Shown: piece by piece, positions 1 through 64,000 of the stretch | Numbering within the stretch: position 1 is the stretch's first letter | Layout of the letters: each line of letters opens with the position of its first letter | DNA from: a virus | IMG/VR virus record: IMGVR_UViG_3300007644_000002 | Span: 18,715 to 82,714 of that record | Length of the DNA stretch: 64,000 nucleotides | Direction: 5' to 3' (one strand) | Program-made: the position numbers and the translations under genes | The notes under the pieces: model-generated | What the model saw: the letters and a program-made list of their open reading frames with translations, nothing else | Databases searched by the model: none | What the model was told of the DNA's origin: nothing

Positions 1-755
1 ATATGAGTCTCATTATAACCGTGATGGTCTTGAGTAACTAACAACCTCTTAGAGATGACTTGAGTGGTAGGTGTAAGAATACCTTTACCATTCTTGTCAA
101 GCATATTGAACGGTTCGCCAATGTCGCGACAAAAGGTCAAAGTATCACACCCATGCCATGGATGTATAGCAGTATCAGATAACCCCAGATAGTTTACTTC
201 AGGTAGTGCCAGATGAGACGTGGTGTACGTTCTAAACAATCTCTGTAGGGTACAGTACGGGCCGCAGTTGATTGGAAAATTATTATTAACAAGAGTATGA
301 TTCGCCCAATGAGCAAACCGTCTATCTAGGGAATACATCCCCATAAACAAACCTATGTTGGCGTAAAGCATACTGTCCGACGCCTTCGCGAGAGATTTAA
401 ACACCTCGTATCGCTCAGGAATCAGATAGGTATCATGTTCTATAACCCAAAACTTCTCACCGGACTCTGCTTGTTGTCTCATGAGTTCCCAATGAGAACA
501 CATTCCTGCCTTCTCTGTAGGAGAGTGATCGTCCTTCGCGTTACCAGAATGTAGGTCGACTCCCATGAGACTAGCCTTCCAGTTGTAACGGTCTACATGT
601 TCTTGAAACGTATCAGACTCAGGAGTGATAGCATCAAACACTTCTATACCATCAATAAACCCATCGTCAATAGCACATTGAAAAGACTTCCGAGAAATCT
701 CAGCATACTCTTCTGACCTTTCATTACCCTTGATTACTATCTGTCTTACTTTCAA
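1..755 (-). CDS. putative glycosyltransferase (GT25/LPS-biosynthesis-like), partial, runs off window start
   Basis: Not in ORF track; translated by hand from TTG at 755: MKVRQIVIKGNERSEEYAEIS...FDAITP...EKAGMCSHWELMRQ...VIEHD; the GxxSH and EHD/EDD motifs resemble GT25. Confidence 0.55.
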   Translation of the reverse strand, partial: MKVRQIVIKGNERSEEYAEISRKSFQCAIDDGFIDGIEVFDAITPESDTFQEHVDRYNWKASLMGVDLHSGNAKDDHSPTEKAGMCSHWELMRQQAESGEKFWVIEHDTYLIPERYEVFKSLAKASDSMLYANIGLFMGMYSLDRRFAHWANHTLVNNNFPINCGPYCTLQRLFRTYTTSHLALPEVNYLGLSDTAIHPWHGCDTLTFCRDIGEPFNMLDKNGKGILTPTTQVISKRLLVTQDHHGYNETH

Positions 756-1525
756 GAAATTCTCCTTTTGATAAACTCTTCCTGATTACCACTTCTTAAC
801 CTACAATGAACAAACTTAGTAGTTGGGGTTCTCATATCATTCCAGATTTCAGACACATTATTAAAAAGCTTCACGCTGTCTGTCCATATATGACCATTCC
901 AGTCCTGACTTAACAATTGTATGTCAGCATTATTCTTATGTAACATATACTGAAGATATGGTTGAGCGGTCAGAAAATATTCATCAGGCATTCTATTTTC
1001 AAAGTCATTTAACCTAGGTGCCTTATCAATCATCCACTCTACGTATTCAGGTAGGTCAAACCAGTTCCTCGCTTTCTCTCTGATTTGTTTTGAATACAAC
1101 ACGACTCCGCTGTTAAATGATACATCAACAACAGCAACTTCTTCCTTCCATTCTTTTAGTTTCTTTAGTTTAGTCGGAGGAATTCTATCATGGAAGGTTT
1201 CTTCGACGACTCCGACTTCACCCGTGAGTTCATCAAATATATTATCAGTCAGTCCCTCGATAGGAAGAACATCAACGTCCGCGTAAAGAATTTTGTCGTA
1301 TTGGTCAAACCGAGGGTCTAGTAAGGGTTTCAGTGAACCGAAGTACACGTCATTATTTTGGATACGATTACCAGTAGTGTATTGGTAATGTGTTTGTAAG
1401 AAATCGGTATTATGCTCGAACATGTATTCAACACCGACAGTCTTAGCATATTCTGTCATAAGATGAACGCCCGCTTCTACTTCAGGGGTGATATCACCAT
1501 CGAAATATTGATATATAAGATTCAT
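752..1525 (-). CDS. glycosyltransferase, GT8-like (GT-A fold)
   Basis: KILYADVDVL DxD motif, FNSGVVL, Q-x-YL and WN motifs typical of GT8. Confidence 0.7.
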   Translation of the reverse strand: MNLIYQYFDGDITPEVEAGVHLMTEYAKTVGVEYMFEHNTDFLQTHYQYTTGNRIQNNDVYFGSLKPLLDPRFDQYDKILYADVDVLPIEGLTDNIFDELTGEVGVVEETFHDRIPPTKLKKLKEWKEEVAVVDVSFNSGVVLYSKQIREKARNWFDLPEYVEWMIDKAPRLNDFENRMPDEYFLTAQPYLQYMLHKNNADIQLLSQDWNGHIWTDSVKLFNNVSEIWNDMRTPTTKFVHCRLRSGNQEEFIKRRIS

Positions 1526-1543
1526 TCATCAGTTTCCATAATT

Positions 1544-1573
1544 AAAAAAAAGGGAGACATTGCTGTCCCCCTT
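1544..1573 (-). terminator. rho-independent terminator after hsp20 and small ORF
   Basis: Minus strand AAGGGGGACAGCAATGTCTCCC followed by a T run. Confidence 0.75.
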
Positions 1574-1579
1574 ATTTAG

Positions 1580-1687
1580 TTAAGCAAGTAAGGTTAGACA
1601 ATACATAATGGTATAGCCACTAAGTACCGCAGCACAGATAACACCGATTTGGTCAATACGACTGTTATACGATTTTCTCTTTTGCAT
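1580..1687 (-). CDS. small 35-aa membrane peptide
   Basis: Hand translation MQKRKSYNSRIDQIGVICAAVLSGYTIMYCLTLLA; GAGGA RBS upstream; overlaps hsp20 end; one hydrophobic segment. Confidence 0.5.
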   Translation of the reverse strand: MQKRKSYNSRIDQIGVICAAVLSGYTIMYCLTLLA

Positions 1688-2117
1688 TTTTTGTTTCCTC
1701 GTTAGAATTGATTGATATCTTACGAGGCTTCTGACTATCAGGTATTACGACTTCCAATTTTATGGCAAGTAACCCATTCCTGAAATCAGCTCCAGTTACT
1801 TCAACATACTCCGACAGACGGAATTGTTTCTCAAACTTCTTAGTTGAGATACCCTTGTGAATATATTCCCTACCACGGTCTTCATGCTTACCTCGAACGG
1901 TAAGTGTGCGGTTCTGTATTACGATATCGATTTCATCTTCACCGAAACCGGCACATGCTAATTCGATAAGGTAATTGTTACCCCCAGTAGTAATAATATT
2001 ATGTGGGGGAAAGTTATCGCCCGAGTTGCGTGAGACGCGGTCTAGGTCTTGAAACATAGAATCGAATCCTACGAATGCTGAGCGAGGGAATAGTGATTTT
2101 GTTGCTGTGTTTGTCAT
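1665..2117 (-). CDS. hsp20: small heat shock protein (Hsp20/IbpA family)
   Basis: FPPHNII, IELACAGF, YIHKGIS, A.F.NGLLAI, PRKISI alpha-crystallin motifs. Confidence 0.95.
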   Translation of the reverse strand: MTNTATKSLFPRSAFVGFDSMFQDLDRVSRNSGDNFPPHNIITTGGNNYLIELACAGFGEDEIDIVIQNRTLTVRGKHEDRGREYIHKGISTKKFEKQFRLSEYVEVTGADFRNGLLAIKLEVVIPDSQKPRKISINSNEETKNAKEKIV

Positions 2118-2184
2118 GTAATGACTCCTTAATTAAAAGCAAGTATAATAGGATACCCGAACCATTCGGCATATCCTGAGTCGC

Positions 2185-2192
2185 TATTTATA
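2185..2192 (-). promoter_or_regulatory. T4-type late promoter upstream of hsp20
   Basis: TATAAATA on minus strand. Confidence 0.7.
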
Positions 2193-2204
2193 CAAATAAC
2201 AACC

Positions 2205-2744
2205 TTAGTAGTATTTCGACGGACAAGGGTCACCTTCAACTCCGAAGGAGAAGGAGACTCGTGATTCTCGTGGAATTACTTGATGATGCGTACCTCGGGG
2301 GAGGTACACGTACATACCCGGCTTAAAATCAAAAGGTTCATTGTTATTGACACCTTCTACTTTTAAACCGACAGTGCTGATCACTTGGACGAGAAAAACG
2401 TCCATAGAGTCTTTATGCCAAGGGTATGACCCACTCGCACGACCAAATCCACTAAACGCGATGTTAGTGATTTTATTGGCGTGTAGGGTGAATACGTCTT
2501 GCATCTCTTCATAAATGTTCTTAGCAAACTCCGGAGCACTTCCGCGAGAATGAAACTTATTTAATCCGATACGCATTTTGTCTGAGTTGCGATCATATAG
2601 ATCGTCTGGATGCGAGTCCATCATCTTCATGAACTCATTCCAGCTGTAGGTATCTTCCATATTAAACGGAAGACTACCCACAAACGGAATTTTATTTTTT
2701 ATATTGTCGTCACGGTTTTCAAAAATATCATAATAATCTGACAT
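2205..2744 (-). CDS. cupin/JmjC-like 2OG-Fe(II) oxygenase (Cupin_4-like)
   Basis: WHKDSMDVFLVQ (HxD), PGMYVYLPRGTHH, RVSFSFG. Confidence 0.75.
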   Translation of the reverse strand: MSDYYDIFENRDDNIKNKIPFVGSLPFNMEDTYSWNEFMKMMDSHPDDLYDRNSDKMRIGLNKFHSRGSAPEFAKNIYEEMQDVFTLHANKITNIAFSGFGRASGSYPWHKDSMDVFLVQVISTVGLKVEGVNNNEPFDFKPGMYVYLPRGTHHQVIPRESRVSFSFGVEGDPCPSKYY

Positions 2745-2764
2745 GATTTAGGTATTCCAAATAA

Positions 2765-3175
2765 TTAATTATTACCTATATTGTACTTAGGCTGTAATGT
2801 CCAGTTGGCCTTATCTTGGTACGATATAATTTTAATCTGCCTCATCGGAGCGCAGTCTTTAGCAACTTCTTTATTCACTATGGCAACAAGACCCCAGTCC
2901 TGTAATAGAGTTGCTATGGTATTGCGACGTTCTACATCGCCTTCCTCAAGATTACTTTTCTTCCCATCTAGTAAAAACAGTTCTTTAAAATGAACTATGA
3001 AGTATCTACCCTGCTTATGTAGGATATGACAAGATTGGAATAGAGTATTGTCGCGACGGGATGCGACACCTATTCTGGTCAAAGTTTCTCTAACTTTGAG
3101 GAAGTCATCTGGCTCAGCCAACGTTATTTCTAACATCATATCTAAGTTCCATTTAACGAGATTTTTCTCTTCCAC
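2765..3175 (-). CDS. regA: translational repressor RegA
   Basis: DDFLKVRETLTRIGVASR, LFQSCHILHKQGRYFIVHFKELF, RRNTIA.LL.DWGL; true start may be a downstream Met. Confidence 0.97.
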   Translation of the reverse strand: MEEKNLVKWNLDMMLEITLAEPDDFLKVRETLTRIGVASRRDNTLFQSCHILHKQGRYFIVHFKELFLLDGKKSNLEEGDVERRNTIATLLQDWGLVAIVNKEVAKDCAPMRQIKIISYQDKANWTLQPKYNIGNN

Positions 3176-3560
3176 CTTTATACACCTTATTTTTTATTAC
3201 GCTGATCTGTTCATCAGTCAATAATGATAGAGCCTGCCTGGCCTTTTCATTACTGTATCCATAATATTCTTTTATTAATTGAATGGCATCAGTCTGACTT
3301 GCTTTATTCCACTTAGAAAATCTCTTTCTTTTCCTAACAATATTTATAAGAAAGTCATTCTGAAGTCGCACACTAATATGATGTAATCTGTTCATTTCGT
3401 TGGCAAGAATTACGGTATCTGAGAAGTAGGATAGAGACCTATTAATCAGATAACTGTTATAATATGTATCATTATCCGCGTCTCCGACCAACAAATTCTT
3501 CTTGGTGTCATTAATGCTTTTTACGAAGTCAAAGGGACTTAATTTTTTAGATTCGGTCAT
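3153..3560 (-). CDS. gp62: clamp loader small subunit gp62
   Basis: SPFDFVKSIN, ANEMN, RKRKRFSKW, IKEYYGYSNEKA; position upstream of regA. Confidence 0.92.
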   Translation of the reverse strand: MTESKKLSPFDFVKSINDTKKNLLVGDADNDTYYNSYLINRSLSYFSDTVILANEMNRLHHISVRLQNDFLINIVRKRKRFSKWNKASQTDAIQLIKEYYGYSNEKARQALSLLTDEQISVIKNKVYKGGREKSR

Positions 3561-4203
3561 CTATCTTACACCATCCTCTTCTAAAGTCTTTTTCATATAA
3601 CGTATTAATTCTAGCAATCTGGTCTGCAGTCATGATACCATCGTATACTTTCATAGTACTAGCGTTGTCATGAATGTTTAGTCTATCCGCAGACAACCCC
3701 AGAGCAGAGGACTCATTTATCAGCACTAGTAATCTATTTAGTTCACTGATATCTACGACAATATCGTAGTCTTCCGGAACGCCCATGTACCATGACTGAG
3801 TATAGAAGTGATTATTTTTAACAGAACCATCTTCCATAGATATAATAACTTTTTCAATGTCACTATCCAATGAAGGAAGTTCATTACCACGGCCGCTGCG
3901 AATGTGGCGGGCCTGGTTCGCTACGATGTACTCACACGCAGATTTGAATCTATCAATTGGATCTCTTCGAACCGCAAGTCTAAAACTATCCTTACGGAAG
4001 GGAATATCGAATTGGTCTCCTTCTTTGCGGACTTTATCTAGTCTACCCGCACGACCAATATACTCATCGTGACCTCTATGAATTCTATACAATTCTTTTA
4101 GGGTAGACATACCGTTCTTGGGGCAAAGTCTCACATCAACATTATTAGGAAAATATAATACGTTATCGGCGGGAGACATTTCATATAGTGAAGTATTTTG
4201 CAT
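3547..4203 (-). CDS. sulfotransferase family 2-like protein
   Basis: PKNGMSTLK (5'-PSB, PKxGxT/S) and VRRDPIDRFKSA (3'-PB, RDPxxRxxS) motifs, HF..Q, and YEKDF near the C-terminus. Confidence 0.75.
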   Translation of the reverse strand: MQNTSLYEMSPADNVLYFPNNVDVRLCPKNGMSTLKELYRIHRGHDEYIGRAGRLDKVRKEGDQFDIPFRKDSFRLAVRRDPIDRFKSACEYIVANQARHIRSGRGNELPSLDSDIEKVIISMEDGSVKNNHFYTQSWYMGVPEDYDIVVDISELNRLLVLINESSALGLSADRLNIHDNASTMKVYDGIMTADQIARINTLYEKDFRRGWCKIDDRI

Positions 4204-5147
4204 TATGCTTTTATTTCCACGTTTGCCATGACCTCAGTGAGGCAGGCGACTAGGTTAAGTTCGTGATCTTGAACAAACGCATTCTTATATTGATAATCAC
4301 CAAGTATCAGCACTAATTGTGGAATACTATTGGGCACAACATAATCATACATTTTATCGTATATGCCGCGAAAGATTGCGGCGGGCTCTATATCTATATT
4401 ATTTACGACCCAAGAACGCATACTCTTAAAGTTTTTATCTCGAATAGCCTTGAATAACGCAGTATATGGGTCAGAGACTTGCTTAGCTGCTGTTAGCGGG
4501 ATGTTCAGAGTGCCAGAGATAGAACCACGCTGCATCTCATTGATGACCCTGCGCCAGTCAGGAGCGTGCCGCATGATGAGGTTTGCGATCACGTTATTAT
4601 CAAACTGAACGTTCTCTTCTTTGAGAATATGTTGGGCGCGAGACATGAATTGCCCACACAACTGAACCATAACTGTTTTGTTAAAATTGAACTGGTATTT
4701 GGAACATCTAGAGTGAAGAGGTTCGATAATACGGTTCTCGAAGTTACAAGTCATAATAAAACGACAGTTCTTAGAAAACTCTTCGATGAACCCACGGAGA
4801 GCAGGTTGGGTCGATTGGGGATTGAGGTAGTCCGCCTCATCTAGGATGACAACTTTGTAACCACCCTGTAAGGATACCGAGGAAGCAAACTGTTTAATCT
4901 TACCACGTAGGGTATCAATGTTACCTTCTTCCGACCCGTTCACAATGATGTAATCTACGTCCAGTTCTTCACAGATAGCACGTGCGACAGTAGTCTTACC
5001 AGTACCAGCGGTACCAGTGAACATCATATTAGGAATCTCGCCACCATCGACGATTTTCTGGAAGGTGGTCTTCAGTTCTGTAGGAAGGATTGTTTCTGAA
5101 ACTTTTGATGGGCGATACTTCTCAACCCAAAGGAATTCTTTGCTCAT
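4203..5147 (-). CDS. gp44: clamp loader large subunit gp44 (AAA+)
   Basis: LWVEKYRP, GTAGTGKTT Walker A, ILDEAD Walker B, SRC motif. Confidence 0.97.
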   Translation of the reverse strand: MSKEFLWVEKYRPSKVSETILPTELKTTFQKIVDGGEIPNMMFTGTAGTGKTTVARAICEELDVDYIIVNGSEEGNIDTLRGKIKQFASSVSLQGGYKVVILDEADYLNPQSTQPALRGFIEEFSKNCRFIMTCNFENRIIEPLHSRCSKYQFNFNKTVMVQLCGQFMSRAQHILKEENVQFDNNVIANLIMRHAPDWRRVINEMQRGSISGTLNIPLTAAKQVSDPYTALFKAIRDKNFKSMRSWVVNNIDIEPAAIFRGIYDKMYDYVVPNSIPQLVLILGDYQYKNAFVQDHELNLVACLTEVMANVEIKA

Positions 5148-5190
5148 GTGTTACTCCATAATAAAATAAATGTATCTTTCAACGAGAGCT

Positions 5191-5219
5191 ATTATACTAC
5201 AATAACTCTCTCATGTAAA
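5191..5219 (-). promoter_or_regulatory. sigma70-type promoter for gp44
   Basis: TTTACA-17 nt-TATAAT on minus strand. Confidence 0.65.
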
Positions 5220-5225
5220 TAGGTA

Positions 5226-6314
5226 TTAATCAAATAAGTTAAATAAATCTAAAGATTCCCACGGCCAGTAGGTGTAACCAAAATGTCCCCACCTCGCGGT
5301 CTCTTTTAAGTTTATGGAAAAGAGATCGAAACGGTCAATGATTCCTTTGGGTGTCAGGTCAACAGTATCCAGAACCAATTTTACGAGGTCTTCGCGCACT
5401 TGTCCGTCCGCATAGATGTATAAACTAGTGGGTTCTTTCACACCAATAGCATAACTCAACTGAACGGTACAGTTACTCACACCAAAAGAATGAACAATAT
5501 TCTTTGCGATGTAACGTGCCATATATGCGCCAGAACGGTCAACCTTGGTACAGTCTTTACCACTAAACGCACCACCACCATGTGGACAGTACCCACCATA
5601 GGTGTCTACAATAATCTTTCGACCAGTAACACCAGCATCACCATCAGGGCCGCCAATGATAAACTGACCTGTGGGATTAATAAGATATTCAGTTTGGTTA
5701 TCGACCCAATCACCGAGACATTTTTTGATAAGTTCTTTTATATTAGTTCGTACAATCTCTATATCTTGCTTTGCGGTATGTTGCGCACTACAAACGACTT
5801 TAGACACTCGAAGAGGTTTACCTGTTTCAGCATAATCGACAGAGACCTGAGACTTGATGTCGGGGCCATACTTTGAATACGCACTAACACTTTCTATTAT
5901 CTTTTTACTGAGACTAATTGCGAGAGGCATATAGGTATCGGTCTCTGTACACGCATAACCAAACATTAGTCCTTGGTCACCCGCACCGAAGTCATCAGTA
6001 CCTAGAGCGATGTCAGCAGATTGACCGTGTAGTTCATTGTAAACCTTTAAGTTTCTCCAATGGAAACCATCTTGTTCGTAACCAATTTCATACACAACGT
6101 CTCGAACAATCTGTTCAATACGTTTCTTGTCAAACTTATCGCTCTTATATTCTCCAGCAAGGACTACCATGTTAGTAGTTACAAGGGTTTCGACCGCAGC
6201 GCGATGGGAGGGGTTTTTATCTATCAGGTAGGTTGCTACAGCATCAGATATGATGTCAGCAATTTTATCGGGGTGGCCACTACTAACGCTTTCACTAGTA
6301 AAAGTGTAACTCAT
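5226..6314 (-). CDS. metK: S-adenosylmethionine synthetase
   Basis: FTSESVSSGHPDK, GAGDQGLMFGYA, GPDGDAGVTGRKIIVDTYG, HGGGAFSGKD.TKVDRS signatures. Confidence 0.97.
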   Translation of the reverse strand: MSYTFTSESVSSGHPDKIADIISDAVATYLIDKNPSHRAAVETLVTTNMVVLAGEYKSDKFDKKRIEQIVRDVVYEIGYEQDGFHWRNLKVYNELHGQSADIALGTDDFGAGDQGLMFGYACTETDTYMPLAISLSKKIIESVSAYSKYGPDIKSQVSVDYAETGKPLRVSKVVCSAQHTAKQDIEIVRTNIKELIKKCLGDWVDNQTEYLINPTGQFIIGGPDGDAGVTGRKIIVDTYGGYCPHGGGAFSGKDCTKVDRSGAYMARYIAKNIVHSFGVSNCTVQLSYAIGVKEPTSLYIYADGQVREDLVKLVLDTVDLTPKGIIDRFDLFSINLKETARWGHFGYTYWPWESLDLFNLFD

Positions 6315-6338
6315 AATAAATTCTCATAATATATAAAA

Positions 6339-6414
6339 TGGAGCCGCCTATCCGATTCGAACGGATCACCTGCTGATTACAAGTCAGCTGCTCTACCAAA
6401 TGAGCTAAGGCGGC
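6339..6414 (-). tRNA. trnT: tRNA-Thr(UGU)
   Basis: GCCGCCT acceptor stem, TAGCTCATTTGGTAGAGC D arm, CTGACTTGTAATCAG anticodon arm, GTTCGAATC T loop, encoded CCA; 76 nt. Confidence 0.95.
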
Positions 6415-6441
6415 ATTTACTTTCTAACTATTAGTATATAG

Positions 6442-6624
6442 TCAGAGTTTAACTATCAATGTTACCAGTATAGCAAGTAGTAACATATTAGTCGTAAAGA
6501 TTTCTATCGCTAGTATTGTGTGATACCAAACCCAACGAGTCTTGTAAGCATTCTCGACGGTAATATCGTCGGGGTCTGCATCGGTCATTGGTGTTGAGGT
6601 TATTCCTCTTAAAAATTTAAACAT
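6442..6624 (-). CDS. small membrane protein
   Basis: 60 aa ORF with hydrophobic C-terminal helix, overlaps upstream stop. Confidence 0.6.
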   Translation of the reverse strand: MFKFLRGITSTPMTDADPDDITVENAYKTRWVWYHTILAIEIFTTNMLLLAILVTLIVKL

Positions 6625-7264
6625 CGTTACGCCGTATGAGAGTTACTTTAGCATTATGGTTTTCCGTTTTAGCAGGCCCTTTACTAGGAAAGTACCTACA
6701 GTAGTTTACAATAGAATATAGACCGTCGTGTTCAGCATTAAACTTTCTAAACGTACTAGCGACAGAATCAGTTTCAGTGTCGTCTAGGACTATAAAAGGT
6801 ACTTTAAGTTGATGACATAAATTAAGGTCGTTCATAGCACATTCTTTACTATGACCACCATCAACAAATACCACGTCTAGACCTTTAGGAAAGTTGTCTA
6901 CAGTCATTGTCAATGAATCTATTTTAGTGAATTCAAATCTATCACCAAATAGTTCTTTAGTTAACACGGCATTAGGTTCGGTGTAATCATGAAACCCTAT
7001 GTCGTAAGAATGTACTTTAAGATTAGGAAACAAAGTGAGTAGCAAATTACTACTATGTCCTGCGTTAAATCCTATCTCAGCAATACTCTTAAAGTTAGTT
7101 AACTTCTGAACACCATACCAGAACTGAAATAATCTGGTTTGAGGTTTCATATAGCCTTCAGTTATCTTTCGTGTTTCTAGATAGGGGAAAGATATTGCCT
7201 CTAACTCGTCATATGTGTATTTAGTACGATCTTTTAAATAATCAGTCATTTCTTCTTTTTTCAC
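6617..7264 (-). CDS. class I SAM-dependent methyltransferase (Methyltransf_24-like)
   Basis: IAEIGFNAGHSS motif I, VVFVDGGH, IVLDD. Confidence 0.85.
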   Translation of the reverse strand: MKKEEMTDYLKDRTKYTYDELEAISFPYLETRKITEGYMKPQTRLFQFWYGVQKLTNFKSIAEIGFNAGHSSNLLLTLFPNLKVHSYDIGFHDYTEPNAVLTKELFGDRFEFTKIDSLTMTVDNFPKGLDVVFVDGGHSKECAMNDLNLCHQLKVPFIVLDDTETDSVASTFRKFNAEHDGLYSIVNYCRYFPSKGPAKTENHNAKVTLIRRNDV

Positions 7265-7469
7265 TATAATGACGCACTATGTATATTCGAGTAAATGCGA
7301 CAACAGAAAACCAACAAGTAATTATGTTAGAAATCCAGAACGGACTGGTTATCTCCCACTCACCTACAATCAACCACAAAAAGAAAATGTTGAGGGGGTA
7401 ATTTATCATCGCCCCCGTCAACACATGTATCGCAGCTTCTTTAGCTATATAGGGATTTAGTTTAAACAA
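7242..7469 (-). CDS. small two-TM membrane protein
   Basis: Two hydrophobic segments, overlaps both neighbours. Confidence 0.6.
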   Translation of the reverse strand: MFKLNPYIAKEAAIHVLTGAMINYPLNIFFLWLIVGEWEITSPFWISNIITCWFSVVAFTRIYIVRHYSEKRRND

Positions 7470-7993
7470 CTATTTCTCAAAACATCTACTAGATTCTCGG
7501 GAGAAGAAACACTGTACGGGTCAAGTGGACAGTCATCCATACAACCATCTTCAGGTAAGAAATTCGTGACAACCATGTCATTAACTACCATAGAATATCT
7601 CCAAGAACGTTCACCAAATCCTAGATTACGTTTAGATACAGACATTCCAAGACTGAGAGCAAAGTCACCATTACCATCTGGTAACATCTTAACATTCTTG
7701 ATACCTAACTTTTCTGCCCACTGAAACATACTGAAGGCATCATTGACAGATGTACAATATATTTCATCAATACCTAAGTCCATAAACTCTTGGTACATAT
7801 GTTCGTAAGAAGGTAACTGTTCGTTAGAACACGTAGGAGTAAATGCGCCTGGCAGTCCGAAGATTACTACACGTTTACCACCGATCAGTTCAGATAGATT
7901 TTTGCGCACCCAAACAAATGGGTTGTCTCCACCTATAGAGTCATCACGTTCTCTGAGATGAAATGTCACGTCAGTTAAAAACGGGTCAAACAT
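7457..7993 (-). CDS. peroxiredoxin (Prx5/Redoxin family)
   Basis: GLPGAFTPTCS, SVNDAF, DGNGDF, GERSWRYSM. Confidence 0.93.
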   Translation of the reverse strand: MFDPFLTDVTFHLRERDDSIGGDNPFVWVRKNLSELIGGKRVVIFGLPGAFTPTCSNEQLPSYEHMYQEFMDLGIDEIYCTSVNDAFSMFQWAEKLGIKNVKMLPDGNGDFALSLGMSVSKRNLGFGERSWRYSMVVNDMVVTNFLPEDGCMDDCPLDPYSVSSPENLVDVLRNSCLN

Positions 7994-8101
7994 ATTTTAC
8001 TCCAATAAAAGTGATGGTGTGGGGTGATCATAATAAACATATATTCAATCAAATCAATGGGGGCAAAGAAATATTGCCCACACCATCAAAAGGGTTACAA
8101 A

Positions 8102-8332
8102 TTATTTCTTAGCAGGTTTACTGCTGGATTCTTCGATAGCGGCAGCTGCGGCTGCTTGAGCAATACGCTCATACAACGCGACTACTTGAACACCTTGGTC
8201 ACGTAGTTGACCGATAGTGGTGAGTTCTTCACCTTTAAAGGCACCACGGGTTACGATGGTATCAATAACTGCGATACACGAACGTGCTACGCGGTTTGCT
8301 AAATCATTAAGTTGTGCTTGTTCTGGGGTCAT
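8102..8332 (-). CDS. hypothetical protein
   Basis: 76 aa ORF coupled to gp45 stop; RGAFKGEEL motif. Confidence 0.7.
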   Translation of the reverse strand: MTPEQAQLNDLANRVARSCIAVIDTIVTRGAFKGEELTTIGQLRDQGVQVVALYERIAQAAAAAAIEESSSKPAKK

Positions 8333-9015
8333 TATTTTGCTCCTGTTGATGAATTTTCTACTGCAATAAAGTATTCGATTTCTGATTGAAGAGACTTGAA
8401 TTTAGAAATGAGACGATTGCTCACACCAACCTCGTAGTCTTCACCAATCAATTTAAGGTTATTCACACCAATAACATAATTAAACTCAGAACCTTCGGGG
8501 TACGTACCCTCTACGGTAATTGAGAATGAATTAGATGATTGGGATGTCTTGGACTTACCGTCGACGACGATCTCAATAGCACCATTACTTGGTCGTATAT
8601 TAATCTCTTCGTGACCTAGCGCTGAGGCGGCACGTTTGATTTTAGACAAAGTATCGTTAGTGAGAACGAACTTGACTTCAGCATCTGGCATCTGAATATC
8701 TTTCTTAGGTGCCGTCAGCATTTCTGGGTCGCAATAGAAATACTTGACTGAAGATAGTCCGCTTCCATCCCGTATAGAACAGTTCTTTTCATCGAACTCG
8801 ATTCTTGGATTGTCTACAAGATTTAGTACTGACAAAAACTCAGACAAATCATAGATACCAAAGTCAGTCGGGAAAGACTCTTCTATTACAGCAGTTACAA
8901 CCAAGTTCTTCTTGATTGACATAGTTTTTAAAATGTTGCCTTTAGCGACAACGATGTTGGGGTTAATGTTTGCGAAGTTTCGCAAGATGTCGATTGTTCT
9001 ACTAGTTAATTCCAT
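8332..9015 (-). CDS. gp45: sliding clamp gp45
   Basis: LRNFANINPNI, FGIYDLSEFL, YFIAVE; synteny after gp46. Confidence 0.95.
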   Translation of the reverse strand: MELTSRTIDILRNFANINPNIVVAKGNILKTMSIKKNLVVTAVIEESFPTDFGIYDLSEFLSVLNLVDNPRIEFDEKNCSIRDGSGLSSVKYFYCDPEMLTAPKKDIQMPDAEVKFVLTNDTLSKIKRAASALGHEEINIRPSNGAIEIVVDGKSKTSQSSNSFSITVEGTYPEGSEFNYVIGVNNLKLIGEDYEVGVSNRLISKFKSLQSEIEYFIAVENSSTGAK

Positions 9016-9043
9016 TGAATGTTTCCTCGTTCAAGATGTAGCC

Positions 9044-9072
9044 ATTATATATTAAATGGGGGTGAGTGTCAA
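9044..9072 (-). promoter_or_regulatory. consensus sigma70 promoter for gp45
   Basis: TTGACA (9072-9067)-17 nt-TATAAT (9049-9044). Confidence 0.8.
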
Positions 9073-10793
9073 GTAATTTCTTTCATTTTACTGAAGTTTT
9101 TGTCTTTATAGAATGTCAACTTACGTTCGAAGTGAGCATCCTCAAGTTCAGCCTTGTGTGATATAACGAACACGTTAGTGTCCTCTTTCAGGGTTTCGAT
9201 AATCTTCATTAGGTTATCTACACCCTCACCGTCAAGTGACGAGTCAAACGTCTCATCTAGTACCAACAAGTTAGTCGACACCGAGTTCTTCATCTTAGCA
9301 ATGGTACGCCAAGTGAATAACAGAGATAAATCGATGCGCTGTTTCTCGCCCTCAGAGAATGAGTCGTAAGAAAACGCATCACGATAACGTGACCGAATAG
9401 TCTCGTTAAAACTTTCATCCAGTTCAAAGTGAACGAAGAAGTCCAATATTTGGAGGTACTGGTTCGTTAACTGATTGATTACTGGAATATATTGCTTAAT
9501 AATTTTAGTCTTGATACCAGTATCACGCAGTAGTTCACTCGCAATTCTATTGTAAGCAGACTTCTCGCTCAACACATACTTGGTATCGGTAAGAGAATGA
9601 CTCTCTCCTTCGAGGGTTTCTAGGTCTCTGTTGGCCTGACTCTGGTCACCATCACTATCTACCATACCATCCATATCAACACGGATACGGTCGATATCAC
9701 GGTGAAGTCTTTCAATAGTCTGCTGATTGTGATGAAGTTTATTCTGGTCATTCATACACAACTGTAACTGTTCTTCTAGAGAATCAATTTCCGACTGATA
9801 TTCAGTCAGTTTTTCTTTCGCCTTATCCATAGCATGTTTTAGTTCTTTCGCCTTGGATGTAGCAGCGTCCTTCTTAGATGTGCGCAAGTCTTCCGCAATA
9901 TCTTGGTCACATGTAGGACAGTGTTCGTTCTCATCAAAGAACTTAGCATCCTTAACTACAGTCTTTACTTGGGCATTAAACTGAGCATAGTACTGGTCTA
10001 GTTGCTGTTTATTTCCACGTATAGACGCTAATTGTGTAGTAACAGTCGGCAGTAAAGCGTTTACAGTTTTAGATAGTACCGAATTGTTATCATTAATAAT
10101 TCGAATCTCGTCCTGTAACTCAATAATATGAGACTCTTTCTCTTTACGATGCGCAGTGTTAATGGCTGTCAGATCACGGATATATTTTCTCTGAGCAGAA
10201 ATCTTAGTCTTAACGACTTCTATCTGGTGAGAATTACCTTCAATCTCAGTTTTAAGGTGAGATATCTTTTCTTTTAGAATGGTGTTCATCTTAGAGAAGA
10301 TGTTAATATCCAAAAGGTCTTCGATAACATCACGACGACTGGTAGAGTTAAGTTGCATAAATGGAACAAACGAAGACGAACCGAGAACCACAATCTGGTG
10401 AAAACTCTTATGAGACATTTGTAAAACGTTCTTCTCAAGAATTTCCTGATATTCCCTAGCGTGTGAACTCTGGTTAATCATAACATCATCCTTCCAGATT
10501 TCAAACTTGGCTGGTTTGATACCACGGACGACACGATACTCCATACCATTTACGGAGAACTGTACTTCAACAGAACAATCTTTATTATTGATTGTGTTAA
10601 TCAACTGATTCTTGGTAATTTTACGGTGGGGTTTACCGAACAACGCAAACGACAGTGCGTCCAGCATAGTAGATTTACCCGCACCATTCTGACCAACAAC
10701 TAGATTGGTAGACGCTTTTAATAAATCAATCTCATTAAAGTAGTTACCCGTCGAAAGAAAATTCTTCCATTTAAGTGTTTGAAACTTAATCAT
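9069..10793 (-). CDS. gp46: recombination endonuclease subunit gp46 (Rad50/SbcC-like ATPase)
   Basis: GQNGAGKST Walker A, CPTC zinc hook, FSEGEKQRIDL signature, LDETFD. Confidence 0.97.
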   Translation of the reverse strand: MIKFQTLKWKNFLSTGNYFNEIDLLKASTNLVVGQNGAGKSTMLDALSFALFGKPHRKITKNQLINTINNKDCSVEVQFSVNGMEYRVVRGIKPAKFEIWKDDVMINQSSHAREYQEILEKNVLQMSHKSFHQIVVLGSSSFVPFMQLNSTSRRDVIEDLLDINIFSKMNTILKEKISHLKTEIEGNSHQIEVVKTKISAQRKYIRDLTAINTAHRKEKESHIIELQDEIRIINDNNSVLSKTVNALLPTVTTQLASIRGNKQQLDQYYAQFNAQVKTVVKDAKFFDENEHCPTCDQDIAEDLRTSKKDAATSKAKELKHAMDKAKEKLTEYQSEIDSLEEQLQLCMNDQNKLHHNQQTIERLHRDIDRIRVDMDGMVDSDGDQSQANRDLETLEGESHSLTDTKYVLSEKSAYNRIASELLRDTGIKTKIIKQYIPVINQLTNQYLQILDFFVHFELDESFNETIRSRYRDAFSYDSFSEGEKQRIDLSLLFTWRTIAKMKNSVSTNLLVLDETFDSSLDGEGVDNLMKIIETLKEDTNVFVISHKAELEDAHFERKLTFYKDKNFSKMKEIT

Positions 10794-11848
10794 ACTATTT
10801 CTACGCTCTGCGCCTCAATCATTAATTCACCCAATACAGACTTAATGCGATCTTTATCTAAGTCAGTATCTACATCTTGGATATAATTATACACTAAAGT
10901 TTCGGTATCGTCAATAGTTATATCAGCATCATCGACGTTTTCTCCACGGAATTCTTTGAAGTCTTCAGCAATCTTCAACTCATAAATCTTTTGGTTGTTG
11001 ATGCGGTCGATGAATCGTTCGAACTTTTTCATGTCAGTACGATTTGCCACCATCACTTTCACAAACTTATTATCGAGGTAAGACAAATCTTCGAAGTGAT
11101 TTACTGTGTCCTCATTATAATGTAACTTGTGGTATAGTGTCATGGGGTTCTGTACAGGAGTTAACTTACCAGTATCAGTATCAAATATATGGAAGTATTT
11201 GGGGTCATGCGCATCATTCCAGAAGAATTCCATCTGAGCACCCAAGTAATGGATATGCCCGTTGTTAGACTTGGTATGAAAGTGACCTGACATTACTAAG
11301 TCAAAGCGTTGTAGTGGAGCAGGATTCATACCATGCTGACACATAAGACCCTTATCCATCTCAAACCCAGCCAACTCGAAGTGACCACCGCAAATACTAG
11401 ACTTAGTGTTCGCAAGGAATTTAAGTATATTTTTCTCATTCTCAGGATTAATCCAAGGGACAAGCGCGATAGTTGTATCACCGTACTTCATGTCAATAGG
11501 TTCTTCAACTATATTAATCTCATTCATATAGTGACCCATCAACTCCTTCAACGAATTGAGACGATTGGTGTTTTTAAAATAAGTATCATGGTTGCCTGGG
11601 ATGATATCCATAGTGATACCAAGTTCCCGCAATCGATCAAGGAAGATGCGTCTATTATGATTCAGAGCTTTGATGTTGATAGTTTTACGGTTATCATAGT
11701 AATCTCCCAAATGGAGAATCTGGGAGATGCCGTGTTCTTGTAAGTATGGGAAAAATACATCCGAGTAGAATCTTTCCTGATACTCCATAAAGATGTCCGA
11801 AGAATTCCTGACACCACAGTGTGTATCATTCAGTATTGCGATTAACAA
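10790..11848 (-). CDS. gp47: recombination endonuclease subunit gp47 (Mre11/SbcD-like)
   Basis: DTHCG, HLGDYYD, GNHD, GHFH phosphoesterase motifs. Confidence 0.96.
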   Translation of the reverse strand: MLIAILNDTHCGVRNSSDIFMEYQERFYSDVFFPYLQEHGISQILHLGDYYDNRKTINIKALNHNRRIFLDRLRELGITMDIIPGNHDTYFKNTNRLNSLKELMGHYMNEINIVEEPIDMKYGDTTIALVPWINPENEKNILKFLANTKSSICGGHFELAGFEMDKGLMCQHGMNPAPLQRFDLVMSGHFHTKSNNGHIHYLGAQMEFFWNDAHDPKYFHIFDTDTGKLTPVQNPMTLYHKLHYNEDTVNHFEDLSYLDNKFVKVMVANRTDMKKFERFIDRINNQKIYELKIAEDFKEFRGENVDDADITIDDTETLVYNYIQDVDTDLDKDRIKSVLGELMIEAQSVEIV

Positions 11849-11935
11849 TTCTAATAACCTCTCAAATATGTTTCATTAAATATACATTGTACAATATAAG
11901 ACACACTCATGTGACATGTGTGTAATCTAGAAGCC

Positions 11936-11964
11936 ATTATATCAGATTGACCGCGTACTGTCAA
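11936..11964 (-). promoter_or_regulatory. consensus sigma70 promoter for gp47
   Basis: TTGACA-17 nt-TATAAT on minus strand. Confidence 0.8.
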
Positions 11965-11969
11965 GTACT

Positions 11970-12575
11970 TTAATCAAAGAAATCTGAGAGGTCTGAGTCA
12001 ACATGTACCGCACGTCGTTTACGCATTTTCTTTTCTTCTTTTGCGTAAATCTTAAACTCTTGATCCGCAGATTTGACGGTGTCAATACGCAGGCGCAGAG
12101 TGTCGACTAAAGTGGATGGGGAATCCATGACGGAACCACCATTGTAAGAATCATTGTTATTGCTATCAACGAATTGGTCTATACCCGCTTCGGATATGAA
12201 CTTCATCTTAATATCTTGTTGCTTCTTCTCTTTTTGGATTCGTCGTAGAAACGCATACCAAGATATCTGAGTGAAGTATGCGAACGCGTTCGGTTTACCA
12301 GAACGAGTGGCAGCTTCAATATCATAGTTTTCAATTGCTTTAAGACAGTTCTCTACCGCATCCATTACCATTTCTTCACGGTAAGTGTAACGGACAAAGT
12401 TTGCTTTGTGTGATAGACCTTCTGATATGCGTAGGAAACATTTAGCAATGTAATCAGTGACCACCGGAATAGATTCACCCTTATCCTTGGCATATTTTAC
12501 TTGCGTACAATAATCTACTACAGACTCAGAGAACTCTCTGTTATTGACGTAATGTGGTTTTTCTTTTGGTTTCAT
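11970..12575 (-). CDS. gp55: late-transcription sigma factor gp55
   Basis: HYVNN.EF, NFVRYTYREEMVMDAVENC, NAFAYFTQI.WYAFLRRIQKEKKQ. Confidence 0.96.
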   Translation of the reverse strand: MKPKEKPHYVNNREFSESVVDYCTQVKYAKDKGESIPVVTDYIAKCFLRISEGLSHKANFVRYTYREEMVMDAVENCLKAIENYDIEAATRSGKPNAFAYFTQISWYAFLRRIQKEKKQQDIKMKFISEAGIDQFVDSNNNDSYNGGSVMDSPSTLVDTLRLRIDTVKSADQEFKIYAKEEKKMRKRRAVHVDSDLSDFFD

Positions 12576-12602
12576 TCATATATTCCTATTAACAATACAC
12601 GT

Positions 12603-12631
12603 ATTATACACGAGACCCGGCAGGGTGTCAA
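12603..12631 (-). promoter_or_regulatory. consensus sigma70 promoter for gp55
   Basis: TTGACA-17 nt-TATAAT on minus strand. Confidence 0.8.
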
Positions 12632-13071
12632 GGGTTAATACCATCTTTCATACCAATCAATGGGTCTTTCATAGCGACTCGTTTACGTAGGTCACTAGTG
12701 GAGAAACGATGGTCTCTCCTATTAAAGTATATCTCTATACCCCGTGCGGCACAAGTCGCACGTCCAGTGAAGGTCTTGTCTTTATACTCACTACCGATAA
12801 TTCGTACATCAATATCAACCATCTTGAGAATGTCTTCTAGGTCTGTTTCTGTCTGATAGGGAATGATTTCGTCAACGTACTTAACTGCGGAGAGTTGTGT
12901 GTGTCTTTCGACTAATGTTTGTACAGGAGAGTTTTTATTTTCTCTGTCTTTGGAGGGGTCTACTTGTATAGCACAAATGAGGTAATCACATTGTGTTTTC
13001 GCTTCGCGTAACATTGATATGTGGCCAGCGTGTAATAAATCAAAGGTGGAGGCGGTAAAACCAACTTTCAT
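12628..13071 (-). CDS. cytidylyltransferase (TagD/glycerol-3-phosphate cytidylyltransferase-like)
   Basis: TFDLLHAGH (HxGH), VKYVDEI, FSTSDLR. Confidence 0.88.
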   Translation of the reverse strand: MKVGFTASTFDLLHAGHISMLREAKTQCDYLICAIQVDPSKDRENKNSPVQTLVERHTQLSAVKYVDEIIPYQTETDLEDILKMVDIDVRIIGSEYKDKTFTGRATCAARGIEIYFNRRDHRFSTSDLRKRVAMKDPLIGMKDGINP

Positions 13072-13100
13072 AACATAATCTCATATAATAAAAATAAAAC

Positions 13101-13161
13101 TTGACACGGCGTCGTTTATAGTGTATAATCTACTTGTTGTCCGGAGGGGAGAATATAGCTA
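13101..13161 (+). promoter_or_regulatory. antisense-oriented consensus sigma70 promoter with conserved downstream element (copy 1)
   Basis: TTGACA-17-TATAAT then CTACTTGTTGTCCGGAGGGGAGAATATAGCTA; near-identical copy at 53075-53133. Confidence 0.65.
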
Positions 13162-13563
13162 ATGTTTCACTAGTCCTGAAGTATCAGAATCAATCAGTGA
13201 GTAGTTCTCCATATGATTGAACCACTCTTCGTCAGTCATATCATCTTGAAGGTCATCATCAGTAACAGTGCTATACGAATTCATCGAGTCAACTGCTATT
13301 GCGTACTGTTGAAGCATATCTTTAGAAGGTGTACATAAAGCAACAACCTTACTGTTCATCAATAATATAACATCCAATGGACTGTCTTGGTACGTCATCA
13401 AACTACGGAAGACAAAATATCTCTGACCATCCGAACCCATTCTATCCTCAAGGGTAAGACAATTTCTTACTGCTATAGAATCAACTTGCTCATCTAATAC
13501 GTCACAAATAACCTCTTCACCGGTAGACAGTTTAAGTTGTTTGATCGAAGACTGTATCATCAT
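13159..13563 (-). CDS. conserved hypothetical protein downstream of uvsW (Sm-like fold possible)
   Basis: KQLKLSTGEEVIC N-terminus, acidic C-terminus; usual position in marine T4-like phages. Confidence 0.7.
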   Translation of the reverse strand: MMIQSSIKQLKLSTGEEVICDVLDEQVDSIAVRNCLTLEDRMGSDGQRYFVFRSLMTYQDSPLDVILLMNSKVVALCTPSKDMLQQYAIAVDSMNSYSTVTDDDLQDDMTDEEWFNHMENYSLIDSDTSGLVKH

Positions 13564-15064
13564 ATAATCCCTTTATAGGTTTAAGGTCAATGGGATATAT
13601 CTTGTAGGAAAATCCTTCCTTAGTATATATCTTAATCCTTTCGGCACTATGTTTCAGAGTAAAATTCTTATGGCTGCCCACATGGAGGTCATCAGCAACA
13701 TCGAAAAGCTTAGTAGTCCTACCATCGTCAGACTGACGAAGGCCCCTTCCAATTGATTGTAGTACCTTGACTTGGGACTTAGATGGGGTCGCGAATATAA
13801 TATTATGCAAATTGCGGATGTTGATGCCAGTGCTGAAAGTACCGAGAGAAGCAACAATAATTGAATCATTCTGAGTTTCTACAATCCCTCTTATTTGTTC
13901 ACGATCAGCAGCACCTACTTCACCGGAGACATAAAATACTTTACGATCTTCTCCGACCATGCTCCTGATCATCTCATACAATACCTTACCATGTTTCTCA
14001 ACGAATTGGAACATGACTAAGGTATTTCCTTTTTGGTCTATTGCAAGCTTACTTATAAACTTATTACGTGGTTCATATTGGACGATGTAATCCAGTTCAT
14101 CTTGATACTTCATATCTTTTATCATATTACACGCATCACTATGGTAGCGCAATAAGAGAATAGATATATCAAGATCGGCAAGCTGTTTACTTTTCTGTAA
14201 TTTCACGGTGCTAGTCACCGTAAAAGTCGGCCCGAATAAACCTTCTAACACCAATTTGTTAGTTTCCGTACCATCCAGTGTTCCTGTGAGACCAAAGCGA
14301 TATTTCGCCTCAGTACACTTGTCCATCATAGTAGAGAGAGACTTTGCTTTGAAAAGATGTACTTCATCCCCAAAGACAGTTTCAAACTGTTCAAACCACT
14401 CATGGTCAAATCTATAGATTGACTGCCACGTTGATATGATAATACGTTTGTCAGTGACTTTCTCTTTACCTGAGTAAATACGATGACAGTACTGACCTAC
14501 ATCATATCCGTAGTCTTCGAAGTCTTTATACATCTGTTCTACTAGAGATGTAGTAGGAACAATTACCAGTATATTACCTTGAGTAGCTTCTAGAGCATAA
14601 CGCATTAGGTTATAGATGATAAATGACTTACCGCTACCGGTGGGAGATAATAGAATAGAACGGTAGTTTTCTATACCGTGAGCAATTGCTTTATATTGAT
14701 AGTCTCTTGGTTCGTATGGACTATCCAGTGACGCTAGAAACTTAACTAGAGTTGGGTGATCGATGTCGTCCTTTGCGCTAGGTATACCATAGACTTCGTG
14801 CTCAAGTATCTCTAACTTATAGAATCTATCCGCGCAGAAACGACGTAGATGACTATAAAGTCCTACGTTAAGTTGTTTAGAAACCATGTTATAGAGACGG
14901 ATTTTTCCATCCCAGCGACGTGCTTTAAACGCGGGAGTCCACTTGGCGCCAGGCACCATGAAGGAGAAATACTCACGGAGTTCTGCTTCTTGAGCAGGGT
15001 GCGACTCAACCGCGAAGTAACTGTGGTTGACCATCCTGATTCGAATCTTGTTGTCTACGCTCAT
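13532..15064 (-). CDS. uvsW: RNA-DNA/DNA helicase UvsW
   Basis: PRDYQ, SPTGSGKS, GDEVH, GLTGT, QSIGRGLR. Confidence 0.96.
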   Translation of the reverse strand: MSVDNKIRIRMVNHSYFAVESHPAQEAELREYFSFMVPGAKWTPAFKARRWDGKIRLYNMVSKQLNVGLYSHLRRFCADRFYKLEILEHEVYGIPSAKDDIDHPTLVKFLASLDSPYEPRDYQYKAIAHGIENYRSILLSPTGSGKSFIIYNLMRYALEATQGNILVIVPTTSLVEQMYKDFEDYGYDVGQYCHRIYSGKEKVTDKRIIISTWQSIYRFDHEWFEQFETVFGDEVHLFKAKSLSTMMDKCTEAKYRFGLTGTLDGTETNKLVLEGLFGPTFTVTSTVKLQKSKQLADLDISILLLRYHSDACNMIKDMKYQDELDYIVQYEPRNKFISKLAIDQKGNTLVMFQFVEKHGKVLYEMIRSMVGEDRKVFYVSGEVGAADREQIRGIVETQNDSIIVASLGTFSTGINIRNLHNIIFATPSKSQVKVLQSIGRGLRQSDDGRTTKLFDVADDLHVGSHKNFTLKHSAERIKIYTKEGFSYKIYPIDLKPIKGLYDDTVFDQTT

Positions 15065-15158
15065 ATATAAGTTTCGCTAATTCCACTATATCTAAATTGG
15101 GGTAGTGCCCTACGTCTTTTAGCATCCCCGCTTTAATTAAATCATCTTCTTCAAACAT
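15006..15158 (-). CDS. possible 50-aa hypothetical protein
   Basis: Hand translation MFEEDDLIKAGMLKDVGHYPNLDIVELAKLIYERRQQ...; fills the uvsY-uvsW gap, purine-rich upstream. Confidence 0.35.
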   Translation of the reverse strand: MFEEDDLIKAGMLKDVGHYPNLDIVELAKLIYERRQQDSNQDGQPQLLRG

Positions 15159-15202
15159 CTATTTATCTCTCTCTTAACTCGCGATTATTGGTAGGTTTGA
15201 TA

Positions 15203-15649
15203 TTAACCACCTGCCTCAAATTGGCGCCACTTAATCATGTTACCAATTGTCTGGTGTCTCCATTTTAAAGTATCCACTATATTACTTAGAGTTTCAATAA
15301 GTGTCTTATAGTACGCAATCCGTTCCTCAGACTTTTGAATTTCTGGGTCTGCGTCGTAGTATAAATCCATATCACCTTTGAGTATACGAAGACCATTGAA
15401 GGGGTCTAAGTCCCAACCAGTAGCACGTAGTTCATCTTCGTCCATCTTACCGTTGTAGTACTTAAACTTTTTAAGTAAAAGAGTCTTCTGAGAGTTCTCA
15501 CAACGTTTGAGCTGTAACTTTGCGAGTGCGTGATATTGTAGATACTTTGCGTGTAACGACGGTGTGTGTCTAGAGACTTCGTCTAGTTGATGCTGAGGTA
15601 TAGTACAGTCTTCTGACCATTCTTTGAGAACGGTTTCCAAATCAATCAT
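15203..15649 (-). CDS. uvsY: recombination mediator UvsY
   Basis: LHAKYL, YYNGK, DMDLYYDAD, I.NMIKWRQFEAG; synteny with uvsW. Confidence 0.92.
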   Translation of the reverse strand: MIDLETVLKEWSEDCTIPQHQLDEVSRHTPSLHAKYLQYHALAKLQLKRCENSQKTLLLKKFKYYNGKMDEDELRATGWDLDPFNGLRILKGDMDLYYDADPEIQKSEERIAYYKTLIETLSNIVDTLKWRHQTIGNMIKWRQFEAGG

Positions 15650-15687
15650 TATATAGTACCTTTTTAATGGGGGAATGCTGTATTATA

Positions 15688-16335
15688 TCACACTTCGGTA
15701 ATATAGTCAATCATATCCTTCCAATAATCATAATCGTGTCCTAGGACGTAGGACAGTGTCATTCTGTAACAGTTTGTTTTTGCCGCATGGTACACTACAT
15801 CACCTGAACCGTACGCGCCAAAGTACCCTGCTTTCATGTTCCATCCCTTCTCATCCTGAATGGTAATCACTTCACCTGTTGTAGGTTCTACATACTTGAA
15901 CCATCCATCACCATCCTGAGACCATGTGAAAATTACGTTGAACATCGCTGCGTTGGCGTTATTGTGCCAGCATATAAATCCTTTAGGTGGATATAGTTGT
16001 GATAGGGCAGAAGAATATAATCCGAGTTCTTCCTTTAATCTCTTATCCAGAGCAATGTACGTTTTACGGTACTCTTCTGGATGAGTTCCTTGATAGTGGT
16101 CTGGTTTTATAGGGTGTGAGTAACCATGCTCGGCAGCACCATTGTGGTTCTCCCCCAGCGCTATAATTCGACGCATTTCCTTGTCTGAAGTATATTGGTC
16201 TGCCGCATTTTCTAAGCCAGGGCTCAATACCTCACAACATTCTTCTGGTCTGTACAAATCTCTATAGGTGTAACGAAAATCTTCAAGAATTGCCAATACA
16301 TTCGAATTCTTGATTTCGTACTTTTTCAAACTCAT
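15688..16335 (-). CDS. 2OG-Fe(II) oxygenase-like protein (paralog of 43413..44123)
   Basis: YPPKGFICWHNNANA, distal YHAA...R motif of double-stranded beta-helix dioxygenases. Confidence 0.6.
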   Translation of the reverse strand: MSLKKYEIKNSNVLAILEDFRYTYRDLYRPEECCEVLSPGLENAADQYTSDKEMRRIIALGENHNGAAEHGYSHPIKPDHYQGTHPEEYRKTYIALDKRLKEELGLYSSALSQLYPPKGFICWHNNANAAMFNVIFTWSQDGDGWFKYVEPTTGEVITIQDEKGWNMKAGYFGAYGSGDVVYHAAKTNCYRMTLSYVLGHDYDYWKDMIDYITEV

Positions 16336-16796
16336 AATATAGTAAATTCCGTAAATCTAAACACAGCATCAAAAGTTAATACTGGAACATCACCTGAAGT
16401 AGAATTGAATTCGATTGCGCCAATACTTGTAGGTACACAATCCTTATACTTAATGCGAACGTTTCCGTTATTGTGGCTTGTTAGGATAATTAATGTTATA
16501 TCATTATATAGTGCCGATGTTTCGTTCTCAGTTACAGTTCTTTCCATCCACGATTGCATTTCTTTATATGCGGACATATCTTCGTCCAGAATAAGATTAA
16601 CCGACAATTCTGAATAAGTAAGTTTTGATCCCGACATGGGCATTCCCATCAACCTAGGGATAGGAACTTCTATTGTATTTACAATAGAGCCTGGGTGCTG
16701 TACTGACAGCGCGAAGTATTCTAGACTAGAGTATTTCTCTTTGTCTATAATGATTTTAAACCCAGTGGGTTGTAGAAAATTTTTATTAATGCTCAT
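16332..16796 (-). CDS. gp3: tail tube terminator/completion protein gp3
   Basis: NFLQPTGFK, LTYSELSVNLILDEDM..Y.E...W; start set at MSINK with GAGG RBS and late promoter at 16822-16829. Confidence 0.85.
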   Translation of the reverse strand: MSINKNFLQPTGFKIIIDKEKYSSLEYFALSVQHPGSIVNTIEVPIPRLMGMPMSGSKLTYSELSVNLILDEDMSAYKEMQSWMERTVTENETSALYNDITLIILTSHNNGNVRIKYKDCVPTSIGAIEFNSTSGDVPVLTFDAVFRFTEFTIL

Positions 16797-16864
16797 GACA
16801 TATCCTCGGACGACTCGCATGTATTTATACGAGAATTAAGTACCATCCTTGGTCGGTATACTCC

Positions 16865-17074
16865 TTACTTTGTTTCTTCGGGTGCTGTCGCAGCTGTCCC
16901 CGTCTTATCAGCAACATCTTTAATCACGTTAGACGTTACATCCAAAACACCGGCAGTGATACCAAAGACATCGGAACTGACACCTTTAATAATACCACCC
17001 GTACCATCAATAGTTGACTCGACGGTTGAACAAGCAGACAGAGCCAATGCGAACGCAATTGCGATTATACGCAT
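16865..17074 (-). CDS. small lipoprotein (entericidin-like signal)
   Basis: MRIIAIAFALALSAC lipobox followed by STVESTIDG; late promoter at 17167-17174. Confidence 0.75.
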   Translation of the reverse strand: MRIIAIAFALALSACSTVESTIDGTGGIIKGVSSDVFGITAGVLDVTSNVIKDVADKTGTAATAPEETK

Positions 17075-17179
17075 AGTAATCTCCTATCCTGTAATTCCGA
17101 GGGTGGTCTCCTACCCACTCATGTGCAGTACGTACCACTTGATACGTAGAACATCTTCCTTACATATATTTATACGCAT

Positions 17180-17209
17180 AAAAAAACCCCCATCCGAAGA
17201 TGAGGGTTT
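17180..17209 (-). terminator. terminator after gp23
   Basis: AAACCCTCATC-TTCG-GATGGGGGTTTTTT, UUCG tetraloop. Confidence 0.85.
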
Positions 17210-17253
17210 AAAAGTGGTAGGTTAACCCTACTCTATTTTTTATTCATTATTGC

Positions 17254-18534
17254 TTATGCAGCAGGGGTGTTACCCATGATGTTAGCAACGTTGAATCGAC
17301 GGTAGTACTGGTTAGTACCAGCAAGCGCTAGACCATCGGCAGGTGCAGCACCTACGAATGGGTTAGACGCCATACCATAACGAGTCTTGAACCCGATACG
17401 TGGCTGGAAGTCATTCTCGCCGACAGCTTTAACCATCTGGAGAGGTACGTATGGGCAGTAGAAAATACCTGCGTCATATGCGTTAGTACCTTTATAACCT
17501 ACAGTGATGTAGTCTGAAGAGGCATATGGGTCGATATAGACCTTAGTGCGACCGTTAAGGACACCAGCAAAAGTGTTACCAGTATCGTCAACCTGAAGAC
17601 CAGTAGACATAGCAGGTGTGTAGTCAAGCATACCAGAGGCAGCAAGAGCAGTAGCAACATCTGAAGAACAGATTACTACGTTACCTTTACCACGACGAGT
17701 TTCTTTAGCAATTGCGTTCGCTTCGCGATCCAACTGAACTACTAGACCCTTGAACTTCTCTGCAGACCAACGGCCGTCAGCATCAGTTTCTAGATCGAAT
17801 GTGCCTGGAACGATAACGTTTGAAGTAGTCGCGCCTTGCTTCGCTTGGCTGTTAATTGTGTGAATAACTTCACGGTTGATTTCAGCAAGAATCTCAGTAG
17901 AAAGAATGTTAGCAAGTTCTGTTTCAGCATCCAAACCGTGGATTGCTTTCAAATCTTGTGCTAGTTCTAGAGAGTATTCAGCCTTCAACGCACGAGACTT
18001 AGCAGTTACAGTTGCTTTCTCGATTGTGAAACCCATTTCTGCGAATGAACCTGAAGGTTGACCTTCAACGTCAACGCCGCCACGACCAAGAGCTTCACCA
18101 GCTGCGGTAGTAGTACCTTTACCGGCAGGGTGAGTGCCCGCGCCAGAGAAACCAGTATCAGCTTCGCCGAATAGTGCTTCAGGGTTAGTAGTAGCTCCGC
18201 CGTCGTAACGTGACTTCATCGCGAAGATAAGACCAGTTGGGCCTGACATTGGCTGTACGCCACATACGTCATATGCCATTAGGTTAGGCATTGCACGACG
18301 TACTAGAGAGATCAATACTGGATCCCACTTAGATACAGAACCAGTGTTGGCTCCGCCAGATGCGTCTTCGGTCATGAAACCAGAGTAAGCAACACGCTCT
18401 TCCATCATTGCTTTTTCTTGGTTTTCTAGGATAGCAGCGGTTACTGCTTTACGGTGGTGATCGTGGATCGCGCCCGCAGACTCTTCGTTAAGAACTGGAG
18501 CCCATTTTTCGATAAGAGTATCAAAAGATTGCAT
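17254..18534 (-). CDS. gp23: major capsid protein gp23
   Basis: LVRRAMPNLMAYDVCGVQPMSGPTGLIFAM, SRALKAEYSLELAQDLKAIHGLDAE, FQPRIGFKTRYG. Confidence 0.99.
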   Translation of the reverse strand: MQSFDTLIEKWAPVLNEESAGAIHDHHRKAVTAAILENQEKAMMEERVAYSGFMTEDASGGANTGSVSKWDPVLISLVRRAMPNLMAYDVCGVQPMSGPTGLIFAMKSRYDGGATTNPEALFGEADTGFSGAGTHPAGKGTTTAAGEALGRGGVDVEGQPSGSFAEMGFTIEKATVTAKSRALKAEYSLELAQDLKAIHGLDAETELANILSTEILAEINREVIHTINSQAKQGATTSNVIVPGTFDLETDADGRWSAEKFKGLVVQLDREANAIAKETRRGKGNVVICSSDVATALAASGMLDYTPAMSTGLQVDDTGNTFAGVLNGRTKVYIDPYASSDYITVGYKGTNAYDAGIFYCPYVPLQMVKAVGENDFQPRIGFKTRYGMASNPFVGAAPADGLALAGTNQYYRRFNVANIMGNTPAA

Positions 18535-18545
18535 TTTAGTATTCC

Positions 18546-19595
18546 TTATTTTTTAGAGGTTTTTCGTAGAGCAGAGATGTAGCCTTCCATCATGGAAGAT
18601 ACTTCAACTTCTTCATCAGCGTCAGCGGATGCTGATTCTGTGATTGGCTCTGGGATTTCTTTAGAAAAGTATGATTGCTTGATAGTAGCGATTTTCTTAA
18701 CGAAGCTTGCTTCGTCTTCAAAGTCTACGTTCTCAACGAGTTCTTTTAACTTTTCTGCTTGGGTGTCCGCAAGGTCACGTGAAGCTTCAGCAATAAGAGT
18801 ATTACGCTTGTAAGTTTCAAGTTCTTCTGCGAGTTGAATTGCGTCACCAGTTGTTGCGTTTAGTTTTTCTTCTAACTCGTCAACTTGTAATGCTAATTCG
18901 TCAACTAGGTCAACCTTGGATTCTGGAACGTCAACATAAGATTCTACGAATAGATCTCTCATTGATGACATAAAGTTTTCTGCGATTTCGGTACGTAGAC
19001 CACTTTGAATCGCTAACTTGTTGTCTTCCATCCAAGTTTCAACTACATAGTTTAGGTAAGAATCTACTTTTGTTACGAGGTCAGTCTTAATAGACTCGAC
19101 TTCTTCAGATAATTCTTCTGTGTATTGTTCTTCAAGACGCGTTACTTCTTCTGACAACTTTGTTTTAACAGCTGCTTCGAAAATAAGTGCGGTCTTTTCC
19201 TTGAACTCTTCAGATAGAGTTGCTTCACCTTCGACAATAGCACGTAATTGTGATTGAGTGTCGTTTTCTTGTGCAACATCTTCATCCAGATCTACACCGG
19301 CTTGTTCACATACTTTGGCATATGCTGCTTGCAAGTCACCTTTCTTCATTTTTGAAGCGGTTTGGTACATTGCGTTCAACATTCCTGCCTTGGTTTTTGG
19401 AAGCGATGTTTTGGATGTAGCGTCCGCAGCCTTATCTACCGATGCGATTGACTCAGGTTCGGATACTGGTGTAGCCTCTGCCTTACCCTTCGCTTTAGGT
19501 GCTTGTGCTTCGTCCAGAGTTTCCTCCACGATTTCGTTAGTATCAACAATGCTATCGCGGATTTCAACTTCGACTTCTTTTTTAAGATTAGTCAT
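18546..19595 (-). CDS. gp22: prohead core scaffold gp22
   Basis: LSEEFKEK..LIFEAAV, VDSYLNYVVE.W; acidic; between gp21 and gp23. Confidence 0.93.
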   Translation of the reverse strand: MTNLKKEVEVEIRDSIVDTNEIVEETLDEAQAPKAKGKAEATPVSEPESIASVDKAADATSKTSLPKTKAGMLNAMYQTASKMKKGDLQAAYAKVCEQAGVDLDEDVAQENDTQSQLRAIVEGEATLSEEFKEKTALIFEAAVKTKLSEEVTRLEEQYTEELSEEVESIKTDLVTKVDSYLNYVVETWMEDNKLAIQSGLRTEIAENFMSSMRDLFVESYVDVPESKVDLVDELALQVDELEEKLNATTGDAIQLAEELETYKRNTLIAEASRDLADTQAEKLKELVENVDFEDEASFVKKIATIKQSYFSKEIPEPITESASADADEEVEVSSMMEGYISALRKTSKK

Positions 19596-19604
19596 AGTGA
19601 CTCC

Positions 19605-20267
19605 TTATAGTTTAGATTTGATTAACGAGAGGAAATTCTTAAACTCACGCATCTGCACTTCAGGTCGATATGCAGCGGGTGTTGCTTTGATTTCAGTCTC
19701 TATCTCTTCAATTGCTTGAGGCTCAAGAATTCCATTATTCCAAACCCAGTCTACACCTTCCATAATACCATTAACAAAAGCATTTGGTGCACTTGGGTCT
19801 TGTACGATATCTACTGTACTAAGAATAAAGTCTTCTCCGACATAATTTATGCCATTTTTGCTCACAAGACTTCCCATACCACGAGTTGACACTCCTAGTT
19901 GAACACCACCAGCAAGAAGACCTTTTACAATCTTACCCATAGGAGTGTCCAATATTTGCGCCCTTCCGATTACATCATTGCCTTCAAAGTGAAGGTCAGT
20001 GATTAAATGCGAAACTTTATCCAAGTTAACAGTTGGGCCTTCCGGATGATTTAACTCACCGACTGCTCTCTTCTTGCTAACTTGTTCGGTAACGTACTTA
20101 TTTACAGCACGTTCCATAATTGCTTTGGGGTAAATTCGCCCATTACGGTTTTTTGAATCTGCTTGTGCGAACACACCCTCGATGACATAATTCTTTTCGC
20201 CATTCTCCTTGGCTTCCACGATACACTGTAAATCGTGGCTGTCATTAAATTCGGTAATCAGCTTCAT
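19605..20267 (-). CDS. gp21: prohead protease gp21
   Basis: NRNGRIYP, GELNHP, GVSTRGMGS, DIVQDPSAPNAFV. Confidence 0.97.
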   Translation of the reverse strand: MKLITEFNDSHDLQCIVEAKENGEKNYVIEGVFAQADSKNRNGRIYPKAIMERAVNKYVTEQVSKKRAVGELNHPEGPTVNLDKVSHLITDLHFEGNDVIGRAQILDTPMGKIVKGLLAGGVQLGVSTRGMGSLVSKNGINYVGEDFILSTVDIVQDPSAPNAFVNGIMEGVDWVWNNGILEPQAIEEIETEIKATPAAYRPEVQMREFKNFLSLIKSKL

Positions 20268-20464
20268 TTTAATTTTCCTAAGTCTATGAGGACTTGTTTA
20301 GCAGTTGACTCTGCTTCCTTCTGCGTCTTGAAAGCATCTACGTAGTCTCCATCAATATTCAACTCAAACCCTTTTTTGGTCTGATTAATTACTACCGGAT
20401 AACCACCCATCTTCTTACTGAAGACTTTTTTAGATGATTCTCTAATTTGTTGAAATGATTTCAT
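20264..20464 (-). CDS. small protein in gp68 position
   Basis: 66 aa, MKSFQQIRE start typical of T4-like head-internal proteins; late promoter 20483-20490. Confidence 0.65.
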   Translation of the reverse strand: MKSFQQIRESSKKVFSKKMGGYPVVINQTKKGFELNIDGDYVDAFKTQKEAESTAKQVLIDLGKLK

Positions 20465-20502
20465 CTTTTACTCTTTTCCTATTATTTATACAAAAATAAA
20501 AC

Positions 20503-21144
20503 TTAAACGTAAATTTTCTTTGTACTTCCCCACATTTGTTCAGCATATATCTTATCATTACCCATATAAGGAGTGGAACGAATAGAATAATGCCTCGGGA
20601 TAGTATAATAGGAAGGCCAGATAGTTAATTTATGTTTCTCTTTATCAGGTACAAACTGTGAGAGAAATTCATTACCGGTAGACTGCCACGGTTTTAAACT
20701 AAGCTCTTCTACTTTCAATTCATGTAAGGTATCTATCAATAACTTAACTAAGGTATTCCCCGCGTTACATGCCTGTATAGGGGATATCCAGTTCGGTGCT
20801 ATATGTTCATCCCTGTCATTTTCATATACGGTGTACGCATAATCTGACGGGCTGGTGAACACTTCATCCATATTCTCATAGCATATAGCGTCTGCGGGTG
20901 GTAAGAAACCACCGTCCTCATATAATAATTCATAACGAATTAAATCTGCGACACCTGCCCAAACTTCTTTGGAATAGTACTCATCCATGAGATGTTGATT
21001 ATACCACGTGCGTGACTTGTACATCTCATCGGTGAATATACTATAGTCCCAATCGGGGTGTTTCTCTTTCCACGTATTCATCCATTGGATGGGGGGTTTA
21101 AAAGGCCCAATCCAAATGTGAACCATCTTCTTAGTTAGATTCAT
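20503..21144 (-). CDS. glycosyltransferase GT32/OCH1-like
   Basis: VHIWIG, WKEKHPDWDY, ADLIRYELLYEDGG; the DxD position reads PAD. Confidence 0.75.
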   Translation of the reverse strand: MNLTKKMVHIWIGPFKPPIQWMNTWKEKHPDWDYSIFTDEMYKSRTWYNQHLMDEYYSKEVWAGVADLIRYELLYEDGGFLPPADAICYENMDEVFTSPSDYAYTVYENDRDEHIAPNWISPIQACNAGNTLVKLLIDTLHELKVEELSLKPWQSTGNEFLSQFVPDKEKHKLTIWPSYYTIPRHYSIRSTPYMGNDKIYAEQMWGSTKKIYV

Positions 21145-21151
21145 GTTAGAA

Positions 21152-21415
21152 TCAGTCTTCGTCAGACTCGGTTTCGTCGTCTAAATCATCTTCTAGATCA
21201 TCGTCTAGGTCATCACCGTCTAATTCTTCTTCATCATTGAATATCCGTCCTGCGACTGCGATTTTCTCTGCGTCTAAAGACGACTGTACTTTATCCGCGA
21301 GCATATCGTTGAATATACTTTCTGCGGAACGGAAGTCTCCACCTTGTAGAGCATTGACAAAGTCCATGCCTGGCTCTTCGATATCTTCATTTACTACGGT
21401 TGTTACTTCAGTCAT
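21152..21415 (-). CDS. gp67: prohead core protein gp67-like
   Basis: Very acidic 87 aa immediately after portal; start MTEV with GGAG RBS. Confidence 0.7.
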   Translation of the reverse strand: MTEVTTVVNEDIEEPGMDFVNALQGGDFRSAESIFNDMLADKVQSSLDAEKIAVAGRIFNDEEELDGDDLDDDLEDDLDDETESDED

Positions 21416-21416
21416 A

Positions 21417-22916
21417 TTATATCTCCAAATCATCCGCGTCGTCAGAGTTGGCATTTTCTGCTTCAACTTCTTTACGCATATTTTCTATATCGTCATCATT
21501 CATCATCATGACATTCTTCATTACCCACTCACGTGAGAAATATTCACCTACATATTGTGAAACCTGATCCATAGTCTGTAGACGTTCACGCAACAACTCA
21601 GCATCCTTCATCTCAGTGAAGTGATTATCCCTGTTATAGTCTACTTGAATCTCACGTTTCCATAGTTCCCAATCCTGTTCTGTACAGATACCTTTAAGAA
21701 GAAGTTGTTTCTTCAGAATATCAATGAACAGATGAGAGAACTTTTTACGCAGACGGTCAATGAACTTCTGAAATTTAACTTCATCTCGACCAATCTCTGT
21801 AGAACGACCTAAACTAAATTGCGCCTCTTGTTCGAGTCTATTTAGAGGAACATTAAGTGACCTATATAACTTCTTCTGGAAGTATATAATGTCGTCAATC
21901 TGTCCTAGGTTTTCACCGCCAGGTAGTGTACTAATCTCAGTACCACGACCACCTTCGCGACGAGGTAACCAGAAATCTTCGAGCATAGACATATGTTTAC
22001 GGTCATCTTTAATTTCACCGCTACTCGCGTCATAGACTACTTTGTTTCTATAACGTGACATAATATCTTTGATATGTTGTTCAGCTTTACCCTTCGGTAA
22101 GTTGCCCACGTCAATATAGAAGATACGACGTTCAGGCGCACGTGCCATACGATAGATGACTAGAGAGTCTTCCATCATACGTAACTGATTAACTGGTTTG
22201 ACTGCTTTATGTAAATATGATAACACACGCTTCTTCGAGGAGTCTAATAGACCCGACGTGACATAATTTACTGAGTCTGGAGTAAGTTTTACTCCGTTAG
22301 TACCACCGGCACGTTCTTGATAGATGTAGAAGTCCAGAGTTTTATCTACGATCTTAGCACCAGTCTTCTCATCTTTCTTGTACTTTACTTCTTTTACCTT
22401 CCTCATCTTAGTAGCATCGATAGGTCGAATTTCTACAATACCCGCTTTTAAATTGGACTCGTTTACCACTAAATGGTGGTACAAACGTCCATCTACATAC
22501 CACGAACGGAAGATGTCGTGTCCATGTTCTTCAAAATTCAACATAGAACAAATGTTGTTGAACTCTTCGGTAATGGTTTTTTTAATGCTGTCTGTTGTTT
22601 TGACTTTGTCTAAATTAATACTTACAGCTGATTCTAACTCGCCGCCAACAATACCCTCATTAATAATATCTTCAATAGCAGCATCACATTCTGGATGTTC
22701 CGCAATAGTACGATATTTTTTAATAAGTTCTTGGTTGTCTTTGGCTCCAGTTCCTTCTAGGTCTACATATTGACCAAAATAAGAACCAGACGCTGACACA
22801 TAGCCCGCGCCATCTTCATCGACTGCGGGAACTATTGATTGCGCCTTTTTGGCTTCAGGTTTCTCAACTTTCTTTAATTCAAAACCAAACGCTTTAAAAA
22901 AACTATTATCTGCCAT
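21417..22916 (-). CDS. gp20: portal protein gp20
   Basis: WYVDGR, NQLRMMEDSLVIYRMARAPERRIFYIDVGNLPK, EDFWLPRREGGRGTEI. Confidence 0.99.
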   Translation of the reverse strand: MADNSFFKAFGFELKKVEKPEAKKAQSIVPAVDEDGAGYVSASGSYFGQYVDLEGTGAKDNQELIKKYRTIAEHPECDAAIEDIINEGIVGGELESAVSINLDKVKTTDSIKKTITEEFNNICSMLNFEEHGHDIFRSWYVDGRLYHHLVVNESNLKAGIVEIRPIDATKMRKVKEVKYKKDEKTGAKIVDKTLDFYIYQERAGGTNGVKLTPDSVNYVTSGLLDSSKKRVLSYLHKAVKPVNQLRMMEDSLVIYRMARAPERRIFYIDVGNLPKGKAEQHIKDIMSRYRNKVVYDASSGEIKDDRKHMSMLEDFWLPRREGGRGTEISTLPGGENLGQIDDIIYFQKKLYRSLNVPLNRLEQEAQFSLGRSTEIGRDEVKFQKFIDRLRKKFSHLFIDILKKQLLLKGICTEQDWELWKREIQVDYNRDNHFTEMKDAELLRERLQTMDQVSQYVGEYFSREWVMKNVMMMNDDDIENMRKEVEAENANSDDADDLEI

Positions 22917-22978
22917 ATATCCTCACGATAAGAAAAGTGGGGAGTATTCTCCCCACGATACACTTACTTATACCATTA

Positions 22979-23500
22979 TTAACTAGTCGTATTAGATTCC
23001 CAATACTGGACTTGAAACTCAACTGTAAACTCTTCGATTGCTTCGTTATCATAACTAACTTCAATTGATGAAACGTTAGTCGGAAAACATCCACGAAGGT
23101 TATAAGTTTTTACAGTAGAACCATCTTTATCTAACTGCTCAACAATGAGGTCAGATTGATATAAGACTGGGTTGGTGATACCAGTATTTGAACTATGTGC
23201 GTTCATACCGTTCATCCAACGTTCCATAGAATTTCGAACCTCGAAACCAGTGTCGTTTAAGACAGTGATTGTCCAAGTTTCGAATGTCCGATCCCCTGCT
23301 ATCTTAAGCATACGACCACGAAAAGGAACTTCTACAAATCCCATTGTCGATGCTGGCAACTGAGCACCCTTACACATAAACGATGTAAGTTCTGCGTCTC
23401 CGCCAGCATAGGCAGGAAAGTTTAATGTAGCTTTGAAAAGGTTGGTACGAGCACCACCACCTTTCAGTTTTGCTTTAAAATCATCGACTCTTAGTGACAT
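22979..23500 (-). CDS. gp19: tail tube protein gp19
   Basis: GGGARTNLF, FRGRMLKIAGDRTFETWTIT, IEEFTVEFQVQYW. Confidence 0.97.
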   Translation of the reverse strand: MSLRVDDFKAKLKGGGARTNLFKATLNFPAYAGGDAELTSFMCKGAQLPASTMGFVEVPFRGRMLKIAGDRTFETWTITVLNDTGFEVRNSMERWMNGMNAHSSNTGITNPVLYQSDLIVEQLDKDGSTVKTYNLRGCFPTNVSSIEVSYDNEAIEEFTVEFQVQYWESNTTS

Positions 23501-23511
23501 TATATATCTCC

Positions 23512-25407
23512 TTAAACTGTGCCAACGACTTCTTCAAACTCGACACCTGATCTAACTGCTACGAAGTTTAATGTTACGTAGTTGATAGAACGTGCTGGTT
23601 TGATGAAGACTGTTGCTACGAATTCGTTACGATCAACGACTGCTGATGTATTGTTTGTTTCATCACAAACAACACGGAAGTCAGTGATACCGCGACGACC
23701 CTGAATCTCACGTAGGAACGGTTCTACGATGTTAACAAATTCTGCGCGAGTAAACTCATCGTTGAATTCGAACATTGCGTTTTTACCCGCCTCTGCGATT
23801 GAACGTTCAATCACCAAGAACAAACGACGTACGTTGATACGGTCGAATGCTGATGGACGTGATAGGTGAGTCTTATCACCGAATAGTACAGTACCTTGGC
23901 CAGGCAAGCTGACGATTGGATTTACTTTTGCGCTATATAATGTATCACGTTGTGCCTTGGTTGGATTGAAGACAAGAGATGTTACACCAAAGTATTGACC
24001 ACGACGTGAACCAGCTGGTGAGAACCAAGGTGCTGAATCTCTATCTGCTGCTGCCATGATACCTGCGGTAGATGATGCCGCCGCGATAGTCTCGTACTTG
24101 TCCTGATACTTGTTGTATACCTTTAACCAGTTACCGTCACAAATGAGGTAATCGCTGTCGGGTAATCCATTAGACCAAGCTATAATGTCGTCCATGCTTG
24201 ATGCTTTGACTGCGTCCCCATAAGGAGATGCTACCGCAACACAATCTCTACGTGTTTTGGCCAAAGCTGCTACCTCAACATCAATCCCGTCATTTGCTCC
24301 GCGAGAAGGTGCTACTAAGAAATCTACTGTAATTGAATCTACGTCTGCGTACTGGTCGAATGCGCGAATATAGTCCGCCTTACCATGTACACCGTTAGCT
24401 CCACCTGACAAGGTGAATGTCACAACACTAGTTGTTAAAGTACCAATGCTAGACGCCCAAACCCAATCGGATTTGTTATTGATAACATCCAATACATTGT
24501 TCGCTGAACCGTCTGGTAGTTTTGCGCCTTCAACAGTTGATAAGTACTCGTGAGTCTCAACAACTTCACCGTCGACTAAGATCACGACGTGAACTTCATT
24601 ACCTACTGGCGCAGAAGAAAACTTGCTTGCGTAAGTCCATTGGGCAAATGCTGCAGGAGGGCAAACTTGAACACTAATGAGGTTACCACGGTCGCCAGGA
24701 TAGCGTGCTATAATCTTGTAAAAATCCAAATCTTGCTGTTCGTAATCTTCAGCATTAAGTACTTGGATACCAGTAGGTAGTGGTTGGTCATATAACCATG
24801 TTGCTACGATTTCTGGATGTGGAGTTACCACTCCATCACCGTCAGCTTCAGGGGTATATACTAACCGACTGTTACCAGTTAGCGGAGGAGTTGTTAATGT
24901 CAACTCACCATCAGCCGAAGTGCCGACAGCATGAACTACGGCTCCGGTGGCGTCAAGAACATTAGTTTTCCATGTGCTATCAATTACAGGGTTTAACGCA
25001 TTATCTCCGACGCGGAAGGGTAATTCATAGAAATACACTTCGCCTTCGGTGACATACCGCAAAGTTAGATCGCTACCACCGGCAACAACTTCTGTCCCGC
25101 CTGCCGAACCTTCAGCAACAGCGTTAGTGTCTCCATCGCTTACAATACGCGTAACGTATGCAGTTGATGAATATTTGAGGAATTGCGCAACAGACAAAAA
25201 GTCTGAGGCGGCCGCGCCTCCTTGTACAGGTGACCCAAATTTAAGTGCCAACTCTGCTTCGTTAGAAACGATAGTTGGTTTAAGTGCGGGGCCCCAGTTA
25301 AATTCTCCAGCGAATGCGCCAGTAGTACTAGACGTAGCAGGAACAACGCCTGTTAGATCGACTTCGCGTACTGTAACATTTGGAGACTCTGACGATTTAA
25401 GAGCCAT
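23512..25407 (-). CDS. gp18: contractile tail sheath gp18
   Basis: SPNVTVREVD, F.WGP, PWFSPAG, FDRINVRRLF, FEFNDEFTR, IKPARSIN; late promoter 25474-25481. Confidence 0.98.
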   Translation of the reverse strand: MALKSSESPNVTVREVDLTGVVPATSSTTGAFAGEFNWGPALKPTIVSNEAELALKFGSPVQGGAAASDFLSVAQFLKYSSTAYVTRIVSDGDTNAVAEGSAGGTEVVAGGSDLTLRYVTEGEVYFYELPFRVGDNALNPVIDSTWKTNVLDATGAVVHAVGTSADGELTLTTPPLTGNSRLVYTPEADGDGVVTPHPEIVATWLYDQPLPTGIQVLNAEDYEQQDLDFYKIIARYPGDRGNLISVQVCPPAAFAQWTYASKFSSAPVGNEVHVVILVDGEVVETHEYLSTVEGAKLPDGSANNVLDVINNKSDWVWASSIGTLTTSVVTFTLSGGANGVHGKADYIRAFDQYADVDSITVDFLVAPSRGANDGIDVEVAALAKTRRDCVAVASPYGDAVKASSMDDIIAWSNGLPDSDYLICDGNWLKVYNKYQDKYETIAAASSTAGIMAAADRDSAPWFSPAGSRRGQYFGVTSLVFNPTKAQRDTLYSAKVNPIVSLPGQGTVLFGDKTHLSRPSAFDRINVRRLFLVIERSIAEAGKNAMFEFNDEFTRAEFVNIVEPFLREIQGRRGITDFRVVCDETNNTSAVVDRNEFVATVFIKPARSINYVTLNFVAVRSGVEFEEVVGTV

Positions 25408-25493
25408 AATAGTTTCCTTTTCGATTAAGGTATAATAAGTTTATCATAATACGGATTTTTTTCTCAATACTTCTATTTATATTATTTTTAAAT

Positions 25494-27116
25494 CTACCAT
25501 TCTTCGGGAGTAAACTGCTGTGCTGATATGTCATGCCAACCCGCATTATAGGGATCTGTCAGGTCAAGTTCGGTACTATATGATGAGCCATCATCAATAA
25601 TTCCGAATGGGGGTATGTCGTCTTCAATCTCTTTCATTCGTTGTTCAAATAGCATTGTTCTAAAATCAACATCCGCAACATTGCCAAAAGATTGTGAGCT
25701 AACAAAGTATCCAAACATCACAAGGTTCATCATTAAGTCATCATGGTTACCGTCACTCGCTTCGAAAGACAACCCCTTAGATATAAAGGTTGATATTTCC
25801 ATGATAGTATTTTCATCGTAAATATCTAGTTTATGATTTTCGATGATGTCCTTGATTGCCGAACATCCAATTCGTTTGACTTTTTTGTCCATACGAATAC
25901 CAATAGAATCTGCCTTGATTGCTGACTCTAGATGGATGTTCTCATACTCTAAGTCTTGATATAGACCAACACACACGACCATACCTTGGTCATTGTTCTC
26001 TACGACAACATACGCTTCGTTGTATACGGTAGCATATTTATATATTATGTTGGGATAAAGAATTGGGGATATTCGGTTATTGCGATACACGCATACCTGT
26101 TTGAATGGTTGTACTGAAACATCAAATATAGTAAATGTAGAATAATCTTGTCCACGCCCTTGACAAACATCAACGGTCATGATATACTGGTGATCTATAA
26201 TGGGTTCTTCATATACTGATACGTCCCCGCCTTCCAATCGACGAACTGGTTGACGCGCACGTAAATCTAGAAGTATCTGACCCTCAATGAGAGTATTACC
26301 CGTACCGAAGAACGTATTACCAAATTCTTGGTCAAACTGTAAGGAGGAGGTGTTTGCTATAGTTTGCGCTTTCCACTTCTCGTCTCGGCCAGGGACATCC
26401 CACCAATCTACACGAAACGGTTTGTAGGCATTAACACCCTGTACAGCACCTTCCCATATCTTTTGGAAAGTATTACCAATACCGTTTGCGGTACTTGTTA
26501 TGATAACTTTTGTGTCCTTACCGGACGAAATTACAGGATAGGTTGATGTATAGAACTCTGCCGCATTCTCTACGAACGCAAACTCGTCTAGGAACAGAAG
26601 GTTAACCGACATACCACGAATAGAAGAACCAGAGGTTGCTGCAGCAATGATACGAGAGTTATTAGAGAACTCTATTGACCCTTTGTTAAGTGCTTTACAG
26701 CCAGGCTGTAGGAAGAACGGGAGGTTCTCTAACATGAGTGTTACACGAGATAACATCTCACGTGCCGTCGCGCCTTTGTTAGCAAGAACCGCAATAGTCT
26801 TTTCTGGATGAAATACGGCATACCATAAAATATACCCTACCGAACTAATTGATTTACCAGATTGCCTACAAGCGAGAACGATAGAAAATCTATTATCATT
26901 AAAGTGATTAAACATATTTTCTTGATAATCATATAGATCGAAAGGTACTAGACCTTTATCAAGATGAACTACCTTAACATACTTCCTACAGAAATACGCG
27001 GGGTCTTTCATACACTTCTGGTATTCTCGAAGTTTCTTCTTATCCCACTCCTCTGAGACACCGTCACGTTTTACTTGAGGGTTTCCGAGATAGGAGTTCT
27101 TAGTGAAAGATGCCAT
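25494..27116 (-). CDS. gp17: terminase large subunit gp17
   Basis: RQSGKS, LLFLDEFAF, ITSTANG, HDDLMM. Confidence 0.98.
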   Translation of the reverse strand: MASFTKNSYLGNPQVKRDGVSEEWDKKKLREYQKCMKDPAYFCRKYVKVVHLDKGLVPFDLYDYQENMFNHFNDNRFSIVLACRQSGKSISSVGYILWYAVFHPEKTIAVLANKGATAREMLSRVTLMLENLPFFLQPGCKALNKGSIEFSNNSRIIAAATSGSSIRGMSVNLLFLDEFAFVENAAEFYTSTYPVISSGKDTKVIITSTANGIGNTFQKIWEGAVQGVNAYKPFRVDWWDVPGRDEKWKAQTIANTSSLQFDQEFGNTFFGTGNTLIEGQILLDLRARQPVRRLEGGDVSVYEEPIIDHQYIMTVDVCQGRGQDYSTFTIFDVSVQPFKQVCVYRNNRISPILYPNIIYKYATVYNEAYVVVENNDQGMVVCVGLYQDLEYENIHLESAIKADSIGIRMDKKVKRIGCSAIKDIIENHKLDIYDENTIMEISTFISKGLSFEASDGNHDDLMMNLVMFGYFVSSQSFGNVADVDFRTMLFEQRMKEIEDDIPPFGIIDDGSSYSTELDLTDPYNAGWHDISAQQFTPEEW

Positions 27117-27493
27117 TATGAATCGTCCTGATCAATCACCTTTTCATCACCACCCAATAACATGCGCTGAAGGTCTGTAGTAGAACCTACAAATAAATTG
27201 TTATTAGTAGTTGTTGCGTCTGCGGGTCTATCGTCTTTTAAAAGTTCTTTCTGCTTCTTGTTCAAATCCATTAACTTATCGTTAACGTCAGCGATACCTT
27301 TAATCATACCAGCCAGAACTTCAAATGCTCGGGGGTGCTCACTTTCGCGAGCTACCTCAATCATCAACTCTAAAGACTCACGACCCTTTTCAATAAGGTC
27401 GTAGTAAGTTTCACGAGAGTATTCATAGTCTTGTTCATGTACAAAATTACGTTTCTCTTCTTTGTTAGATACCGTTGGGACTTTGCTCATCAT
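27116..27493 (-). CDS. gp16: terminase small subunit gp16
   Basis: DYEYSR, ESEHPRAFEV, NNNLFVGST.DLQ. Confidence 0.93.
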   Translation of the reverse strand: MMSKVPTVSNKEEKRNFVHEQDYEYSRETYYDLIEKGRESLELMIEVARESEHPRAFEVLAGMIKGIADVNDKLMDLNKKQKELLKDDRPADATTTNNNLFVGSTTDLQRMLLGGDEKVIDQDDS

Positions 27494-28244
27494 TAATCTC
27501 TATAGTAAATCCATAGTCACTATCAGGACTCACGTCAATTGGGTCTGTAGTAATTCTTATATTACTCAAGAACGGGTTTAAATCATCATTGGAAAGCATG
27601 TGTATATTAGTGTTAACTTCTCTAATAAGCGTGCCTTCCTTCACTGGCCCGTAGAAATTAGTTTTCATCTCAAAGTTAAGATTATATATAATTGTTCTAC
27701 GTTGCTCTAATGGGCCTTCATAATCATCTTGAAAATCTACACCAGTGAGAGTGACCGGAATATCTTCGACTATATCGGGTAAATCGCTGAATGGTTTTAC
27801 CGAGAGCGTGTATTGCGGAGCAAAGTATGGTATAATTTGTTCAACCACTTGTAACGCATCATCTTGCGATTTAGCATAAACTGCTAATTGAAACGACAAT
27901 ATATACGGAACACCTGTGTATAAATCTTTTCTTTCACCAATAGGTGCCGCATTAAACGTATTCATTTTAGGTAACTGACGCTGCGGGTCATAATTAATAC
28001 CAATTATCTCGAAGGACATTCTAGGTAACTTAATGGCGACGCGACGTTCAGCCTCTTCACCTTGCGACATCTCTTCGAGTCTCTCTAAGAAACTCCTCTT
28101 CGGAGCATAAGATAATGGTACTTTGACTTGTGATAAGACTTTACCGTTAGAGTCTGTTCTCAAAACATGTATGTCATTAAACAGAGAACCAAATATAGAT
28201 ACGGAAGTCCTTACTCGCTTGTTATAAAAATAAGTACCTAACAT
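27465..28244 (-). CDS. gp15: tail sheath stabilizer/completion protein gp15
   Basis: FGSLFNDI, VPLSYAPK, LPRMSFE, QIIPYFAP. Confidence 0.95.
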   Translation of the reverse strand: MLGTYFYNKRVRTSVSIFGSLFNDIHVLRTDSNGKVLSQVKVPLSYAPKRSFLERLEEMSQGEEAERRVAIKLPRMSFEIIGINYDPQRQLPKMNTFNAAPIGERKDLYTGVPYILSFQLAVYAKSQDDALQVVEQIIPYFAPQYTLSVKPFSDLPDIVEDIPVTLTGVDFQDDYEGPLEQRRTIIYNLNFEMKTNFYGPVKEGTLIREVNTNIHMLSNDDLNPFLSNIRITTDPIDVSPDSDYGFTIEINDEQSPNGI

Positions 28245-29134
28245 TATGAAACATCTCCGAAGGGGTTCGATTCTGAAAAGTCTAGGAAATCATTTTCGAA
28301 ATCATCAAATATTTTATTCTGTGATAGAGGTTGTATTTCGTTTACATTATCCCCAATGGTTCCCTGTACCGGCATATACACCGCACCAGACTCCGCAAAT
28401 ACTTCTCGGTCATCAGACCACATGTGGTATTGTCCGTCATCAGCACCCGTGTGCGCGATAGATAGCACACGTGTTTGACTGTTCCACGCAGTAACTTCAC
28501 CGCCAAGTTCAAAATCGTCAAACGTCTGGAATACGTATTCTCCGGTCTCGTAGAAACCACCTTGGTTAGAATCTGGTTCAGCCATAGTCATATGATACTG
28601 ATAGGCGTGTTCTTTTTCTACGATATCAATTGCGTCAATACCAGTGTCAAAGTCTTCATCAGAGAACTCAAACAACTCACACTGCATACGGAAGAGTGGT
28701 AACTGGGATAACTGATAGAAAGGAGTTTCAGTCTCAACTTTCTTGACCTCGAACAAAGACTGAGATAGAGGTAAGAATATAAGATCACCCTCCCTTGGTC
28801 TGAATTTCTTGTCTGATAGTTTATCACCAATTAATTCCTGCCATCGCCGACGAGCAATCACAAATGTTGCTTGATCGCGTAACTCGATACCAAACTTGGT
28901 GAACAGGTCTCCCTCTCCGTCAAATCCGTCAGTATTCTCTATGAAAACCTCTACCTTATAGGCGTCAGAGAACTGGGACTGAATGCTGTCCAGAAAGATA
29001 TCTTCCCTCTCTACAACTTCTCGGGGTAGATAATAAATGTCCTGACCATAGAATTTAATAGACTCTATAATTAAGTCTTCGTATAAACTCTGTTCTGGTC
29101 TGTGATTTTGACTTATATATGGATTAGTTGCCAT
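28244..29134 (-). CDS. gp14: neck protein gp14
   Basis: EDLIIESIKFYG.D.YYLPR, LFTKFG, RPREGDLI, FSESNPFG. Confidence 0.95.
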   Translation of the reverse strand: MATNPYISQNHRPEQSLYEDLIIESIKFYGQDIYYLPREVVEREDIFLDSIQSQFSDAYKVEVFIENTDGFDGEGDLFTKFGIELRDQATFVIARRRWQELIGDKLSDKKFRPREGDLIFLPLSQSLFEVKKVETETPFYQLSQLPLFRMQCELFEFSDEDFDTGIDAIDIVEKEHAYQYHMTMAEPDSNQGGFYETGEYVFQTFDDFELGGEVTAWNSQTRVLSIAHTGADDGQYHMWSDDREVFAESGAVYMPVQGTIGDNVNEIQPLSQNKIFDDFENDFLDFSESNPFGDVS

Positions 29135-29137
29135 GGG

Positions 29138-29908
29138 TTACCCTACAAAAAAGATTGGGCCTTCGTCTTCCTCTTCACGGAATTTCTCCATGATTTTTTC
29201 GATGTCTTGTAGAGCATCTTCATAGATTTGACGAGCGTTTACAGTGACACCGCCTGGCAATGTCATTCCATCAAACTTAATCAAGTTAGTACCCCACTGT
29301 CTCTTAATGAGCGCAGTACAATATGATTTGAGAAAACGATGATTCCAAAGAGAGTTATATTCTGTTATTGAATCGTCTGGGTCTCTAATACCATATACCT
29401 CAAATACGATATAATCCCCCGCAGTAAGTTTGCTTTTACCTATAGTTAGATTTATTCTATTATATTGTCTATCGAATAAAATCTCTGGTTGTCCAGTTAA
29501 CTTCATGTCCAACAACGATAAGTGTTGCTGCATCTGTTCGTACTGAGCAAGGTCTCCCAAGATGCCATTTCCGGCAACAAAGTCTGACATGGTAAATTTC
29601 ATGTACTGCCATGCGTCACTGAACCATCCATTCTGTGAACCGTTAAAGGACATGGGGAGCATACGAACTACACTTATCATATCCAAATTGTCAGGAAAAT
29701 CGATAGATTGATTGTCGATATCTTCCTGAGTCAATTGATGCTTCAAGTAAAAGCGTTTACTTCCATCTGGATGAAATTCACGAAACCACTGAAGTGCTTC
29801 GTCTACACGGTCATCCAATTGTTCTTCATCTATATTGACTTCTACTACTGGGTGCCCTAATGCACGCAAGCAATAGTCCATCAAATCATCTCGGTTAGTT
29901 ACATACAT
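29138..29908 (-). CDS. gp13: neck protein gp13
   Basis: YCLRALGHPVVEVN, IKRQWGTNLIKF.G..LPGGVT.N; late promoter 29937-29944. Confidence 0.96.
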   Translation of the reverse strand: MYVTNRDDLMDYCLRALGHPVVEVNIDEEQLDDRVDEALQWFREFHPDGSKRFYLKHQLTQEDIDNQSIDFPDNLDMISVVRMLPMSFNGSQNGWFSDAWQYMKFTMSDFVAGNGILGDLAQYEQMQQHLSLLDMKLTGQPEILFDRQYNRINLTIGKSKLTAGDYIVFEVYGIRDPDDSITEYNSLWNHRFLKSYCTALIKRQWGTNLIKFDGMTLPGGVTVNARQIYEDALQDIEKIMEKFREEEDEGPIFFVG

Positions 29909-29961
29909 GAGGTGCGTCCTAAAGTTATTCTAGTTCTATTTATACGTTTTATAGCGCACAT

Positions 29962-29990
29962 AAAAAAAGGGACACCGAAGTGTCCCCTTT
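29962..29990 (-). terminator. terminator after fibre genes
   Basis: GGGGACAC-TTCG-GTGTCCC followed by a T run. Confidence 0.85.
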
Positions 29991-30012
29991 CGCATACTAC
30001 TTATTAGTAATA

Positions 30013-33000
30013 TTAGTTTACAATAACACCATTGATATCATAGATGTCAATACGGTAGTGAGAAGGAGCTTGTCCACCCAAACCGTTCGCGTTAGTAGAT
30101 GATGCTACGTGTAGAGATGAAGCAGTTTCCGCTTCGTCAATCTTGATTTCACCAGTGGTTGAATTGTAAGTGATACATAGACCACCAGACAATACCGACT
30201 TAGTACGTTCCGGAGTCCAGTACTTGTTAGTACCTTCACTTAGGTCATCAGTGTCCCAATTTTCGATAGCACCTACTTTAGTATTTAAAGTAGAGATACT
30301 AGCATTGTTAGAACTGACCAATCCTTGTAACGTTCCATCAGCAGATTGGAAAGCAGCAACAATCTCTGTCAATGAATCCAAAGCAGCTGGATCAGTGTTA
30401 GAGACAATACTGTTAATCTGATTCTGAAGTGAATTATCACCAGCAACACGTAACGCAACTTCTGTGTTAATGTTATTCTGGAGAGTAGTATCACCGGCAG
30501 CACGAACAACCAATTCGGCAGCAAGACCGACCTGTAGGTCACTATCAGCAGCCGCACGAGTTGATGCTTCTGTATCAATGTTACCCTGTAAGAGGATATC
30601 CGCAGCAGAACGAGCTGATGCTTCCGAAGTAATCGCAGTATCGTTGACACCTTCCGCAGCAGTAGCACGAGTGATTTCGTTACTGATTGAAGTGACAGCA
30701 GTATTTAATTCACCGTGTAGTTCGTTGATAGCAACTGCTAGTGAAGCAGCAGTAGTATCAAGAGCAGTACCTATACCAGTGAATGTCTGTAACGAATCAA
30801 CATTACCTTCTTCAGTAGACAGACGACCACCCTGAACAGCTACTGTAGATGCTGTGGCAGATGCGAGTCCCTGAACCACTGCCATATCTGAGTCTAAAGT
30901 ATCTACACGACCGTCAATAACATTAATCGCTGAAGAGTTTCCACTCATCAATGACTGTAAATTACCGTCAGCAGCCTCAAACGCAGCAACAACTTCTACT
31001 ATAGTATCTAGAGCAGGAATTGTACCGGTAGTGATTGCGTTAACCGCATTCTGTACAGAAGTAATTGCCGCTTGTAGGTTGTTATCACCTGTGATACGAG
31101 CAGTATTAGCATTCGCAACATCAGTGATTAGACCTGATACAGCGTTTGCGCGTGAAGTAACTTCTGCTGTAATCTGACTCTGTAGATCACTGTCAGCACT
31201 TTCGCGAGCAAGTTGTTCCGCATCAATATTACTCTGGAGAGTAGTATCAGCAGACGCACGGGTTGATGCTTCAGATGAAATTGCTGTCGCATTAACACCT
31301 TCCGCAGCAGTAGCACGAGTAACTTCTGCCGTGATATTACCTTGAAGTACACTATCAGCAGACGCACGGGTTGATGCTTCAGTAGACGCACCAGAACTTA
31401 GAGTATGAATCTGTCCCTGTAGGTCATTGTCTAGAGCAGTAACCGCAGATGCGATATCTGCCGCAACAGCTGATTTTGCTTTAGCATCAGTAAAGTACTC
31501 ATTAGAACCTTCCACTAGGTCGCTAGTAGATAGCGCAATCTTAGTGTAAGAAGAACCGTCGAATACTTCCCACTGATCTGAGGTTTCATTCCATCGAATC
31601 TGAGCAGCAGCTTCGTCACCACGCATTACGCGGAAACCAGCATTCTCAGTCGGAGTACCAGAAGTAACATTTGAGTTCAAGTCAATGATGTTATCTGCTA
31701 ATGAGATAGTCTCAGAGTTAACTGTAGTTACAGTACCTTGAACAGATAAATTACCTTGAACATCAACGTCGCCTAAGAAAGACTTATTACCTACGTGATC
31801 AGCAGCAATCTTACTATCAACATATCCTTTGTTAGCAGCTTCGCCGTCTGTTTGTGGAACCGCAACATTAAAGATGCAGTTACCATTCATTTCAACGTCA
31901 CCGCCGAATTGAGTAGCAGCGCCACCAACAGTTGTGATTGTTTTGCCAGAAGACAGGATAAAATTAGATTTAACCTGAATAGATTCTGAACCAGCGTTTA
32001 GATCAATTACACCACCACCGGAAGTACCGAATGATAGGTTCTGACCTGAGTCCGCGTACATTGTGATTGTACCGCTGTTGTCCTCAAGGATTTTAGTACC
32101 GTTGATGTATAATGAGCCAGGGCCGATATACACATCACGCCATACTTTGTCCGGAGAACCAAGACTATACGTGTCATCTAGAGAAGGAACCAAATTCTGC
32201 CCGATAGATGTACCATCAATAGAGATAGTACCACCAGATACACTAACACCGTCACCAGCAACTAGGTTAGTTGAAAACTCACCGGTTGATTGGTTATAAG
32301 ACAATCCAGTACCAGCTTGTACCGACGCACGTGCCTTGGCAGTAGTGAAGTACTCATTAGAACCTTGTGGAATATCAGTAGTAGAATATCCTTCTACCGC
32401 AGTTATACGAGAACTTAACGCGGTATCAGCAGCGGCACGAGTATTCGCTTCAGCGTCAACAGTGCTACTAACAATAGAAACCGCATATGCGTTCGCTGCC
32501 ACTTTGGCAGCATCTGCCTTAGTAGTTGCGTCTGCGGATGCCGTAGTTTCCGCCGCCAGTTGGGCAGCGTCTGCTTTAGAAGTCGCGTCTGCGGATGAGG
32601 TAGCGATTGCTGCAAGGACATCACTGTCACGAGCAGATTCTTCCGCACTAAATGATGCAGCAACATCAGATGCGTTTGCCTTGAGACCAAGAGCAGCAGT
32701 AGTCGCAGTATCGTCAGCTTTAGTTGCGATAGACGCAGTAATTGATGACGCAAAGTTCGCGTCGTCACCCAAGGCAGCTGCCAACTCGTTAAGAGTATCT
32801 AGTGCGCCAGGAGCAGAAGCAACCAATGCGGCAACTTCAGTATCAGTATATGCGTTTGCAGCAGCTTCAGCAGCGTCTGCTTTAGTAGTTGCGTCAGCAG
32901 ATGCTGCAGAGATTGCTTCTGATTTAGCAGTATTAATTGCTGAAGTTAGAGTTGTAGTATCTCCGGTCTGCGCACTTTTTACAGTAGCAACTTCAGATAC

Positions 33001-33441
33001 TAGTTCGTTAATTGCCGGAACAACATTAGTCGCGACAGTTGAAAGTGAAGCACCACCTTTGACAAATGTTTCTAGGACACCAATATCGGAATCTAAGCCA
33101 CTAATGTCAGCAGGAGTTGCGACTCCACTCGCCAGAGTGTTATTAATTGTAGTAATAGCAGATGCGTTAGCAGCAACAGTTCCGGTTAAAGTACTGTCCG
33201 CAGCTTCAAAAGCAGCAACAATCTCTTGTAAAGTATCCAGAGATTCCGGAGAACTCCCAAGAATTGTAGTTACCTGTGCCTGCAAATCAGCCAAGTCGCC
33301 TGCGGTTAGTGACGCAACTGCGGTAGCAATCGCATCCGCACTAACGTTACCGTTCGCATCAATGATAGTAATATCATCGATAGACAGTTCACCGATTATG
33401 TTAACGCCATTCTGAATTCTAAATTTTTTGTTCGAAGACAT
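30013..33441 (-). CDS. long coiled-coil fibre/whisker-like virion protein
   Basis: Ala/Thr-rich E..RA.AD repeats, recurrent LDTL.EIVAAF and STxDLxEGxNxYFT modules; fibritin (wac) genomic position before gp13. Confidence 0.7.
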   Translation of the reverse strand: MSSNKKFRIQNGVNIIGELSIDDITIIDANGNVSADAIATAVASLTAGDLADLQAQVTTILGSSPESLDTLQEIVAAFEAADSTLTGTVAANASAITTINNTLASGVATPADISGLDSDIGVLETFVKGGASLSTVATNVVPAINELVSEVATVKSAQTGDTTTLTSAINTAKSEAISAASADATTKADAAEAAANAYTDTEVAALVASAPGALDTLNELAAALGDDANFASSITASIATKADDTATTAALGLKANASDVAASFSAEESARDSDVLAAIATSSADATSKADAAQLAAETTASADATTKADAAKVAANAYAVSIVSSTVDAEANTRAAADTALSSRITAVEGYSTTDIPQGSNEYFTTAKARASVQAGTGLSYNQSTGEFSTNLVAGDGVSVSGGTISIDGTSIGQNLVPSLDDTYSLGSPDKVWRDVYIGPGSLYINGTKILEDNSGTITMYADSGQNLSFGTSGGGVIDLNAGSESIQVKSNFILSSGKTITTVGGAATQFGGDVEMNGNCIFNVAVPQTDGEAANKGYVDSKIAADHVGNKSFLGDVDVQGNLSVQGTVTTVNSETISLADNIIDLNSNVTSGTPTENAGFRVMRGDEAAAQIRWNETSDQWEVFDGSSYTKIALSTSDLVEGSNEYFTDAKAKSAVAADIASAVTALDNDLQGQIHTLSSGASTEASTRASADSVLQGNITAEVTRATAAEGVNATAISSEASTRASADTTLQSNIDAEQLARESADSDLQSQITAEVTSRANAVSGLITDVANANTARITGDNNLQAAITSVQNAVNAITTGTIPALDTIVEVVAAFEAADGNLQSLMSGNSSAINVIDGRVDTLDSDMAVVQGLASATASTVAVQGGRLSTEEGNVDSLQTFTGIGTALDTTAASLAVAINELHGELNTAVTSISNEITRATAAEGVNDTAITSEASARSAADILLQGNIDTEASTRAAADSDLQVGLAAELVVRAAGDTTLQNNINTEVALRVAGDNSLQNQINSIVSNTDPAALDSLTEIVAAFQSADGTLQGLVSSNNASISTLNTKVGAIENWDTDDLSEGTNKYWTPERTKSVLSGGLCITYNSTTGEIKIDEAETASSLHVASSTNANGLGGQAPSHYRIDIYDINGVIVN

Positions 33442-33471
33442 TTTATTACCTTTGTTTTAGAATTTTTATTT

Positions 33472-33497
33472 GCGGAGGGGGACGAATCCCCCTCCAC
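33472..33497 (-). terminator. GC-rich hairpin between the two coiled-coil fibre genes
   Basis: GGAGGGGG-ATTCGT-CCCCCTCC stem on minus strand; weak U tail. Confidence 0.45.
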
Positions 33498-33512
33498 CTA
33501 GGGTTAAAGTTA

Positions 33513-36500
33513 TTATGCGTCGACGTATGTAGCAGATACAGAAACTACAGAACCAGCTGATACAGAAGTGTATAATAGTTCAACAGTAGAACCAGTAACA
33601 CGTATATCAGTATCACCTAGTAATGCCGCACCAGTGTATACGATACCGTATTCAGTGATGAAAGCGTCAGTTCCGTTGTGAATAACTAGACATTCGCGTG
33701 TTTCGAACTCACTACCATTTGCGACAGTAACGATGTACTTAGCAGTTCGGTAGTTTGCTGAGTTGAATGAAGAAACTACTGTAGCAGAAGTTCCTACAAC
33801 AATATCATTGCCTTGTTCGAAGACTTTGATGTTATCAGCAAGAGTTTCTAGACCAACAGACTTAGGATCTAGTACACCAACCGAGTTAGTAGACTGAGCG
33901 ATAACTACCGCTTGTGTACCAACAGGAATCGCTGCGTTGAAACTGATTGTCTGTGCTTCAGAGTCGATGTTATAGTGTACAGATGGATCCTGTACAACAC
34001 CACCAACAAATACCATCGCGTTAGCTTCTAGAGTTGCGAAGTTTAATGCGAATGTAGTCTGAGCACCGTCACCACTAATAGTCTGACGTTGAGCATTGTT
34101 AAACGCCAGCTGTGTTGGGTCAACAAGTTCGATACCAGAACCATCAGTCTTAACACGAGCAACAAAACCTTCCTTACCAGTGATAGTTGAATCTGTAACA
34201 TCAGTTAGTTCAACGAATGCCTTAGCAGTGTTTAAAGAGAACACACCGTTTGTTACAGAAACATTACCTTCACCAGAAACGTCAGTGACGGATACTGCCG
34301 CGTGAACGCGAGCATTTGTGAAGTAAAGGTTAGTACCATTCGGATCTTCTAGAAGGTCGCTAGTATCAAACTGAGAGATATGCTGTGCAGCAAGACCCGC
34401 GTCCAACTGACCTTTGTTAACTGCGTCAGCATAAACCGTACCGTCTGCAAGACCACCGACCTTGTTACCGGACATGTCTAGATCGCCAGACATCGCATCG
34501 CCAGACTTAGAAACCTTACCGTTAATGTTTGTCTGAAGAAGAGTGTCAGCAGCAGCGAACTCACCACGAATCGCAGAACCCTGTGCCGCACGTGCGGTAA
34601 GTTCCGCAGCAAGACCTGAAGCGTTAGTTGCGATATCAGTTTGGTTCTGAGATACTAGACCAGTAAGAGTACCGTCAGCAGCCTGGAAGGCAGCTACGAT
34701 TTCAGTTAACGAATCCAGAGCAGCAGAATCAGTGTTGGCTTTAATAAAGTCGATCTGAGACTGTAAGTTAGCATCGGCACTTTGACGTGAATTAGATTCA
34801 GTCACAATCGAAGCAGCGTTAATAGAAACGTTAGATGTCAATACACCTTCAGCAGCAAGAGCACGTGATACTTCCGCGTCAAGACTAACCTGTAGGTCAG
34901 AGTCGCCCGCGATTCTAGCAGCAATTTCGTTGTTGATTGAAGTAGTGTTTGCGCCTTCAGCAGCAAGAGCACGAGTCTGTTCCGCTTTAAGAGCAGCATC
35001 CAATTTACTATCAGCATCTTTCAATGTAACAGCAGTGTCTAGGAAGTTAGTACCACTTGGAGCAACATAGTTACCGTTAGCAGCAAGACCAGCACCTGAC
35101 TGAGTCGCAGTCATTTCAGTTTCAAGTACAGTAGCACGTGAACTTAGAGTAGCGTCAGCACTTAGACGGGCAGTTACTTCAGCATCGATTGCGGATTGTA
35201 ATACGGCATCAGCGTTCGTGCGATCAACTACTTCGTCACCAACAATAGTGTCTGCGTAAATCTTAGCAGCTGCTTCAGCGTTGTTCGCTTTAGTAGTTGC
35301 GTCGACAGAGGCAGATGAAAGAACAACCGCATCGGCAGCAATGTAAGCAGAAGTTATGGCAGTATCAGCAGCAGCAAATTCTGAACGGATGGCAGTTTCC
35401 TGACCAAGCGCACGAGAAGATTCAGCTGAGATAGCAGCAGCGTTTGAAAGGATGTCCGCTTCCGCAGAATCTACGCGAGCCTCAATAGCATTAATTTCAC
35501 CGTGTAGTTCGTTCGAAGAACCAACAGCAGTTTGTGAAGTTGTAGCGAATACGCCAGAACCCATCTTAGATTCTAGTGAGTCGATGTCACCTTCGTTAAC
35601 TGTTAAACGACCTGCCTGTAGAGCTTGTTCAGCTTCAACAGCATTCATTTCGCCTTCTAGAACTGTGACTTGACCTTCAACAGCAGTCATCTCACCTTGT
35701 AGTGTAGAAACTTTACCAGCTTCAACATCTAGTTCAGAGTGGATTTCATTGATAGCAGCAGATAGGTTAGTAGCAGTAGTACCTAGAGTGGCAACGCCAA
35801 CTTTAGATTCTAGACCGTCAATGTCACCTTCGTTAACTGTTAGACGACCACCTTGTGCTAATTGCACAGACTCAAGAGTAGTAGCACGACCTTCAAGAGC
35901 AGTTGAGCGTGACTCTAAATCAGTAGCGCGTACTTCAACAGCATCGATGTCACTTTCAGCAGCAGTCAAACGACCAGAGTTGTTATTGATAATGTTCTGG
36001 ATGTCTGAATCAGCACCTTCGAACGCAGCAACGATTTCTTGAAGTGTATCAAGAGTTTCTGGAGAAGTACCGATGATAGCATCAACACGACCGGTTACTG
36101 TGTTAACGTCAGTGCGTAGACCAGACTCAATGCCAGTAGCACGAACGATTTCTGCAGCAAGACCAGATGCGTTAACACCTTCTGCGGCAGTAGCACGAGC
36201 GATTTCAACAGAAAGATCAGAGTCAACACCAGAGATTGATAGGGCATTCGCGTCAACGTCAGTACGTAGAGCAACATCGCCAGCAGCACGTAATCCAGCT
36301 TCAGTTGCGATTGAAGTTGCGTTAACACCTTCCGCAGCAGTAGCACGAGCGATTTCTGCAGCAAGACCAGATGCGTTGACAGCTTCAGCAGCAAGAGCAC
36401 GAGTAGTCTCGACACTAATTGCGGCAGCGTTAGCAGCACCAGTAACAGTGTTTGCGTCTACATCAACACGTAGTCCACTTTCGACACCAGATGCGCGAGT

Positions 36501-38543
36501 TACTTCGTTAGAGATTGCGGTTGCGTTAGCAACTTCTGCCGCAGTAGCACGAGTAGTTTCCGCTAGGATTGCTGATGCGTTAACACCTTCCGCAGCAGTA
36601 GCACGAGTGATTTCTGCAGCAAGACCTGCCTGAACACTTGCGTCTCCAGATACACGTAGAGCAGTCTCAGCAAGGATGTCTGCTTCAACAGTATCCATCT
36701 CACCTTGAAGAGTTGAAACATCACCTTCTAATGCAGATGCGCGTAGAGACAATGCGTTATCAGCTGCCAAACGAGTTGCTGCTTCAGCAGAAACCTTTGT
36801 GTCAGTGTAAGTAGATGCTTGAGATTTAGCAGTTGCGATACGAGCAGTAAGAGTATTACCAACAGTACCATCAACAGATGCGTCACCGATAAGTGCGGTG
36901 TCTTGTGCGTCTGCGTGAACGATAGCGGCAGCTTCAGCAGCGTCTGCTTTAGAAGTCGCATCTGTTTGGGCAGATACAAGAGTTGCGGCATCACCGGCAA
37001 TTCGAGCAGTTGCTTCAGCAGTAATATTAGATTGTAAAGTAGTATCAGCACCTGAGCGAGTTGATGCTTCAGTTGTGATATTAGTTTGTAGTACTGAGTC
37101 CGCAGATGCGCGAACACCAGCTTCAGCATTAATTGCTACAGTGTTTGACGCGATCAACGCAGACATATCAGAGTCAGCAGATACGAACGCAGCAACGATT
37201 TCAGTCAATGAATCAAGAGCGGCGGGATCGGTGTTAGCAATAACATTGTCCAATTTCGCTTCGATTCGACTTTCTTCACCAGTCGCACGACTAGTCTCTG
37301 TAGAGATTGCGGAAGCATTAACGCCTTCAGCAGCAGTAGCACGAGCGATTTCTGCGTCTAGACCTGATTGAAGGTCACTATCGGCAAGAGCAAATTCACT
37401 ACGAATAGCAGATTCTTGACCCTGCGCACGAGTTGTTTCAGTAGCAACTGCTGAACTAACACGATCAGTAACAGTATTACCTGAAGAACCGTCGACAGAT
37501 GCGTCACCGATTAGTAGGTTGTCATTTGCTTTAGCAGATACAAGAGTTGCAGCATCACCATTAGTAATCAATGAAGTCATGTCAACGCGGACTGAAGTGT
37601 CAGCAGCGGCACGAGCAGTGATTTCTGCTTGAAGGTTAGTAGCGTTAGCAGCTTCTGCTCCAGTCGCACGAACGATTTCCGCAGCAAGACCAGATGCGTT
37701 AACTTGTTCTGCTTGACCAGCGCGAGAAATTTCTGCGGCAAGATCAGTTTCTAGTGAACTTACATCACCTTCAGCAACAGTCAAACGAGCGTCAAGAGCA
37801 CCATCGGCAGCCAAACGAGTTGCCGCTTCACTAGTGATTGAAGACTGTAGACCAGCTTCAACGCCAGTTGCGCGAGTTACTTCACTAGCGATAGCAGTTG
37901 CGTTAGCAGTCTCAGCAGCAGTGGCGCGAGCGACTTCACCCGAGATAGCACTAGAGTTAGCAATAGTAGACGCGGTCAATACACTATCAGCGTTTTGGAA
38001 AGCAACAACAATTTCTGCTAGAGAGTTAAGTGCGTCAGAATCAGTATTTGTTAGAATGTTATCAATACGAACTGATAAGGCAGCGTCAGCTGTCTGGTAT
38101 GCGGATTCGATTGCGTTTTCGCGAACAGTTGCGCGATTTGTTTCTGTTGAAATAGCAGTTGCGTTAGCAACTTCAGCAGCGGTAGCACGATTTGTTTCAG
38201 TTACGATTGAAGTTGCGTTAACACCTTCAGCAGCAGTAGCACGAGCAGTTTCTACAGCAACAGCAGAAGCAATATCTGCGGCAACAGCGTCTTGAGCGCG
38301 TTGCGGTGTAAAGTACTGTTTGGAACCTTCTGCCAAGTCGTCAGTATCAAAGCTTCCGAAGAATGCCGCAGTACTAATTTTCTTAAGCGAGTCAGAACCT
38401 ACATCGTATAGCAGCGTAAAGCAATCTGCAGGATTGGCCATTCCGGTAAGAAGGGTTTGTCCCGTAACAGCACTTGAGTCTAGTTTGGTACTAATTATAG
38501 ACCGATCTGCTAATGCTGGTGATTTAATTTGTCTAAATGACAT
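33513..38543 (-). CDS. very long coiled-coil fibre protein (1676 aa)
   Basis: Many AEIARATAAEGVNA repeats, four LD/NSL.EIVAAF modules, beta-rich C-terminal domains. Confidence 0.7.
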   Translation of the reverse strand: MSFRQIKSPALADRSIISTKLDSSAVTGQTLLTGMANPADCFTLLYDVGSDSLKKISTAAFFGSFDTDDLAEGSKQYFTPQRAQDAVAADIASAVAVETARATAAEGVNATSIVTETNRATAAEVANATAISTETNRATVRENAIESAYQTADAALSVRIDNILTNTDSDALNSLAEIVVAFQNADSVLTASTIANSSAISGEVARATAAETANATAIASEVTRATGVEAGLQSSITSEAATRLAADGALDARLTVAEGDVSSLETDLAAEISRAGQAEQVNASGLAAEIVRATGAEAANATNLQAEITARAAADTSVRVDMTSLITNGDAATLVSAKANDNLLIGDASVDGSSGNTVTDRVSSAVATETTRAQGQESAIRSEFALADSDLQSGLDAEIARATAAEGVNASAISTETSRATGEESRIEAKLDNVIANTDPAALDSLTEIVAAFVSADSDMSALIASNTVAINAEAGVRASADSVLQTNITTEASTRSGADTTLQSNITAEATARIAGDAATLVSAQTDATSKADAAEAAAIVHADAQDTALIGDASVDGTVGNTLTARIATAKSQASTYTDTKVSAEAATRLAADNALSLRASALEGDVSTLQGEMDTVEADILAETALRVSGDASVQAGLAAEITRATAAEGVNASAILAETTRATAAEVANATAISNEVTRASGVESGLRVDVDANTVTGAANAAAISVETTRALAAEAVNASGLAAEIARATAAEGVNATSIATEAGLRAAGDVALRTDVDANALSISGVDSDLSVEIARATAAEGVNASGLAAEIVRATGIESGLRTDVNTVTGRVDAIIGTSPETLDTLQEIVAAFEGADSDIQNIINNNSGRLTAAESDIDAVEVRATDLESRSTALEGRATTLESVQLAQGGRLTVNEGDIDGLESKVGVATLGTTATNLSAAINEIHSELDVEAGKVSTLQGEMTAVEGQVTVLEGEMNAVEAEQALQAGRLTVNEGDIDSLESKMGSGVFATTSQTAVGSSNELHGEINAIEARVDSAEADILSNAAAISAESSRALGQETAIRSEFAAADTAITSAYIAADAVVLSSASVDATTKANNAEAAAKIYADTIVGDEVVDRTNADAVLQSAIDAEVTARLSADATLSSRATVLETEMTATQSGAGLAANGNYVAPSGTNFLDTAVTLKDADSKLDAALKAEQTRALAAEGANTTSINNEIAARIAGDSDLQVSLDAEVSRALAAEGVLTSNVSINAASIVTESNSRQSADANLQSQIDFIKANTDSAALDSLTEIVAAFQAADGTLTGLVSQNQTDIATNASGLAAELTARAAQGSAIRGEFAAADTLLQTNINGKVSKSGDAMSGDLDMSGNKVGGLADGTVYADAVNKGQLDAGLAAQHISQFDTSDLLEDPNGTNLYFTNARVHAAVSVTDVSGEGNVSVTNGVFSLNTAKAFVELTDVTDSTITGKEGFVARVKTDGSGIELVDPTQLAFNNAQRQTISGDGAQTTFALNFATLEANAMVFVGGVVQDPSVHYNIDSEAQTISFNAAIPVGTQAVVIAQSTNSVGVLDPKSVGLETLADNIKVFEQGNDIVVGTSATVVSSFNSANYRTAKYIVTVANGSEFETRECLVIHNGTDAFITEYGIVYTGAALLGDTDIRVTGSTVELLYTSVSAGSVVSVSATYVDA

Positions 38544-38598
38544 TGAGTAATCTCCATGAGGTTTTAGTTAGGATTGTGTTTAAACGTTTAATAATATA

Positions 38599-38958
38599 CT
38601 AACGAAATTTAATATAAATGTCCGTCCCTTGCGGGGGGATTTCACTGAACTGAATGACATCACCAATAGTGTCATATGTCTCAACATGGTGTTGAAGAAC
38701 ATCATTCACCCAAACATCTACAAGATCCGCCCTAGAAGGAGCAGCATTTAATGTAAATATCGCGGTTTCACCGTCAGCAATAATATGTTGTGCTTCAGGT
38801 ATGATTGAGTTGTCATTGGTGGAAGAAGAAGTACCTTCGATAAGTTCGAATATCTCCGTCTCTGAGCCAGGCGATTCTTCAACTTTAGATTTTTTCTGAG
38901 ATGCTAGATTAAATAAGCTCTCAGCAAATACCCTGTTAAAAGATTTTCCGTTGATCAT
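38599..38958 (-). CDS. small virion structural protein
   Basis: ADGETAIFTL...VWVNDVLQH beta module also seen at the C-terminus of 33513..38543; late promoter 39000-39007. Confidence 0.6.
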   Translation of the reverse strand: MINGKSFNRVFAESLFNLASQKKSKVEESPGSETEIFELIEGTSSSTNDNSIIPEAQHIIADGETAIFTLNAAPSRADLVDVWVNDVLQHHVETYDTIGDVIQFSEIPPQGTDIYIKFR

Positions 38959-39033
38959 AGTGATGTGTCATCTATTTTATTAGAGTTAATATATGATGTT
39001 ATTTATAATAAATAGATTTTCTGATATGAAGTT

Positions 39034-41295
39034 CTAGTTAACTAAAGTTCCATTTATATCGTAAATATTAACTCTATAATATGAACCATGTTGCCCGTCG
39101 AGTTGGTCTGCATCTGTCGCAGTGTCCGCATTACCTTGTAGATTACCTACAAAAGTCGCAGCTGTAACAGATGAGAAGGTTACATCATCCGAACTGTCAA
39201 TACCGAATTCACCTGTAGATGGGTTGAATGATAACCCATTAGACACAGATAATGATTGTCTTACACGTTCTTCTGTAAGGTATAAGTTATTAACGCCTTC
39301 TTCTATAACATCTGTTGTGGCGTTAGCGTCTAACTTTTGATTAATCCAGTTTTGTACTGTTCCGATAAAGTCGGAGTCGTCACCTAAGGCTGCCGATATT
39401 TCATTCAAAGTATCAAGTACTTGAGGCGCGCCATCGATAAGATTTGATATAGCAATACTAATTGCGCTGTCGGTGTATGTTACCGCAGCGGCGTCTGCCG
39501 TTATTAAGGCGGCAGATATAGCAGAGTTAGTGTAGTTCTCTAAAACCAGTTGAATGTTTGATACTGAACTGTCGGTATAAACGTTTGCTGAGTTTAGTGT
39601 TAGTAAGACTGCCGAGTCTGTATATAGTTCAGTATAATCTTTAGCTAATTGAAGATTTATAACATCTTGACTTTCTGCGTAGTCATTTGCTGATTGTAAT
39701 GTAATCGCATCATTTGAAGACGCATAAGATTTTGCTAATACTAGAGTGTCAGAGTCTTGTTCTACAGCATAAGATTTAGCAGCGAGCAATACGACCGATG
39801 CCGCAGAGTCTGCCGCAGAGTGCGCGTACAACTCGCTATAGGTCTTAGTCGCAATAGTATTATCTACTGAGATGACACCTGTCGCAGAGCTGTAGTCAAT
39901 ACCAGAACCCCCTGACAAGGCCTCCAGTACATTCTGTGGTATTACAGATACGGGTACTGGAAAATTAGACCGTACAGGAGATGTACCACCAAACTGAAAA
40001 TCATATGTAGTGTTAACATTACCAGTAATTTCATTACCATAGTATTTTATTACTACACGGTCAGTTGCGGTGAAATCAGTTGCTGGTAATAACGCATCTG
40101 CGTAAAACTCACCATAAGTATCTAGAGAAATTTTGCTTGTGGTTGATGAAGTAGATAATAAAGTCTCTACACCAGCAGCACTTCTTTTATATACTTCGAA
40201 ATAGAATGATGCTGAACCGCCAGAGCCATCTGGATTAACTCTCACGTTACCAACAGTATGAATGTTAATAACACCAGTGTTACCTATTAATACACCCTGT
40301 TCCGTAGCAAGTGACGCAATCAACTGATCGGCCCCAGATATGGTTCCAGTGTTGATATCTACAGCAACGGCATTAAAATCTGAGTCACCGATAGAAGTGA
40401 CCATCTTCGTGTATATACCGTCAACAGCAATAGTAGTGGTCGTTGGATATAATACAATAGAGGCGTTAAGGGCAGAAATGTCTAGTTTGGTACTATGTAG
40501 TTCATCAATCGCATCCTGAACGTTGGTAGCAATCATGTCACTATCAGGTACATAAGATACGGAGGCAGCACTTATATTCAGTGCTTCAACAAATCCAGTG
40601 TCAACCTCAGTATTGATGGTATTAATAACATCCGCTAGAGTAACAACAGATTCGCCATTAAGACGGAAGTCGCCGAATATATTTACTCCAGCACTATCAA
40701 CATCAATACGGTCACTATCGCGGTATTGGATCTTTAAATCCCCACCGTTGTAACCAAGATGTTTTAAAATCGTGTTGGTACCATTATGATAGAACTTAGT
40801 CTCTTCATCGGTACCAACGGTAAACGAAAATCCATCGTCTAGTATGAGGTCTGCGTCAATGGACGCACCGTCTGAGTTATATGCCGCAACTTGAACTACT
40901 TGATCTACGCCAATAGGAAAGGCGAAGGTTATAGAGGAACCATCAGCTGCTGTATAGTCTATACCTTGGTGTAGTAAAACACCGTTGAGGTATACTTGAA
41001 TTCTTCGGGGGGAAGCAAGGTCGTATGAAAGATAATTTCCGTAATCGTCTGCTCCGGAGAGCGTCAATAGCGTTCCGTCAGACGTGTAGATATACGTATT
41101 GAAAGTACTTACTAAGCCGGATCGTGCGTCACCACCGACTTCAATAACCTGTTCAATACCATCGTACTGTCTTTTTAAGTACAGTTTACCATCTGCGGTG
41201 TTTACTGCTAACTCACCGAGGTTCAACTGCTCTATCGTTGGGACGTTGCCTGCGACAGCACTTCGTCTTAAACGAATATCTACGTTACGTGCCAA
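39034..41295 (-). CDS. tail-fibre-like virion protein
   Basis: IRLRRS..GNVP...L.LGELAVNTADGKLY N-terminus, VYLNGVLL module, LDTLNEISAALGDD, C-terminal YYRVNIYDINGTLVN. Confidence 0.7.
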   Translation of the reverse strand: MARNVDIRLRRSAVAGNVPTIEQLNLGELAVNTADGKLYLKRQYDGIEQVIEVGGDARSGLVSTFNTYIYTSDGTLLTLSGADDYGNYLSYDLASPRRIQVYLNGVLLHQGIDYTAADGSSITFAFPIGVDQVVQVAAYNSDGASIDADLILDDGFSFTVGTDEETKFYHNGTNTILKHLGYNGGDLKIQYRDSDRIDVDSAGVNIFGDFRLNGESVVTLADVINTINTEVDTGFVEALNISAASVSYVPDSDMIATNVQDAIDELHSTKLDISALNASIVLYPTTTTIAVDGIYTKMVTSIGDSDFNAVAVDINTGTISGADQLIASLATEQGVLIGNTGVINIHTVGNVRVNPDGSGGSASFYFEVYKRSAAGVETLLSTSSTTSKISLDTYGEFYADALLPATDFTATDRVVIKYYGNEITGNVNTTYDFQFGGTSPVRSNFPVPVSVIPQNVLEALSGGSGIDYSSATGVISVDNTIATKTYSELYAHSAADSAASVVLLAAKSYAVEQDSDTLVLAKSYASSNDAITLQSANDYAESQDVINLQLAKDYTELYTDSAVLLTLNSANVYTDSSVSNIQLVLENYTNSAISAALITADAAAVTYTDSAISIAISNLIDGAPQVLDTLNEISAALGDDSDFIGTVQNWINQKLDANATTDVIEEGVNNLYLTEERVRQSLSVSNGLSFNPSTGEFGIDSSDDVTFSSVTAATFVGNLQGNADTATDADQLDGQHGSYYRVNIYDINGTLVN

Positions 41296-41379
41296 TGTTG
41301 GCTTCCTCTTTCACTCGACCTTATATAAGGCGACTAGCTAAAACCATAAAATATATGATCTACTTAATGCTTATTTATA

Positions 41380-42690
41380 TCAATAAGTTCCACCGTCTAA
41401 ATGCGTAATGGTTACCGCGCCTGCGTTTAACGCAAACTGGGCAGAGTCGAAAGATGCGACACCCGCATTAGAGTTTGTTGCTAATTCCGCAGCAATGATT
41501 AATTCATTGGTTTCATCGGAATATGTTAGATCAATACCTTCGCCAGCAGTTAAGAGGTTAGCAACTTTATCATCGATGAATTCACCGATCTCTACATCAT
41601 TAATAGATAGTGGAGCAAGAACATTAAGTCCTTTGTCGATATCTATCTGGTCTTTGGATGCGTTGTATACTATTGATACATCAGCACCCGCAATAAAGAT
41701 ACCAGCACCATCAGCTTCTGCTGGGGTGGATGCTTCATCAGCAAGAGTAAGTGTAAGGTCATTAACCGACATTACTGTCGAGTTAATTATTGTCTGGGTA
41801 CCTTGAACAACAAGGTCACCACGGATTACTAATGTACCACCGTCCGAATCTGTCGGAGCAGGGTCAATGTATAGGGTGTTGGAACTATCAGTAGAAGATA
41901 GTGTGTTACCTGTTAGTTTTAGGTTACCAACTTCTATTGAATTGAGGTCAAGAACATTAGGTTCTAGTGAAACATTGACAGTGTTTGTTGCTGTGTCATA
42001 TGCTACATTGACGTTATCAGAACCACTAAACGTTAGGTCTGAATCCAACAGAGAAATACTGTCGCCATTTACTGTTAGGTTAGTACCAATATTTACAGTA
42101 CTAGCCGCAGTAATACGACCGTCTGAATCAACAGTAAAGGTTGGGATTTCAGTCTGAGAACCGTAGTCTCCCGCAGTAACTCCAGTGGGTACCAGACTAA
42201 CTGTTAACGAGTTAGCATCTGAGTCCGCAAGGGTAGTAATACCACGACCACCGGCAAAGGTGATTGCTTCGGTTGCTAGGAAAATACTACCAGAACCACT
42301 GTCACCAGAGAATAAGAAGTTAGACCCCAACTCTTGCGCAGATAGTATCCCGTCAACGTATGCTTTGTTTGTTACATGACTGGGATCAGTTGGGGTTCCT
42401 ACCTTTAAAAAGTCTACCGCACCGTCTGAGTCGACGATGAGCGCTTTGTTAGGTAAGTTACTACCATACTGCGCAGCACCTTCACCGTGTAATAGGTTGA
42501 CGTAATACGCACCACCTATGACGGTATGGTTGACCGCATCTTCGTTTGTTTCTGTGCCAGTGCCAATATATAATCGATCACCACCATTCGCCCCATTATT
42601 TGCTAGATATGAATAGGCGAGTTCACCCTGTGCGAGGACAGATGGATTCCCCGCTACACCGGAACGTTTAATTCTTATTATTGACGCCAT
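41380..42690 (-). CDS. fibre-like virion structural protein
   Basis: IRIKRS....P..LAQGELAYS N-terminus, GVTAGDYGS..IPTFTVDSDGRITAA module, ends LDGGTY. Confidence 0.7.
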   Translation of the reverse strand: MASIIRIKRSGVAGNPSVLAQGELAYSYLANNGANGGDRLYIGTGTETNEDAVNHTVIGGAYYVNLLHGEGAAQYGSNLPNKALIVDSDGAVDFLKVGTPTDPSHVTNKAYVDGILSAQELGSNFLFSGDSGSGSIFLATEAITFAGGRGITTLADSDANSLTVSLVPTGVTAGDYGSQTEIPTFTVDSDGRITAASTVNIGTNLTVNGDSISLLDSDLTFSGSDNVNVAYDTATNTVNVSLEPNVLDLNSIEVGNLKLTGNTLSSTDSSNTLYIDPAPTDSDGGTLVIRGDLVVQGTQTIINSTVMSVNDLTLTLADEASTPAEADGAGIFIAGADVSIVYNASKDQIDIDKGLNVLAPLSINDVEIGEFIDDKVANLLTAGEGIDLTYSDETNELIIAAELATNSNAGVASFDSAQFALNAGAVTITHLDGGTY

Positions 42691-42966
42691 TTAGTATTGA
42701 CCCCCATTGATCACTTGTTTGTCTAAAAGTTTTTGAGCGTGCCACTTTTCATCAGTGCCGTGGTACACTAGAACATCTCCATCCTCTGGATGTGGAGATT
42801 CAAAATTAATGTCAGAAAGTCCACCGATACTACTTCCAGTAGCAGTGACTCTCTGTACAGGTCTACCTAAAGTAACTCTTTTAACTTGAGTACCAGAACT
42901 AGTGGAGGCACTCGTATTAATATGAGTTGTGCCGCCATTAGATATAGAAACTTTGCGAATAGGCAT
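42691..42966 (-). CDS. small structural protein
   Basis: GLSDIN...DGDVLVY...KW fibre-type module, ends INGGQY. Confidence 0.6.
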   Translation of the reverse strand: MPIRKVSISNGGTTHINTSASTSSGTQVKRVTLGRPVQRVTATGSSIGGLSDINFESPHPEDGDVLVYHGTDEKWHAQKLLDKQVINGGQY

Positions 42967-42972
42967 GTATGT

Positions 42973-43329
42973 TTACCTTGTTACCGAAGGAGATACTTTA
43001 ATTTTCCCCTCTAAAATACGCTCTACTACGGGATATCCGTTCGCATCGATATAGGTTATTTCGACATCATACACGTACCTACCACGGGTAGATAGGGCAT
43101 CAGTCTGCTCATTTGTGAGGGATAATACTAGGATACCGTCGGATGACGGGTCAGCGACCATCGCAGAGAACTCGATAGTGTCTTCGTCTTTACTGTTGAA
43201 GTTCCGCTTCATTTTGGCGGATACAGTATAAGCACTTAAATCTTTCACAGAACCATCAGCTTCAGTAAGCTCTATCTGAAAAGCAATATCTGTGCCTTGG
43301 TCTATTGTAAAATCTTCGTAAGCTGCCAT
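42973..43329 (-). CDS. small virion protein (BppU-N/Ig-like fold possible)
   Basis: IDQGTD, DLSAYTVSAKMKR, LSLTNEQT, GRYVYDVEI, RILEGKI.VSPSVT. Confidence 0.65.
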   Translation of the reverse strand: MAAYEDFTIDQGTDIAFQIELTEADGSVKDLSAYTVSAKMKRNFNSKDEDTIEFSAMVADPSSDGILVLSLTNEQTDALSTRGRYVYDVEITYIDANGYPVVERILEGKIKVSPSVTR

Positions 43330-43337
43330 CCCTAAAA

Positions 43338-43388
43338 CCTCAGATTGTATTAGTAAAATTATCTAGTACTATTTATAACAATCTGAGG
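43338..43388 (-). promoter_or_regulatory. late promoter inside an RBS-sequestering inverted repeat
   Basis: CCTCAGATTGT (43388-43378), TATAAATA (43377-43370), ACAATCTGAGG (43348-43338), the last containing the GAGG RBS of the 43329 start. Confidence 0.7.
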
Positions 43389-43412
43389 CCTTAAGAATTA
43401 GCAAATCATATT

Positions 43413-44123
43413 TTATTCAGCAGACGCAATGTCTTCCAATACTAGATCACGTAGAGCATCTGAACCATCAGTAGTATCAAATACATAAGATACTGTACAA
43501 CGCCAGTCAGTATCGGCAGCAGCTGCGTGATAAAGAAGGGTTTCTGGTTCACGGTAGTGTCCGAAGTATGCGGCTTTACAAGTCCACACGCCGGGCTTGT
43601 CTTGGCAACGAACAACTTCCTTAGTTTCAGGATGAATGTAATCAAAGTAACCAGAACCATCTCCAGAATAAGAGAAGATTAGGTTGAAGCCCGGAGCGTT
43701 AGCATTATTGTGCCAAGAGATATATCCGCCTGGCGGGTATACTGCGCACAATGCGTTATGTTTAACTGATAAGAAGTTCATCATCCTATCATTCAACTCA
43801 CCTAGGTGTCTAGTGAGGTCTCTTTTAAAGATAGGGTCAGCATCACCCTCAAACATTGAGTGAGCCCGTTCGGATAACTTGAAGTTATATCCTACTAGTT
43901 GGTCAGGGAACCCTTCATGAGCAGTCTTCTGGTCAAGAATTTCGTTCATATATGGCGCGCCGACGTAGTAACTACGCTGGCGAATATGTTCTGCTCCATT
44001 CAAGTGGCAGTTCTTTTCAAAACCAGCCCAAGTATGAAGTTTAGCATATTCCCCAAGTATCTCCAGAAGTTCTGGATTATTAACGTCGATATGCTTTAGA
44101 TATTGGTCGTTTACCTGTGTCAT
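43413..44123 (-). CDS. 2OG-Fe(II) oxygenase-like protein
   Basis: YPPGGYISWHNNANA, LYHAA.....R; paralog of 15688..16335. Confidence 0.6.
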   Translation of the reverse strand: MTQVNDQYLKHIDVNNPELLEILGEYAKLHTWAGFEKNCHLNGAEHIRQRSYYVGAPYMNEILDQKTAHEGFPDQLVGYNFKLSERAHSMFEGDADPIFKRDLTRHLGELNDRMMNFLSVKHNALCAVYPPGGYISWHNNANAPGFNLIFSYSGDGSGYFDYIHPETKEVVRCQDKPGVWTCKAAYFGHYREPETLLYHAAAADTDWRCTVSYVFDTTDGSDALRDLVLEDIASAE

Positions 44124-44848
44124 ACGATTGGTGTGTCCTTATTTAAACCAGCAGAGAAGTGACGTAAAATCACGGGCCCTGTCTCAGGTTTAGTTCTTGC
44201 CCAGTTGAAGGCATTGTAATAATTCCATCTCAAGTCGTCATCGAAGATACCAACTTTGAGATCCTTATATTTTTCTTCTTTCTCGGTCAACCACCAGAGG
44301 GAGAACTGATCCCAAGACTTTAGAGAATCAATATAACCTTCGGGCCACCAAGTATCATTCATTTGCTTGTATGTTAAATCCCACCAATCCTGCATAAATT
44401 CGCGGACGATTGGTTTAGTCATATCATACAAACATACCCCACCACAAAGAGTAAATTTAGCCATACCTTCTGGTGTGGAGAAATCACGTTCCGCATAAAT
44501 GTAGTCGCGATCATCAGTCAGTTCAGAGAATACCACATCGTAGTCTTTCATCTCATCCCATACCTTGATGATGTCTTCGTGCTCACATTCCATGTCAGCA
44601 TCAATATACATTGTTATGTCATATGGCGAACGTGCCATACCCCATAACTTAGCACGATAATGGTTGTCGCAGATAATAACATCATCGGCAACATCATAAC
44701 CACGTTCGTCAATATATTTTTCTTCTGTCACGAGACAGATTTTACAATCCTCATAGAAGTCTCTTAGACTTTCTGCGAGGTTAAGAGCATACAAATAAAA
44801 GTTAGGTTTATTTGATGCTACAATTACGAACCCTTTGGTCTTCTCCAT
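44120..44848 (-). CDS. glycosyltransferase (GT-A fold, GT8/nucleotide-diphospho-sugar transferase-like)
   Basis: RAKLWGM..SPYD.TMYIDADM, GGVCLY, WDQFSLW, RWNY. Confidence 0.75.
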   Translation of the reverse strand: MEKTKGFVIVASNKPNFYLYALNLAESLRDFYEDCKICLVTEEKYIDERGYDVADDVIICDNHYRAKLWGMARSPYDITMYIDADMECEHEDIIKVWDEMKDYDVVFSELTDDRDYIYAERDFSTPEGMAKFTLCGGVCLYDMTKPIVREFMQDWWDLTYKQMNDTWWPEGYIDSLKSWDQFSLWWLTEKEEKYKDLKVGIFDDDLRWNYYNAFNWARTKPETGPVILRHFSAGLNKDTPIV

Positions 44849-45297
44849 TACTCAGTCCCTTCCAGAGATTCCTGTAGAATGAGAATAGAGTACAAGTCTA
44901 CTTCGATACGAGACTTCGCACGACGTAACTTTCCTTTTAATTTGCGGTTCTTAGAGGCTTTAATCTCATCAACCTCAAATGCTTCTAATTTATAATTGAA
45001 GAGTTTCTCTAACTTACGCGCCTTCTGGTGTTCTAGTTCGCGCTGCTTTTCTTCTTCTTGCTCGGCATTTTTGCGTGTTACCCGATTAGTTGTTTCTTTA
45101 TCAATGTTATCTTCACCTACAGACCCGATGACTTCATCAAACAACTCATTTGGATTACCGTCTTTATCTACACGGTTCAGTAACATTACTTGCCTTGTTA
45201 CTCTTCCAACATCATCTTCCATTTCTAGGATACAGTTCAACTTATCTTTTGCGTCTGTTTCCCAAAAAGCATTGTCCATCCACTTTCTGTAACTCAT
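44848..45297 (-). CDS. hypothetical protein, charged/helical
   Basis: 149 aa, coupled to the glycosyltransferase start; own sigma70 promoter upstream. Confidence 0.7.
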   Translation of the reverse strand: MSYRKWMDNAFWETDAKDKLNCILEMEDDVGRVTRQVMLLNRVDKDGNPNELFDEVIGSVGEDNIDKETTNRVTRKNAEQEEEKQRELEHQKARKLEKLFNYKLEAFEVDEIKASKNRKLKGKLRRAKSRIEVDLYSILILQESLEGTE

Positions 45298-45390
45298 CTA
45301 TTCATTCTCCAAAAGGGGTATTAAATTCAATTCAGTATTATATATGATAAAAATAAGTGGGCCATTTCTGACCCACCCAATTTATTAACC

Positions 45391-45419
45391 ATTATACACT
45401 AATATCAGTCTGTTGTCAA
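45391..45419 (-). promoter_or_regulatory. consensus sigma70 promoter for the hypothetical-GT-oxygenase cluster
   Basis: TTGACA (45419-45414)-17 nt-TATAAT (45396-45391). Confidence 0.75.
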
Positions 45420-45422
45420 ATA

Positions 45423-48400
45423 TTATGCGGTTCTTACATATAAAGTATATGCTTCAACTGTCGAGTAAGACGATTGAATTGTGGTACCAACATAATCACC
45501 AACAAATGCGCGAGAGTAATTACCAGCAAAGTCTCTTGAGTAATTACCAGTGAAGTCACGAGCATAGTCACCAGTGAAGTCGCCAGCATATGATGATGTA
45601 CGAACCCGAGTGTAATCAGCAGAGTATGCTGAAGTACGTAGTCGCGAGTAAGCAGACACTCGAACTCGGCTGAAAGTATCAGTTGAGTTACGAGTATATT
45701 CACCTAAGAATCCACGAGTGTAATTACCAATGAAGTTACCGGCGTAAGCAGAAACACGGTTACGGATATAGTTGCCCGCAAATGTTCTTGCGTAGTTACC
45801 AGTAAAGTCACCTACGAATTCAGTTGTGTACGCACCGGCATATTCGCCAGCAAATGTTCTTGCGTAGTTACCTGCGAAATCGCCTGCGAAATCACGAGTA
45901 TAGTTACCAGCGTAGTCTCGTGAGTAGTTACCCGCAAATGTTCTTGCGTAAGTACCAGCGTATTCACCCGCAAAATTGCGTGAGTAAACACCAGTGTATT
46001 GACCAGAGAATCCACGTGAGTAAGTACCAGTATATTCACCAACGAATCCACGTGAGTAAGTACCAGCGTATTCGCCTACAAAACCACGTGAGTAAGTACC
46101 AGTATATTCACCAACGAATCCACGAGAGTAAGTACCAGTGTACGACGATGGACGTGTACGGGAATAAGTCTCTACACGAGTTCTTGAGAAGTCACGAGCA
46201 TAGTTACCAACATAAGAAGTAGCATACGCACCAGTGTATTCACCCGCAAAATTACGTGAGTAAGTACCAGCATAAGCAGAAACACGAGTACGGGCATAAG
46301 CAGAAACACGAGTTCTCGCGAAATCACGACTATAGTTACCAGTATAAGAGGTAGCATATACGCCAGTATATTGTCCAGAGAAACCGCGTGAGTAAGTACC
46401 AGCATATTCGCCAGCGAAACCACGAGAGTAAACTCCAGTATATTGACCAGAGAAGTCACGTGCGTAGTTACCGACGTAGTTACCCACAAAGTCACCGACG
46501 TAATTACCGGCAAAGTTACCCGCGTAGTTACGAGCATATTCGCCAGCAAATGTTCTTGCGTAGTTACCCGCAAAGTCACCGGCAAAGTCAGTTATACGAT
46601 CACGAGTGTATGCGCTACCACGAGTACGGGCATAAGCAGAAACACGAGTACGGGCATAAGCAGAAACACGACTACGTGTAGATGTACGAGTATATTCACC
46701 AACGAAGTCACCAGCAAAGTCACCTGCGAAGGCACGAGCATAGTTACCAACGTAGTCGCCAGTGAAAGTAGTTGCGTAGTTACCAATATAGTTACCGGCA
46801 TAGTCACCCGCAAAGCCGCGAGCATAGTTGCCAACGAAGTCACCAGTGAAAGTAGTTGCGTAGTTACCGACGAAGTTTCCTGCGAAGTTAGTTACACGAT
46901 CACGAGCAAAGTCACCAACATAGTTAGTAACACGTGTACGAGCAAAGTCACCAACATAGTTAGTAACACGTGTACGAGCAAAGTCACCAACATAGTTGGT
47001 GATGCGTGTACGAGTAAAGTCACCCACGTAAGGAGTAACACGTGTACGAGAGTATGCTGATGGACGAGTACGTGTTGATGTACGTGTTGATGTACGAGCA
47101 TATTCACCAACGAAGTCACCAACGTAATTACCGACGAAGTCTCTTGCGTAGTTACCAACGAAGTCGCCAGCATAACCACGAGCATAGTCACCAATGTAGT
47201 CGCCAGCGTAGTATCCAACACGAGTATAATAGCCGGTAGCAGTAAAATCAGTCACGCGGTCACGTGTGTAATCTTCATTCGCAGCACGAGCACGTGTGTA
47301 ATCTAATGTTGCGGCACGAGCACGTGTGTAATCTAATGTTGCGGCACGATCACGTGTATATGTTTCTGTTGCGGCACGAGCACGTGTGTAATCAACGGTA
47401 CGCGTATAGTTACCGGTATACACTGGGGTACGAGTATAGTACTCTGCTGCAGATACGAGACGGGTACGAGTATAATCAACTGTTGCTGTTGATGTACGAG
47501 TATAAGAAGTAATGAAGTACCCTGTTACACGCGTGTAGTACACAGTCAGGGTGTAGAACTGCCAATATCCTTGATATCGCGCATAAGTTCCGGCAGTGCG
47601 TGAGTAAGCCGCCGTCGCCGCGCTTGAACGACTATAGTTACCAATATAAGATGTCGTACTAGTATAGTTACCCATATAAGATATCATGGTATTGTATGGG
47701 TTTGAATAACGGACATAGTCTCCGATAAATGAGGGAGCACGAGTGTATGTATCAACTCTAGTATAGTTACCAGTATATGTTACGGGACGACTATAGTTAC
47801 CAGTGTATGTTACGCCACGAGTATAGTTACCAGTGTATGTTACGCCACGAGTATAGTTACCAGTGTATGTTACAGGTCGGAGATAGTTACCGACAAAGTT
47901 TCCTGCGTAATACAATACACGAGTATAAGCTAGCGTACGAGTTGAAGTCTGAATTGCATTACGAGCGTAAGCTGAGTAACGAGTACGTGTAGAAGTACGT
48001 GCGTAAGCAGAACCACGGGTACGAGTATAATCAGTTATGCGAGTACGGGCATAATTACCTACGAAGTCACCAGCATAGTCGCCGACATAGTTTCGGGCAT
48101 AATCACCTACAAAGTCACCAGTAAAGGTAGTAGCATAATTACCTACGAAGTCACCAGTAAAGGTAGTCGCGTAGTTACCTACGAAGTCGCCAGTAAAGGT
48201 AGTCGCGTAGTTACCTACGAAGTCACCAGTAAAGGTAGTAGCATAATTACCTACAAAGTTACCCGCAAAGTTAGTTACACGATCACGAGCAAAGTCACCA
48301 ATATAGTTAGTGATGCGTGTTCTGGCGTAAGCTGAATAACGAGTTCGTGTTGAAGTTATGGTAGAATCGCGAGTAAAGTCACCAACATAGTTAGTGATGC

Positions 48401-50450
48401 GTGTTCTGGCGTAAGCTGAGTAACGAGTACGAGCAGATGTACGAGTAGATGTACGAGCATAGTTACCAACGAAGTCGCCAGCAAAAGCACGAGCATAGTC
48501 TCCGACAAAATTTCTAGCATAGTCTCCGACAAAATTTCTAGCATAGTTACCGACGAAGTTACCGGCAAAGTTAGTTACACGATTGCGAACATAAGCAGAT
48601 ACGCGAGCTCTTGAGTAAATACCAGCGAAATTAGTTACACGGTCACGAGTATAGTCAGTGATACGAGTTCTTGTGTAATCAGCAGAGTATGCTGAAGTAC
48701 GAGTTCTCGAATAAACACCAGAATAAGTTGAAACACGGTTACGAGCATATGTTCCAGCGTAAGCAGAAACACGATTACGTGAATAAGTACCTGAGAACGT
48801 TGAACCACGAGCACGAGTAAACTCTCCGGTGTAGTTTCCTACAAAACCGCGAGTATAGTTACCGGCAAAGTTACGAGCATATGTTCCGGCGTAAGCAGAA
48901 ACACGTGTACGACCATATGTTCCTGAGAACGATGAAGGACGTGTACGAGTAAACGCACCAGCATACTGGCCAGAGAATGAACGAGAATAGTTACCTACAA
49001 AGTCTCGAGCATATGTGCCTGAGTAAGTAGAAACACGTGTACGAGCATAAACACCAGAATAAGCAGAAGAACGTGTACGAGCATATGTGCCTGCGTAAGC
49101 AGAAACACGGTTACGCGAGTATGTTCCCGCATAAGAACTTACACGGTTACGCGAGTATGTTCCTGAATATGAGGAAACACGAGTACGAGCATATGTGCCT
49201 GCGTAAGTTGATACACGGCCGCGAGTATAGGATGACGGACGAGTACGTGTAAACACACCAGTGAAATTAGTAATACGGTTACGAGCGAATGTAGACACAC
49301 GTGCGCGGGCATAGTAACCAGTAAAGTTACCAACAAATCCCTGTAACCTAACACGAGTGTAGGTTGACTGACGGTTCAATACATATTCGCCAGTAAATGT
49401 ACGAGAGAAGTTAGTTATGCGGTCACGTGAATAAGTTGACTGACGGTCACGAGAGTAATTACCCGTGAAATCTCCAACATATTCTCCAGCGAAGTTGCGG
49501 CTATAGTTGCCAGCAAAGTCACGAGTATAATTGCCGACATAGTTGCCAGCGAAGTCTTGAGTACTAACGCGAGTAGAAACCCTACTAAATGTTGAGTTAC
49601 GGTCACGAGTATAAGAAGAAATACGAGCACGAGTATAAGCACTATTACGTGTTCTAGCATATGAAACTTCTGCGGTATTTCTTTTAGTGTTTAGTGCGGT
49701 ACCTACAGCCTTCCAAGTGCCTGGGGCAGTTGGTACACCTTGTGAAGATGAACGCAATTGATAAGAACCAATGTTGCCTGCGGTTGCGCGTAGTGTTTTA
49801 ATTCTCTGACCAAGAGTGAACTGGATTTGATCATCAGTCATTTCTCGGAAACCAGTGAAGTTACCGCTGACATCATATGATGTTGAAACTGGACGAACCG
49901 CAGCAATTGCGGTCATATTGTTTCTTATATAGATACTGTATTGAGTTTCGGTTCCATCTCCCCTTGTATCCTTGAATACGTTAGGAATAAACTGAATATA
50001 GTCTACGCCAGGCGAAGATGCTGCTAATCTGAAAGTACCTACGTAATCATTTTGAGCAAGATTACTTAGAACTCGATTAGCAAGATTATTCAAATCACCA
50101 TCTACCATTTCGTAGAAGCCGGGATTTGAGGTATCGTAGTATCCTACTGGACGGACAAAGTTCGCACCTACTTCATTCGCGGTTCCACCATTTTGATATA
50201 ACGTAGTAGTGGTAGAACCGGAAGTGATTTGAGAAGCAGGGTGCGTACCCGTTGCTTCATTGAAAAAAGTATCAATAAATGTACCAATACTCATATCACC
50301 GGTCAAAGTAATTTGACCCGTATCACTTGAAGGAGAAGATGCTAGTGCTTGTCCCACCGCATACGCAAGATAGTTCTCTTCCGTAGGAGTGAATTCCTGT
50401 AGGTCACCATTCGAATTTTTAATTTTTAATGGGATGCTCGATGCTGACAC
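45423..50450 (-). CDS. giant Tyr/Arg/Thr/Gly repeat protein with mirror-complementary halves (putative beta-hairpin fibre)
   Basis: 1675 aa ORF; about 263-aa N-terminal domain, then about 1390 aa of 4/8/10/12-residue repeats with an aromatic residue roughly every 4th position; GAGAG RBS and two late promoters upstream. Confidence 0.8.
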   Translation of the reverse strand: MSASSIPLKIKNSNGDLQEFTPTEENYLAYAVGQALASSPSSDTGQITLTGDMSIGTFIDTFFNEATGTHPASQITSGSTTTTLYQNGGTANEVGANFVRPVGYYDTSNPGFYEMVDGDLNNLANRVLSNLAQNDYVGTFRLAASSPGVDYIQFIPNVFKDTRGDGTETQYSIYIRNNMTAIAAVRPVSTSYDVSGNFTGFREMTDDQIQFTLGQRIKTLRATAGNIGSYQLRSSSQGVPTAPGTWKAVGTALNTKRNTAEVSYARTRNSAYTRARISSYTRDRNSTFSRVSTRVSTQDFAGNYVGNYTRDFAGNYSRNFAGEYVGDFTGNYSRDRQSTYSRDRITNFSRTFTGEYVLNRQSTYTRVRLQGFVGNFTGYYARARVSTFARNRITNFTGVFTRTRPSSYTRGRVSTYAGTYARTRVSSYSGTYSRNRVSSYAGTYSRNRVSAYAGTYARTRSSAYSGVYARTRVSTYSGTYARDFVGNYSRSFSGQYAGAFTRTRPSSFSGTYGRTRVSAYAGTYARNFAGNYTRGFVGNYTGEFTRARGSTFSGTYSRNRVSAYAGTYARNRVSTYSGVYSRTRTSAYSADYTRTRITDYTRDRVTNFAGIYSRARVSAYVRNRVTNFAGNFVGNYARNFVGDYARNFVGDYARAFAGDFVGNYARTSTRTSARTRYSAYARTRITNYVGDFTRDSTITSTRTRYSAYARTRITNYIGDFARDRVTNFAGNFVGNYATTFTGDFVGNYATTFTGDFVGNYATTFTGDFVGNYATTFTGDFVGDYARNYVGDYAGDFVGNYARTRITDYTRTRGSAYARTSTRTRYSAYARNAIQTSTRTLAYTRVLYYAGNFVGNYLRPVTYTGNYTRGVTYTGNYTRGVTYTGNYSRPVTYTGNYTRVDTYTRAPSFIGDYVRYSNPYNTMISYMGNYTSTTSYIGNYSRSSAATAAYSRTAGTYARYQGYWQFYTLTVYYTRVTGYFITSYTRTSTATVDYTRTRLVSAAEYYTRTPVYTGNYTRTVDYTRARAATETYTRDRAATLDYTRARAATLDYTRARAANEDYTRDRVTDFTATGYYTRVGYYAGDYIGDYARGYAGDFVGNYARDFVGNYVGDFVGEYARTSTRTSTRTRPSAYSRTRVTPYVGDFTRTRITNYVGDFARTRVTNYVGDFARTRVTNYVGDFARDRVTNFAGNFVGNYATTFTGDFVGNYARGFAGDYAGNYIGNYATTFTGDYVGNYARAFAGDFAGDFVGEYTRTSTRSRVSAYARTRVSAYARTRGSAYTRDRITDFAGDFAGNYARTFAGEYARNYAGNFAGNYVGDFVGNYVGNYARDFSGQYTGVYSRGFAGEYAGTYSRGFSGQYTGVYATSYTGNYSRDFARTRVSAYARTRVSAYAGTYSRNFAGEYTGAYATSYVGNYARDFSRTRVETYSRTRPSSYTGTYSRGFVGEYTGTYSRGFVGEYAGTYSRGFVGEYTGTYSRGFSGQYTGVYSRNFAGEYAGTYARTFAGNYSRDYAGNYTRDFAGDFAGNYARTFAGEYAGAYTTEFVGDFTGNYARTFAGNYIRNRVSAYAGNFIGNYTRGFLGEYTRNSTDTFSRVRVSAYSRLRTSAYSADYTRVRTSSYAGDFTGDYARDFTGNYSRDFAGNYSRAFVGDYVGTTIQSSYSTVEAYTLYVRTA
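45490..49661 (-). repeat. degenerate coding tandem repeats (12/24/30/36-nt units)
   Basis: e.g. YATTFTGDFVGN x4 at about 48110-48255, YSRGFVGEYxGT-type x5 at about 45950-46140, 30-nt units at 47270-47395 and 47760-47890. Confidence 0.9.
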
Positions 50451-50500
50451 AATTATCGCTCTCTTTTTGTTAAGTTGAAATTAATTGCTAATAACACTGT

Positions 50501-50604
50501 TATTTATAAGATTATGAAATGTGTAAACCCACTTATCATCCCATAATTTTAAGACTTTCTCGTATTTATAAGAATTCTTTTGTACGGGTTGATAAGTGGG
50601 TTTA
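50501..50604 (-). promoter_or_regulatory. two late promoters plus a 15-bp inverted repeat
   Basis: TATAAATA at 50501-50508 and 50563-50570; TAAACCCACTTATCA (50524-50538) / TGATAAGTGGGTTTA (50590-50604). Confidence 0.65.
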
Positions 50605-50623
50605 TCTAGATTCGTATAATAAG

Positions 50624-51121
50624 TTAAACTTCTTGAGGCCAAACAACTTTATCTACGGAGTCTACTACGGTTAGGTCTACTGTATCAGTGATATCTCTTA
50701 ACGCTTGACGGTAATCAATGTATTGTTGTCGTTTTTCAGCTGAAAGTGGAGCATCAGGTAGCATAGCCCAATCAGTATGGAAAAGTTTCATATCTCTTTG
50801 AGCGCGAATCTCGCCCTTGATAACTTCTTTGTCCCATGTCCACTTCGCGGGTGTTACACTTCTATCCCAGAATGAATGATAATTAGGTCGACGGTCAACA
50901 GTCAACCATTCGTCCAATTCGTCATCCCATACATGAGTGTTTACAAATTCTTCTAATGCTACACTACCGGCACATTCATAGATACGGTGAATTATATGAC
51001 CATTACGGTCAGTAACACCATCTTCGGGATAAATGCCATTATCTAAATCCGTTCTTTTAATCACTCCATTTTCATCGTGAAGTGCTACTATAGGGCTAAC
51101 CCCTCTTTCATTGTCGCTCAT
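50624..51121 (-). CDS. tail fibre assembly chaperone-like protein
   Basis: C-terminal IRAQRDMKLFHTDWAMLPDAPL...YRQALRDIT...VWP motif. Confidence 0.8.
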   Translation of the reverse strand: MSDNERGVSPIVALHDENGVIKRTDLDNGIYPEDGVTDRNGHIIHRIYECAGSVALEEFVNTHVWDDELDEWLTVDRRPNYHSFWDRSVTPAKWTWDKEVIKGEIRAQRDMKLFHTDWAMLPDAPLSAEKRQQYIDYRQALRDITDTVDLTVVDSVDKVVWPQEV

Positions 51122-51148
51122 GTTATATTTTCTCCAATTTAAATTATG

Positions 51149-51886
51149 TTATTCTACGCCAAGGTGGGTTTTACCCACAACATAGGGGGCGAGGGATTGC
51201 GTATAAGTTCTTCCACTGTAACCACCGATGTATGATACATTATAGGATCCACTACCCGATGAATGCTCATATATGTGACCGACGAAGCTGCTACCCCCGT
51301 AGAAGATTTGAGTGCCGGGCGAGCCTGAGTTGCTGAACAATATAGAGAAGGTTCTTGTATAGCCTGTTACACTAGTAAACTCTAGTTGCGCTGCGCTAAT
51401 CCATTCTTCTGCACTATAAGGAGCAGTTATATAAATACCATGACCAAGCGGATACATGTAAGATTGGTATTTATCAATGTAAACTTCACCTTCATCGGTA
51501 GTTTGAAACATACGACTATCGAAAGAAGTTACATATGCGCCAGTTTTACAGACTAAACCGAAGTTACCCGATTTAGGTAGTGTCGCCATATCTTCTAGTA
51601 CAGCGTAGTTCACTCCCGTAACGCCGGGCGACCCACCGCTATTTACAGGGAAGAAGGAGATTGAAAAAACATCACCATATAACCAAGTTTTAGTGGCGCT
51701 TATCTCGATTTTGCTACCCAAAGGTAGTGTTCCGATGTTAAATAGTACTAACTGTCCCGCCTTAACGGTAAGACCGGTGTTAAATGCTATATACCCTTTA
51801 CTTACAGTAACAGTTCCACGACCAACTTCATTACTATCAAATAGGATATCTTCATCGGGATTCTTTATTTGTAAACCATATGCCAT
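51149..51886 (-). CDS. tail-tip accessory protein
   Basis: MAYGLQIKN....LFDS N-terminus and internal FGL......FDSR repeat, typical of genes following J-like tip proteins. Confidence 0.55.
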   Translation of the reverse strand: MAYGLQIKNPDEDILFDSNEVGRGTVTVSKGYIAFNTGLTVKAGQLVLFNIGTLPLGSKIEISATKTWLYGDVFSISFFPVNSGGSPGVTGVNYAVLEDMATLPKSGNFGLVCKTGAYVTSFDSRMFQTTDEGEVYIDKYQSYMYPLGHGIYITAPYSAEEWISAAQLEFTSVTGYTRTFSILFSNSGSPGTQIFYGGSSFVGHIYEHSSGSGSYNVSYIGGYSGRTYTQSLAPYVVGKTHLGVE

Positions 51887-51897
51887 TATATTATACC

Positions 51898-52182
51898 CTA
51901 TATCTTGTAAGCAAGATAACCGATTGTAGATGCTGCGGATAGATTAGTAATAGTAAAAGTTCCGGCAGATATATTTTTTTCAACAGAGTGAGAGAACTCT
52001 GCATATGGAGCAGTTCCGCATAATGTATACGCATAACGTAAGCCTGGAGCGTCTATAGTTATAGATTCTCCATTATTTAAATACACACTACCTGAAGTAA
52101 TAACACGGACGAACGTGTCCATCTGGTCAGCATCAAATGATAGATAACCGCCTGCGGTATAACATTTTAAACCGTAACTCAT
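51898..52182 (-). CDS. small tail-tip accessory protein
   Basis: MSYGLKCY..GG.LSFD N-terminus, paralogous start to 51149..51886. Confidence 0.55.
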   Translation of the reverse strand: MSYGLKCYTAGGYLSFDADQMDTFVRVITSGSVYLNNGESITIDAPGLRYAYTLCGTAPYAEFSHSVEKNISAGTFTITNLSAASTIGYLAYKI

Positions 52183-52184
52183 CC

Positions 52185-53093
52185 CTACAACTCCATAACA
52201 GGTACCCTACTAGAGTGTAACCTGTTTTCGTTTTTTAATTTTGTTATTTCTTTCGCAAGTTCTTTCATCCAGTTTAAAAAACCTAGACCATTATTCTTTG
52301 CGCTTTCTACTGTGGCAATTCCAGACAATCTTGAATCATACATGTATGTCGGTTTTGTCTCGTCATGAACCACCATAGTCAACTCACCCTTTTCGTGAGC
52401 ATCTTTTAATTCTAAGTATTGGAGAGTATCCTCACCAACCACTAAATTCTTAAACCTATATGGAATAACCTTTCTAGACATAAATGTTATTCGTGTAGCA
52501 ATAGCATCCATACCCATTCCGTATTCTAAGTCCTTGATATATGATTGAAACGCTCGAATCTCCAAATCTGGAGTATCCATCCCATTTCTTAACATCAAGT
52601 CTACTACCATCTCTCCCTTACCTAGTTCACTCCAGTCAGATACTTCGGCGAACTGTCCATATTTAGACGTGAGTTCTTTGGGGTTGAGACTCAATCTACT
52701 GTCATCTAACGCCCTAGCTATGGAATTTTTATCTCCGAATCCTATAGAGAGAGCATTACTTAACGCTAATACGTCAGGTGCGTCATCTCTATTCAACAAC
52801 TCAGTATAACACCTTACACCCCTTCGTGTCAAGTAGTCATCACCATCAACTAATACCGCATAAGGAACTCCGTCTTTTTCGAATATATCTAAAAAACTAT
52901 TCTTTCCAGTTGCGGCAGTACCATCACTCTCTGTTATCATGTGACGGATATTGTTATCTTCGCAGTACGACTTTGCTTGTTCTGAAAACGTACTGTCTAA
53001 CGTATTAATTATTACTGTAGTATTGTCTTTAGGTAACGTATCAAATTGTCTAGCTAAAGAATACAAATTATGACTTGACAAAACATAAAACAT
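52185..53093 (-). CDS. glycosyltransferase GT2-like (paralog of 61105..61986)
   Basis: TESDGTAATGKNSFLDIF, VLVDGDDYL, VGEDTL. Confidence 0.65.
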   Translation of the reverse strand: MFYVLSSHNLYSLARQFDTLPKDNTTVIINTLDSTFSEQAKSYCEDNNIRHMITESDGTAATGKNSFLDIFEKDGVPYAVLVDGDDYLTRRGVRCYTELLNRDDAPDVLALSNALSIGFGDKNSIARALDDSRLSLNPKELTSKYGQFAEVSDWSELGKGEMVVDLMLRNGMDTPDLEIRAFQSYIKDLEYGMGMDAIATRITFMSRKVIPYRFKNLVVGEDTLQYLELKDAHEKGELTMVVHDETKPTYMYDSRLSGIATVESAKNNGLGFLNWMKELAKEITKLKNENRLHSSRVPVMEL

Positions 53094-53133
53094 CGTGTAT
53101 AATCTACTTGTTGTCCAGAGGGATAATATACTA
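53075..53133 (+). promoter_or_regulatory. antisense-oriented sigma70 promoter element (copy 2)
   Basis: TTGACA-17-TATAAT then CTACTTGTTGTCCAGAGGGATAATATACTA, matching 13101-13161. Confidence 0.65.
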
Positions 53134-54558
53134 GCCTAAGAATCCCATTATAACTCTCCTTGTGTTATTACCATCATAGATGCTGATAACGTTATTAGTG
53201 AGTTCCATTCTTTCACCAGTTTGGCTAGTACCTATATCTAGTGATCCTGTAACTTTGGCATTCGATAATAATACTTCATTACCATCAATCGTGAATGGTT
53301 GAACTTCATTGTTATTTGCGTTAACAAATCTGAAAGTGTCAGCAGTAAGTGTGAAGTCAGCAGTTGCGCCATCATTTCCAAACTTAATACCCGCAACTCG
53401 TGGATTAGCTTCTGTTCCCGCAAGAAGGTCTAGTGTCCACAATGCGGTAGTAGTACCAGCACTATCAACAAACGCAGAGAACTCTTGTCTTACTGCGGCA
53501 ATATCAGAATCAATCGCGGCATTTAAGTCTGTTATCAGTTCTGATCGAACCGAAGTCACACGGTCGTCTACTGTCTCAATCTGAGTAACAAGATCACTAG
53601 TTGCTTGAGCAACCGCAGTTGTTGTGATATTACCTTGTAAATCTCTAATGAAAACAGCATTGTCTAGTTGTAGAGTTTTTGCTGAAAGCGATGTAACCTG
53701 ACCACCATTATATGATACAGAAGTCGCGAGAAGTTCTCGTGCGTCAGTCTCCGCATCTATTCTAGCACCAAGATCAGAATCTAATATAATTAAGTCGGTT
53801 TGTAACTCAACGACCTTACCCGCTTCAACAACTAACTTGTCACTGTCCGCATCAAGTCGAGCATATAAATCCTCAAGACCTGCTGCCAATGCTGCTTCAA
53901 TTTGTTCTGGGGTAAACTCAATACCACCGGCAATAAACTGATCCAAAGTTAGACCAATTGAATCCAATCTCGATATAGTGGTAACAATACCATCACTGTT
54001 CACGTCGGTACGTGTTGTTAACTGACTTATACCTGAAGTGTTTAACTGAATTAAGTCGCCAAGGTCACTGTTAGCTAAAAGTAAACTGGATTCCACTGAG
54101 TCGATAGCACCAGCAAGAATATGTATCTCATCACTGTTCGCATTGACTCTTGATATGAGAGTATTGGTGGCATTCGCAATTGCGTCCGCAAGTAGGTCAG
54201 AGTCCACACCATCCAGAACCAAGTTTTCGATGGATGCGTTAGTCTCCGTGATAGCTTGCGATAAACTAGTTATCCCATCACTATTAACATCAACTCGTGA
54301 TGTCAACTGAAGTAGTCCACTTGCGTTCGCTGCGATATCAGAATCCAGATAACTTACATCAACGCTAAGGTCGAACTGGTCTAGATATTCTTGGTTAATG
54401 ACCGATAGAAAGTAATCTGAGTCAAGGATACCATTAACAATAGTAGTGAGCTCATTAACATCAATAGAGCTACTATCTACTAACTGAAAGTTGTCATTAA
54501 TTTTTAAAATCGCAGCGTTAATATTATCTGCTAGATTAATTAACTGTATATTACTCAT
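53131..54558 (-). CDS. coiled-coil fibre with lambda-J/DUF1983-like C-terminal domain
   Basis: Heptad region with about 10 [DN]SD motifs; VAGIKFGNDG..ADFTLTADTFRF, PFTIDG.EV, GERMELTNN.ISIYD.NN.RRVIMG. Confidence 0.65.
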   Translation of the reverse strand: MSNIQLINLADNINAAILKINDNFQLVDSSSIDVNELTTIVNGILDSDYFLSVINQEYLDQFDLSVDVSYLDSDIAANASGLLQLTSRVDVNSDGITSLSQAITETNASIENLVLDGVDSDLLADAIANATNTLISRVNANSDEIHILAGAIDSVESSLLLANSDLGDLIQLNTSGISQLTTRTDVNSDGIVTTISRLDSIGLTLDQFIAGGIEFTPEQIEAALAAGLEDLYARLDADSDKLVVEAGKVVELQTDLIILDSDLGARIDAETDARELLATSVSYNGGQVTSLSAKTLQLDNAVFIRDLQGNITTTAVAQATSDLVTQIETVDDRVTSVRSELITDLNAAIDSDIAAVRQEFSAFVDSAGTTTALWTLDLLAGTEANPRVAGIKFGNDGATADFTLTADTFRFVNANNNEVQPFTIDGNEVLLSNAKVTGSLDIGTSQTGERMELTNNVISIYDGNNTRRVIMGFLG

Positions 54559-54790
54559 TGGTTGCCTTACCCTCTATTAGTCGAAAAAGTAATTCTTTTA
54601 TTTCTGACACATCTTGCTTTAAACCCACAACTTCTTTTGAAAGCGTGTTGATAGTGTCATCCTTTTCTTTTATTACTTTTTGCTGTGCCCTTGCTCTGGT
54701 TATTTCGGTTCTGTTTGTATTTAGGATGGCCCCTGATCGACCATCCTTTACTAAGTTATTATACCCTTCAACCCGCAAACGTTGCGACAT
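54551..54790 (-). CDS. small coiled-coil hypothetical protein
   Basis: VEGYNNLVKD..SGAILN, C-terminal LKQDVSEIKELL heptads. Confidence 0.7.
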   Translation of the reverse strand: MSQRLRVEGYNNLVKDGRSGAILNTNRTEITRARAQQKVIKEKDDTINTLSKEVVGLKQDVSEIKELLFRLIEGKATNE

Positions 54791-57700
54791 TATATTACCA
54801 ACGCAATAGCGCGAAGGTCGGTTATCGTCGGTGATTTAGATGAGTTCGTTGCTGACATAACAATCTTGATCTGGAAGACGTTAAACGCATCAGCTTCTAC
54901 GGTGTACTCATAATCACGATATGTTTCTGGGTCATCATCAGTAGGTAGAGGTGAATCTATAGTCACCTGATTCCAACCAATAACCGGAACACCTTCGCCA
55001 TCAACTTCGTACATCGCGTCTTCGGTTAATGAAGTTCTGACATATACATCAAACTCCACACCAACATCACGATGCGCAGCGAATATGATTTTAAGCCCCA
55101 CCGAAGATTCATCAACCGCAACTGGTTTGGTGATGTGTTGAGCAGCGTCCGATCCGTCAATAACATTCTCTAATGTAATCAATGATACACGTTGTAAGTC
55201 TACGACTGGAGACACTTTAGAGTCACCAGTAGTTAGGTTTAGCGTGAGAGATAACGTATCCGCAGCATTCGCTTGTGTTGCTATGACCGCCGGATAATCG
55301 TTCACGTTCAATTCGTTCAACACCACTTGATGAGACTTAGTAGTATAGTCTAGTTTCTGTGGTCTAGTTGTACGAGTGGTACCATAAGAATCTCCTAATG
55401 TTTTTTCAATAGTAGAATCAATTGAAGTCATGTTAGGGATGAGAGTCTGTACCTGTGGTATAAACTGGTCGAACATTACCTGTTGGGACGCAACAACATT
55501 AGAACCACCGCCTACCGCAGACGCAGTCGCAGCGACACCCGTGTTGATAGTGTAACCTGCCCAAGTAGGATTGATTACATTGTGGTATCCATTAATTGAA
55601 TCAGCAATAACACCACCTACCGCACTCGCTACACCTGAAATCAGCACACCGTCATTATTAGAGAATCCGTGTCCTTCGTGATGTACGAATACAATTGAAG
55701 ACCCTAGGGTAGTTTCGAATGGATTAATGTCCAATGTAACTTTAGGTAGTTCACTATTCTTCAGTTCCAGTACACCGGCACTTTCAAAGTCCGCACGGTA
55801 TAAGTTAAACATCAAATCTTTAGTCTGATCGGGAGTCCAAGTAGAACCGTTCTGCGACAAGAACAACGAACCTAATGTAGGCTGACGTGATACTCGTGCT
55901 GAACGACTTTGCCCGACGACATATTCGTATGTTTGCGCAGTGTATACATTGTATTCTACTGACTCCGCAAGAAGTACTAAAGCATACTCTTCGCCAGAAG
56001 TCAAGTAAATTGGTTCATCGAACTCAATAGTAGTTTTCCCTGCTACAACATCTGACATCTCAGTTGTGTTATCAAAAGGAACAACATTAATATTCGAAGG
56101 ATTGATAAACTTAACAGAGCCTGGGACAATACGTGAAGTAGGAACGCCGTTCTCTACTGGACGAATTTGTACTTGCATTGGAATAACAGAGTCCTTACTC
56201 TCTACAAATATGTCTACCTTAGTAATAAAGAGTCCGTTTGGATTCTCTACTTGGTCTACAATAAATGTCTGTGCGAGAGGATCTCTCCAATAAGTAGTCT
56301 CTATAAGTCGAGTACTACGTACAGTTCTCTGTACTGTTTCTAAAGTACCGACTGCCGTGTACCCTGCGCGACTTACCGCAGTTGCTACTGACTCATCTGA
56401 GTTGTTGACATCTAACAATTTAAATTCTTGTCTTCCTGTACGGAAATTAATTGTCGGAGTATTAGGTAAGAAGAAACTGCCCGCTAACTCACCTTCTGAG
56501 TTTGTAGTAAGAATAGACTTACCACCTAGAGCAGTAGGGTATTCGGTCGCACTAATGTACTCACTACCATATTCTGTAGGATCGTCCGAGAAGTTAGTGA
56601 ATGTTGGTTCTTGACGAACCCAATCGTTAACAACTTTGTTTCCAAATACTGGATACATTTGAGTGTTAGGACGTAAACCTTGAACTCGGAAGTTAATCTT
56701 ACGTGAACGCATGAACGGAATAATTTCGATGTTCATTACGCGTCGACCAATATACTCAGTAATAGTTCTAGATGTTGTCGAAGACTGTACTCTGAACCGA
56801 CGACGAGTGAAGAACGAAGGGAGATACGTGTTAATCCGACGAACTACTCGCTGCATAATGTCTGGTAAGAACTTAGTCTCGACCCACTCATCCGTTGATG
56901 GTGATAGAACCAAGTGACCGTTTTGAGTGATTACCGCAAACGGGTTAATATTCATTATACCAGTAGCCAACTCTTGACTAATCATAGCAACGTCAGTAAA
57001 CGGTAGTGTTACAATGTCACCTTTTCTAGTGATAGTGTTAGTCAAGTCGGTTGCGTCGTACTTTAAACGTACTGCTTGTTCACGGAATGATGCCCCCATC
57101 AATCCTTCAGGATCTACCGATGCTCGGTAGTCTGGATGTTCTATATCAGAGTAATCGAATGTATTAAAGTTGTCCGCAATAAACCCTGCTTTGGTTCTAT
57201 TAAGACCCTGCGCATCAAGTACATCCAGAGAGTTTGTGTTGCTCTCTAGGAAACTCAGAGAGGTGATTTCATAAAGGTTCTCTATACCTTCTTCAAGTTT
57301 ACCGATGTCTTTCATCGTATAACGCTTGTTAGAAATCTTTGTTGTGATTACATCACTAGTTTGGTGACTATATGCCCCCAATTCAACCTTAAATAATGGT
57401 AGCGCACCTACTGGAACGATAGGTTCTTTTGGTTGTTCTGACGCCTGACCACTAATAACCTGAAGTTCCCCGAATCCAATATCTCCTCGACTATCAGTCG
57501 CATTTACGACCAACATATCGATACGTGGACTGTAATATGAAACTGAAGGCACTGTTATAGAAGACGCATTCTGTGGTAAAGGTGTTACTGTAAATGTGCT
57601 GGAAGTAGCGACCGATGGTCTAAAGTCTAAACTATCACCTAGTTTTACTACAGAACCATTGGTTAGCGTATGTGATGGAATATCTTGAATATCCATACCA

Positions 57701-59703
57701 GTGTAAGATTTAGCACAAAAGAAACCACCCGATGAGCTAGAGTGTTGGAAGTGTGAGAAGATTACTTGAATCTCTACATTAACACCAGTCGGGGTTGAGT
57801 AGCCAGGCTTAACATACAATCGTGTCATGTCATAGTAGTTATCACGTTGTCCACCATCGAAGTCAACTTGATATGTGATATCATCAGCATCTTCCCAAGC
57901 GGTACTATTAGATGATCTTACCTTAACAGATTCTAAAGATACCCCGTCAATTACACCTAGGTCTATAGGTCGTATTGCCCAAGACGCGTCTGGTCGAGTC
58001 GCTACGACTGTTAGAGACTGTAATGATTTAGTTCTAGGCGCTGCGGTTATCTCTTCATAACTAATTATATCATACGAAGTACTTGGTGTCAATCCAGTAA
58101 TATTATTACTTTCAATAACAACATCAGTACGAACAGGGCCATTAGTCTCCGCAATCAACCACTGACTGAACTCGACACTGTTCGCTGGCATGGAAATAGT
58201 ACCACTGCCATTTGAAGTTAGTCTATAAAATTTCTGAGCAGTGTAAACGATATTTGAAATAGTATCAGGTTTAGCAGCAACACTAGGTAGAGGGAATAAT
58301 AGATTATTATCCGCAGTACCATAGACACCACTAAGATTTGAATTACTGGTCAATGGTATTTCATTACCACTAGATGCTTCTACTAAATGAGTTACATTAG
58401 AGAAGTTATATTGAATCTGCGTCGAAGGATTTTTATTCATTCTGATGTTGAATATATATGCGCGATATCCAACTTGGTCTAATTGTAATCCTCGTAGGTT
58501 AGCATAACCAAGAAGAATATTACCTTCGTCTCTGAGTTCTAATCGACCGAATGTGCTGATATCACCTAAACCCTGAGAACCAACGTCATCTAGGTCTACG
58601 TATATCCAGTTACCAAAAATAGCAGGAACGTTCTCATTAAGTTTTACGCGTAGAGCAGAGTCTCCAGTTGTTTTAGGTACCTGAAGAGTAGATGCGCCTA
58701 CGTCCAAACGATAACCGTCCACGTAAGCAATACCTTCTGACACATCTACATTAAAAGTATTGGCGTCTTTGTTTTCAAAGATTGCGGTAAAGTCTGCTAC
58801 TACGTAATCGCCCGACTCTTCTTTTGTGCGTTGTGCCAGTAAAGAGTTGATGCGGTTGTACGCATCAAAGGAATTAACTTCTCGTGTAATAACACCGTTA
58901 ACCACACGTGCGATAAATACGAAGTTTTCTTCTTCTAGTACTTTATCTCGTGTAGTAGGAATAAGTTTAATCTTGTAACGATCTGCGCCAGGAGCACTGA
59001 CATCGGGTAACTGTCCTTGGTTGTCAAAAAGACTATCATCTTCAGCTGAAGAAACGATAGACTGCTGGACTAGAAATCCTAGGTCTGCGGTTGGGGTTCC
59101 ACTATACTTGTCAATGAAAGCACTACCGCCTTCTACATAGACGAAGTGTCCCTGAACAAAGAAGTCTCCTTCCGCAAGATGTGCCTTAGTGGCCTTACCC
59201 GCGCATGGGTGTTCTGCTGTATTGCTAGCAACAACCATGTTGATTCCAGTAGTAGTACCATCAGAAAAACGCAAACTCTGTGATGCGAGAACACGTGGAG
59301 CAACAGAATCGTCAAGAACCTGTGCGTTCAAAGTGTCCGTGTATTTAACATACAGTGTTATTGGATCATTATTCTCACTGTCCACGATTTCTAAAACTGT
59401 GAATACTACAGAACCGTTGGTGACTTCCCTGCCGACGATATCAGTGTAGATGCTGGAGGGACTTAACCGGATATACTCTAATGAGTTATCAACAGTCGCG
59501 CCGCCTGGATTTACCATCGCACCTTCTTTGAAGATGTTTCTACCAAATCTAGCAATTTCTTCATGAATCATTCGTTGCGATTCGGTTAACTCACGTGCTT
59601 GAAGAGCACGTCCCGAGTTGAAAAGGACACGGTAGTATCCATCTTCTTTTTTATAGAAGTCTCGGTAAGTCTCTTTAAATGTTTGGTTTGTAAAATCTGC
59701 CAT
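54790..59703 (-). CDS. large baseplate-associated structural protein (DUF4815/VrlC-like)
   Basis: YYRVLFNSGRALQARELTE.Q, APGADRYKI, RT.EESGDY, RYTMKDIGKLE, DPLAQTF, ends PTITDLRAIAL. Confidence 0.85.
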   Translation of the reverse strand: MADFTNQTFKETYRDFYKKEDGYYRVLFNSGRALQARELTESQRMIHEEIARFGRNIFKEGAMVNPGGATVDNSLEYIRLSPSSIYTDIVGREVTNGSVVFTVLEIVDSENNDPITLYVKYTDTLNAQVLDDSVAPRVLASQSLRFSDGTTTGINMVVASNTAEHPCAGKATKAHLAEGDFFVQGHFVYVEGGSAFIDKYSGTPTADLGFLVQQSIVSSAEDDSLFDNQGQLPDVSAPGADRYKIKLIPTTRDKVLEEENFVFIARVVNGVITREVNSFDAYNRINSLLAQRTKEESGDYVVADFTAIFENKDANTFNVDVSEGIAYVDGYRLDVGASTLQVPKTTGDSALRVKLNENVPAIFGNWIYVDLDDVGSQGLGDISTFGRLELRDEGNILLGYANLRGLQLDQVGYRAYIFNIRMNKNPSTQIQYNFSNVTHLVEASSGNEIPLTSNSNLSGVYGTADNNLLFPLPSVAAKPDTISNIVYTAQKFYRLTSNGSGTISMPANSVEFSQWLIAETNGPVRTDVVIESNNITGLTPSTSYDIISYEEITAAPRTKSLQSLTVVATRPDASWAIRPIDLGVIDGVSLESVKVRSSNSTAWEDADDITYQVDFDGGQRDNYYDMTRLYVKPGYSTPTGVNVEIQVIFSHFQHSSSSGGFFCAKSYTGMDIQDIPSHTLTNGSVVKLGDSLDFRPSVATSSTFTVTPLPQNASSITVPSVSYYSPRIDMLVVNATDSRGDIGFGELQVISGQASEQPKEPIVPVGALPLFKVELGAYSHQTSDVITTKISNKRYTMKDIGKLEEGIENLYEITSLSFLESNTNSLDVLDAQGLNRTKAGFIADNFNTFDYSDIEHPDYRASVDPEGLMGASFREQAVRLKYDATDLTNTITRKGDIVTLPFTDVAMISQELATGIMNINPFAVITQNGHLVLSPSTDEWVETKFLPDIMQRVVRRINTYLPSFFTRRRFRVQSSTTSRTITEYIGRRVMNIEIIPFMRSRKINFRVQGLRPNTQMYPVFGNKVVNDWVRQEPTFTNFSDDPTEYGSEYISATEYPTALGGKSILTTNSEGELAGSFFLPNTPTINFRTGRQEFKLLDVNNSDESVATAVSRAGYTAVGTLETVQRTVRSTRLIETTYWRDPLAQTFIVDQVENPNGLFITKVDIFVESKDSVIPMQVQIRPVENGVPTSRIVPGSVKFINPSNINVVPFDNTTEMSDVVAGKTTIEFDEPIYLTSGEEYALVLLAESVEYNVYTAQTYEYVVGQSRSARVSRQPTLGSLFLSQNGSTWTPDQTKDLMFNLYRADFESAGVLELKNSELPKVTLDINPFETTLGSSIVFVHHEGHGFSNNDGVLISGVASAVGGVIADSINGYHNVINPTWAGYTINTGVAATASAVGGGSNVVASQQVMFDQFIPQVQTLIPNMTSIDSTIEKTLGDSYGTTRTTRPQKLDYTTKSHQVVLNELNVNDYPAVIATQANAADTLSLTLNLTTGDSKVSPVVDLQRVSLITLENVIDGSDAAQHITKPVAVDESSVGLKIIFAAHRDVGVEFDVYVRTSLTEDAMYEVDGEGVPVIGWNQVTIDSPLPTDDDPETYRDYEYTVEADAFNVFQIKIVMSATNSSKSPTITDLRAIALVI

Positions 59704-59711
59704 GATGAATC

Positions 59712-61058
59712 CTAAACGGTAATTACTATTTTAATGTCTTCTTGCTGTTCTTCATCGCGACGAATACGTGCGCGATTCTCTATGTATTTAACTACACCAG
59801 AAAACCTATCAATTTGACTTCCTTGTTGAACATAATCAATTTGACCAGTTAAGACTACACCAGCTTGAGTGACAGATTCGTTATCTTCAAAGGGTACAAA
59901 TCCAGTAGATTCGTTATGATGATAGTATACAATGTTATCTATAGATTCATCAACCCATGCCTTAGCACCAGATGTCGCACCGGTAATTATCTTTCCAGCT
60001 TCAAAAGGTGATGACGATACTAAATGTAAAGTAGACATTGTTCTTGCTGAAGTGCCAGCGAATAAATTGTTGTTAATGTCGATAGGGTCTTTGATAAGAC
60101 CAATCTGACGGAAAGAGTTTCCTACTACAAACGTTCCGCTGACCGAACCATCAGGTTTAATATTGGTCATTACTGAACTTGTTTTTAAATCGTCTACTGG
60201 ATTAAATCCTAGACCATTCCTTGTAGTAATTACTGTTCGGGTGACCACGTTTATACCATCACCGACAATTTTTACAGATGCGTGATTATAACCCTCACCG
60301 AAATTTGTCATAGCAATCTTAGTTATAACACCTTCAGGTGAGATTGAAGCAGTTGCGGTAGCACCAGTACCGTCACCATAGATGATTACGTCGGGGGCAC
60401 TGGTAAAACCAGAACCTCCTGCCGATACCTTAATACCAATAATCTGACCGCCTATGGCAGCTGCCTTAACATTAAACTGTAAGTCCTCTATTGAGTCTCC
60501 ACCAGCAAGACTGCTTTCTGCTTCTTGTACCGGAAGGTGATTCGATGATAAGAACTGGTAAATACGCTCTGGGGTAATGGAGTACAGGAATTTCCAAGTA
60601 TAACCGTCAGGTGTAGTGAAAGGTTGAGTATAGTCCGCGACATTCAGTAAACCATAGTTGGGTTCTACTGTCGACTGTCGTGATGAGCCATCTTCTAGTC
60701 TACCTTGTACCACACAAACGTATACTTCTTTGGCGTCATTCATGACATACCAAGGTGTCCAAGGTTCAACAATGTCAGACGCAATTGTGTCGTCCCAAGC
60801 AGAGTACACTGAACCGTAAGACCAGTTGACCCTTTTAGCGACAAAAGTAGCATCCTCAACCTTCTTAATTGATTGAAGATTGTTGCGAAACTCTCGCTCT
60901 TCTGCGGGACTATCTACCGGAGCAATTACCGTGTCTAGTTCGTTGAAGGTATCGCTTTTTCCGATACCAATGTAGTAGGTCGACTCACTACCTTTGATAT
61001 CAGTCAAAAGGTCGTTCGCCAAGTCTCTACTCATCGTCTGTCTTACTATAGCTGGCAT
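59712..61058 (-). CDS. gp8: baseplate wedge subunit gp8
   Basis: YYIGIGK, YVMN...VYVC, DGYTWKFLY, FRQIGLIKDP, YIENR..I.R...Q.EDIKIVI; late promoter 61091-61098. Confidence 0.9.
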   Translation of the reverse strand: MPAIVRQTMSRDLANDLLTDIKGSESTYYIGIGKSDTFNELDTVIAPVDSPAEEREFRNNLQSIKKVEDATFVAKRVNWSYGSVYSAWDDTIASDIVEPWTPWYVMNDAKEVYVCVVQGRLEDGSSRQSTVEPNYGLLNVADYTQPFTTPDGYTWKFLYSITPERIYQFLSSNHLPVQEAESSLAGGDSIEDLQFNVKAAAIGGQIIGIKVSAGGSGFTSAPDVIIYGDGTGATATASISPEGVITKIAMTNFGEGYNHASVKIVGDGINVVTRTVITTRNGLGFNPVDDLKTSSVMTNIKPDGSVSGTFVVGNSFRQIGLIKDPIDINNNLFAGTSARTMSTLHLVSSSPFEAGKIITGATSGAKAWVDESIDNIVYYHHNESTGFVPFEDNESVTQAGVVLTGQIDYVQQGSQIDRFSGVVKYIENRARIRRDEEQQEDIKIVITV

Positions 61059-61104
61059 TGTTATTCTTTCCTGTTAGAAATTATATTCTTTATTTATACG
61101 TATC

Positions 61105-61986
61105 TTAGCCAGTGGTTCCCAAGAATTTGTTCAACCAGTGCTGTTTCTGTACATGATTCATTAATAAGTCCTGATATATGATGGGAAGTTCGTACGGACT
61201 ACTCCTCCACCTAGGGACATACTTGAGTGCTTCAGCTCGTAGAGGTTCTAAGTATTCATCGTAACTGTGGACTTTCTGAGCACTACCTTCGGTTGTTCTA
61301 TCAATACAATACATGTCACTAGACATAGTTAGGAAGTAACAAAGATTTCCTTTTTGATGCTCACCTAGTAGTTTGTATGTGTATGCGTGGTCTTCTCCAT
61401 TACCTATATCTTCGCTGAGTCTCTGCTTAGCGGACTTGCGACTTTGTAGTATAATGAAGTCCACCGAGACCGGTCTGTCTTCTGTGAACAAGTGACTGAC
61501 ACGTGGGCCCAGTTCCGCATTAGGGGTACACATAGAAGTTCCCCATACGCTTGCGTGATACTTTTCATTGACCCACCAATAATGTCCAGACTGTAATTCC
61601 CAATCACATATACAGTCACATGGTACCACACCAAGAACATCAATATAAATATAATGGTTTACATGATTCCATAACGACTGTAAATAAGAAGGATATAGAA
61701 AATCATCCCCATCAATCTGAGAAACATACTCGCAATCACTTTCTAAGAACACGTCGAGACATGCGTTCTTACCTTTGCCAGGCTTTCCATTACTCTCTGT
61801 GTTTACTACACGAAACGGTTGATCTATTTGTAGAACTTGTTCATAATAACCTTCACGATTACTATTCACTACTATCACAACTTCCCATTCTACTGGAGTT
61901 ATTTTAATAACTTGTTGTACTGAACGTATCAGTCTCTCTAACTTTGGAATATCATTAGAGGTCAACAAAGTGGTCATTAATTTCAT
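61105..61986 (-). CDS. glycosyltransferase GT2-like
   Basis: EVVIVVNS, TESNGKPGKGKNACLDVF, QIDGDDFLYP, GED. Confidence 0.7.
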   Translation of the reverse strand: MKLMTTLLTSNDIPKLERLIRSVQQVIKITPVEWEVVIVVNSNREGYYEQVLQIDQPFRVVNTESNGKPGKGKNACLDVFLESDCEYVSQIDGDDFLYPSYLQSLWNHVNHYIYIDVLGVVPCDCICDWELQSGHYWWVNEKYHASVWGTSMCTPNAELGPRVSHLFTEDRPVSVDFIILQSRKSAKQRLSEDIGNGEDHAYTYKLLGEHQKGNLCYFLTMSSDMYCIDRTTEGSAQKVHSYDEYLEPLRAEALKYVPRWRSSPYELPIIYQDLLMNHVQKQHWLNKFLGTTG

Positions 61987-62540
61987 TATTCTGCCTCAAA
62001 GAAGAATGTTTGAAATAAACGTCCGTCAGTCTTGTCCTTTCCAAAGCCGGGCAGTACACTACGGTGATAATACTGTGAATCATATATTACCAGTCGGTTG
62101 TATACATTCTTTGCTTCAGCAACTATCTCCCAATCGCTTTCATCATGAGCAAAGTTATTAAAATCAACAATCTGTTCGGGAGAGTGTTTCATAATACCCG
62201 TTGGGCCGTGACGATATATCGCCGTACCTGATTCTAATGGGGCATCCGGTGTGAGATACAATACTGCTGCGTATGACATTGCGTCGTGGTGAATCCACGT
62301 TTTGTCGAGTGCGGTAGTGAACTGAAAGGAGGTGTTGTAATTATCTAACGGGAATTGGGTTATAGTCTTTCCCGTTAGTTTTTCGAATGTTGCTTTAGTC
62401 GAGTCAATATATCCACCATTATTCGTACATGGTTTTGTTCGAAGGCCTGGGTAGTTTCCTGAGACATTGAAATCTTGACTGAGCGCAAATTCCCTGACTG
62501 CGTCTGGGTCTGCGTAAAAATCATCTATAATTAAAAACAT
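61986..62540 (-). CDS. 2OG-Fe(II) oxygenase (DUF6445/prolyl-hydroxylase-like)
   Basis: IIDDFYADPDAVR, YPGLRT, WIHHD (HxD), AAVLYLTP, NRLVIY....HRS, RLFQTFF. Confidence 0.8.
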   Translation of the reverse strand: MFLIIDDFYADPDAVREFALSQDFNVSGNYPGLRTKPCTNNGGYIDSTKATFEKLTGKTITQFPLDNYNTSFQFTTALDKTWIHHDAMSYAAVLYLTPDAPLESGTAIYRHGPTGIMKHSPEQIVDFNNFAHDESDWEIVAEAKNVYNRLVIYDSQYYHRSVLPGFGKDKTDGRLFQTFFFEAE

Positions 62541-62559
62541 AATTTACCTGATATAAAAT

Positions 62560-62579
62560 ATACCTCCCGAAGGAGGTAT
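62560..62579 (-). terminator. UUCG hairpin after collagen-like gene
   Basis: ATACCTCC-TTCG-GGAGGTAT followed by an AT-rich tail. Confidence 0.6.
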
Positions 62580-62587
62580 GTTGTTCA

Positions 62588-64000
62588 TTATAATTCGCCT
62601 AGTTTTACTCGCAATTTGTTATTAGCGTCGTAAATCAATATTGAGGAGGATGTAAATGCGATACGTTCTCCAGTACTAGCAGTATTTAGGATACCACTAA
62701 GATCGATTAATCCGTCTCCTGCTCCAGAAGTACGAGTACCTGCGGTTATTTCCACGAAGGTAGAGTCAGTAGTTGTGTCAATACGGTTTACGGTTGCTCG
62801 CCAAATACGACCAGTTCCTACATGCCACCAGATATCACCTATGAATACTGTGTTAACTGTTCGGAAAGAACGTATGGCAGCAGAAGCTGTAGCATTGATA
62901 TTAGCGGGAAGAGTTGTTGAGGTATTAAATAGAACCGCATTACCAAATCCACCTACTGGGCCTTGAGAACCAGTTACTCCTGAAGTACCTTGTCCACCCT
63001 GAACACCGACAGCACCTTGGGCACCTTGGTCACCCTGAGCACCAATAGCACCTTGAGGGCCTGCGTTACCTTGAGCACCCGCATTACCTTGAGCACCTAC
63101 CTGACCTTGAGCACCTTGTGCGCCAGCATTACCTTGAGCACCCGCATTACCTTGAGCACCTACCTGACCTTGAGCACCTTGTGCGCCAGCATTACCTTGA
63201 GCACCTGTGAAACCTTGAGCACCTACCTGACCTTGAGCACCTTGAGGGCCTGCGTTACCTTGAGCACCTGTGAAACCTTGAGCACCAGCAGCACCCTGTG
63301 ATCCCTGCGCACCGGCATTACCTTGAGCACCTGTGAAACCTTGGGCACCAGTCTCACCCTGAGAACCTTGTGCTCCTGCGTTACCTTGCGCGCCTTTTAT
63401 TCCTTGTCCACCTTGAGGGCCTTGTCCGCCCTGCGCACCAGCATTACCTTGAGCACCAACATTACCTTGTGCGCCAGTCTCACCCTGTGATCCCTGTGCG
63501 CCAGCATTACCTTGAGCACCAACATTACCTTGTGCGCCAGTCTCACCCTGAGAACCTTGAGAACCCGCATTACCTTGAGCACCTACAATACCCTGAGAAC
63601 CTTGAGGGCCTGCGCTACCTTGTGCGCCAGCATTACCTTGAGCACCAACAATACCCTGAGAACCTTGAGGGCCTGCGCTACCTTGTGCGCCAGCATTACC
63701 TTGTGCTCCTGCGTTACCTTGAGCACCAATAATACCCTGAGCACCTTGTGCGCCAGCATTACCTTGGGCACCTTTTATTCCTTGCGCACCTTGTTCGCCT
63801 TGAGCACCTTGTGTTCCTGCGTTACCTTGTGCTCCAACAATACCTTGGATACCTTGGGCACCAATAGCACCCTGCGCACCCGCATTACCTTGTGCTCCAA
63901 CAATACCCTGAGAACCTGTAGCACCAGTAGTACCCTGTGCTCCTGCGTTACCTTGAGCACCAATAATACCCTGAGCACCTTGTGCGCCAGCATTACCTTG
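62588..64000 (-). CDS. collagen-like (Gly-X-Y) fibre protein, partial, start lies beyond window end
   Basis: Not in ORF track; open frame from 64000 reads continuous GAQGNAGAQGQVGAQGFT-type triplets to about 62960, then a C-terminal domain ending GERIAFTSSSILIYDANNKLRVKLGEL-stop. Confidence 0.9.
   Translation of the reverse strand, partial: QGNAGAQGAQGIIGAQGNAGAQGTTGATGSQGIVGAQGNAGAQGAIGAQGIQGIVGAQGNAGTQGAQGEQGAQGIKGAQGNAGAQGAQGIIGAQGNAGAQGNAGAQGSAGPQGSQGIVGAQGNAGAQGSAGPQGSQGIVGAQGNAGSQGSQGETGAQGNVGAQGNAGAQGSQGETGAQGNVGAQGNAGAQGGQGPQGGQGIKGAQGNAGAQGSQGETGAQGFTGAQGNAGAQGSQGAAGAQGFTGAQGNAGPQGAQGQVGAQGFTGAQGNAGAQGAQGQVGAQGNAGAQGNAGAQGAQGQVGAQGNAGAQGNAGPQGAIGAQGDQGAQGAVGVQGGQGTSGVTGSQGPVGGFGNAVLFNTSTTLPANINATASAAIRSFRTVNTVFIGDIWWHVGTGRIWRATVNRIDTTTDSTFVEITAGTRTSGAGDGLIDLSGILNTASTGERIAFTSSSILIYDANNKLRVKLGEL

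Follow-up and report, generated by a model that had tools for sequence, protein, structure and literature searches.

Gene 45423..50450 on the minus strand of a viral genome raises the question of whether the two halves of one very long protein are built to match each other, and, if they are, what kind of structure they would form. The stretch of DNA analysed (the window) comprises 64,000 nt of the IMG/VR virus record IMGVR_UViG_3300007644_000002, positions 18,715 to 82,714. The gene begins with a GTG start codon and encodes 1675 amino acids followed by a stop codon, and five parts can be distinguished in its product, all encoded on the minus strand. The base domain (residues 1-263; 49662..50450) is composed of three similar units, each with a helix and a long beta hairpin. 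The N-arm (residues 264-912; 47715..49661) consists of tetrapeptide units arranged in runs of two block types, A and B, with extra [YF]xGx units. It is followed by an irregular, aromatic-rich tip (residues 913-1004; 47439..47714), which contains the symmetry axis and the sole Trp of the repeat region, and by the C-arm (residues 1005-1654; 45489..47438), in which the block order of the N-arm is reversed with A and B exchanged. The C-terminal tail of 21 aa (residues 1655-1675; 45426..45488) ends in a family-wide YTLYVR motif. Both termini of the protein are conserved among its homologues. In the repeat region (residues 264-1654), T, Y, R, G and A account for 62% of the composition, and the tetrapeptide basis is evident from the spacing of the aromatic residues, which is 4 in 178 cases and 8 in 49. 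The protein (P0001) matched no Pfam family at E<=0.01 and no PHROG at E<=0.001; tail-fibre, tail-spike and fibre-chaperone profiles from these collections gave no significant match, and neither collection matched the base domain. The ESM Atlas yielded no model and, at 0.80, nothing but unnamed viral clusters.

We defined A blocks as [YFW]xRxRxxx and B blocks as [YFW]x[RT]x[YFW]xGx, giving 52 Arg-rich A blocks and 44 aromatic/Gly B blocks, with A blocks of one arm lying opposite B blocks at mirrored positions of the other. An earlier sequence-only reading of this DNA had claimed just such a mirrored block order with A and B exchanged, and the anti-diagonal signal expected from it was borne out: the mirrored A/B cross-correlation has a single sharp minimum of -227 at i+j=1917-1918, compared with a next lowest value of -105 and a maximum of +72 elsewhere. 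None of 2000 token shuffles (mean -67, sd 11) and none of 2000 run-level shuffles (mean -113, sd 22, lowest -204) matched this minimum. The run lengths are A3,B2,A2,B1,A10,B2,A2,B2,A8,B3,A3,B5,A2 in the N-arm and, read backwards, B3,A3,B1,A1,B10,A2,B2,A2,B6,A3,B4,A5,B2 in the C-arm, and gapped token alignment of the two arms yielded 42 A:B pairs with no like-with-like pair.

Two further results are independent of the block definitions. With the ends trimmed and under Pearson normalisation, the local repeat period gives a mirror-symmetric profile: r is 0.58 at S=1918, the best value elsewhere being 0.23. Tandem Repeats Finder detected five pairs of equal-period arrays at mirrored coordinates, again all on the minus strand. 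Two pairs have a period of 36 nt: one comprises 5.4 copies of an A block plus a Gly unit in the N-arm (49006-49201) and 5.4 copies of a B block plus a Gly unit in the C-arm (45948-46142), and the other 5.0 copies in the N-arm (48097-48275) and 4.6 in the C-arm (46886-47050). The remaining pairs, with the N-arm array given first, have periods of 30 nt, i.e. 10-residue units (47760-47873, 3.8 copies; 47261-47393, 4.4 copies), 24 nt (48492-48554, 2.6 copies; 46619-46676, 2.4 copies) and 84 nt (48282-48470, 2.2 copies; 46706-46868, 1.9 copies). The coordinate sums of the five pairs lie between 95147 and 95176. The five block correspondences listed in the sequence-only reading, and its axis at about nt 47575, which is residue 959 and lies inside the tip, fit the residue numbering. 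Its arm length of about 695 residues holds as the distance to the axis, but the regular arms have only about 649 (N) and 650 (C) residues. Local gapped alignment separated the orientations poorly (mirror-swap 92.9, direct-swap 73.1, direct-same 129.8), because any A array fits on any B array; therefore, the argument for orientation is carried by the ungapped test and by the indels described below.

The base domain occurs in 330 representative clusters among 1.84 billion proteins, and 242 related contigs were found in IMG/VR. A tblastn search of 50,697 phage records identified phage C48C1 only, together with one low-complexity Enterococcus phage match that we regarded as spurious. From IMG/VR and phage C48C1 we obtained 54 unique complete homologues of 420-3347 aa, with arms of about 50 to about 1000 residues. 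The axis was examined in the window protein, 21 complete IMG/VR proteins from a first scan (duplicates included) and 34 from a second scan. The anticorrelation minimum fell at the sum of the first and last residues of the repeat region, +0 to +6, except in L067 (+52), in L082, which has no A blocks, and in the C48C1 protein, whose domain insertions cause it to fail the ungapped test; the axis is central in homologues of 773-2282 aa. The C48C1 protein (3347 aa) nevertheless has runs beginning A3,B3,A42,B3 against B3,A3,B39,A2 read backwards, and the complementarity is present although five globular domains interrupt its C-arm.

Among block pairs with exact mirrored overlap in 51 proteins, 1028 were A:B, two were A:A and none was B:B, so the pairing rule is near-absolute. 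The block offsets across these proteins were nearly all multiples of 4, and no [YF]xRx tetrad lay opposite another [YF]xRx tetrad at a mirrored place. At the registers i+j = first+last+1 and +3 there were no Arg:Arg pairs. At register +1, position 5 of the A block (Arg) lies opposite position 5 of the B block (Phe/Tyr), which would explain the exclusion of like blocks; column covariation in the outer arms also peaked at +1, weakly. Three proteins of the A/B type (L054, L067 and L080) were off centre in the repeat-period mirror test. A blocks are missing from most distant family members, and five of seven distant relatives without A blocks have no mirrored periodicity; the A/B code thus appears to be the dialect of a subfamily. 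In the repeat-period test no clear mirror was seen in P0003, P0005, P0009 and P0011, and P0004, with a peak 24 off centre (r 0.27 vs 0.21 elsewhere), was counted with them; P0007 does have a mirror (r 0.70), 21 off centre. Basicity is greater in A-rich than in B-rich stretches. As a family-wide rule, charge complementarity was rejected, since both arms of the relative P0008 are acidic.

Pairing in RNA is classically proved by compensatory change, and the same logic can be applied here to a protein at the level of repeat blocks. The proteins L034 and L035, 97-99% identical, differ by exactly two indels, one of 60 aa at 524-583 and one of 60 aa at 1282-1341. L006 and L007 differ by 176 aa and 176 aa on either side of a stretch that is 90% identical, and equal indels were likewise found in L007/L002 (176 and 176), L013/L018 (32 and 32), L013/L024 (28 and 28) and L010/L028 (72 and 72, 20 and 20, 28 and 28). 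Between the window protein and L005, 16 aa at 749 are matched by 16 aa at 1169 and 20 aa at 761 by 20 aa at 1157, each pair of positions summing to 1918. Indels of at least 12 aa were present in 31 of 38 nearest-neighbour pairs, and the outermost indel was identical in both arms in 16 of these 31, counts that do not represent independent events, as the pairs share ancestry and members. The net changes of the two arms were correlated (r=0.87; none of 10000 permutations as high), with imperfect compensation in 12 of the 31 pairs, where they differed by more than 16 aa. One-arm indels had been named beforehand as evidence against pairing. A few homologues do have such cases: a 28-aa repeat indel in the C-arm between L047 and L049 and two 14-aa indels on one side between L069 and L079. 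The large one-arm cases (C48C1, L060, L065) are non-repetitive globular domains, and such insertions can bulge out without breaking the pairing of the arms. The inserts of C48C1, L013 and L065 had no Pfam match.

The arms are inserted in the last hairpin of the three-unit base, of which unit 3 is split. By hhalign, unit 2 matched unit 3 with a probability of 94% (E 1.1e-7), unit 1 matched unit 3 with 45% and unit 1 matched unit 2 with 0.3%; the tail aligned weakly onto the last strand of unit 2 (E 0.044, 10 columns), and its YTLYVR motif recurs in 109 of the 156 other proteins of the family. In AlphaFold2 models of the homologues L082 and L036 the pLDDT of the base was mostly 85-98, and whole-protein models placed the tail in the base with values of 90-97 (L082) and 83-96 (L036). 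The alignments and these models identify the tail as the final strand that unit 3 of the base otherwise lacks. The arms had pLDDT values under 50 (residues 263-396 in L082, 272-820 in L036) with almost no strands, a failure that neither supports nor opposes a ribbon. The best VIA-align matches of the base model were MABP-type beta-prism domains, with Z 4.4-6.3 (8b6v_A 6.3, 2qp2_A 6.1, 3tow_A 5.5, 6sb1_A 5.1, 6u23_A 4.4) and 112-121 aligned residues in the model range 40..420, the C-terminal tail included. The threefold pseudo-symmetric prism of this type, known from the MABP of MVB12B and the C-terminal domains of MACPF/perforin-2 proteins, would fit the three sequence units; the identity is 7-12%, and the Z range is, according to the tool, common for unrelated folds. 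Foldseek found no match in the PDB at E<=0.001.

Taken at the level of sequence, these results demonstrate that the two arms are coupled in antiparallel orientation, and it is very probable that the chain doubles back to form a long paired stalk; we infer that this fold-back is intramolecular. A globular three-unit base would carry about 1400 residues where its third beta hairpin would otherwise have a short loop. The chain would run out as the N-arm, turn at the small tip and return as the C-arm, and the last 21 residues would then complete the base. The arms would lie antiparallel and in register over their full length, the register being set by the two-type code, in which an Arg-rich A block is always opposite an aromatic/Gly B block and [YF]xRx never opposite [YF]xRx. 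We consider it likely, on balance, that the protein is a fold-back fibre-like protein of a T4-like (Kyanoviridae-type) phage with arms arranged in this way. Physically, the most economical proposal would be that the arms form a paired beta ribbon bearing a ladder on one of its faces. Tyr/Phe rungs would alternate there with single Arg side chains lying over Gly or Ser of the opposite strand, through cation-pi stacking and large-over-small packing; both this geometry and this chemistry are inferred. Arm length would be tuned by copy-number change of the tandem arrays, selection retaining only variants with an equal change in both arms at mirrored places, and tips and inner arms would be exchanged as cassettes. 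Only tentatively do we suggest the strongest form of the model, a monomeric two-stranded antiparallel beta ribbon of hundreds of residues (up to some 200-300 nm), an aromatic/Arg-zipped 'protein duplex' whose register pairs A only with B and which evolves like an RNA stem through compensatory repeat indels and exchange of apical tip cassettes. A fully extended hairpin would be about 230 nm long, and we know of no solved precedent for an isolated two-stranded ribbon of such length. Of what the sequence-only reading had proposed, antiparallel pairing and fold-back of the chain are thus strongly supported by the central axis, the A:B counts, the matched indels and the split base; the fully extended two-stranded hairpin, its exact cross-strand code and the role as a virion appendage stand as proposals.

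Pairing might instead involve different chains, such that the N-arm of one subunit meets the C-arm of a second in a domain-swapped dimer or oligomer, e.g. a six-strand trimer, with the tail completing the base of a neighbour. Sequence covariation cannot separate contacts within a chain from those between chains, the majority of phage fibres are trimeric according to PMC3004832, and the failure of monomer AlphaFold2 models on the arms would fit a need for partners. We nevertheless consider such an assembly unlikely: the base already appears to be a three-unit pseudo-symmetric domain within one chain, the monomer models put the tail in it at pLDDT >90, the complementarity reaches the short tip without a spacer, and an intramolecular hairpin is the simpler closure.

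Slightly less probable, in our view, is a fold in which the two arms become separate compact beta solenoids of 8-12 residues per turn, packed side by side in antiparallel as a rod of a few tens of nm instead of about 230 nm. A and B blocks would then supply complementary surfaces, one of them basic and the other neutral or acidic. Periods of 8 and 12 residues with Gly at constant positions do resemble solenoid repeats, octapeptide repeats form a beta helix in T4 gp5 (PMC3004832), and the more basic character of A-rich stretches would suit such surfaces. The pairing rule, however, holds for each tetrad, with the phase modulo 4 kept over more than 600 residues, as residue-by-residue strand pairing predicts and more strictly than the matching of surfaces needs; moreover, units of 4, 8, 10, 12 and 16 residues are mixed freely provided that the other arm matches. 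No Pfam repeat family matched P0001, C48C1 or L060, a result with which an undescribed solenoid is still compatible.

The constant sum of paired coordinates is also what a palindrome would give, and the mirror could have come from an inverted DNA duplication, or from an RNA or DNA hairpin read in one frame on both sides. This origin is highly improbable. Only one inverted pair was detected (21 nt at 76%), base complementarity was 0.17-0.33 at sums 95140-95174 against a background with mean 0.248 and maximum elsewhere 0.354, and the three antisense frames contain 67, 157 and 88 stops. Since the in-frame reverse complement of Tyr codons encodes Val or Ile, it follows from the genetic code that A cannot encode B on the other strand, and a DNA or RNA palindrome was rejected for lack of significant reverse-complementarity between the two halves. 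That uncoupled halves of low-complexity repeats took this arrangement by chance, as the strongly biased composition given above might invite one to suppose, has a negligible likelihood in view of the shuffles of both kinds, an axis rule common to dozens of homologues of differing length, and indels matched between the arms.

The closest likenesses are with proteins whose chains leave and return. In the tip of the T4 long tail fibre (gp37, with collar, needle and head domains) the chain likewise runs out to a distal binding domain and back, and the tip is not the C-terminus. Bartual et al. in 2010 reportedly found the gp37 needle to be made of outgoing and returning strands. The fold-back of gp37 differs in being a short segment of an intertwined trimer, whereas here it would be the whole fibre, with about 650 residues per arm; the window protein further differs by its two-type complementary repeat code and its three-unit single-chain base, and it has no sequence or family match. 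Host-range residues of gp37 are placed at 938-955, in the head domain of the 1026-aa protein, in PMC5221442 and PMC3004832. SMC-type proteins have long antiparallel coiled-coil arms folded at a hinge according to PMC2141774, and a '49 nm coiled-coil arm' is mentioned in PMC5526789. With SMC, MukB and Rad50 the window protein would share a head completed by both chain ends, long antiparallel arms of matched length and an apex domain. The agreement covers the fold-back layout only, and is one of analogy, not of membership: those proteins are alpha-helical coiled coils and ATPases acting on DNA, whereas the window protein has no helix or heptad signal, its arms are Tyr/Arg/Gly/Thr tetrads and its gene lies in a phage tail-fibre module. 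Neither AlphaFold2 model has helices in the arms, and no ATPase family of Pfam was matched. The aromatic/Arg face chemistry proposed for the arms can be likened to the layered fold of the thrombospondin type 1 repeat, which is about 60 residues long, three-stranded, disulfide-bonded and eukaryotic; the arms have hundreds of residues, Tyr/Phe instead of Trp and no Cys, and are known here from sequence alone.

A word search of open-access text found no account of the protein family, of C48C1 or of such an architecture, and an account in a subscription journal is possible. The stalk thus appears to be of a kind not previously described, in a family without a name, a Pfam or PHROG model or a located paper. 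Should the arms prove to form a paired ribbon, its regular intramolecular beta pairing would, to our knowledge, exceed in length any proposed so far, and a single chain would make a fibre in a new way. The pairing code is simple enough for testing and for reuse in design; were the duplex true, it would provide a length-tunable, ultra-thin phage adhesin and a programmable long-beta-ribbon code for protein design. Natural homologues of 420-850 aa, among them the L082 type (420 aa) and the L080 and L036 types (773-850 aa), make the question of structure directly testable.

The gene is located within the tail-fibre module of a T4-like structural region. A Phage_tail_APC chaperone gene (50624-51121) lies upstream of it, a tail-tip fibre-like gene is found at 53131-54558, and the window also carries a baseplate wedge gene as well as sheath, portal and head genes; the downstream genes, of which three are conserved, gave nothing above threshold (Pfam at E<=1; PDB sequence search). 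The tips are hypervariable and exchanged as cassettes, the outer arms of the proteins concerned being 93-98% identical and the inner part 60-72%; other clades have at the tip position a hypervariable domain about 100-130 aa long. Relatives contain LamG_3 and FG-GAP domains above threshold and GLEYA/PA14-like domains below it. On the basis of the module setting, the swapped tips and these domains of the relatives, we propose that the protein is a putative virion fibre or adhesin whose binding tip lies at the far end. For T4-like viruses of the cyanophage type this suggests an appendage that has gone unrecognised, varies in length and carries swappable tips together with lectin-like decorations, which would bear on host recognition in aquatic viruses. 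The gene order around the C48C1 homologue is the same as in the window.

The ORF at 45423..50450 (-) has 1675 open codons and a GTG start. Its product (the giant protein) comprises a non-repetitive N-terminal domain (residues 1-263; the base), a repeat region with a strict four-residue rhythm (residues 264-1654) and a C-terminal tail of 21 residues; inside the repeat region, two arms of about 650 residues apiece flank a short, irregular, aromatic-rich centre. Aromatic residues are spaced four apart 178 times and eight apart 49 times, and the repeat region consists almost wholly of three tetrads, [YF]xRx, Rx[ST]x and [YF]xGx. The Arg-rich A block was defined as [YF]xRx plus Rx[ST]x and the aromatic/Gly B block as [YF]x[RT]x plus [YF]xGx, giving 52 A and 44 B blocks.

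The sequence-only reading had claimed that the two arms mirror each other with A and B exchanged. With A blocks scored +1 and B blocks -1, the resulting track was compared with its reversal by cross-correlation. This gave a single sharp minimum of -227 at i+j=1917-1918 (i and j being mirrored residue numbers), the exact middle of the repeat region, with values of -105 to +72 at all remaining sums. This minimum was reached by 0 of 2000 token shuffles (mean minimum -67, sd 11) and 0 of 2000 run-preserving shuffles (mean -113, sd 22, lowest -204), and the proposed anti-diagonal signal thus stands out against shuffled block order of either kind. Each arm has 13 alternating runs, and their lengths, 3,2,2,1,10,2,2,2,8,3,3,5,2 in one arm and 3,3,1,1,10,2,2,2,6,3,4,5,2 in the other read backwards, match nearly one for one; gapped block alignment gave 42 A-with-B pairs and 0 like-with-like. 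Two checks independent of the A/B definitions were also made. The local repeat-period profile was mirror-symmetric (r=0.58 at S=1918 vs at most 0.23 elsewhere), and Tandem Repeats Finder detected five array pairs of equal period (36/36, 36/36, 30/30, 24/24 and 84/84 nt) and similar copy numbers, whose coordinate sums of 95147-95176 bear out the 95150-95160 previously estimated. We concluded that the mirror symmetry of the giant protein is real. A nucleic-acid palindrome does not account for it: the one inverted pair found was 21 nt at 76%, base complementarity at the relevant sums was 0.17-0.33 (background mean 0.248, maximum elsewhere 0.354), and the antisense frames carry 67-157 stops. The symmetry is confined to the protein level.

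Related contigs in IMG/VR numbered 242, and among 50,697 phage records the only cultured relative was phage C48C1 (Kyanoviridae), which shares the gene order of the window and whose counterpart gene, of 3347 codons, is annotated as hypothetical. Fetched loci, together with our protein and that of C48C1, yielded 54 unique complete proteins of 420-3347 aa. The anticorrelation minimum lay at +0 to +6 relative to the sum of the first and last residues of the repeat region (first+last) in ours, in each of the 21 complete first-scan proteins and in 32 of the 34 that the second scan listed; proteins with such a central minimum are 773-2282 aa long. The exceptions were the homologues L067 (+52) and L082, in which A blocks are absent. 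C48C1 misses the ungapped mirror test because five globular domains break up its C-arm; its runs are still mirrored (A3,B3,A42,B3,... vs backwards B3,A3,B39,A2,...). Exact mirrored overlaps pooled over 51 proteins were A:B 1028, A:A 2 and B:B 0, the mirrored block offsets were nearly all multiples of four, and at the tetrad level there were zero cases of [YF]xRx opposite [YF]xRx.

The strongest evidence for a putative pairing of the arms is the compensatory indels among homologues. L034 and L035 are 97-99% identical, and the only indels between them are two of 60 aa each, at 524-583 and at 1282-1341 (mirror sum 1871). L006 and L007 differ by 176 aa per arm, the 876 intervening columns being 90% identical, and L007 and L002 likewise by 176 and 176 aa, one in each arm. 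Between our protein and L005, an indel of 16 aa at 749 is matched by one of 16 aa at 1169, and one of 20 aa at 761 by one of 20 aa at 1157; in each case the two positions add up to 1918. L010 and L028 show mirrored indels of 72/72, 20/20 and 28/28. Indels of at least 12 aa occurred in 31 of 38 nearest-neighbour pairs, the outermost being identical in both arms in 16 of the 31, and the net changes of the two arms correlated at r=0.87 (0.96 minus one pair with domain insertions), which 0 of 10000 permutations reached; these pairs have common members and ancestry, and the counts are not independent events. Against pairing, net arm changes lay more than 16 aa apart in 12 of the 31 pairs. Indels in one arm only, which the sequence-only reading had named as contrary evidence, were found in few cases, namely a 28-aa repeat indel in L047/L049 and two single-sided 14-aa indels in L069/L079; the large one-arm insertions of C48C1, L060 and L065 are non-repetitive globular domains. 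The covariation strongly supports a chain that folds back with its arms antiparallel. In three pairs (L013/L018, L013/L024 and L039/L041) identity is 93-98% in the outer arms and just 60-72% in the inner arms and tip, which have equal flanking indels; this looks like cassette exchange.

The idea that the repeats lie inside the third unit of a three-unit domain was tested by alignment, hhalign, AlphaFold2 and structural comparison. In an alignment of 30 family members, each of three units has a helix motif, a strand and a hairpin closed by a Y-x-[IL]-Y-x-R-like strand, which in unit 3 is the C-terminal tail. With hhalign, unit 2 matched unit 3 at 94% probability (E 1.1e-7), unit 1 matched unit 3 at 45% and unit 2 at 0.3%, and the tail fell weakly on the last strand of unit 2, its expected place (E 0.044, 10 columns). 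AlphaFold2, run on two whole natural short homologues, modelled both base and tail with confidence. For L082, pLDDT was 85-98 over residues 1-262 and 90-97 over 401-420, with strands at 243-265 and 394-418; for L036, the final 20-30 residues had pLDDT 83-96, with strands at 249-275 and 819-848. The closest structural neighbours of the base were five MABP-type beta-prism domains, aligned to the final residue at modest Z of 4.4-6.3; Foldseek gave no match for the base model. Of 156 other family proteins, 109 have the tail motif, and many of those lacking it look fragmentary. These tests support the view that the chain ends would meet, the tail supplying the last strand of base unit 3. At the opposite end, the symmetry axis of our protein falls within the short aromatic-rich segment, and in other clades and C48C1 it lies midway through a hypervariable domain of about 100-130 aa; the position and behaviour of this site are those expected of a distal binding domain.

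At registers first+last+1 and +3, the aromatic, Arg and Gly positions of both arms share one face, with zero Arg:Arg pairs. Register +1 sets A-block position 5 (Arg) opposite B-block position 5 (Phe/Tyr), and like blocks would be disallowed because they would there give Arg:Arg or Phe:Phe; outer-arm column covariation, peaking at +1 (0.076 vs at most 0.056), points weakly to the same register. The aromatic rungs would form a ladder in which individual Arg side chains cover Gly or Ser on the opposite strand, an arrangement akin to the layered Trp and Arg residues of thrombospondin repeats (PMC2173040). The arms had pLDDT below 50 in both AlphaFold2 models (L082, L036), and the ribbon, its length and its oligomeric state are therefore inferred. 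Of the two-stranded ribbon of about 230 nm suggested earlier, the fold-back is strongly supported, and the extended geometry is plausible and unproven; some 650-695 residues at 0.33 nm would give 215-230 nm. The nearest known structures are analogies: the needle of the T4 gp37 tip, which runs out and back, the SMC/MukB arms, the thrombospondin repeat ladder and beta-prism domains.

A base-domain search among 1.84 billion proteins gave 330 representative clusters, 261 of them at E<=1e-10, and the base was N-terminal in every one. Family arms are all 13-26% aromatic; A blocks occur in a subset only. Of the 21 representatives holding four or more blocks of each type, some of which possibly duplicate IMG/VR proteins, 10 have the axis within 4 residues of the centre, among them all 7 whose minimum is strong (-24 or lower). 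Pfam, PHROG and Atlas hold no name for the family, and an open-access word search found no paper that deals with it, with C48C1 or with an architecture of this kind.

The window corresponds to the structural region of a T4-like myophage; it holds genes for sheath, terminase, portal, major head and baseplate wedge proteins, and the giant gene comes after a tail-fibre chaperone gene and fibre-like genes. P0002, a metagenomic relative, carries LamG_3 (E 2.5e-23) and eight FG-GAP repeats (E 3.6e-90) at residues ~275-900, both above threshold and within the base just ahead of the third unit; the base evidently tolerates large adhesin-type insertions. In the C-arm of L060 there is a below-threshold GLEYA/PA14-like match (E 6e-5 and 8e-4). 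The adhesin-type domains, swappable tip and gene module would fit a fibre or adhesin; a fibre role is plausible and, like a virion location, unproven.

Directly downstream of the giant gene, on the same strand, are three genes that overlap or abut: a 149-aa gene with no family (44848-45297 (-); 64 of 88 fetched loci), a 242-aa gene with a weak GT2 match (44120-44848 (-); E 0.0054; 64 of 88) and a 236-aa gene with no family (43413-44123 (-); 60 of 88). The trio (43413-45297) is also found in C48C1 and beside the most distant, 420-aa homologue, and identity in the 242-aa protein is 84-97% in cases where the base of the giant has 57-85%. The three genes may be dedicated to assembling or modifying the fibre. 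A 118-aa ORF (42973-43329 (-)) has a weak LtfC-like beta-sandwich match (E 0.0041, below threshold); it is kept in 58 of 88 loci, and the corresponding C48C1 gene carries the annotation 'L-shaped tail fiber protein assembly'. A 1637-aa protein (54790-59703 (-)), encoded between the fibre genes and the gene for the baseplate wedge, contains DUF4815 (E 3.4e-55) and matches PHROG 358, a family of unknown function, very strongly. Three large Ala/Thr/Ser-rich fibre-like proteins (30013-33441, 33513-38543 and 39034-41295, all (-)) have internal motifs in common, and two of them (1142 and 753 aa) have near-identical C-terminal ends of about 15 residues, which suggests a paralogous fibre family with a common terminal module. 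C-arm insertions of one shared globular domain type are seen in several homologues, among them C48C1 (~2020-2160), L060 (1235-1630) and L065 (1120-1344). A segment of some 75 residues closing this domain has two tandem copies in C48C1, which may reflect genuine duplication or faulty assembly.
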